A DNA stretch of 33,439 nt from an uncultured Dehalococcoidaceae bacterium (GCA_964623035.1 CAZUSN010000001.1:1-33439), one strand, 5' to 3'. Counted from the first letter of the stretch, positions 1 through 33,439 are shown. Made by a program: numbers and translations. Notes: generated from the sequence alone by a model not told the origin.

Positions 1-275
1 GGGGAATGAGATTTGAGACCCCTGGGAGAATTAATCTGGAGGAAATATTTGGCCAGGCTCAACCTCCGCCACCTCCGGAGGCACGCTATGATATCACCAT
101 TAACAAAGAACAGGCAACTCAGGGATTGGAAAAAGACCTTGTCCGGAAGGGGAGAAAACTGAGAGTAAAAATTCCCGCCGGAGTAAAAACCGGCACCAGG
201 ATAAGGCTGCGCGATGCTCGGCAGATAACTGATGGACAACCGGGAGACATAATCATTCTGGTCAAGGTCAGGTAA
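1..275 (+). CDS. DnaJ/CbpA-like co-chaperone, C-terminal domain fragment (5' end outside window)
   Basis: The frame is open to the window edge, so the ATG at 6 is probably internal. The tail YDITINKEQATQGLEKDL..GRKLRVKIPAGVKTGTRIRLRDARQ..GQPGDIIILVKV fits the DnaJ C-terminal beta-sandwich pattern (IPaGv.tG..iRl...G...GDl.v.v.v). TAA at 273-275. Confidence 0.55.
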   Translation, partial: GMRFETPGRINLEEIFGQAQPPPPPEARYDITINKEQATQGLEKDLVRKGRKLRVKIPAGVKTGTRIRLRDARQITDGQPGDIIILVKVR

Positions 276-325
276 AATAGGTTGTTAGACAATTTCGATA
301 ATAGATAATAAATGGAGAGGTGAAA

Positions 326-1432
326 ATGGCGCTGGGAATGCTCTATCGGGAAGAATTAAAGGAATATGACTTTGGGCCCGGTCACCCTTTTCGCGGCGAC
401 CGCTATCAAGATTTCCCCCGCTTCCTGAGGGAAAACCTCGCCGAAGACGACAATTACCGAATTCTCGAAGCTGAGCCAGCAGAGGACCAAGATTTAAGGC
501 TCATTTGCCGCCAGGAATACATTGATTTCACCAGGGAATACTATAAAGCAGCCAACCTCGGGGTAACCTATTCTGGTCAGTTCTTCAGATTTCACAGCGG
601 GGACAACATGCCCATGGGCCGACCGGGAAAGCTGGAAGAGGCAGCCAGATTGATTGTGGGACAAGCCAAAAAGGCGTGTCAGTTGGTTCAAGGTGGTGAA
701 TTCAAGAAAGTGGTCTCCATCGGCGGCGGGCTGCACCACGCCAAACCTTCCTATGGGGAGGGCTTCTGCCTCTACAATGACGTTGCTTTCTGCGCTTTAT
801 ATCTCTTGCAGGAGTATAAGCTGGAGAGAATCCTCATCCTGGATACCGATGCCCACGCCGGGAACGGAACCGCTGAGTATTTTTATGAAGACAGGAGAGT
901 CTTGTTCATTGACCTGCACCAGGACCCCAGAACCCTTTATCCCGGCACCGGCTTCGCCTATCAAATTGGTGCTGGAGATGGCAAAGGCTTTACCGTCAAC
1001 ATACCCCTGCCACCCTATGCCGGTTATGATTCTTACCAACTGGTTTTTGAGTCCATCGTCCAGCCTATTGTCGAGGAATTCAAACCCCAGATTATCATCC
1101 GAAACGGCGGCTCCGACCCGCATTTTAATGATGGGCTGACCAACCTCGGGCTGCCGGTAAGAGGTTTCAGGATGATTGGGGAAAAAGTTAGGGAAATGGC
1201 TAAGATTTGCCATGATAAGGTTATCGACCTGATTGCCTCCGGTTACAATCGAGAGATTTTGCCCTATGCCTGGCTGGCTCTGATTACAGGGCTGGCGGGC
1301 ATTGACTTGAAAATAGAGGAACCCTGGCTTATCTCTCAACAGATAAAAACCGACCCGGCTCTTGCCGAGACGGAAAGGGTTATCAAAGAGGTAAAACACC
1401 ATCTGAAGGAATATTGGGCATGTTTTCGGTAA
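326..1432 (+). CDS. Histone deacetylase-family amidohydrolase (AcuC / acetylpolyamine deacetylase-like)
   Basis: HDAC signatures GGGLHHAKPSYGEGFCLYNDVA and DTDAHAGNGT. A GGAGAGG Shine-Dalgarno lies about 5 nt upstream of ATG 326. The track start, GTG 320, is in frame but overlaps the SD. Confidence 0.85.
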   Translation: MALGMLYREELKEYDFGPGHPFRGDRYQDFPRFLRENLAEDDNYRILEAEPAEDQDLRLICRQEYIDFTREYYKAANLGVTYSGQFFRFHSGDNMPMGRPGKLEEAARLIVGQAKKACQLVQGGEFKKVVSIGGGLHHAKPSYGEGFCLYNDVAFCALYLLQEYKLERILILDTDAHAGNGTAEYFYEDRRVLFIDLHQDPRTLYPGTGFAYQIGAGDGKGFTVNIPLPPYAGYDSYQLVFESIVQPIVEEFKPQIIIRNGGSDPHFNDGLTNLGLPVRGFRMIGEKVREMAKICHDKVIDLIASGYNREILPYAWLALITGLAGIDLKIEEPWLISQQIKTDPALAETERVIKEVKHHLKEYWACFR

Positions 1433-1451
1433 AAAAATTTAGCGCCAGCCC

Positions 1452-1480
1452 TTGCAATCTGTCTTTGCTTTGACTATAAT
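1452..1480 (+). promoter_or_regulatory. Sigma70-like promoter for hyi-garR (TTGCAA-17 nt-TATAAT)
   Basis: TTGCAA at 1452-1457, a 17-nt spacer, and TATAAT at 1475-1480, about 40 nt upstream of the hyi ATG. Confidence 0.55.
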
Positions 1481-1522
1481 GCCCCTTGTGGTGAAATAAT
1501 CTGAAATGCAGGAGGAACGCTA

Positions 1523-2314
1523 ATGCCCAAATTCAGCGCTAATTTAACCATGCTTTTTACCGACGTTGATTTCCTGGACCGCTTTGCCCGAGCGGCCAAA
1601 GCCGGCTTCAAAGGGGTGGAATGCCAGTTCCCCTATCAATGGCCGAAGGAGGAGATAGCGGAAAGGCTGGCCAAAAACGGGCTAGAAATGGTACTGCACA
1701 ATCTGCCGGCAGGCAACTTTGCTGCCGGAGAGCGGGGCATCGCCTGCTTGCCGGGGAGAGAGGGAGAATTTCAGGAGGGGGTGGGCAAAGCCATAGAATA
1801 CGCCAAAGCCTTAAGCTGTCCGCGCCTCAACTGTCTCGTTGGCTTAACTCCCAAGGATGTGCCTGCTCAGAAGGTGCGCCAGACCCTGGTGAATAACCTG
1901 CGGTTTGCCGCCACTGCCTTAGGGAAAGAAGGCATTCCCTTACTGGTGGAGGCACTAAATAAGTATGATTTCCCCGGATTTTATCTTGTTTATACTCAGG
2001 ATGTTCTTCAGTTATTTGGCGAAGTCAATCACCCGAACCTCCGGCTTCAGTATGACATTTACCATATGCAAGTCATGGAGGGTAACTTGACCAAAACCAT
2101 TCGAGATAATGTTAACCGTATCGCTCATATTCAATTCGCCGATAATCCGGGGCGGCATGAGCCGGGAACCGGCGAAATCAATTTCCCCAATCTATTCCGT
2201 TTCATTGATGAGTCAGGATACACTGGCTGGATTGGCTGTGAATACAAGCCGGCTGGTGTGACTGAAGAAGGCCTGAAATGGGCAAAGTCATATCTTAAAG
2301 GAGGGAAGAAATAA
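1523..2314 (+). CDS. hyi: Hydroxypyruvate isomerase family protein (Hyi/OtnI-like TIM barrel)
   Basis: The N-terminus MPKFSANLTMLFTDVDFLDRFARAAKAGFKGVE and the later HIQFAD...PGRHEPGTGEINF...GYTGWIGCEYKP are typical of the Hyi family. GGAGG SD 7 nt upstream. Confidence 0.8.
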   Translation: MPKFSANLTMLFTDVDFLDRFARAAKAGFKGVECQFPYQWPKEEIAERLAKNGLEMVLHNLPAGNFAAGERGIACLPGREGEFQEGVGKAIEYAKALSCPRLNCLVGLTPKDVPAQKVRQTLVNNLRFAATALGKEGIPLLVEALNKYDFPGFYLVYTQDVLQLFGEVNHPNLRLQYDIYHMQVMEGNLTKTIRDNVNRIAHIQFADNPGRHEPGTGEINFPNLFRFIDESGYTGWIGCEYKPAGVTEEGLKWAKSYLKGGKK

Positions 2315-3201
2315 TGGCAAATCTTGGATTTATTGGACTGGGGATAATGGGTAAGCCAATGGCTGGGCATCTGCTCGCCGCTGGACACACTGTCCATGTT
2401 TACGATGTGGTCCCAGAGGCAGTCAAGGAGCTGGTGGGAAAAGGTGCCGTAGCCTGCAGCAACGCTAAGGAAGTAGCCCAGAAATCCGACATCACCTTCA
2501 CCATGGTGCCGGACACGCCAGATGTGGAAGCTGTACTGTTTGGTAAGAATGGTGTCGCTGAGGGAGTCAAGCCGGGCTCCATCGTGGTGGATATGAGCTC
2601 CGTCTCCCCGATTGCCACTAAAGAGTTTGCCAAAAAGTTAGCGGCTAAGAAAGTGGAGATGCTTGATGCCCCCGTTTCCGGCGGTCAGGTAGGCGCACAA
2701 AATGCTACCCTTTCCATTATGGTAGGCGGCAAGCCGGAGGTTTTTGAAAAAATCAAGCCCTATTTTCAACTCATGGGCAAGAACATTGTCCATATTGGCA
2801 GTAACGGAGACGGGCAGACCTGCAAGGTGGCTAACCAGATTGTGGTCGGGATAACCATCATGGCTATCAGTGAAGCCCTTCTCTTTGCCTCCAAGGCTGG
2901 TGCTAACCCGGCGAAGGTAAGAGAAGCCTTACTCGGTGGCTTTGCCAATAGCCGCATCCTGGAATTGCATGGCAAACGTATGATTGAGCGCACCTTTGCC
3001 CCCGGCTTTCGCATCCGGCATCAGCAAAAGGACCTCAATCTGGCTCTGCAAGGAGCCCGCACCTTAGGAATGAGCTTGCCCGGTACCGCCGTAGCACAGG
3101 AACTGTTCAACGCGGTCTCTGCCCAAGGCGATATTGACCTAGACCACTCTGCCCTAGTATTGGCTCTGGAAAAGCTCGCCAACCACAAAGTCAGCGGGTA
3201 G
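2314..3201 (+). CDS. garR: 2-hydroxy-3-oxopropionate (tartronate semialdehyde) reductase / 3-hydroxyisobutyrate dehydrogenase family
   Basis: Rossmann N-terminus GFIGLGIMGKPMAGHL, plus DAPVSGG and GDGQTCKVANQ motifs. TAATG stop/start overlap with hyi. Confidence 0.8.
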   Translation: MANLGFIGLGIMGKPMAGHLLAAGHTVHVYDVVPEAVKELVGKGAVACSNAKEVAQKSDITFTMVPDTPDVEAVLFGKNGVAEGVKPGSIVVDMSSVSPIATKEFAKKLAAKKVEMLDAPVSGGQVGAQNATLSIMVGGKPEVFEKIKPYFQLMGKNIVHIGSNGDGQTCKVANQIVVGITIMAISEALLFASKAGANPAKVREALLGGFANSRILELHGKRMIERTFAPGFRIRHQQKDLNLALQGARTLGMSLPGTAVAQELFNAVSAQGDIDLDHSALVLALEKLANHKVSG

Positions 3202-3239
3202 TCAACTGATACCTTACCCCAATCGTAACAAAGATAGAG

Positions 3240-3271
3240 GGTGGGAGGGACAAAACCCCTCCCACCTTTTT
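3240..3271 (+). terminator. Rho-independent terminator after garR
   Basis: Perfect 10-bp stem GGTGGGAGGG (3240-3249) / CCCTCCCACC (3257-3266) with a 7-nt loop, followed by TTTTT (3267-3271). Confidence 0.75.
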
Positions 3272-3484
3272 CCCCGTTTCCCCTCAGGGAACAAACCTAA
3301 ATCCCCAGGTGCAACTACAAATCACTTTTTATAAGAAAACTCCTACAAAGCGCCATCAAAATTCCGACCGGTATCGTCGCTTTTTAATTATCAGCCAAAT
3401 TTCGATTTGGAACGTACTAATGTACTGCTTTATGTCTATGACCAAAGGACTATTGTCATTGAAGGGGGCGCCAGATAAGATAAA

Positions 3485-3568
3485 TTGGGGTGTTGTTACC
3501 ACATTGTAATCTTTTTGTAACTACATCTTAACGTGTTGGGGGTGTTGTTTAACGTTTTTGTAACTACA
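3485..3568 (+). repeat. Composite direct repeat upstream of the HTH gene that heads the pil operon
   Basis: TTGGGGTGTTGTT (3485-3497) and TTTTTGTAACTACA (3512-3525) recur as TTGGGGGTGTTGTT (3536-3549) and TTTTTGTAACTACA (3555-3568). A third related copy, GCAACTACA, sits at 3311-3319. Confidence 0.6.
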
Positions 3569-3607
3569 CAAATGTATACTAAAGTCACCTATTGGTTAAG
3601 TAAACAC

Positions 3608-3871
3608 ATGAATGCTAAAGAAAGGATGATGGAACGGCCCATGTCATCTACAGAGGAAGTACTGGATAGGATGTTAACCCTGAATGAAGTAGCCTACCTT
3701 CTACACGTCCACCCCAGCACGGTCAGACGGTGGCAGAAAAAGGGTCAGCTGAGAGCATACCGCCTCGGTCCAAAGAGTGTTATAAGATTCAGGAAGGAGG
3801 ATGTGTCCAATTTCCTTAATTTGACTAATGGGTCGCAGGATGAATATGGCTTGGTGAGGTTGGGCAAATAG
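3608..3871 (+). CDS. Excisionase/MerR-type helix-turn-helix DNA-binding protein
   Basis: LTLNEVAYLLHVHPSTVRRWQKKGQLRAYRLGPKSVIRFRKEDVSNFL matches the excisionase-family HTH pattern. The start is ambiguous: in-frame candidates are 3533 GTG, 3608, 3626 and 3641 ATG, and none has a clean SD. Confidence 0.7.
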   Translation: MNAKERMMERPMSSTEEVLDRMLTLNEVAYLLHVHPSTVRRWQKKGQLRAYRLGPKSVIRFRKEDVSNFLNLTNGSQDEYGLVRLGK

Positions 3872-3968
3872 TCATTCAATAAAGCCGATGTACCTGCCTG
3901 AAGAGGTTTTAAAATAATTAAGAAGAGCCAGCGAGGAAAAATAAGTTCGGAAGGAAGTTGAATTAAAG

Positions 3969-5498
3969 ATGCCAGATTATCCTTTGGAAGAGTCCCAGAC
4001 CATAGAACATCAGAGCAAGCTGCGCAAGCATTTGATTCAGCCTGAGGCCTTAAGATTGATTCCAGAGGCATTAGCCAGGAAATACAATGCCATACCTCTG
4101 GAAATAAGCGGTAATGTCTTACATGTGGCTATGGCAAACTCTGCCGATATCATAGCTCTGGAAGCCCTGGCCAGCCAGAGCCAAATGCACATCGTGCCTG
4201 AGACCGCCAGTGCTGAGGAAATTCGAGAAGCTATTGATTTTAATTATCAATCATATGAAGAAATTGAGAAACAGATTTCCAGTATCTCTTTACCCACTGA
4301 AGAGGAACGAATTAGACTGGATACGGTTACCGATGCCCCCGTAGCTCGGGCGCTCGCCCTCATCATCGATGAAGCGGTTAAAGCCCGAGCTTCTGACATC
4401 CATCTTCATCCCCAGGAAGATAAATTACTGGTACGCTGTCGTATTGATGGCACACTGCACAATATGCTTACCTTACCTTTGATGACAGCTACTCCGCTTA
4501 TTTCTCGAATTAAAATCCTGGCTAATATGAATATCGCTGACCACCATCGCCCTCAGGACGGACAGTTTTCCATCACCACCAAAGGCGGTCAGTCAATCGA
4601 TATTCGTGTTGGCACTGTAGCCACGGTCTATGGTGAGATGGCCGCCCTGCGGCTTCTCGATAAATCCAGAATCATTATGACCCTGACGGATTTAGGATTT
4701 CTTCCGGAATGTCTGAACAAGTATCAAGAGATGCTTAATGTCCCCTACGGTATGATTTTAGTCAGTGGCCCTACTGGTTCTGGTAAAACGACCACCCTTT
4801 ATGCTTCGGTCAATTGTCTTGACTGTACCGGGACCAATATCATCACCATTGAAGACCCCGTAGAATACCGGTTCAGGAATATTAATCAGATTCAGGTTAA
4901 TCCCCGGGCTGGTCTTACTTTCGCCAGTGGACTCAGGTCCATATTACGTCTTGACCCTAACGTGATATTGGTTGGTGAGATACGTGATGCCGAAACAGCC
5001 AGAATCGCTGTCCAGGCAGCGCTCACCGGGCATCTGGTACTATCCTCCATCCACGCCAATGATGCCGTAGGCGTCGTCTTCCGCCTCCTTGATTTGGGTA
5101 TTGAGCCCTTCCTAGTGGCCTCGGCACTTATTGGAGTAGTGGCACAACGAATGGTACGTCGGACGTGTCCCGATTGTGCTCAGTTAATGGAAATTCCCTT
5201 GGTAGAGCAAATGGCTTACGCCAAGGAAACAGGTGAAAAGCGGCGCGAGTTCGTTTGCGGTACCAGCTGCAAATCATGTTCCTATACCGGCTACCGGGGG
5301 CGAACCGGTATCTTCGAACTACTCCAGATAACTGACGAGATAAGAATGATGTTGCTCAAGGGCACTACCTCTAACCAGTTACGAGTTCAAGCAATTAAAG
5401 ATGGGATGAAGCCTCTGGTTAAAGATGGGATGCTGAAAGTAAAAGCAAATATCACCACTACTGCCGAAGTCTTACGTAACGCTTATTCCTCGGATTAG
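3969..5498 (+). CDS. pilB: Type IV pilus assembly (extension) ATPase, PilB/GspE family
   Basis: Has a T2SSE_N-like N-domain. Motifs: Walker A GPTGSGKTTT, Asp box ITIEDPVEY, Walker B PNVILVGEIRD, His box LTGHLVLSSIHAND. Tetracysteine CPDC...CKSC. Confidence 0.92.
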   Translation: MPDYPLEESQTIEHQSKLRKHLIQPEALRLIPEALARKYNAIPLEISGNVLHVAMANSADIIALEALASQSQMHIVPETASAEEIREAIDFNYQSYEEIEKQISSISLPTEEERIRLDTVTDAPVARALALIIDEAVKARASDIHLHPQEDKLLVRCRIDGTLHNMLTLPLMTATPLISRIKILANMNIADHHRPQDGQFSITTKGGQSIDIRVGTVATVYGEMAALRLLDKSRIIMTLTDLGFLPECLNKYQEMLNVPYGMILVSGPTGSGKTTTLYASVNCLDCTGTNIITIEDPVEYRFRNINQIQVNPRAGLTFASGLRSILRLDPNVILVGEIRDAETARIAVQAALTGHLVLSSIHANDAVGVVFRLLDLGIEPFLVASALIGVVAQRMVRRTCPDCAQLMEIPLVEQMAYAKETGEKRREFVCGTSCKSCSYTGYRGRTGIFELLQITDEIRMMLLKGTTSNQLRVQAIKDGMKPLVKDGMLKVKANITTTAEVLRNAYSSD

Positions 5499-5564
5499 TT
5501 AACTCCCCAAAGTCTCTAAGATGAAACTAAGGGGAATGTATGGAATGTATGGTAGGTAGGTGAA

Positions 5565-6773
5565 ATGGTCTTTCAATACGTAGCCTATAATGAAAAGGGA
5601 GAGGTAGTCAAAGGCAGATTACCTGCCCTAAATGAAGAAGCAGCCACAGACCTACTGGGCTACGCGGGTTATCAAGCAATTAGCCTCAAACCGTATATCC
5701 CATTTTTTAACACAGAAAAGCTATCAGCCATCTTTTCCCAAGTGAAATCGAACGAGATAATACTCTTTTATCGCCAGCTAGCTATGCTTCTCGAATCCGG
5801 TATTGATATTGTTGCTTCCCTCGAGTTGCTCCAGGAGCAGGCAACCAACCGTGCCCTAAAGAAAGTTTTAGGTGAAATAATCTCTGACCTCCGCGGCGGC
5901 TATCAGCTATCGAAAGCTCTGAGCAAATATCCTCGGGTCTTCTCGTCCATTTACTGTCGGCTACTGAGCGTAGGAGAACAGAGCGGCGACCTTGAGACAG
6001 TGCTGAATCAGGTCGCTGAATATATGGATAAGGAAGCTACTACCGCCAAACAGACTAAAAATGCCCTGATGTATCCGGTGATTACTTCTGTCGTCACCGT
6101 TGTGGTCATAGTCATACTGGTTACCTTTGTCTTGCCCAGCTTTGGTAGTCTCTACAGTTCCCTCGGGGTTGATTTACCAGCTTCAGCCCAGATGATGATC
6201 GACACCGCTAAGATAATCCAAAACAACTGGACGTATCTTATGCTGACGTTTTTCGGCATCGCTATCTCAGGCCTTCTCTATATCAGGACTCAGAGTGGCC
6301 GATACAAGTGGGACAAACTAGTCCTGCGTTTACCAATGATAGGGCGAGTGAGTCATCTTAGTGAACTTGCCCGCTATTGCCGGAGCATGTCGTTGCTCTT
6401 CCATGCTGGTTTGCCCTTGACTGAAGTTATGCCTTTACTTGTTCAGAGCAGCAGCAATCGGGTGCTGGCTAAGGCACTTATTGAGGTTCAGCAAGATATG
6501 GTAAAAGGCGAGGGCTTATCCCAGCCAATGGCAAAGAATAAATTTTTTCTGCCCATGATGGTGCAGATGGTCAGGGTTGGTGAAGAAACGGGCAACCTTG
6601 ATGTTACTTTGCGTTCTGTGGCTCGAAGCTATGAAGCCGAAGCCGAAGATAAGACCCGCTCACTCATTGCCTTAATTCAACCGGCAATGACGCTGATTAT
6701 CGGACTGGTCATTGGTTTGATTGCCTTATCGTTGCTTTCAGTGATGTACTCTGTGTATGGGAAGGGGTTCTAG
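5565..6773 (+). CDS. pilC: Type IV pilus platform protein, PilC/GspF family
   Basis: Two GspF-type repeats (LLESGIDIVASLELL and LLFHAGLPLTEVMPLL), three hydrophobic segments, and a typical ~400 aa length. Confidence 0.9.
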   Translation: MVFQYVAYNEKGEVVKGRLPALNEEAATDLLGYAGYQAISLKPYIPFFNTEKLSAIFSQVKSNEIILFYRQLAMLLESGIDIVASLELLQEQATNRALKKVLGEIISDLRGGYQLSKALSKYPRVFSSIYCRLLSVGEQSGDLETVLNQVAEYMDKEATTAKQTKNALMYPVITSVVTVVVIVILVTFVLPSFGSLYSSLGVDLPASAQMMIDTAKIIQNNWTYLMLTFFGIAISGLLYIRTQSGRYKWDKLVLRLPMIGRVSHLSELARYCRSMSLLFHAGLPLTEVMPLLVQSSSNRVLAKALIEVQQDMVKGEGLSQPMAKNKFFLPMMVQMVRVGEETGNLDVTLRSVARSYEAEAEDKTRSLIALIQPAMTLIIGLVIGLIALSLLSVMYSVYGKGF

Positions 6774-6794
6774 CTACCAATTGAGGAGAAGTCA

Positions 6795-7196
6795 ATGCGA
6801 CTGTTTCGGATAATATTCAAATTTCTTCACGGTGAGTCAGGGGTAACCTTCATTGAAACAGCTGTGGCTCTGGCTATTTTAGGCATAATTGGGGTCACCT
6901 TCCTTAATGGACTGACCACAGCCTCCAAATCGGTTCTTATCGCCGATAGGCAGACGACAGCCATGAGCCTGGCTCAAAGTCAAATGGAGTGGGCCAAGAA
7001 TGCGAGTTATTCCTATGAGGCTACCGGATATCCCCCCGCACCAATACCCGACAGCAAGGATTATATTGATTATTCAGCGGCAGTCAGCGCTGAGCCTTTG
7101 AACACACCCGATGATGGTATCCAGAAGATAACCGTCAGGGTCTATCATTCTGGTGAACAAATAACGATACTGAAGGGTTACAAGGTAGACAGATGA
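6795..7196 (+). CDS. Minor (pseudo)pilin with class III signal, GspI/PilV-like
   Basis: Leader then LHGESG|VTFIETAVALAILGIIGV with Glu at +5, then TTAMSLAQSQMEW. GAGGAG SD 6 nt upstream. Confidence 0.75.
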   Translation: MRLFRIIFKFLHGESGVTFIETAVALAILGIIGVTFLNGLTTASKSVLIADRQTTAMSLAQSQMEWAKNASYSYEATGYPPAPIPDSKDYIDYSAAVSAEPLNTPDDGIQKITVRVYHSGEQITILKGYKVDR

Positions 7197-7723
7197 AGCA
7201 AGGCGAAAAGGGTTTTACTCATCTTGAGCTGATAATCGCTCTTTCCATCATGGCTCTGGTAGGCGTGGCCACTGCCTTAGCTACGTTCCAGGTATTCAAA
7301 GGAACTGAGCTCAGCAACACCCATATGACGGTGGTAAACCAGGTACAGAACGCGGGCTACTGGATTAGCCGTGATGCCCAGAGGGCACAGAGCGTCACTA
7401 CTGATAATTTAACACCGCCCGATTTCTTGCTCATTAGCTGGACTGACTGGGCTGACCCCGATGACCCAATTTACCATACCGCAACCTATTTTTTTGAAGA
7501 TTTGACTGACGGGATTGGAAAACTGAAGCGGAGTCACTGGAGCAGCGCCGGGGCAAATGAAGAGACCCTTGTTGCTGAGCATATGTATTATGACCCTGAT
7601 GACCCTGAGAAGACCTGTAAAACCAGCTATCAGTCCACAGTATTAACCGTACAAATAACCGCGGTCCGTGGCGATGACAGTGAAATCAGAGAATACAAGA
7701 TTAAACACCGCTCAAATCTTTAA
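7193..7723 (+). CDS. Minor (pseudo)pilin with class III signal, GspJ/PilW-like
   Basis: MKQGEKG|FTHLELIIALSIMALVGV with Glu +5. ATGA overlap with the upstream gene. Confidence 0.75.
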   Translation: MKQGEKGFTHLELIIALSIMALVGVATALATFQVFKGTELSNTHMTVVNQVQNAGYWISRDAQRAQSVTTDNLTPPDFLLISWTDWADPDDPIYHTATYFFEDLTDGIGKLKRSHWSSAGANEETLVAEHMYYDPDDPEKTCKTSYQSTVLTVQITAVRGDDSEIREYKIKHRSNL

Positions 7724-7739
7724 CTTGTTGGGGAATGAA

Positions 7740-8594
7740 ATGCTAAGGCTGCTGAAAAAGCTTATACGTGATGAGAAAGGGCAAGTCCTGCCCGCAGTCC
7801 TGGGTTTGCTGGTATTGGGGGGGCTGATAATTGCCCCAAGTATCAATTATGTCAGCACCTGCCTCAATAGCAGCCGAATGATTAATGCTGGCATCAGAGG
7901 AACCTATGCCGCTGACGCCGGTATCGAAGATGCTCTGTGGTCATTAGCCAAAGGCTCGCCCCCTCCAGCGCAACTATCGGAAAACCTTAATCAAATGAGC
8001 GTAGAGATAGAGACGGAAAATAACGGATACTATACTCTGTATCTTGGTGAGCTAATCGAGCCTGGTAAACATAATGATTACCTTGATGTAGATGGAGAGA
8101 TGGTGTGGGATGAAGAGGAGGAGGCTTATAAATATACCATCAATATCACCTGGCAGGCTGAACCGGGGGCACCGGATATAAAATTGCAGCAGGTTGGGGC
8201 GAGAATTCCCGTGGGCTATAGCTACCAAACAGGGTCAGCTGCCAATTTTGAGGAAAACCTGTCCACCGATGAACCGGATGAGTTATTAGATGAACAGGGT
8301 GCCTACATGCTCAACTGGGTACTTAGTCCACCACTGCCCAGCATTTCCCCAAGTAACCCGGTGCGAACCCAAACTTTCTACATCACCGGAGAGGGGAACC
8401 CGGAAGGTCATTATGCCTGGGTGGTAGCCAACCGAACAGACGTCGGTGCGGTGGGTGAAATTGCCGGCGCATACTACCAAATTACGGCCACAGCCACTAG
8501 CCCTGAAGACGGCCGGACGACAGCGCAAATAGTGGCTGATGTAGTGGTCGGTTTAGATGGAACCTATATCCTGTCCTGGCAGGTGTTAAATTAG
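7740..8594 (+). CDS. PilX_N / GspK-like large minor pilin (no Glu5)
   Basis: MLRLLKKLIRDEKG|QVLPAVLGLLVLGGLIIAP followed by AADAGIEDALWSL, as in PilX N-terminal domains. I chose ATG 7740 because the track start 7668 overlaps the previous gene. Confidence 0.55.
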   Translation: MLRLLKKLIRDEKGQVLPAVLGLLVLGGLIIAPSINYVSTCLNSSRMINAGIRGTYAADAGIEDALWSLAKGSPPPAQLSENLNQMSVEIETENNGYYTLYLGELIEPGKHNDYLDVDGEMVWDEEEEAYKYTINITWQAEPGAPDIKLQQVGARIPVGYSYQTGSAANFEENLSTDEPDELLDEQGAYMLNWVLSPPLPSISPSNPVRTQTFYITGEGNPEGHYAWVVANRTDVGAVGEIAGAYYQITATATSPEDGRTTAQIVADVVVGLDGTYILSWQVLN

Positions 8595-8615
8595 ACATAT
8601 TAGAGGAGCACGGTA

Positions 8616-9167
8616 TTGAAGATAAGTAAAACCAGTTGGCTGGTAATAATTATCGGTATTTTTCTCATTTTATTAGCTAGCCTCGGTGTAGTTCGTTCTC
8701 AGCAGGTTCGCGAGCAAAATGACCTGAAAGAGAAACTTGCCCTGACCCAGTTGAAGTTACAGGCGATTCAGCTGGACCCATTCTCCCAGCGAGAGGGAGA
8801 ATTAGAAGAACAGCTGAGTCAAACCCTGGCGCAGTCTGAAACTGCCCGGTCTATACTTTCCCAGCCCATCGGGTGCATCATGGTCAGTGACCTCTTGTTT
8901 GACCTTGCCGAAGCTAATAAGGTAAACATCACCGAAATCACTTCATCAGGTATGGCTGATAGCAATTTAGAAGGGGTTCCCTGCTTAGCGCTGACACTTA
9001 GGACCGGGGTCAAGGGAGAAGTAGCTGACCTGGTTAATTTTATCACCACGCTGAATAATGAGCTGAGTACCGGTTTCGTTCAGTCAATGGAAATGACCAT
9101 TCCTGAATCGAAAGAACAGCCGTCGGCTAAAATCCAGCTCATCGTTTACACACATAAAGGTGACTAG
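8616..9167 (+). CDS. PilO-like (GspM-like) bitopic alignment protein
   Basis: Short cytoplasmic N-terminus, a TM helix WLVIIIGIFLILLASLGVV, a coiled coil, then LLFDLAEANKVNI...VKGEVADLVNFITTLN (PilO-type ferredoxin-like pattern). TTG start with GAGGAG SD 7 nt upstream. Confidence 0.55.
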   Translation: MKISKTSWLVIIIGIFLILLASLGVVRSQQVREQNDLKEKLALTQLKLQAIQLDPFSQREGELEEQLSQTLAQSETARSILSQPIGCIMVSDLLFDLAEANKVNITEITSSGMADSNLEGVPCLALTLRTGVKGEVADLVNFITTLNNELSTGFVQSMEMTIPESKEQPSAKIQLIVYTHKGD

Positions 9168-9169
9168 TT

Positions 9170-10621
9170 ATGGCTAAAGAAACGGTTACTTTATATATTG
9201 ATGACACCAGTATCCGGATGCTTTTAACCCAGGGCAAACGGATTAAGAAATGGGCTGACCTGCCCTTGGAGCCGGGCTTAGTTAAAAATGCCACCGTCCT
9301 GAAAGAGGCAGAGGTTGCTGCCAAAATTAGACAGCTCTTTCAAGTCCGGAAGGTAAAGGCAAAGAAGATTAACATCGGTGTGAGCGGACTACGCTGCTTA
9401 TCTCGACCGCTTACGCTACCCCAATTGCCTAAAGTTATGCTGGACGAAGCGGTGAGGCGGGAAGCAAAAAGAGTGCTCCCAGTGCCGTCAGAGAAACTTT
9501 ATCTTTCCTGGCAGTCTCTCCCTGGCCCGGAAGGAAAAAGTCAGGTTTTCCTAGTCGCTATACCTATCCAGTCAACCGATTCCCTCTTCAAAATGCTGCA
9601 TCAGGCGGGGCTCAAGGCAGACCTCATGGACTTAAAACCATTGCTCTTAGCCAGAGCAGTAAAGGAAAAAACAGCTATAATTGTTGATGTCCAGCCGAAT
9701 GAATTTGACATCGTCATTATGGTCAATGGCATCCCTCAGCCCATCCGCACTGTATCCTTTCCCAGCGAAACGCTATCCTGGCAAAAGAAGCTGCCCATGA
9801 TAAAAAATGAACTCAATCGAACTATGGAATTTTACAATGCTAATAATCCGGATGAGCCCCTTGCCTCCGATGTACCTGTATTCGTTTCTGGGGAACTGGC
9901 TAACCAAGCAGAGCTTTGTCAATCCTTATCTGATGAACTTGAACATCCTGTTTCACCGATACTATCACCACTGGAATACCCGGCGGGATTAGACCCAAAT
10001 CGTTATATGGCTAACATTGGCATGGTTCTCAAGAAGCTCCCCTCCAATGAGACCGGGCTTTCCGTAACCGCTTTAAACGTTCTGCCCGAAGTTTATCAAC
10101 CTGAACCTATTTCTATAACCAGAATTCTGGTGGTGCCCGCCGCCGTTATTGCCATTGGTTTTGTTCTCCTGCTCGGTATGCTCATTCAGAATACCTCTGC
10201 CGACATCGCCAAAACACACAGCCAGATGGATGCCACCAACCAGCTCCTCCAGCAAAAGCTAGCCGAGAAACAAGAAATGGCAGATAAAATTGCTGGGCTG
10301 GAAAAGAAAATTAATCAGGCAAAGACCTCCGGTGGTAATTTTGCCGCTGCCGTGGCTAACCTTGAAAAACAATCTAAAGAGTTTAACAGTGATTTAGCAG
10401 TAACCATAAACAGCTTGCCCGCCAAGGTAAGTCTGACCAATGTCAGTCACTCCAGCCACACCTTGACGATAAAAGGCAGAGCACCTGATGAAGAGGAGAT
10501 ATTATCATATCTTAGAGAATTGGACAGCAGTGGCAGGTTCTCCGATATCACGATTAGCAACATAAGAATGGGTGAGGACAATAGTACGGATTTCACCCTG
10601 GTTCTCAGCACGGGAGAGTGA
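9170..10621 (+). CDS. PilM-PilN fusion protein (GspL-like single-chain architecture)
   Basis: The ~310-aa N-terminal region has a PilM actin-like pattern (VTLYIDDTSIRML..., IIVDVQPNEFDIVIM). It is followed by the TM helix ILVVPAAVIAIGFVLLLGMLI, a coiled coil, and a PilN-like C-domain (TLTIKGRAPDEEEILSYLRELDSSGRF). Confidence 0.75.
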   Translation: MAKETVTLYIDDTSIRMLLTQGKRIKKWADLPLEPGLVKNATVLKEAEVAAKIRQLFQVRKVKAKKINIGVSGLRCLSRPLTLPQLPKVMLDEAVRREAKRVLPVPSEKLYLSWQSLPGPEGKSQVFLVAIPIQSTDSLFKMLHQAGLKADLMDLKPLLLARAVKEKTAIIVDVQPNEFDIVIMVNGIPQPIRTVSFPSETLSWQKKLPMIKNELNRTMEFYNANNPDEPLASDVPVFVSGELANQAELCQSLSDELEHPVSPILSPLEYPAGLDPNRYMANIGMVLKKLPSNETGLSVTALNVLPEVYQPEPISITRILVVPAAVIAIGFVLLLGMLIQNTSADIAKTHSQMDATNQLLQQKLAEKQEMADKIAGLEKKINQAKTSGGNFAAAVANLEKQSKEFNSDLAVTINSLPAKVSLTNVSHSSHTLTIKGRAPDEEEILSYLRELDSSGRFSDITISNIRMGEDNSTDFTLVLSTGE

Positions 10622-10625
10622 GCTC

Positions 10626-11696
10626 ATGGATATTTTCCCCTTGATCCGTTTAGCGGCAAGCAAAGGTGCCTCGGATTTGCACCTGGTGGCTTACAGTCCA
10701 CCAATATTTCGTATTGATGGCTTAATTCAGCCCTTAGCTGAGATGCCACCACTAACACCCGAGGATATTGAGCAAGCCTTTCGTCAGATAACCTCGGAAC
10801 AGGAAAGGGCAGACTTCGAGCGTTGTCTGGAGCTTGACTTCGGCTATACCATACCTGATGTCAAACGGCTCCGCTGCAATGCCGCAAAGCAGCGCGGCAC
10901 CATCAGTCTCACCATTCGATTAATCCCACTGGTCATCCCCTCTATTGAAGAATTGGGCTTGCCCCCCGTATGCAAAGAGCTCGTGCTAAAACGTCGGGGG
11001 CTGGTGGTTGTTAGTGGGCCCAGTGGCTCTGGCAAATCAACCACCCTGGCTGCCATGATTAACCATCTGAACGCCTTAGAAAGCCGCAGTGTAATTACCA
11101 TTGAAGACCCTATCGAATATCTCTATACTAACAACCTGTGCACCATAACCCAGCGAGAACTGGGCAGTGACACCCGCTCCTTTGCTGAGGCACTGAGACA
11201 CGTCTTAAGACAAGACCCGGATGTGATTCTGGTTGGCGAGATGAGAGACACGGAGACCGCCGCAGCGGTACTTACCGTAGCCGAAACCGGACACCTAGTT
11301 TTAACCACCGGTCATGCCACCAGCGCCTCACAGGCAGTGGAACGGATAATAGACCTTTTCCCGCTTCACGAGCGCCATTTAGCCCAAACACGGCTGGCTT
11401 CCCTTCTCATGGGCATTCTGTGTCAGGCGCTTATCCCCAAGGCTGATGGCACAGGGCGGGTGCCTGCGGTTGAAATTATGTTAGCCAGTGCCGCCATCAG
11501 AAATAATATCAGAGAAGGCAAAATTTACCAGTTGCCCAACGCCATTATCACCCATGCTCGCGCCGGAATGATATTGTTTGACAATGCATTAATCAATCTT
11601 TACCGCAAGAATATTATCAACCAAGAAAGCCTGTTTGATTTCTGTAACGACCCTGATGAGGTAGCTAAGACTATCGGTAAAGTTGAAGTGCTGTAG
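10626..11696 (+). CDS. pilT: Twitching-motility retraction ATPase PilT
   Basis: Motifs GPSGSGKSTT, ITIEDPIEY, DPDVILVGEMRD, ETGHLVLTTGHA, plus the PilT-specific AIRNNIREGK. I preferred ATG 10626, which has a GGGAGAG SD, over the overlapping track start 10572. Confidence 0.92.
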   Translation: MDIFPLIRLAASKGASDLHLVAYSPPIFRIDGLIQPLAEMPPLTPEDIEQAFRQITSEQERADFERCLELDFGYTIPDVKRLRCNAAKQRGTISLTIRLIPLVIPSIEELGLPPVCKELVLKRRGLVVVSGPSGSGKSTTLAAMINHLNALESRSVITIEDPIEYLYTNNLCTITQRELGSDTRSFAEALRHVLRQDPDVILVGEMRDTETAAAVLTVAETGHLVLTTGHATSASQAVERIIDLFPLHERHLAQTRLASLLMGILCQALIPKADGTGRVPAVEIMLASAAIRNNIREGKIYQLPNAIITHARAGMILFDNALINLYRKNIINQESLFDFCNDPDEVAKTIGKVEVL

Positions 11697-11753
11697 CCTC
11701 AGCCAAATTTCCGTCCTTGACTAGCTAGCCAAAAACTCCCAAAATACAGCGTA

Positions 11754-12560
11754 ATGGAAGTTGTGTTAATCGTTGTCTTCGCTCTCCTCGGCACTGCGGT
11801 GGGCAGTTTCCTCAATGTTTGCATCGACCGTTTGCCGGCTGGCAAGTCGCTTGTCTACCCCCCATCCCACTGCGATTCCTGTCAACATCGCTTGTCGCCA
11901 AAAGACCTGATACCAGTTTTCAGCTATCTATGGCTGCGCCGGCGTTGTCGCTACTGTCAGGCACCTATCCCGCAACGACCATTCTGGGTAGAGCTCAGCA
12001 GCGGATTTCTTTTTGCCCTCACTTACTGGTACTATGGTTTGAGCAGCCAGCTTGTGGTCGCCGCTTTTTACCTTAGCCTGTTTCTTGTCCTCAGCGTCAT
12101 TGACCTGGAACACCAGCTTATCCTGAACAAAATAGTCTATCCGGCGGCGGCAGCAGCCCTGATTATTGACCTTTTCTTGCCCCCACCCGGGATTATTGAC
12201 TTTGCACTGCCTTCACCTTTAGCAGGAATCATCAATGGCGTTATCGGTGGCGCTATGGGATTCATCTTGTTTTTAGTGATTTATTTTGTTGTTCGTTTTA
12301 TCTATAAACAAGAGGGGATAGGGTTCGGAGATATTAAGTTAGCGGGCTTAATCGGGCTGGTTGCTGGCTCACGGCTGGTATTTGTCGCCTTGCTTATGGG
12401 AATAATTCTCGGTGGACTGGTAAGTATGGTTCTTCTTTTGCTCAGAATAAAGAAACGGAAGGAAGCCATCCCCTTCGGTCCCTTTTTGTCCTTGACCACT
12501 ATGGTTACCCTTTTCTTGGGAAACGACATTACTAACTGGTATCTGGGATTATTCTGGTAG
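11754..12560 (+). CDS. pilD: Prepilin peptidase / N-methyltransferase (A24 family)
   Basis: N-terminal CDSC...CRYC zinc region, catalytic Asp motifs VIDLEH and GFGDIKLAG, and a polytopic membrane profile. Confidence 0.9.
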   Translation: MEVVLIVVFALLGTAVGSFLNVCIDRLPAGKSLVYPPSHCDSCQHRLSPKDLIPVFSYLWLRRRCRYCQAPIPQRPFWVELSSGFLFALTYWYYGLSSQLVVAAFYLSLFLVLSVIDLEHQLILNKIVYPAAAAALIIDLFLPPPGIIDFALPSPLAGIINGVIGGAMGFILFLVIYFVVRFIYKQEGIGFGDIKLAGLIGLVAGSRLVFVALLMGIILGGLVSMVLLLLRIKKRKEAIPFGPFLSLTTMVTLFLGNDITNWYLGLFW

Positions 12561-12597
12561 AGGGACGGGGGTTAGCCAACAACCTCATCTGGCTCAC

Positions 12598-12626
12598 TTG
12601 ACAAATTACTTTATGGTTAGTACAAT
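12598..12626 (+). promoter_or_regulatory. Near-consensus sigma70-like promoter (TTGACA-17 nt-TACAAT) for the wHTH gene
   Basis: TTGACA at 12598-12603, a 17-nt spacer, and TACAAT at 12621-12626, about 30 nt before ATG 12658. Confidence 0.6.
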
Positions 12627-12657
12627 TGTCCTACCATAGTGAGTAGGGGGGTCCGAG

Positions 12658-12930
12658 ATGAGGCTAAATCAGCGGCGCTCTGATATTGAGATTATCGCCG
12701 ATATGCTGAAGGTGGGCGAAAACGGTGCTGGCAAGACTGAGATTATGTACAGCGCCAATATGAGCTATCGGCAGATACAGAAGTACCTTGGTTTCCTTAT
12801 CAGCCAGGGCTTTATTGACCGGATAAGGCTGGGTAACCCGTCAGTGACCTACCGGGTGACGGATAGCGGCTTAAAACTCCTTGAGTTAATAAACAGTGTC
12901 AAGGAAATATTAGGCACGACGGACAACTAG
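12658..12930 (+). CDS. Small winged-helix DNA-binding protein (HTH_45-like, archaeal-type wHTH)
   Basis: RRSDIEIIADMLKVGENGAGKTEIMYSANMSYRQIQKYLGFLISQGFIDR is the characteristic pattern of this 90-aa wHTH family. Confidence 0.7.
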   Translation: MRLNQRRSDIEIIADMLKVGENGAGKTEIMYSANMSYRQIQKYLGFLISQGFIDRIRLGNPSVTYRVTDSGLKLLELINSVKEILGTTDN

Positions 12931-12967
12931 CGGTTATCCGTTCAAGAAGTAAAAGTGCCAACATTAA

Positions 12968-12998
12968 CCTGGAGCCGATATCGGCTTCAGGTTTTTTA
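12968..12998 (+). terminator. Rho-independent terminator after the wHTH gene
   Basis: The stem CCTGGAGCCGA/TCGGCTTCAGG spans 12968-12991 (11 bp with one G-U pair; the apical pairs must open to form a loop). It is followed by TTTTTT. Confidence 0.75.
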
Positions 12999-13083
12999 TT
13001 AGGGCTAGAGCAGTTAGAATCCAGCCGACTAAAACCCCTCTGCTGTGTCCCGTGGGCAACTTAAGACTGCCGTTTCTATCTCG

Positions 13084-13144
13084 CCTTAACAAAACCTTAA
13101 CGAAACCTTTATGGAATCTTTATAACTTTTATGCCTATCTTTAT
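13084..13144 (+). repeat. Helically phased short repeats (CCTTAAC / YCTTTAT) upstream of the RHH gene
   Basis: CCTTAAC occurs at 13084 and 13095, CCTTTAT at 13106 and TCTTTAT at 13117, giving exact 11-bp steps. CTTTTAT at 13126 and TCTTTAT at 13138 follow. Confidence 0.6.
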
Positions 13145-13192
13145 ATTCTTCTGTTATATTGAGACTGTGTCCAGATAGAGAAGGAGTTTAAC

Positions 13193-13558
13193 ATGGCAAG
13201 GGACAGGGTCTTAAAAATTGATGATAATGAGTCAATTTTAGTACTTGACAGTGACGTGGTCAGAAAAGTTGAGGAAAAACGCGGCAACCTGAGCCGTTCC
13301 GAGTTTCTGAAATTGCTGCTTGATGGCCAGCCCAAAGAAGACATTTGTACTCCTAATTACGTTACCAAGGAAGAATTCCACCAGTTTGAGCAAGGAATAA
13401 AGAAATTGCTCCGCCATTTCCTCGAGTTCTTCCTCAGCTACGGACTGGAGCTGGGCAAGCCACCAAAGGATGAGATTTTCAACGAGCTCAGCCAGAAATT
13501 GCAGTCTCTCAGCAGCTCCGGTAATCAAGCCAAACAAGACCCAATGAGTTCCTCTTAA
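13193..13558 (+). CDS. Ribbon-helix-helix (CopG/Arc-like) DNA-binding protein with helical C-terminal extension
   Basis: ILVLDSDVVRKVEEKRGNLSRSEFLKLLLDG fits the RHH pattern of a beta strand, helix A, then the g.sRSe motif. GAAGGAG SD 8 nt upstream of the ATG. Confidence 0.6.
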   Translation: MARDRVLKIDDNESILVLDSDVVRKVEEKRGNLSRSEFLKLLLDGQPKEDICTPNYVTKEEFHQFEQGIKKLLRHFLEFFLSYGLELGKPPKDEIFNELSQKLQSLSSSGNQAKQDPMSSS

Positions 13559-13721
13559 CTCTTATCTTCTTTTCCCACAATTTATGCCTCAGAAGAATAG
13601 AACTATGTTCTAGAACACAAGCACTTCCCAAGCTCACTGATACGTGTCATAGTCTTTTCGTATTTAGTCCTTATCTACTAGTTAGCTTGGGAGGTGAGGG
13701 ATACCAAAAGCAATTGAGCTT

Positions 13722-15359
13722 TTGCGACAGGGCAGGGCGGAAGAGCTATGGCAGATGTGTTGCGGTTTTCTCAGCCTCTCTCTAGAGCAATTCATAGCTA
13801 TCCAGAATCGCTTGCTGCTGGAGCAAATAAGATTATTAAACCATTGCACCCTGGGCAAAAAGATAATGCAGGGGGCAAAACCGCAGACGGTGGAGGAGTT
13901 CCGTGAACTGGTGCCCTTAACCACCTACGCTGATTACTGTCCCGAACTTATAGAAAAGAGAGAAGCCCCCCTGCCTGCCGAGCCGGCTATGTGGGTGCAC
14001 ACCTCAGGCCGGTCTGGCGAATACCCCTGTAAATGGGTGCCGCTGACACGGGCATTCGTTCAGGAATTGAGCACCATAGGTTACGGCGTGGGCATTCTTT
14101 CCAGCTGTAAGGACTGGGGTGATACTTCCCAGCTTAATGGCTATCCCAAAATTGTCTATACGGTGGCCCCCAGACCTTATATGTCAGGTGCTTTAGCCAG
14201 CATGCTGGAAATGCAGACTCCGGCAGATTATTTACCTCCTTTAGATGAAGCTGAAAGTCTGCCCTTTGAAGAAAGAATAAAGCTTGGTTTCGAGCAAGCC
14301 CTGTCCCACGGGCTTGATTACTTCTTTGGTCTATCCATGGTGCTGGTCGTGGTCGGCAACAAGTTCAGCCAGCGCTCAAGTAAAATGGACATCCGTCCCC
14401 TGCTCCGCCAGCCCAGAGCTATGCTTCGCCTGCTTAAGGGACTGGCCAAGAGCAAAATAGCCCGGCGACCACTTTTGCCCAGAGACCTTTGGTCAATAAA
14501 GGGAATTATGAGCGGTGGACTTGATAGCTGGGTCTACCGGGAGAAAATAAAAGAGCTTTGGGGAAGATACCCACTGGATACTTACGCCGGCACCGAAGGT
14601 GGCATCATCGCTACACAGACCTGGGACTATGAAGGTATGACCTTTACCCCCAGTCTCAACTTCCTTGAGTTTATCCCGGAAAAGGAACATTTTAAGTGGC
14701 GATTGGACCCAGGCTACCGACCAAAAACGGTACTGCTCGATGAGGTGAAGCCCGGGGAGAACTACGAGATAGCTATCACCAACTTTCACGGCGGTGCCCT
14801 GATGAGATACCGACCGGGTGACATGGTCAGGATAACCTCACTGCGCAACGAGAAACTGGGCATTGATATTCCTCAAATGGTCTTTGAAAGACGGGCTGAT
14901 GACCTGCTTGATTTTGTTTTCATTCGGCTTACGGAAAAGACTATCTGGCAGGCAATCGAGAATACCGGCATTCCTTATGAGGACTGGACAGCACGCAAGA
15001 AACAAGGTGAACCGGTGTTGAGCCTCTGCCTTGAGCTTAAAGATGGCTACCAGGGCAATAAGGAAGGTGTTGCGGCAGCAGTTCGTGAACAGATAATCAA
15101 GTCTGATAGCAATAACAGAGATACTGAGTCCCTGATTCGTGATGAGTTTGCCAAGATGATCAACTTCAAGGTAGAGGTAAACCTGCTGCCGCAGGGCGCT
15201 TTCGCTAATTTTACCGCGCAAAGGCGAGCGGAAGGAGCTGATTTGGCTCACTTAAAGCCCGCTCACATTAACCCCACAGAGAAGGTGCTTTCATTGCTGC
15301 TAGCCAAGCCAGAGGCAGTTAAAGCCGGAGCTGAGCCTGAGAAAGTAACCGTCCGATAG
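13722..15359 (+). CDS. GH3-family / adenylate-forming (acyl-acid amido synthetase-like) protein
   Basis: VPLTTYADYCPELIE....WVHTSGRSGEYPCKWVPLT resembles the GH3 motif (vPl..Yed..p.i....TSGTT.g..K.iP.t). The ~545 aa length is typical. The start is uncertain: the strong SD GGGAGGTGAGGG at 13689-13700 is poorly spaced from TTG 13722. Confidence 0.55.
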   Translation: MRQGRAEELWQMCCGFLSLSLEQFIAIQNRLLLEQIRLLNHCTLGKKIMQGAKPQTVEEFRELVPLTTYADYCPELIEKREAPLPAEPAMWVHTSGRSGEYPCKWVPLTRAFVQELSTIGYGVGILSSCKDWGDTSQLNGYPKIVYTVAPRPYMSGALASMLEMQTPADYLPPLDEAESLPFEERIKLGFEQALSHGLDYFFGLSMVLVVVGNKFSQRSSKMDIRPLLRQPRAMLRLLKGLAKSKIARRPLLPRDLWSIKGIMSGGLDSWVYREKIKELWGRYPLDTYAGTEGGIIATQTWDYEGMTFTPSLNFLEFIPEKEHFKWRLDPGYRPKTVLLDEVKPGENYEIAITNFHGGALMRYRPGDMVRITSLRNEKLGIDIPQMVFERRADDLLDFVFIRLTEKTIWQAIENTGIPYEDWTARKKQGEPVLSLCLELKDGYQGNKEGVAAAVREQIIKSDSNNRDTESLIRDEFAKMINFKVEVNLLPQGAFANFTAQRRAEGADLAHLKPAHINPTEKVLSLLLAKPEAVKAGAEPEKVTVR

Positions 15360-15402
15360 TACTTTAGTCGCCCTCACTTTGGTCAATTTACTTTAGTTTT
15401 GC

Positions 15403-15431
15403 TTGACAGTTACCCCTTTTGAAGCAATAAT
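15403..15431 (+). promoter_or_regulatory. Candidate sigma70-like promoter (TTGACA-17 nt-AATAAT) ending 10 nt before ATG 15442
   Basis: TTGACA at 15403-15408 and AATAAT at 15426-15431. There is no SD before ATG 15442, so the mRNA may be near-leaderless. Confidence 0.4.
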
Positions 15432-15441
15432 TACCTCAGAT

Positions 15442-18400
15442 ATGAATATTTATGCTTTAATTCCTTTAGCTGCCGTAGTTTCTTATATCCCGCTGCTGCT
15501 TACCGCCATTAGCAGCCGGCCTTGGCAGACGCGTCATAAGCTCTTTATCCTGTTTTTAATCGCTGCCATGAGCTGGAGCCTCACTGATATCTTCTTACGC
15601 AGCAATGCTTTCCCGCAATATAATAACCTCTTGCTTAAATTCATCCTCATTACCTATACCTGGACGGCAGTGCAATTCCACTGCTTTGTTTCCTCTTTCT
15701 TTGCCCCGGGGCAGGGGCGATGGTTGCCACTTGCCTACGCTTCATTTGCCATGGTTATCATCCTGGTGCTGACGGGGCATGTCGCCGAAGGTGTTACCGT
15801 TGATGGTGATAAACTTTACCTCCATTACGGAGGAGGAATCATCTTTCTGGCGCTACCTCTACTGGTCTTGGCATGCAGAGTTACTTATGTTTTCGGAAAA
15901 CAGCTGAGGGTTTTAGATAATCCGGTGCTCCGCAATCAAATCTTTTCTCTATTGCTTGGTCTCTTCGTTCTGATTAGCTTTACTTTAGCTGCCCTCCTGC
16001 CCTGGGGAAGAGAATATGCGGTGACCCACTTTGGCAACATCATTAATGCCCTCATCCTCAGTTACGCCACTATCAGGCACCAGTTAGTTGACATTAGAAT
16101 CGTTTTGCGCAGTGGTTTATCCTGGGTGAGCTTAGGACTTATCGGTACCATCTGCTATGGGCTTTTGCTCATCATCATTGGCACAGTGCTCGACGTGAAA
16201 CTTGACTTCAGAGCTATCACCATAGCTACTTTAATTGCTATCTTAGTTGCCATATTAGTTTATAGACTGCGCAGCTATCTCTTCGTCACCATGGGCAAAG
16301 CCTTTCAAGGGCAAAGTTATCATTATCGTGCTAAGTTAGCCGAGTTTGCCAGTAAAATACATAATATCTTCAGCCTTAAGGAGCAGGGTGGAGAGTTGCT
16401 GTCGCTGGTTACCAAAGCCATTGGCTGTAAGCGCGCATACCTGATGTTCCTTGAAGCTGGTAGCCAAGATTTTACGGTCAAGTTTGTTGAACCCGGCGGG
16501 AAAGAAAATTCCCCGCCCAATCTAAGGTTGAGCGGGCAAAGCCCTATCGTGGAGTATCTCAGGCGAGAACGAAAACTGCTAACCAAGGAAAGTCTAGCCA
16601 TCCTACCCGAATTTCGCGGTTTATGGGAGGAGGAAAAAGGAGAGATTAAGTCAAATGAGATAGACCTGTTTGTGCCCTTAATTAGCCGCGATAGGTTAAT
16701 CGGCATTCTGGCACTGGATAAAAAGCAGCCCGGCAGGTATTCACTTGAAGATTTTTATCTGCTGGAGGATGTCACCAAGCAAGTGGCGGTAAGTATAGAG
16801 AAGGAATACCTCAGAGAGCGACTCAGAGAGCGTGAAGAGGAACTATCAGTTATCAACCGTTGCAGTGCCATTATAACCTCCAGCTTAGATATTCAAGGAA
16901 TATACAATAGCTTTATCGAAGAACTAAAGAAGGTGGTTGATTTTAGTTGGTCGTCTATTGTGCTTATTGAAAACAATTATCTTCGTTTTCTGGCGTTAGC
17001 CTCCGAGATAGGTTCTACCTGGAAGGTGGGAGACCGAATTTTGCTCAAAGGCACCGCTACGGAATGGATAATCGCCCATAAAGAGGCATTGGTTGAGCCT
17101 GACCTAACCAAGGGGAGTCGGTTTGTCACCGGGAAATACCATCTCAAGCAAGGAGTGCGCTCCATTGTTTACCTGCCGTTATTCGCTAAAGGTGAAGCTA
17201 TCGGTAGTTTCATTGTGGCTAGTCTTAAACCGAATGCTCATAATCAGAGACACCTGATGCTCTTGGAACAACTAGCTTCCCAGATTGCCATGTCTATTGA
17301 GAACTCTCGCCTTTATGCTGAAGCGGAGGAGAAAGCTCGCGTTGATGAACTTACCGGTTTGCTTAACCGCCGCTCCCTGGATGAGCTGATGGTCACTGAG
17401 ATTAGCCGTCATTCTCGCTATGGTGGGGTCTTCTCATTAATCATCTTTGACCTTGACTCTTTCAAAGCCTTTAATGACCACTATGGTCATCTGGCCGGCG
17501 ATAAGCTTCTCGGGAAAATCGGCAGCATTACAAGAAATACTATAAGAAGCGCGGACCAAGCCTTTCGCTATGGCGGTGATGAATTCGCCATTCTTCTACC
17601 CAGTACCCCAATTGATGCCGCCAACCAGGTGGCAGAGAGAATCCGCAAACAAATCGCGTCTAAGGTGAAAACAAGTCATATCCCGATTACCGCCAGTCTC
17701 GGGCTGGCGAGCTGGCCGGCCGATGGCATAGGTGCGCAGGAAGTCATTGCCGCCGCCGATGCCGCTCTCTATCATGCCAAGCGAGAGGGCGGCAACCGGA
17801 GTTACTGCGCCTCAGGAACTTTGGTGCCTCTAAATGAGACCGCAGTTAGCGCCAAGGATGTTGAAGACAGTGAAACATTGAATGCCATTTACGCGCTGGC
17901 AGCCACCGTTGATGCCAAAGACCATTACACCCACAGCCACTGGAAGAAAGTCAAAGATTATGCGGTGACGCTGGCAAAAGCTCTTAATCTGGAGACAGCA
18001 GAAATAGTCAAGCTGGAGACCTGTGCTTTGCTACACGATATCGGCAAGATTGGCATTAGTGAAAAGATACTCAATAAGCCGGGAAAGCTGACTGCGGAGG
18101 AGTGGGAAGTCATCAAAAGTCACCCTCAGGTAGGGGTAAACATTGTCAGTCATGCCAGTCAGCTAGCCTGTTGCCTGCCGGTTATTCTATATCATCATGA
18201 GCGATATGATGGGCAGGGCTACCCTAAAGGACTGAGGGGTGAAGAGATACCCCTGGAGGCTCGCGTCTTGGCCTTGGCTGATGCCTTTGCCGCCATGACT
18301 TCGGAACGCACTTACTCTAATGCCTTATCCTTTGAGGAAGCACTGGAAGAAATCAAGCAAGGTGCTGGTAAGCAGTTCGACCCCCAATTAGCTGAAGTCT

Positions 18401-18456
18401 TCTGCTCTGCTCTCACCACCCCCATCACACCCATTGAGGAAAAAGCAAGGAGGTGA
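15442..18456 (+). CDS. Membrane sensor with c-di-GMP turnover domains: 7TM (HisKA_7TM-like)-GAF-GAF-GGDEF-HD-GYP
   Basis: The ~290-aa polytopic N-terminus ends in YATIRHQLVDIRIVLR. Two GAF-like regions follow. The GGDEF domain carries RSAD (I-site) 5 residues before an intact GGDEF (RYGGDEFAIL). The HD-GYP domain carries LHDIGKI and HHERYDGQGYP. Confidence 0.85.
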   Translation: MNIYALIPLAAVVSYIPLLLTAISSRPWQTRHKLFILFLIAAMSWSLTDIFLRSNAFPQYNNLLLKFILITYTWTAVQFHCFVSSFFAPGQGRWLPLAYASFAMVIILVLTGHVAEGVTVDGDKLYLHYGGGIIFLALPLLVLACRVTYVFGKQLRVLDNPVLRNQIFSLLLGLFVLISFTLAALLPWGREYAVTHFGNIINALILSYATIRHQLVDIRIVLRSGLSWVSLGLIGTICYGLLLIIIGTVLDVKLDFRAITIATLIAILVAILVYRLRSYLFVTMGKAFQGQSYHYRAKLAEFASKIHNIFSLKEQGGELLSLVTKAIGCKRAYLMFLEAGSQDFTVKFVEPGGKENSPPNLRLSGQSPIVEYLRRERKLLTKESLAILPEFRGLWEEEKGEIKSNEIDLFVPLISRDRLIGILALDKKQPGRYSLEDFYLLEDVTKQVAVSIEKEYLRERLREREEELSVINRCSAIITSSLDIQGIYNSFIEELKKVVDFSWSSIVLIENNYLRFLALASEIGSTWKVGDRILLKGTATEWIIAHKEALVEPDLTKGSRFVTGKYHLKQGVRSIVYLPLFAKGEAIGSFIVASLKPNAHNQRHLMLLEQLASQIAMSIENSRLYAEAEEKARVDELTGLLNRRSLDELMVTEISRHSRYGGVFSLIIFDLDSFKAFNDHYGHLAGDKLLGKIGSITRNTIRSADQAFRYGGDEFAILLPSTPIDAANQVAERIRKQIASKVKTSHIPITASLGLASWPADGIGAQEVIAAADAALYHAKREGGNRSYCASGTLVPLNETAVSAKDVEDSETLNAIYALAATVDAKDHYTHSHWKKVKDYAVTLAKALNLETAEIVKLETCALLHDIGKIGISEKILNKPGKLTAEEWEVIKSHPQVGVNIVSHASQLACCLPVILYHHERYDGQGYPKGLRGEEIPLEARVLALADAFAAMTSERTYSNALSFEEALEEIKQGAGKQFDPQLAEVFCSALTTPITPIEEKARR

Positions 18457-18505
18457 CACTACTGAGATTGAACTCATTAAAACCAGATTCAAGAAGGTGA
18501 GAAAG

Positions 18506-19180
18506 ATGAACAAAACACAGGTCATTATCATTAGTCAGCAATCACTATTTCGGCAGGGAATAGAGCACGCGCTTTCCAAGCTTCGAGACATCAATGTTAG
18601 CGCTACGGCTGAGGTTAAGGATGAAGTCTTATCAATTATCGATAATTCGCCCCCTGACGTGGCCCTGGTGGATATTGATACCCCCACTGACGGCGGGTTG
18701 AAATTATCCCGTAAGATAAAGCAACGCCTGCCCACCATTGGCGTAGTCGTCCTTACTTCGAATCCAGACGACGCTCAGCTCTTTCAGGCACTTAAAGCTC
18801 AGGCAGTAGCTTATTTAAGCAAGGAAGTTAGCCCTGATGAATTGGTTAATACCATCAGGCGTGTTGCCCGTGGTGAACACCCAATAAACGAAAGTCTGAC
18901 TACCCGACCAAAACTGGCGGAACAAGTATTGCATCAGTTCCAGGAACTTTCCTGGCGGAGCGAAACCGAAGGTCTTATCGCGCCACTTACCCCCAGGGAG
19001 ATGGAAATCCTCAATTACATCGCTCAGGGCTTTCTCAATAAGCAGATTGCCGCTGAGCTTGACATTAGCGAACAGACCATAAAAAATCATGTTACTTCAA
19101 TTCTGCGCAAATTAAATGCTAACGCCCGTACTGAAGCAGTAGTTGTCGCTCTAAAGCAAGGCTTAATCTCTCTCAGTTAG
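18506..19180 (+). CDS. LuxR/NarL-family response regulator with atypical receiver (acidic pocket lost)
   Basis: The receiver aligns with the gene at 20469, but VVDDH is replaced by IISQQ. The Asp (LVDIDTP), Thr (VLTSN) and Lys (YLSKE) are kept. C-terminal LuxR HTH: LTPREMEILNYIAQGFLNKQIAAELDISEQTIKNHVTSILRKL. ATG 18506 has a GAAGGTGA SD. Confidence 0.8.
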   Translation: MNKTQVIIISQQSLFRQGIEHALSKLRDINVSATAEVKDEVLSIIDNSPPDVALVDIDTPTDGGLKLSRKIKQRLPTIGVVVLTSNPDDAQLFQALKAQAVAYLSKEVSPDELVNTIRRVARGEHPINESLTTRPKLAEQVLHQFQELSWRSETEGLIAPLTPREMEILNYIAQGFLNKQIAAELDISEQTIKNHVTSILRKLNANARTEAVVVALKQGLISLS

Positions 19181-19236
19181 AGGACACCACATCTATTCCA
19201 ATGTGCTATTTGTTTAGGCGACTGCTTCTTACTCTC

Positions 19237-19265
19237 TTGACATTCGTTATATAGGGAATTACTAT
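19237..19265 (+). promoter_or_regulatory. Sigma70-like promoter (TTGACA-17 nt-TACTAT) for the kinase/regulator pair
   Basis: TTGACA at 19237-19242, a 17-nt spacer, and TACTAT at 19260-19265, about 23 nt before ATG 19289. Confidence 0.55.
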
Positions 19266-19288
19266 CTAGTTAAGAAAGAAGATAGAAA

Positions 19289-20467
19289 ATGCAGACCAGA
19301 TACGAAAAAGAGGCCTATCAGTTCCTAGCTGTCTACCGCTTTTTGGCTTATGCTCTGTCGGTGATGTTCACCCAGGTTACGCCTCTTTTACTAAGTGCCC
19401 CCAAAATGCCACCTCTCCAACTTTATTTGGTCTTGAGTATACTCGGCATATACACCATCCTGAAAGTCTTCTCCCCCATTCAGTGGCGGGAGAGGGGTAC
19501 GATGACCTATCTTATCCTGTTCGGTGATTTTGCCCTTTGTATCCTGCTGGTTACTTATACCAACGGCTTGAACAGCAGTTTCCTGCTCTATTCCCTCACC
19601 CCGATTATGACCGCGGCTCTGCTCTTTGAGGAAAGGGTAGCGCTTTCCCTGGCAGCTTTTGCTTCTATTTCCCTCTCCGTTACTCACCTGACCTTGAGCC
19701 AGTTCACTACAATGTATGCCTCGATTATGCAGGGACATAATCTCACTCTGCTCATCGTTTACACCCTTTTCTCCTTTGTCGTTGCCATGGTGCCTTATCG
19801 CATTAACCTGAACATCCGGCGCCGCATTGAAAGAGAGGCAATTATTGAGGAGCGCCGCCGCATTGCTCGGGAGATACATGATGGTGTGGCACAGTCACTG
19901 AGCTATCTTAATATGAAAACAAAAACAGTAAGCGACCTGCTTTCTTCCAAGGACACGGTGCAGGCAGTCACCGAGCTTGGTGAGATTCGGCAGGTGGTAC
20001 AGGATACCTACGAGGATATCAGGGAATCCATTGACCAATTGAGCACCGAGATAAGGAGCCGCCCTATACTTCAGGCTATCGGAAGCTACGTCCAGGAATT
20101 TGGCAATAACAACGGTATCCGGGTTCAATTTGGTATCTCCAGACCTCTTACCAGGCTTTCTCCGGTTGCCGAGTTGCAATTGCTGCGCATCGTGCAAGAG
20201 GCACTGACCAATGTTAGAAGACACGCTATGGCCAGTGAAGTAGTCGTGAAGCTGGAAAATACCTCAGCGACAGTGGAGATGAGCGTCAAGGACAATGGGC
20301 GGGGTTTCAATCTCCTGGACCTGGACAAATCTCCTCCTGGGTATCACGGCTTGAGCATTATCAAAGAGAGAGCCGAGGGACTTGGCGGCAGTGTGAATAT
20401 AGTAACCGCACCAGGTAAAGGAACCGAGATACAGGTCAGCCTCCCGGCGGAGAAAGTGAGGTTGTGA
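19289..20467 (+). CDS. Sensor histidine kinase, HisKA_3 (NarX/LiaS/DegS-type), membrane-embedded sensor
   Basis: About six hydrophobic segments joined by short loops only. H-box IAREIHDGVAQSL, N-box EALTNVRRHA, G1 VKDNGRGF and G2 region GLSIIKERAEGLGG. Confidence 0.85.
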   Translation: MQTRYEKEAYQFLAVYRFLAYALSVMFTQVTPLLLSAPKMPPLQLYLVLSILGIYTILKVFSPIQWRERGTMTYLILFGDFALCILLVTYTNGLNSSFLLYSLTPIMTAALLFEERVALSLAAFASISLSVTHLTLSQFTTMYASIMQGHNLTLLIVYTLFSFVVAMVPYRINLNIRRRIEREAIIEERRRIAREIHDGVAQSLSYLNMKTKTVSDLLSSKDTVQAVTELGEIRQVVQDTYEDIRESIDQLSTEIRSRPILQAIGSYVQEFGNNNGIRVQFGISRPLTRLSPVAELQLLRIVQEALTNVRRHAMASEVVVKLENTSATVEMSVKDNGRGFNLLDLDKSPPGYHGLSIIKERAEGLGGSVNIVTAPGKGTEIQVSLPAEKVRL

Positions 20468-20468
20468 G

Positions 20469-21137
20469 ATGGACACCCTCAAAGTACTTGTGGTGGATGA
20501 CCATGCCTTATTTCGCCGTGGCATCGCCACGGTGTTAGCCAACCAGAAAGACTTAAAGATAGTGGGAGAAGCCGCTGACGGATTGGAGGCAATAGAAAAG
20601 GCGGAAAAACTTGCCCCCGATGTCATCCTGATGGACCTGAACATGCCTCGTTGCAGCGGGCTGGAAGCCACTCAGGCACTCCATACCAAAATGCCTCAAG
20701 TAAATATCCTTGTCCTGACCGTCTCTGACAATGAGGCTGACCTTTTCGCCGCCATAAAATTTGGGGCTACTGGCTACATACTGAAGAACACCGAGCCAGA
20801 GGAGTTGATTCAGGCTATCTTTCACCTTGCTCAGGGTGGCGTAATCATCTCCCCGGTTATGGCAACAAAGCTACTTTCGGAATTCAAAGACTTGGAAACC
20901 GGGGCGGAGAAGAGACCGGTTAAAGAAGAGGCTAGCTTAAGTCCGCGAGAAGAAGAAGTATTACGCTTGGTGGCGCAGGGAGCCACCAACAAGGAAATCG
21001 CTGATTCATTGTTCATTTCCGAAAACACGGTGAAGACGCACCTGCGTAACATTATGGATAAGTTACACCTGGCAAACCGCAGTCAGGCAGCAGCTTATGC
21101 CGTGAAAAGGGGACTTTTGCCCAATCATCAGCCATAA
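20469..21137 (+). CDS. NarL/FixJ-family response regulator (canonical receiver + LuxR HTH)
   Basis: Receiver residues VVDDH, LMDLNMP, LTVSD and ILKNT are present. HTH: LSPREEEVLRLVAQGATNKEIADSLFISENTVKTHLRNIMDKL. The ATG lies 1 nt after the kinase TGA, suggesting translational coupling. Confidence 0.9.
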   Translation: MDTLKVLVVDDHALFRRGIATVLANQKDLKIVGEAADGLEAIEKAEKLAPDVILMDLNMPRCSGLEATQALHTKMPQVNILVLTVSDNEADLFAAIKFGATGYILKNTEPEELIQAIFHLAQGGVIISPVMATKLLSEFKDLETGAEKRPVKEEASLSPREEEVLRLVAQGATNKEIADSLFISENTVKTHLRNIMDKLHLANRSQAAAYAVKRGLLPNHQP

Positions 21138-21229
21138 GCAAGCTAAAATCATCCCCGAAACAGGGCTCTATCGCCCGAAAGGATTAGTTCTTATTTCCTA
21201 TTAGAAATCACCTCTTTGTAGGATTGTGA

Positions 21230-21258
21230 TTGACCCTACGATACTTTATGATTAAGAT
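21230..21258 (+). promoter_or_regulatory. Candidate sigma70-like promoter for the pilin genes (TTGACC-17 nt-TAAGAT)
   Basis: TTGACC at 21230-21235 and TAAGAT at 21253-21258. The right arm of an AATCAC-N14-GTGATT inverted repeat (21206-21231) overlaps the -35. Confidence 0.45.
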
Positions 21259-21318
21259 GCTTGCCTAAGTTAACACTGGCTAATCTAAGGCAAAAAAATT
21301 GTGGAAGGAGGTGAAAAA

Positions 21319-21801
21319 ATGAGATTGCCAAAGAGAGGAGAGAAAGGTTTCACCCTCATCGAGCTGCTGATTGTCGTCGCTATCCTGGGCGTGCTGGCAG
21401 CTGTGGTCATCCCCAATGTGGGAAGGTTCATCGGACGGGGTGAGGAAGAGGCGGCACAAACCGAGTTGAGCAACATCCAGACTGCGGTGATTGCCATGAT
21501 GACCGATAACCAGTTGGACTCTCTACCGACTGGCTTTGTCGGGACTCCGGCTACCGCTACCGCGAACATGAGCCTGTTCCCCCATCCTACGGCAGCTTGT
21601 GGAACCGTCAAGCTATTAGACCCAGATGGAAATTCCTACACCGCCAGTGATAAGGACGGATATATACTCTACGGGCATGACGTCACTGCCGACAACAGCA
21701 CGACACTCCTGTACAACTATGTCGCCTCGGAAATGTGCAAGGGTACCTACTATGTTGATTCGTTAGGCACGGTAACCCAACAGACCACCGGGTATGAATA
21801 A
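21319..21801 (+). CDS. pilA: Type IV major pilin, copy 1 (prepilin with class III signal)
   Basis: MRLPKRGEKG|FTLIELLIVVAILGVLAAVVIPNV is a canonical cleavage/methylation motif with Glu5. The mature protein is 150 aa with one Cys pair (C94, C140). GGAGGTGA SD. Confidence 0.9.
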   Translation: MRLPKRGEKGFTLIELLIVVAILGVLAAVVIPNVGRFIGRGEEEAAQTELSNIQTAVIAMMTDNQLDSLPTGFVGTPATATANMSLFPHPTAACGTVKLLDPDGNSYTASDKDGYILYGHDVTADNSTTLLYNYVASEMCKGTYYVDSLGTVTQQTTGYE

Positions 21802-21849
21802 TCTGCCTAAGATTAGCTAAGGAAAATAAGGTGAGGAGGAGGTGAAAAA

Positions 21850-22332
21850 ATGAAATTGCCGAAGAGAGGAGAGAAGGGGTTCACCCTGATTGAGCTTTTG
21901 ATTGTCGTCGCCATCCTGGGCGTGCTGGCAGCCGTGGTCATCCCCAACGTGGGAAGGTTTATCGGACGGGGTGAGGAGGAGGCAGCCGAAACTGAGTACA
22001 GCAACATCCAGACTGCGGTGGTCGCTATGATGGTTGATAACCAGTTGAGCACATTGCCGACTGGCTTTGTCGGGACTCCGGCTACCGCTACCGCGAACAT
22101 GAGCCTGTTCCCCCATCCTACGGCAGCTTGCGGAACTGTCAAGCTAACAGACCCAAATGGAGATGACTACACCGCCAGTGATAAAGACGGATATGTACTC
22201 TACGGGCATGATGTCACTGCCGACAACAGCACAGCCGCTCTAGTCAACTATGTCGCCTCGGAAATGTGCAAGGGTACCTACTATGTTGATGCCACAGGAA
22301 CGGTAACTCAACAGACTACCGGCTACGAGTAA
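21850..22332 (+). CDS. pilA: Type IV major pilin, copy 2 (paralogue of copy 1)
   Basis: MKLPKRGEKG|FTLIELLIVVAILGVLAAVVIPNV. It has the same length as copy 1, and substitutions cluster in a few head-domain patches. Confidence 0.9.
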   Translation: MKLPKRGEKGFTLIELLIVVAILGVLAAVVIPNVGRFIGRGEEEAAETEYSNIQTAVVAMMVDNQLSTLPTGFVGTPATATANMSLFPHPTAACGTVKLTDPNGDDYTASDKDGYVLYGHDVTADNSTAALVNYVASEMCKGTYYVDATGTVTQQTTGYE

Positions 22333-22446
22333 TTCGCCAGAAAAGATGGCGGGGAGTTATCTATATAAGCATTATCTGATATAACAAAGAGGCTATGGGA
22401 GGCGGGGTAAGGGAGAGAAGGATGATATGGGAGGGGTGGAGGTCAA

Positions 22447-22491
22447 GGAGAGATGCCCGAAAATTAGACAGAACGGGCGTCTCTCCTTTTT
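22447..22491 (+). terminator. Rho-independent terminator for the pilin genes
   Basis: 13-bp stem GGAGAGATGCCCG (22447-22459) / CGGGCGTCTCTCC (22474-22486) with one U-G pair and a 14-nt loop, followed by TTTTT. Confidence 0.75.
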
Positions 22492-22531
22492 CATCCCACT
22501 ATAGCTCAGGAATTGTTCCGGTTATGCCCAA

Positions 22532-22549
22532 ATGAGCTAAAGAGCTCAT
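22532..22549 (-). terminator. Weak hairpin downstream of the minus-strand PilM/N gene
   Basis: ATGAGCT-AAAG-AGCTCAT is a perfect 7-bp stem 19 nt past the stop at 22568. Only TT follows on the minus strand, so it is a weak candidate. Confidence 0.25.
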
Positions 22550-22567
22550 CAATTATTTTCTGCTGAC

Positions 22568-24112
22568 TTAACCACCTTCCGCAGCCAGAGGTTCCAGTGT
22601 AATAATACCACTGGTGGTATAAGGATAGCCCTCAGGCGGAGGAATAGGTGATAAAAATCGACCAATTTCCTCCAGAGCCTTTAAATATTCTCTAAAAGTA
22701 AGGTAATCCTCTGCCTTGCAGGTAACTTCAATGCTAGTGCCCCTATGCCTAATCGAATTCACCGTAACGCCAAGTTTCTCAGCCTCTCCAAAAATAACTT
22801 CTACGTCCTTCTCGAAACTGACCTCTCTATCAACAATCTTCTGATACTCAGCCACGGCTTTTTGCAGTGGTTCTCGCTTTTGTATCTCCCGCTTTTTCAA
22901 TTCCAGTTGACTATCTAGAGTCTTAAATTTTGCTTCCAAAATAGCCGTTTTTGACATAGCCTCGCTAGCTACATCAAATAGCGGAAATAGCAGGGCAAAA
23001 CCAGCAATGAGAACAATAATGGCATATACCTGCCTCGATGTTGGTCTCCAAGGGCGATAAGTCCCAGGCAGAAGATTAAGGTCCAGAGGTAAAATACCAT
23101 CCTGAACTTTATTCTTAGTTATTGCGGATTTTCGCAGGGCAAGCCCGATGTTAACCACGTATTGGGAAACAGGCAAATAAGCCGGGTATTTTACCGAAAG
23201 CACCAGCGGCTCAACGTGATAGCCCGATGTGGCATTCAGCCTCTCTACCAAGTCTGAGTTCATAGCCAACTGTCCGGTGACAACAAGAGGAGTTGCCGGG
23301 TCCAAGGGAGTCTCCAGATGATGCGAATTATAAAATTCTACGTTTGCTTCTAACATGGTCGTTAGATATTCGGCAGTTTCTTCAAGGGAAAGCTGGTTCG
23401 GGTTCCAGGCAATAGTTCGTATTACTTCCGGTACATTGTTCACCACGACAATAAGGTCAATGCTGGGGGAATCAATATTCAGGATAAGAGCCTGCTTCTT
23501 GTCGACCGCCCGAACTAACGCCATGGACCTGAGCTCCACCACGTAGGGGTCAATACCGGCTGCTTTTAGCGCGTGCACCTCTTCATCAATCACCTCTCGC
23601 GAGACACCCACGGCAAGGAAAAGCCGCTCATTCTCTCTATTTGAAATTGTTTGCCAAGCTAAATATCGCCTATGTTCCGGTAAAGGCATTGTCTCATTGG
23701 CAACCTCCAAAATCGCCTCCCCGGCGGTTGGTGCTGGAGGAAGAGCCGACTCCGATAGCACGCGACTTACCGTATAGAGCCCGCTGAGACTGGCAACGGC
23801 TTTCTTCGCCTTTATGCCACTTGAAGCCATGAGCTGCCTGACTGCCTTACCTAAAGCGGGAAGACCGGAAGCAGGTTCTTCCTCAGCAGGTTTGCTGGTT
23901 TCGAATGAGGCTTCAGCCCATTTTTTGACCACATTGCCTTTCATCTCAAGGAGCCTGATGCTTTTGCTGTCAATATCAAGTGTTATCACCGGCCTACCCA
24001 GCCACTCCTCCAGTTTCCCAGTTATGCTCCTGACGATAGCACGCAGGGCACTGTTTAAATCCATGGATAAGACGCCGCTTTTGGTCCGGGCTTTTCCTTT
24101 TTTCTCAGCCAA
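22568..24112 (-). CDS. PilM-PilN fusion protein, second copy (paralogue of 9170-10621)
   Basis: ITLDIDSKSIRLLEMKGNVVKKWAE parallels VTLYIDDTSIRMLLTQGKRIKKWAD. It has the TM helix VYAIIVLIAGFALLFPLF, a coiled coil, and a PilN-like C-domain (IEVTCKAEDYLTFREYLKALEEIGRF). TTG start with GGGGAAGGT SD. Confidence 0.7.
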   Translation of the reverse strand: MAEKKGKARTKSGVLSMDLNSALRAIVRSITGKLEEWLGRPVITLDIDSKSIRLLEMKGNVVKKWAEASFETSKPAEEEPASGLPALGKAVRQLMASSGIKAKKAVASLSGLYTVSRVLSESALPPAPTAGEAILEVANETMPLPEHRRYLAWQTISNRENERLFLAVGVSREVIDEEVHALKAAGIDPYVVELRSMALVRAVDKKQALILNIDSPSIDLIVVVNNVPEVIRTIAWNPNQLSLEETAEYLTTMLEANVEFYNSHHLETPLDPATPLVVTGQLAMNSDLVERLNATSGYHVEPLVLSVKYPAYLPVSQYVVNIGLALRKSAITKNKVQDGILPLDLNLLPGTYRPWRPTSRQVYAIIVLIAGFALLFPLFDVASEAMSKTAILEAKFKTLDSQLELKKREIQKREPLQKAVAEYQKIVDREVSFEKDVEVIFGEAEKLGVTVNSIRHRGTSIEVTCKAEDYLTFREYLKALEEIGRFLSPIPPPEGYPYTTSGIITLEPLAAEGG

Positions 24113-24144
24113 GTTTACCTTCCCCTTTATTCACGTTACCAAAG

Positions 24145-25110
24145 TTATTTGCTCTCTTCCCCCTCTTCCACCGGTTTGGCATAAAGGTCAATATCCATAT
24201 TGGCTACAGTTTCAACACGGAACTCTTCCGAGCCAGAATATTCGGTCGCCTTGGCAATATCAGGTTTATCAAACTGGCGCACTGTGCCATCTGCTTCACA
24301 GGTATAGTAATACCGGGTGGTATGCCTGATGATATAACTAGTGGTCTTAAAATCAGTGGTGTTGTCCGCAAGGATTCGGTCATGCTGGAAGAGCAAATAC
24401 CCCGCCTTGGGGCTTTCTGTTCCCGTATAGCCTTTGTCAGCAGCCGTGGTGGTGACGTCAGGAAAGGCTGCCATGTCGTTCGCCGCCACGCCACCCTTGT
24501 AATTTATCGGGTGGGGTATTTTCACCAGACCATTATCAGCCATCATAGCCAGCACCGCTGCTATCACCTCGCGAAATTCGGCTCTCCTTTCCCCCTCTTC
24601 ACCTGGATACCTAATCTCAACCTGGCTGACATCTACCCGCCTCAGCACCATGGTCTCCTTCGTCTTTCCTGAGTCCAGGTCAGCAAGAAAAGACATCACG
24701 CTATCATAATCGCCCTGCACCTTGACCTGGTTAAAAGCCTGCACCATATAGGTTCTCTCACCGCTTTGCCGTTTTTCTGGTGCCGGTGGCGGGGGAATTC
24801 TAAACTTGTCTCCGGTCGGGTCAACATTAATTCCGCTTTGCTCAGCTATGTCGACAATAATCTCCAGGGCTTCAGTTAATGTCACTGGTTCGAGGGCTTG
24901 GTTTACTTCATCATATTGTGCCTGTAACTTTTTAATATCAGGTAAGGGCTTACTGACAATGCCAATGGTCTTACTTATTTGCTCCTCGATGTCCTTCTGC
25001 TTTGGTCCCTGTTGAATATAGATGATGCCTAAACCGGCATATAGAATCAAACAAATCCCGAGGACGACGATAAATCCCATCCGCTGAATTCTGGACAATA
25101 AACTCCCCAT
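24145..25110 (-). CDS. PilO-like protein fused to a pilin-head-like C-terminal domain (no class III signal)
   Basis: The N-terminal half has a TM helix, a coiled coil, and IIVDIAEQSGINV...VQGDYDSVMSFLADLD, which parallels the PilO-like gene at 8616. Residues 170-280 align to the pilin heads, for example GEEGERRAEFREVIAAVLAMMADNGLVKIP vs GEEEAAQTELSNIQTAVIAMMTDNQLDSLP. Confidence 0.6.
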   Translation of the reverse strand: MGSLLSRIQRMGFIVVLGICLILYAGLGIIYIQQGPKQKDIEEQISKTIGIVSKPLPDIKKLQAQYDEVNQALEPVTLTEALEIIVDIAEQSGINVDPTGDKFRIPPPPAPEKRQSGERTYMVQAFNQVKVQGDYDSVMSFLADLDSGKTKETMVLRRVDVSQVEIRYPGEEGERRAEFREVIAAVLAMMADNGLVKIPHPINYKGGVAANDMAAFPDVTTTAADKGYTGTESPKAGYLLFQHDRILADNTTDFKTTSYIIRHTTRYYYTCEADGTVRQFDKPDIAKATEYSGSEEFRVETVANMDIDLYAKPVEEGEESK

Positions 25111-25180
25111 CTTATCTCTCTTGCCTCTATCTACCTAGCGCAGAATCAATAATAAATTTAGCACTTCAATGATTTCCCGT

Positions 25181-25555
25181 CTACCTCCACCTTTCCCGAA
25201 GCGCTTTCTGCACCTTTTCTTCTATCGTTTCTTCTATTGTTTTCCGCTCTGCCCTTTCCTGCTCAATGAACTCGCGCGTCAAGCGGGACATTTCTTCATC
25301 ATAAAAGAGCTGGTAAAGCTGCCGCCCCCGTCTCCACCCCATGAGCCAGACCATGGATAGACCAAAGATGGCTATTGGAGCTATAATTTCCAGTCCCACA
25401 TTCTGAAAGAGCAGGATAATAATGAGAATCAATACCACGAACAGAAATACCGCCACATCAAGGTCCCAGCGGGCAATTCTGGCTCTTTCCTTGGCTCTCC
25501 TGACCGCCATTGGTTTGATTTCCGTCTGTGCCTTTTCCATATTGCTTTCTGCCAA
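25181..25555 (-). CDS. Small membrane protein, two TM helices with charged helical tails, unknown function
   Basis: VAVFLFVVLILIIILLF and IIAPIAIFGLSMVWLMGW are flanked by Lys/Arg/Glu-rich segments. TTG start 5 nt after AAGGAGG. It is the first gene of the minus-strand module. Confidence 0.5.
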   Translation of the reverse strand: MAESNMEKAQTEIKPMAVRRAKERARIARWDLDVAVFLFVVLILIIILLFQNVGLEIIAPIAIFGLSMVWLMGWRRGRQLYQLFYDEEMSRLTREFIEQERAERKTIEETIEEKVQKALRERWR

Positions 25556-25668
25556 GGTTACCTCCTTGCTCGTTCACCCCCCAATACAACTTTCTACTAT
25601 ATAATAAACATAATAATAACGAAATACAATGAATGAGATTGTTTATTGATTGACCTCACCCCCTTTAT

Positions 25669-25998
25669 CCCCCTCTTCCTTAAAAGGAGAGGGGGAAAGA
25701 AATGGAAGAGGAGCTAGCGCCCCTCTTAGACACTCCCCATATCATCAAACTCAGAGCAAGAAGAGTTAAAGAGGGGCAAATCCCCTCTCTTACTTTACTC
25801 CCCTTCTGACAGAAACGAAACCCCTCCTAAAAATCTCCCCCCTTATCTTTTTCAGGAGCGTCTAAGAGAGGGCTATGCCTCAGAAGTGTTTATAGGGTGC
25901 TCAAGGGGGCAAAGCCCCAGATGTGTTTATCGGGCGTTTAAGAGGGACGAAGTCCCTCTCTTACTCATACTCCCCCTTCCCTTACCAAGGGAAGGGGG
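25669..25998. repeat. Cluster of G/C-rich hairpin repeats (GAGGG-loop-CCCTC type) in a divergent intergenic region
   Basis: Hairpins lie at 25669-25695, about 25707-25728, 25770-25788, about 25906-25918, 25941-25959 and 25972-25998. Copies at 25765-25806 and 25936-25980 share GTTWAAGAGGGR-loop-YCCCTCTCTTACT..ACTCCCC. A tandem unit of about 38 bp lies at 25881-25918 / 25919-25956. Confidence 0.7.
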
Positions 25999-26031
25999 TT
26001 AGGGGGATAGGTTGGTAAATAATCTCTACCT

Positions 26032-26060
26032 TTGACACTCCTATAAGCCGATGTTATCAT
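26032..26060 (+). promoter_or_regulatory. Sigma70-like promoter (TTGACA-17 nt-TATCAT) for the HlyC/CorC gene
   Basis: TTGACA at 26032-26037, a 17-nt spacer, and TATCAT at 26055-26060, 21 nt before ATG 26082. AAGGGAG SD. Confidence 0.55.
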
Positions 26061-26081
26061 TATGGTAAGGGAGCAGTCACG

Positions 26082-27377
26082 ATGTCTAAATTTGAATTAT
26101 ACCTATTGCTGCTTATCATTTGTTTTTTATTTTCGGCCTTCTTTTCCGGCTCGGAAACAGCCTTTATTTCTTTGCAGAGGCTAAGAGTTGAGCACCTCGT
26201 TGCCAACAACGTGAAAGGCGCCAGGCGGGTCGCCAGGATGATTGCACACCCGGACGAGTTCCTCTCCACTGTTTCGCTGGGCACCAACCTTGTTAACACG
26301 GCTGCGGCTGCTCTGGCGACTGCTTTAGCCATCTCCTTCTGGGGTGAGCAGGGTATCCTCATTGCTACCATAGGGATAACCGTTATTCTCCTGATATTTG
26401 CTGATGTTACCCCCAAGACCATTGCCGCTCAACATTCAGAAAGGTTATCATTAACTTTTGTCCGCCCTCTGGAATTTATCTCCTGGCTGTTCACCCCCTT
26501 CGTCATCGCCCTGAGCTGGATAGCCTCGGGATTTACCAAACTGGTCGGCGGGACCTCAGCCCCCAGGTCTCTAGCCAGTCCGGAGGAAATCCGCACCATG
26601 ATATCGGTAGGACAAAAAGAGGGAACGGTGGAAGAGCTAGAAGCCGAGATGCTCCACAAGGTCTTCGAGTTTGGCGACCGCCCTATCCGTGAGGTCATGG
26701 TGCCCCGCCCGGAAGTGGTCGCCATCGAGAAAAGCTCCCGAATCTCCGAATTCCTCGCCCTCTATGCCAAATTCCCCCTCTCTCGTTTCCCCGTCTACCA
26801 GGAGAATATGGACAACGTCGTCGGCATTCTGTCGATAAAGGATGTGCTCATGGCTCAGGCTAAAGGCACCATCAGTAACCAGAGCACCATTGATGACCTC
26901 ATCCGCCCTGCCTACTTCGCCCCGGAAACTAAACGCATTAGCGAACTCTTCTTTGAGATGCAGGAGAGAAACTATCCCATATGCGTAGTCGTCGATGAGT
27001 ATGGCGGCACCGCCGGCATCGTCAGCCTTGACCGCTTAGTCGGGGAAATCGTCGGTGAGGTCGGCGATGAGTTAGCCCGGGTGGAAAAGGACTTCGAAAT
27101 TATCAATGAATACACCTTCCAGATGGACGGCAGCATGCGTATTGATGAAGCCAATGAAGAGATGGGACTAGAACTACCACAGGGTGATTACGAGACGGTC
27201 GCCGGCTTTGTCCTCCACCTTCTAGGACATATCCCCAAGCCCAATGAACAATTGCGCTATAAGGAACTGAAGCTGGTGATAACCGAAATGCGCGGACGTA
27301 AAATTGAGAAAATCCTGCTCACCAAGGAAAAGGCGGGAAATGCCAGCAAAGAAAATTCCGCTGAGGCTAAAAGGTGA
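26082..27377 (+). CDS. HlyC/CorC-family transporter (CNNM/DUF21 - CBS pair - CorC_HlyC)
   Basis: N-terminal 4-TM region with FFSGSETAF. The CBS pair region includes VREVMVPRPEVVAI and GILSIKDV. C-terminal transporter-associated domain (GDYETVAGFVLHLLGHIP). Confidence 0.9.
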   Translation: MSKFELYLLLLIICFLFSAFFSGSETAFISLQRLRVEHLVANNVKGARRVARMIAHPDEFLSTVSLGTNLVNTAAAALATALAISFWGEQGILIATIGITVILLIFADVTPKTIAAQHSERLSLTFVRPLEFISWLFTPFVIALSWIASGFTKLVGGTSAPRSLASPEEIRTMISVGQKEGTVEELEAEMLHKVFEFGDRPIREVMVPRPEVVAIEKSSRISEFLALYAKFPLSRFPVYQENMDNVVGILSIKDVLMAQAKGTISNQSTIDDLIRPAYFAPETKRISELFFEMQERNYPICVVVDEYGGTAGIVSLDRLVGEIVGEVGDELARVEKDFEIINEYTFQMDGSMRIDEANEEMGLELPQGDYETVAGFVLHLLGHIPKPNEQLRYKELKLVITEMRGRKIEKILLTKEKAGNASKENSAEAKR

Positions 27378-27411
27378 AACAGCCCAAGAAAGATGAAGTG
27401 TGGGGAAAAAT

Positions 27412-28059
27412 ATGCAGCGTTTGCGCATCAGATTCAGCCGAGGACAAGAGCTGAAATTCATCTCCCATCTTGATATCATACGCCTGTGGCAAAGAGCACT
27501 CACCAGAGCTGAAATCCCACTAGCCTACTCCCAAGGTTTTAATCCCCACCCCCGCATATCGCTGGCAGCGCCCCTGGCTGTGGGCGTAACCAGCGAAGCC
27601 GAATTAATGGATATCATCCTGACCAGACCGGCCTCACCCCACTCTTTCGCCGCCGCCGTAAGTCAGCAATTACCAGCGGGCATTGAAATATCGCAGGTAA
27701 ATCCAGTCGCCCTGACTTTGCCTTCACTGCAATCTCAGGTTCGTTGTGCCGAATACAAAGTTGAATTGGAAACTGAAAAAGGACCCAAGGAGGTGGAATC
27801 AGCACTCACCTCGCTGCTGGCATTAAAGCAACTGCCCTGGCAGCATCAGAGAGACACCGGCCCGCGAAACTACGACCTGAGGGCACTTATTGATGACCTG
27901 TGGCTCATCTCCTGCCATGACGGACACTGCACCCTCGGGATGAGGTTACGCTGTGACAGCAGTGGTTCGGGAAGACCAGAGCAGGTTGCCGCTGCCCTCG
28001 GTTTCACCCATTATCCGCAGTCGATACACCGCACCAAGCTTATTTTAAAGGTAATCTAA
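27412..28059 (+). CDS. TIGR03936 / DUF2344-family (radical-SAM-associated) protein
   Basis: RLRIRFSRGQELKFISHLDIIRLWQRALTRAEIPLAYSQGFNPHPRISLAAPL is the family N-terminal signature as I recall it. Confidence 0.75.
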   Translation: MQRLRIRFSRGQELKFISHLDIIRLWQRALTRAEIPLAYSQGFNPHPRISLAAPLAVGVTSEAELMDIILTRPASPHSFAAAVSQQLPAGIEISQVNPVALTLPSLQSQVRCAEYKVELETEKGPKEVESALTSLLALKQLPWQHQRDTGPRNYDLRALIDDLWLISCHDGHCTLGMRLRCDSSGSGRPEQVAAALGFTHYPQSIHRTKLILKVI

Positions 28060-28062
28060 GCA

Positions 28063-29505
28063 ATGACAAAGGGGAAAACAGGCTCTATCGAGTTAGCGGA
28101 ACGAGTGCTCCGCTTTATCCAAGAACACCGCCTGGTAACAAGAAGACAGAAGCTGGTGGTTGCCGTATCCGGTGGCCCGGATTCAGTCTGCCTGCTCCAC
28201 ATACTGATTCAACTGCGGGGCAAACTCAGCATAAGCCTGCATGTAGCGCACCTGAACCACCAACTGCGCGGGGCTGAGTCTGAAGCCGATGCTCAATATG
28301 TTGCTGACCTGGCCCGGCAATCAGACCTCCCGGCGACCATCGAGCAACGCGATGTCAAAGCTTATCAAGCCCGACAGCGTCTTTCTCTGGAAGAGGCAGC
28401 ACGTGAGGTGCGCTATACTTTCCTGGCTCAGGTTGCTGAGTCCATCGGAGCTGACCGGGTTGCCGTGGGGCATACCATTGATGACCAAGTCGAAACTATA
28501 CTGATGCACCTGATACGAGGCAGTGGCATCAGGGGGCTGCGGGGACTGCAGCCATCCAGCCGGTGGATATCTCCCTTAGGGCATAGCCTGACGGTAATTA
28601 GACCGTTGCTATCAGCAGGTCGAGAGGAGACCGCCGACTACTGCCATCAGCACCAGCTTAGACCAAGGATTGATACTTCTAACCTGTCATTATCGCCACT
28701 GAGAAATCGAATCCGTCAGCAGCTTATACCGCTGCTGCAGAGCTATAACCCTCAGGTGGTAGATGCTTTGCTCCGGACGGCTCGCCTTGCGGCTGATGAC
28801 CTTGCTTTCCTGGATAAAGAAGTCGCCCGACAATGGGAGGAAATCGCCCGAGAACAGGAAGAAGCGATTATCTTTGATAAGAAAAGATTTCTTGAGTCGC
28901 CTTCCGCCCTGCAACGGCACCTGCTGCGAGCTGCCATGGAAAAGTTGCTCGGCAATCTGAAGGATATTGAGACCCGTCACATTGAGGAGATAATCGCTGC
29001 CTTAAACAAGCCAGCCGGGAAAAGAGTCAGCCTGCCGGAAGGCCTTATTTTCTCTATAGAATATGATAAATATCTGCTCAGCCCAGACCCCGCCGCTTTA
29101 TCCCCTTTTCCAGTCTTAGAGACTGAATTCGCCCTTAAGATACCAGGGGAGACACCACTACCAGGATGGCAGGTGGTGGCGACAATTATCGACCGAGAAC
29201 AGATAAAGGAAAAAGATAATGACTTTACCGCTTACCTTGACCTTGATAAAGCTGGCAAGCAACTGATGGTGCGCACCCGCCAGCCCGGCGACCGGTTCCA
29301 GCCACTGGGCATGAGCCAGCCCAAGAAGCTAAACGAGTTCATGATTGATGCCAGAATCCCTCAGCCCTGGCGAAAGCGCATACCTATCGTCTGCTCGCCC
29401 CAGCATATCCTGTGGGTTGTCGGCTGGCGCATAGACGAGCGGGCAAAAGTAACTGAGACCACGCAAAGGGTGCTGCGTCTGGAGATGGTGAGAGCCACAA
29501 AATGA
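28063..29505 (+). CDS. tilS: tRNA(Ile)-lysidine synthetase
   Basis: PP-loop VAVSGGPDSVCLL, then HLNHQLRG and GHTIDDQVET. C-terminal TilS_C pattern: RTRQPGDRFQPLGM..KKLNEFMIDARIP. Confidence 0.9.
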   Translation: MTKGKTGSIELAERVLRFIQEHRLVTRRQKLVVAVSGGPDSVCLLHILIQLRGKLSISLHVAHLNHQLRGAESEADAQYVADLARQSDLPATIEQRDVKAYQARQRLSLEEAAREVRYTFLAQVAESIGADRVAVGHTIDDQVETILMHLIRGSGIRGLRGLQPSSRWISPLGHSLTVIRPLLSAGREETADYCHQHQLRPRIDTSNLSLSPLRNRIRQQLIPLLQSYNPQVVDALLRTARLAADDLAFLDKEVARQWEEIAREQEEAIIFDKKRFLESPSALQRHLLRAAMEKLLGNLKDIETRHIEEIIAALNKPAGKRVSLPEGLIFSIEYDKYLLSPDPAALSPFPVLETEFALKIPGETPLPGWQVVATIIDREQIKEKDNDFTAYLDLDKAGKQLMVRTRQPGDRFQPLGMSQPKKLNEFMIDARIPQPWRKRIPIVCSPQHILWVVGWRIDERAKVTETTQRVLRLEMVRATK

Positions 29506-29822
29506 GCAACCTGGAAAAAGTAGAAGAGATAGCAGAAAGGCTGAGACATGAACCATATAATTTGCGCGCCAACGACTGCTTTATTAAGTCATCAAAACTT
29601 AAGAGAGAATGTGAACCGTTAGGGATACCAGTCAAAATTGTCGCCTGTATTGGTCTGGTCAGGGCTAAAGTATTCAGGCTCTGGTGGATGACTATCCCCG
29701 TAATCCATGGCTGGGCAGAGGTTGAGGGCAAGAGGGTTGAGGTCTCCAGACCGGTTGGTGTCTCGGGAACGTGGGGCATTATTCCCAGAGACATTAAGCC
29801 CATAATTAGGGTTCGATTTTAA
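29502..29822 (+). CDS. Small hypothetical protein, possibly transglutaminase-like cysteine-peptidase fold
   Basis: ATGA overlap with tilS. NDCFIKSSKLKRECEPLGIPVKIV....HGWAEVEGKRVEV resembles the Cys...His core of transglutaminase-like domains, but the third catalytic Asp is not obvious. Confidence 0.4.
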   Translation: MSNLEKVEEIAERLRHEPYNLRANDCFIKSSKLKRECEPLGIPVKIVACIGLVRAKVFRLWWMTIPVIHGWAEVEGKRVEVSRPVGVSGTWGIIPRDIKPIIRVRF

Positions 29823-29834
29823 AGATTTCTCCCC

Positions 29835-30662
29835 TTACTTTGGCTTTATTCCCTGAACTTTTACGCTGACCACCGAATCAGCGGTATCTTTGAGCTTATC
29901 TTCTGACAGGTTCATCCTATTGATAAGCACCTTTGCCGTTGGGTCATTGGTGATACATTCAATCGGAAAGACAGCTTCATCCACTATCCTGACATCGCGA
30001 AAACCGACTTCTCTTATTGTCTTGATGTACTCGTCCTTCATCATGGCTCCAGAAATGCAACCAACATAGGCAGCAACGGAACTTCTGATAAAGTCAGGGA
30101 GTTCCTTCAGCAAGACAATATCTGACACCATCAGCCGGCCACCAGGCTTGAGTACCCGAAAAGCCTCGCCAAAAACCCTCTTTTTATCGGGCGAGAGATT
30201 AATCACACAGTTGGAGATGACGACATCAATGGAGTTATCAGCCGCTGGTATGTTTTCAATTTCTCCCAGCCTGAACTCGACATTTGCGTAATTGCTCATT
30301 TGCGCATTTTCCCTGGCTTTCTCAATCATCTCCGGCGTCATATCCACGCCAATGACCTTCCCCCTCTTCCCAACCCTGTTTGCCGCCAGAAAACAATCAA
30401 AACCAGCGCCTGAGCCAAGGTCAAGGACGGTCTCGCCCTCGACTAAAGATGCCAGAGCAATCGGATTACCACAGCCAAGACCGAGATTGGCGCCTTCAGG
30501 AACAGATTTGAGTTCTTCATCGGAGTAACCAATCGCCCGGCTGATAGTCTGCGCCAGGTTGCCACCACAACAGGTACTGGCCGGAGCACAGCAAGAGCTC
30601 CCCTTTTTGGCTACCTGGGCATATCTTTTTCTTACCTCTTTCTTTATTTCCGTTTCTTTCAT
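29835..30662 (-). CDS. arsM: Arsenite S-adenosylmethionine methyltransferase
   Basis: N-terminal Cys-rich GSSCCAPASTCCGG and GANLGLGCGNP. SAM motif VLDLGSGAGFD. Conserved Cys contexts ISNCVINL and VGCISGA. Confidence 0.85.
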   Translation of the reverse strand: MKETEIKKEVRKRYAQVAKKGSSCCAPASTCCGGNLAQTISRAIGYSDEELKSVPEGANLGLGCGNPIALASLVEGETVLDLGSGAGFDCFLAANRVGKRGKVIGVDMTPEMIEKARENAQMSNYANVEFRLGEIENIPAADNSIDVVISNCVINLSPDKKRVFGEAFRVLKPGGRLMVSDIVLLKELPDFIRSSVAAYVGCISGAMMKDEYIKTIREVGFRDVRIVDEAVFPIECITNDPTAKVLINRMNLSEDKLKDTADSVVSVKVQGIKPK

Positions 30663-30688
30663 TTCAAAACCCCCTGGTCAATTATAGC

Positions 30689-31687
30689 TCACATCACCCG
30701 TTTGAGTCTAGGATTTGGTGTTACCCCTGGTATTCTTCCCCTCTTGGCAATTGGTTTGCCCTCTACCTCATGCAGGTCAGCGGTAAAATCAATGGGCTTG
30801 GCACCACTGATATAGCTGCCCACGCCAAAGCCATCCACCGGAGCACCACTTTCCAGAAACTGGGTGATGCGCTCCGGGTCAAAACCACCGCTGACGAAAA
30901 TCTTGACATGATTGAAACCAGCCAGGTCCAGCCGGGTTCTTACCTCTTTGACCAGGTCAGCAGTAACCCGGCCCCGTTCCGCTGGAGTGTCCAGCCGCAC
31001 ACTTTCCAGTCTCTTGCCCAATGCTTCAGCCACTCGCAGGCTCTCTTCAGCCTCATCCTTAAAGGTATCAACCAACGAAATACGAGGCACTTCCGGGGGC
31101 ATATATTTATCGAAGGCAACAGTTGCCTTAACTGTGTCACCCATAACGATAATCAGGGCATGGGGCATTGTCCCGGATGGTTTAATGCCTGCCAATCTGG
31201 CACCAGCGACACTGGAACAGCCGACACAGCCACCGACCACAGCAGCATAATCCATCACCCCAGCTACCGAAGGATGAACGTGACGGGCACCAAAGCTGAT
31301 GACCGGTATGCCGCGAGCCGCGGTAACGCACTCTCGGGCAGCGGTTGCCCAACCGCTGCAATGGGCTAGAATTCCGATGATAGCAGTCTCATACAGCCCA
31401 TAGCTCTGATATGGTGCTCTGATGCGTAACACCACTTCCTTCGTGTCCATATTAGCGCCCTCATTCAACGCCCATACCTCACGGTTAGCTTCAGGTAAAA
31501 CCTTGGTCAGCAGAGCCTTGACCTCTTCAATGCCACAGAGCATTCCGGCGCCACCGGGAAAAACCTCCATGGTGGCGACCGGATTAAGCCCCTCACGACG
31601 TAAGACCTCTATGGTGCGGGCAAAATAAATATCACTCGCCTCCCCCGAAAGAACTGCTTCACTTGGCTCAAACCTAGGCTTTTTCAT
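30689..31687 (-). CDS. pncB: Nicotinate phosphoribosyltransferase (short archaeal/subgroup-B type)
   Basis: ASDIYFARTIEVLRREGLNPVATMEVF at the N-terminus and the downstream PRTase barrel pattern (SVRLDTP, FVSGG). ATGA overlap with the upstream nicotinamidase-like gene. Confidence 0.7.
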   Translation of the reverse strand: MKKPRFEPSEAVLSGEASDIYFARTIEVLRREGLNPVATMEVFPGGAGMLCGIEEVKALLTKVLPEANREVWALNEGANMDTKEVVLRIRAPYQSYGLYETAIIGILAHCSGWATAARECVTAARGIPVISFGARHVHPSVAGVMDYAAVVGGCVGCSSVAGARLAGIKPSGTMPHALIIVMGDTVKATVAFDKYMPPEVPRISLVDTFKDEAEESLRVAEALGKRLESVRLDTPAERGRVTADLVKEVRTRLDLAGFNHVKIFVSGGFDPERITQFLESGAPVDGFGVGSYISGAKPIDFTADLHEVEGKPIAKRGRIPGVTPNPRLKRVM

Positions 31688-32220
31688 CTGGCAACACCTC
31701 CAACACTGGTCAGTTTCGCCCCCAGCACTTTCTCCATATGCTCCAGAGCAAATTGGTGTGCCTTTTCATCCGGGGAGGCAACACAGTCAACCAGCACCTC
31801 AACTTGGTAATCACGATTTCGAGCATCAGCCACAGTATGCAGGACGCAGATATTGGTAAGCACGCCGCAAATTATCAATTTCTCCGGCTTGAGTTTCTTC
31901 AGTCTGGCATCAAGGTCAGTACCAAAAAATCCACTGTAACGCTTCTTGGGTATGATTTCACCCGGGTATTTAGCCAGTTCCGGAATAACCTCAGCCTCCG
32001 GGGTGCCCTCAAGGCAATGGGGTGGAAACATCTTAAACTCAAGGTCACCCGGGTCATGATGGTCGCTGATAAAAAATATTTTGGAACCCCGGGCAAGCTC
32101 CCGCTCCAAAAGATGCTGAATATTGGGAATGATATGGCGGGCTTTATCCCCACTATACAAAGGGTAGCCTTTTTCCAGAAAACCCCTGAGCATATCAACC
32201 ACTAAGACCACTTTAGCCAT
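31684..32220 (-). CDS. pncA: Isochorismatase-family cysteine hydrolase, nicotinamidase-like
   Basis: VLVVDMLRGF (Asp), PPHCLEGT, KKRYSGF (Lys) and LIICGVLTNICVLHT (nucleophile Cys). It is operonic with the NAPRTase. Confidence 0.7.
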   Translation of the reverse strand: MAKVVLVVDMLRGFLEKGYPLYSGDKARHIIPNIQHLLERELARGSKIFFISDHHDPGDLEFKMFPPHCLEGTPEAEVIPELAKYPGEIIPKKRYSGFFGTDLDARLKKLKPEKLIICGVLTNICVLHTVADARNRDYQVEVLVDCVASPDEKAHQFALEHMEKVLGAKLTSVGGVAR

Positions 32221-32240
32221 AGCTTATCTCCCACCTTTGC

Positions 32241-33439
32241 TTAATGCCTAAAGTGCCTTTCACCAGTGAAGACCATGGCTATATTATATTTATCCGCCGC
32301 CTTGATGGAGTCCTCATCTCTGATTGAGCCGCCAGGCTGGATAATGGCAGTTATCCCGCCCTCCGCCGCCGCCTCCACTACATCAGGAAAGGGAAACATA
32401 GCATCGGAAGCCAGCACGCTACCTTTCGCCCTCTCTCCCGCTCTTTCTTTGGCTATCTGCGCACTGACAATCCGACTGGGCTGCCCCGCCCCCATGCCTA
32501 CCAGAGTCCTGTCCTTAGCCAGCACGATGGCATTCGACTTCACATGCTTCACCGCCCGCCAGGCAAAAAGCAGGTCTTTTATCTCTGCGCCGGTCGGCTT
32601 GCGTCTGGTTACCGTCTTCAGCTTAACGCTATCTTCAGCCAGAGAATCGGAACTCTGCACCAGAAAGCCGCCCTTTACCCGGCGGAAATCAAGATACCCT
32701 TCATGAGAGATTCCGTAGGTGGGTGGTAATTCGGTAAGCAGAATCCTGAGGTCTTTTTTGCGCTTCAATAATTCCAGAGCTTTCGCCTCATACTCGGGAG
32801 CAATAATTATTTCATAAAAGGTTTTACTTATCTCTTCAGATGTAGCTAAGTCAACAGCTCTGTTTACGGCGACAATGCCGCCGAAAGCCGCTGCCGGGTC
32901 GCCACTGAGTGCCCGCCGGTAGGCTTCAGCGACGTTATCATGGCTGGCTAGACCGCAGGGATTGGTATGCTTGACGATGGCTACCGTCGGTGCAGCAAAA
33001 TCAGTAACCACACCCCAGGCAGCATCGGCATCGAGGATATTGTTGAAGGAAAGCTCTTTTCCCCACAACTGTTTCGCCCAGGTAATTCCGGTATCCCCTG
33101 CCCCGCCAACCACCTGTTCCGCATAGAAAGCAGCCATCTGGTGCGGATTCTCTCCATAACGCAGTCCATAACGCTTCTTCATAGCTATGGTCATCTCCTC
33201 AGGGAAGCCCTCCATATCCTGCCTCAAATACTGAGCGATGGCGGTATCATAAACTGCCACGTGCTGAAAGGCTTTCTGCGCCAGCCGTTGGCGCTCCTCC
33301 AGAGGCAAATCTCCCTGCCGCAATTTCTCCACCACTGGCTGATAATCAGCCGGGTCAACGACGACGATGACGCTGGGGAAGTTCTTGGCGGCAGCTCGAA
33401 TCATGGTCGGTCCACCAATATCAATATTTTCCAGCGCCT
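32241..33439 (-). CDS. purH: Bifunctional AICAR transformylase / IMP cyclohydrolase (partial, 5' end outside window)
   Basis: The frame is open to the window edge (ALENIDIGGPTMIRAAAKNF). AICARFT region motifs include VAIVKHTNPCG, GMGAGQPSRI and the FRH C-terminus. Confidence 0.95.
   Translation of the reverse strand, partial: ALENIDIGGPTMIRAAAKNFPSVIVVVDPADYQPVVEKLRQGDLPLEERQRLAQKAFQHVAVYDTAIAQYLRQDMEGFPEEMTIAMKKRYGLRYGENPHQMAAFYAEQVVGGAGDTGITWAKQLWGKELSFNNILDADAAWGVVTDFAAPTVAIVKHTNPCGLASHDNVAEAYRRALSGDPAAAFGGIVAVNRAVDLATSEEISKTFYEIIIAPEYEAKALELLKRKKDLRILLTELPPTYGISHEGYLDFRRVKGGFLVQSSDSLAEDSVKLKTVTRRKPTGAEIKDLLFAWRAVKHVKSNAIVLAKDRTLVGMGAGQPSRIVSAQIAKERAGERAKGSVLASDAMFPFPDVVEAAAEGGITAIIQPGGSIRDEDSIKAADKYNIAMVFTGERHFRH

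Follow-up and report, generated by a model that had tools for sequence, protein, structure and literature searches.

A PilO-like protein of Dehalococcoidia carrying a homologue of the pilin globular head within its fold

How a homologue of the pilin globular head comes to reside in a protein that otherwise resembles a component of the pilus assembly platform, and what it may do there, are the questions raised by a gene in the window, by which we mean the whole stretch of 33,439 nucleotides from an uncultured Dehalococcoidaceae bacterium analyzed here. PilO is a protein of the type IVa pilus alignment subcomplex (Pfam PF04350), and its equivalent in the type II secretion system is GspM. The first-pass annotation had described the gene product as a PilO-like bitopic platform protein bearing a signal-less homologue of the pilin globular domain, and this overall description is supported by our analysis, which also found the arrangement to be conserved. 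The open reading frame exists as claimed, and its 321-aa product and an insert-less paralogue from the motor cluster of the window comprise the following features:

24145-25110 (-): whole gene, encoding a PilO-like protein with an inserted pilin-head-family module, 321 aa (open reading frame, homologues and syntenic loci)
25018-25077 (-): N-terminal transmembrane helix, residues ~12-31 (hydrophobic FIVVLGICLILYAGLGIIY within the modelled helix 4-33)
24895-25011 (-): helical linker or coiled-coil region, residues ~34-72 (AF2/DSSP helices 35-52 and 59-72, low pLDDT of 51-65)
24610-24885 (-): PilO-like core part 1 (alpha-beta-beta-alpha-beta), residues 76-167 (AF2 H78-91, E112-116, E119-133, H135-147, E154-167; pLDDT 76-90)
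24223-24609 (-): inserted pilin-head-family module, residues 168-296, 129 aa (BLASTP to both pilins, independent HMMs, AF2)
24175-24222 (-): final PilO-like core beta strand, residues 297-312, beyond the insert (AF2 E297-311, pLDDT ~89; kept in homologues)
8616-9167 (+): PilO-like paralogue without an insert, 183 aa, encoded in the motor cluster (translation; layout by eye)

The target protein is probably bitopic with an N-in topology. In the whole-protein AlphaFold2 model (pLDDT 71.6 overall and 76-90 in the core) the transmembrane helix (H4-33) is followed by the linker (H35-72), the elements H78-91, E112-116, E119-133, H135-147 and E154-167, the module, and finally E297-311 (AF2/DSSP), with strand 297-311 (pLDDT ~89) modelled as the successor of strand 154-167. 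As modelled, the protein is an alpha-beta-beta-alpha-beta-beta core with the module placed in its last beta-hairpin. The pilin-like part had initially been taken for the C-terminal half of the protein; it is instead a 129-aa insertion (residues 168-296), after which residues 297-312 belong to the core again. In an alignment of 30 homologues the tail FRVETVANMDIDLYAKP, which makes up the last ~20 residues, is kept after the module irrespective of whether one or two module copies are present. Natural relatives that lack the insert (L037 7533-8348 and P0235) have both core strands joined directly, the former reading '...VSISEVEVDGKIETRATMDVDIYTKSY' at the strand junction, and the translated window paralogue 8616-9167 has a tight turn, 'PESKEQPSA', at the position of the insert. 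Both L037 7533-8348 (+), whose gene sits outside any pilus operon, and P0235 are single lipoprotein-like polypeptides in which a PilN-like domain is joined directly to the insert-less PilO-like core, and P0235 carries a DUF6612 domain and a pilin-head module upstream of this PilN-like/PilO-like part.

Membership of the core in the PilO family at the level of sequence was rejected. Pfam yielded zero matches to the target at E <= 0.1, PilO PF04350 and T2SSM included, PilO or GspM families were absent from the Pfam matches of 30 family members at E <= 10, NCBIfam gave no match to the target at E <= 1, and PDB sequence profile searches carried out with and without the insert found no PilO. At the level of the model, the target displays the PilO/GspM traits of a bitopic topology, a helical linker and two alpha-beta-beta motifs (AF2/DSSP), and it is encoded with pilM/pilN, joined in most related loci by pilB/pilC. 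The top PDB match of the full model in Foldseek was Pseudomonas aeruginosa PilO 2rjz, a weak match (probability 0.94, E 0.036; TM 0.43 normalised on the target, rmsd 8.6 A) with an alignment interrupted by the insert. Since no PilO/GspM HMM matches, the PilO-likeness of the target rests on topology, modelled fold and gene context. The parallel drawn earlier with the PilO-like gene at 8616-9167 holds for the layout, since both proteins have in common a transmembrane helix, a coiled coil and an alpha-beta-beta-alpha-beta-beta order as judged by eye, but it does not extend to the sequence outside the transmembrane region, where no significant similarity was found (BLASTP E 0.007; hhalign probability 72%, transmembrane segment only).

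The relationship of the insert to pilins was assessed with the tandem pair encoded downstream of the target on the opposite strand:

21319-21801 (+): type IV pilin 1, with GFTLIE signal (N_methyl E 1.8e-09, PDB pilin alpha1 matches, BLASTP to the target)
21850-22332 (+): type IV pilin 2, in tandem with its paralogue pilin 1 (N_methyl E 3.2e-09, BLASTP to the target)

BLASTP aligned target residues 170-279 with residues 41-154 of pilin 21319-21801 (E 2e-12, 32% identity) and also matched the target to pilin 21850-22332 (E 2e-10); the ungapped block with 13 of 30 identical residues that had been counted by hand between target and pilin proved right on recount. A comparison of alignment A2 with pilin 1 by hhalign was discarded as circular because A2 includes the window pilins, and independent HMMs were used instead. 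An HMM built from 176 PilO-type inserts matched only three of the 79 window ORFs, namely the target and the two pilins (E 1.2e-19 and 5.4e-18), and an HMM built from 14 bona fide pilin heads of other organisms matched target residues 170-291 (E 2.4e-33).

The alignment starts at pilin residue 41, approximately mature residue 31, within the stretch of residues 5-65 by which the window pilins align with alpha1 of type IVa pilins of solved structure, among them PilA of Geobacter and of Myxococcus. As this start lies inside alpha1, the module corresponds to alpha1-C and the remainder of the head. Core strand 154-167 is followed immediately by alpha1-C (GEEGERRAEF...), with which the insert opens, and no hydrophobic alpha1-N polymerisation helix precedes it. 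As claimed earlier, class III signal, alpha1-N and the pilin Cys pair are lacking: the motif G|F(T/S)LxE is absent from the target, which has no N_methyl match, both window pilins matching this family at E ~1e-09, and a single Cys is conserved. Lacking the G|FTLIE signal and alpha1-N, the insert cannot be processed by PilD or polymerise.

When the module was modelled alone (24211-24615 (-), 45-sequence alignment, AF2), a pLDDT of 93.9 and a pTM of 0.87 were obtained for a structure consisting of a 22-residue N-terminal helix (H6-27), a long loop and four strands (E78-82, 85-92, 99-106 and 112-115). The order of these elements, an alpha1-C-like helix and a four-stranded antiparallel meander, fits that of a type IV pilin head. 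Despite the pLDDT of 93.9, a Foldseek search of the isolated module against the PDB revealed no neighbour, pilins included (best E 4.0), and a PDB sequence profile search with the module found no solved pilin; the pilin fold of the module therefore rests on homology and on the order of secondary structure elements. A confident model without a Foldseek neighbour raises the possibility that the head of this pilin family differs structurally from that of solved pilins.

The first-pass annotation had regarded the insert as a copy of the neighbouring pilin, which overstated the relationship, as a ranking of pilins from 19 loci by similarity puts those of the window at the 6th percentile. The insert shares 28-32% identity with the window pilins and 50% with pilin P0136. 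In a comparison of the scores of the insert against own and foreign pilins across the 19 loci, the mean percentile was 0.59 (0.06 for the window), and co-variation of the insert with the adjacent pilin showed no cis excess. In a rough NJ tree the PilO inserts, which have their own signature YYYTCEADGTVRQF, formed essentially one clade and the window pilins fell in a distant clade; a few pilins were placed near the base of the PilO-insert clade, for example P0136 and P0141, which share the motif 'YYYTCEADGT[IV]RQF'. A recent copy of the neighbouring pilin, or gene conversion with it, was rejected on the basis of this low identity, the absence of a cis excess and the distant position in the tree. 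The same three observations point to an ancient capture of a pilin head, which is an old, separately conserved paralogue and not a copy of a local gene. An exception was found at locus L031, where the adjacent pilin (5738 (-)) is of the insert's (3103 (+)) own subtype and scores 171 bits, compared with 44-69 bits for the own-locus pilins of the other 18 loci; this similarity suggests either an ancestral donor type or a later exchange.

The search of relatives for the same combination of transmembrane helix, PilO-like core and pilin head, which had also been suggested, was successful. At least 391 protein clusters, which come from JGI, ENA, NCBI and Logan assemblies, match the target at E <= 1e-3. 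Among the best 120 of these, each covers at least 83% of the query, and those that carry a label are hypothetical proteins from Dehalococcoidia, Dehalococcoidales or subsurface metagenomes, none with a Pfam domain. A scan of one genome per species yielded 34 MAG loci with the full architecture, the record titles of which name Dehalococcoidia, Dehalococcoidales, Dehalococcoidaceae, Chloroflexota/Chloroflexi and, in one case, an 'uncultured bacterium' MAG. In the short-form family the mean identity is 66% in the insert versus 52-57% in the core, many of the invariant positions in the alignment of 30 homologues are located in the insert, and the insert is, as judged from these sequences, maintained by purifying selection. 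Long-form homologues of 440-469 aa (for example P0002, P0007, P0009, P0012, P0022 and P0092) have two tandem modules in the same hairpin, and since copy 1 and copy 2 cluster apart in a distance tree, a single old duplication is suggested. One homologue of 603 aa, P0149, has an insertion of ~230 aa, consisting of short repeats of the 'EGD.L..EG..L' type, within the alpha-beta loop of the module.

The genomic surroundings connect the target to a type IV pilus machine. Its neighbours in the window are:

25181-25555 (-): upstream operon partner, 124 aa, comprising a hydrophobic hairpin and, at the C-terminus, a charged helix (directly upstream of the target in 33/34 loci)
22568-24112 (-): downstream operon partner, a PilM-TM-PilN-like fusion (GspL-like), 514 aa (Pfam and NCBIfam, sub-threshold)
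19289-21137 (+): histidine kinase of the PilS kind with a LuxR-type response regulator, preceding the pilins (6TM_PilS, HisKA_3, HATPase_c; Response_reg and GerE)

Intergenic gaps of 70 and 32 nt suggest that 25181-25555, the target and 22568-24112 form one operon, with which the tandem pilin pair is convergent; a promoter/terminator scan of 22200-26200 revealed nothing decisive. The downstream partner matches Pfam PilM_2 with E 8.6e-06 (25.3 bits, below the curated cut-off of 27 bits) and NCBIfam pilM with E 5.7e-13 (48.6 bits, below the cut-off of 133 bits), and it is a paralogue of a second fusion at 9170-10621 (27% identity, E 3e-52). The upstream partner, for which Pfam and NCBIfam gave only weak sub-threshold matches, may be an unrecognised machine component. 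The motor cluster at 3969-12560 contains PilB, PilC, two minor pilins, ORF 7668-8594, the PilO-like gene at 8616, the second PilMN fusion, PilT and PilD. The plain PilO-like (8616) and PilMN (9170) pair follows the minor pilins there and is accompanied by PilT and PilD, which implies that the genome encodes PilO/PilMN twice, the insert being present in one set and missing from the other.

In related loci the usual order is pilB-pilC-(minor pilins)-small TM protein-target homologue-pilMN with the pilins on the opposite strand, and no PilO-like gene other than the target homologue was seen in the operon. Of the 34 loci, 33 keep the order of small TM gene, target homologue and pilMN, and in 26 there is pilB, pilC or both upstream, whether or not accompanied by minor pilins. 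One or two opposite-strand pilins were found beside pilMN in 22 of the 34, and all 22 share the head family of the insert. The kinase/regulator pair also adjoins the pilins in related loci, where, if the contig continues, the genes beyond the pilins encode a response regulator, a histidine kinase, another response regulator and then a GGDEF/HD protein. Compared with ~30 related loci, the block from the small TM gene to the GGDEF/HD gene (13722-25555) is inverted in the window, where the target adjoins the PilMN fusion at 22568-24112 and pilB/pilC lie 18 kb away. Within the searched flanks of the pilus loci no secretin or PilP/PilQ gene was seen; a monoderm envelope has been reported for Chloroflexota.

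Outside pilins and PilO-like proteins the module is widespread. A search with the insert gave 191 representative clusters at E <= 1e-3, and the best 150 of these comprised 25 PilO-type proteins, 16 typical pilins and 109 others, many of them fragments. Among the matches listed, ~48 of the 109 have a signal-like or lipoprotein-like N-terminus with the module further downstream, often at the C-terminus. The module is combined with LRR repeats (P0153), DUF6612/LolA-like domains (P0184, P0235), DUF3352 and CARDB (P0221) or DUF4785, and in P0182, a Ser/Thr kinase, two extracellular modules occur together with PD40 repeats. Without alpha1-N, it is found in one to several copies in lipoproteins and large secreted proteins, P0124 and P0218 among them, and no Pfam model covers it. 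Two proteins, P0249 and the 280-aa product of L035 7725-8567 (+), are fusions of a TIR domain with the module; in the latter the TIR domain (TIR_2 E 3.5e-13) is N-terminal, and there is neither a signal peptide nor a transmembrane helix. The L035 fusion could represent a sensor-effector arrangement with the pilin head as the sensing part. The polar residues N28, D53, H78, D79 and Q114 of the module are (near-)invariant in all of these contexts, and the target retains all of them. The presence of the module in at least 109 clusters that are neither typical pilins nor PilO-like suggests that it acts as a general mobile domain and not as a dedicated mimic of the local subunit. Of the pilin-head mimic proposed by the first-pass annotation, the signal-less pilin-head homologue stands; specific mimicry of pilins is one option among several, as lipoproteins, LRR proteins, a kinase and TIR proteins have the same module, and docking, priming, a cap or a decoy are no more than candidate roles.

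We conclude that the target is a platform protein of the PilO type into which a new domain has been inserted, a combination for which we found no earlier description, and that the pilin-head module constitutes an uncatalogued mobile domain family. Pfam, NCBIfam and PDB sequences contained no model or relative for either the whole protein or the module, and our search of the available literature on PilO combined with a pilin domain, or on Dehalococcoidia pili, did not turn up any PilO/GspM-type protein equipped with a pilin head, in line with a remark in the first reading of the gene. The target resembles PilO and GspM in its bitopic topology, helical linker, modelled alpha-beta-beta-alpha-beta-beta core and best, if weak, PDB fold match (PilO 2rjz), and also in its location beside pilM/pilN, fused here as in GspL and mostly in one operon with pilB and pilC in related loci. 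It differs from them in lacking a match at the HMM level, in the 129-aa domain in its last hairpin (two copies in some homologues), in a gene order in which the pilO-like gene precedes pilMN, and in that no pilP/pilQ partner was seen in the loci. With type IV pilins (N_methyl PF07963) the insert shares homology over the whole globular part of Dehalococcoidia pilins (alpha1-C, alpha-beta loop and four-stranded sheet), including the residues invariant throughout the family; in contrast to them it has no G|FTLIE signal or alpha1-N, one conserved Cys instead of a Cys pair, and no Foldseek similarity to solved pilins.

To our knowledge, it is still unclear how subunits are handed over from the PilN-PilO platform to the growing fibre, and little is understood of monoderm machines that lack a secretin. 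The target, in which a pilin head is grafted into a PilO-type protein, represents a natural experiment in which a subunit-like domain is fixed at a defined site of the machine, so that the geometry of the contact becomes testable. Moreover, the pilin head, stripped of the polymerisation helix, is encountered as a mobile domain in TIR proteins, lipoproteins and a kinase, and the uncatalogued family that it forms is confined to a lineage of environmental importance, most of which is uncultured.

Related arrangements have been described in other organisms. PilO homologues of Litorilinea aerophila (Chloroflexota) have a C-terminal LysM domain, for which the authors propose an anchoring role (PMC12488501). 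Like the target, these are Chloroflexota PilO-like proteins that gained an extracytoplasmic domain; however, theirs is a C-terminal peptidoglycan-binding LysM, whereas that of the target is a pilin head inside the fold (PMC12488501). CpaL of the Caulobacter Tad system, an example of the minor pilins or pilin-like proteins that have acquired further domains, combines a pilin-like domain with a vWA domain (PMC13170226). Unlike in such modular proteins, the host protein here is a platform component, and its pilin part is without the polymerisation helix.

With respect to function, we tentatively favour the reading that the gene encodes the PilO/GspM equivalent of a monoderm Dehalococcoidales type IVa pilus machine, with the insert as a built-in docking or collar element at the pilus base. 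According to this proposal, the PilO-like core and the PilN portion of the PilMN fusion would form a pair around the PilC platform. The pilin-head module would thereby be kept at the base of the pilus, immediately outside the membrane, and would there contact pilin heads or the growing fibre. Such contact would be made through features conserved across the family and not through a surface matched to the local pilin. The return of the core strand after the module, the insert-less relatives, the top Foldseek match to PilO 2rjz, the homology to pilin heads and the conservation of the insert argue for this reading, for which the LysM-bearing PilO homologues of Litorilinea (PMC12488501) offer a precedent, and the link to the pilus follows from the gene order in 33/34 loci, the presence of pilB/pilC in 26 and the common head family in 22/22 pilin-bearing loci. 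It is weakened by the missing co-variation between insert and neighbouring pilin (percentile 0.59 on average, 0.06 for the window), by zero PilO HMM matches in 30 members together with the weak Foldseek match (E 0.036, TM 0.43), and by an insert model without a neighbour among solved structures (best E 4.0). Numerous unrelated extracytoplasmic proteins, and even fusions with TIR domains, contain the module as well, and a generic role may apply.

Such a generic role would be that of an extracytoplasmic binding or scaffolding domain of Dehalococcoidia, which in the target would anchor the PilN-PilO cage, or lengthen it, towards the S-layer or envelope without recognising pilins, and which in pilins would give adhesion. 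We regard this, the main alternative, as possible, if rather unlikely. The C-terminal position of the module in many lipoproteins and secreted proteins and its extracellular position in the receptor kinase would fit, as would the tolerance for one or two copies and for the ~230-aa repeat insertion in P0149, the lack of co-variation with the local pilin, and the LysM-bearing PilO homologues in Litorilinea (PMC12488501); N28, D53, H78, D79 and Q114, conserved throughout, would be consistent with a shared ligand or metal site. On the other hand, no ligand is known, the module is clearly derived from pilin heads or common to them and has its start exactly at alpha1-C, the pilins encoded downstream of pilMN belong to this head family in all 22 loci that show one there, and TIR fusions without a signal peptide are unsuited to a purely envelope-binding domain.

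A broader interpretation, which we consider doubtful, is that the Dehalococcoidia pilin head is a portable module for recognising pilins or pili. In PilO it would then provide a site for docking or priming of subunits that replaces minor-pilin primers or PilP/PilQ, and elsewhere it would tether surface lipoproteins, the receptor kinase and immune-type TIR proteins to pili or to ligands that bind pilins. It is very unlikely that the anchored pilin head instead acts as a lure for phages that bind pili, or for other ligands of pilins, or keeps the machine informed of the pilin pool: the TIR fusions (L035 7725-8567 and P0249) and the Ser/Thr kinase P0182 suggest an ability to sense, but the position in a structural hairpin, the fixed place in the operon and the strong conservation are more easily reconciled with a structural part of the machine than with a rapidly evolving decoy, and no defence genes lie beside the target in the window. 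That the gene is an assembly chimera, a mis-joined pair of PilO and pilin genes or a decaying non-functional remnant is an idea that stems solely from the odd architecture, has nothing found in its favour and is extremely improbable, the chimera being rejected by the recurrence of the collinear architecture in at least 391 clusters and 34 species-level MAG loci and by the conserved core strand after the insert, and decay being at odds with an insert that is better conserved than the core and was modelled in isolation with a pLDDT of 93.9.

Two further observations concern the neighbouring genes. The region 15403-19180 (+) encodes a 1017-aa GAF-GAF-GGDEF-HD(-GYP-like) protein and a LuxR-type response regulator that are kept beside the pilin regulators in related loci, and this conservation hints at a control of piliation by c-di-GMP. 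The ORF that follows the minor pilins varies greatly in size, from 308 aa in the window (7668-8594 (+)) up to 1424 aa in L023; neither it nor its counterparts (L023 3056, L024 3984 and L006 6154) have a family match, and they are possibly tip-associated or adhesin-like.
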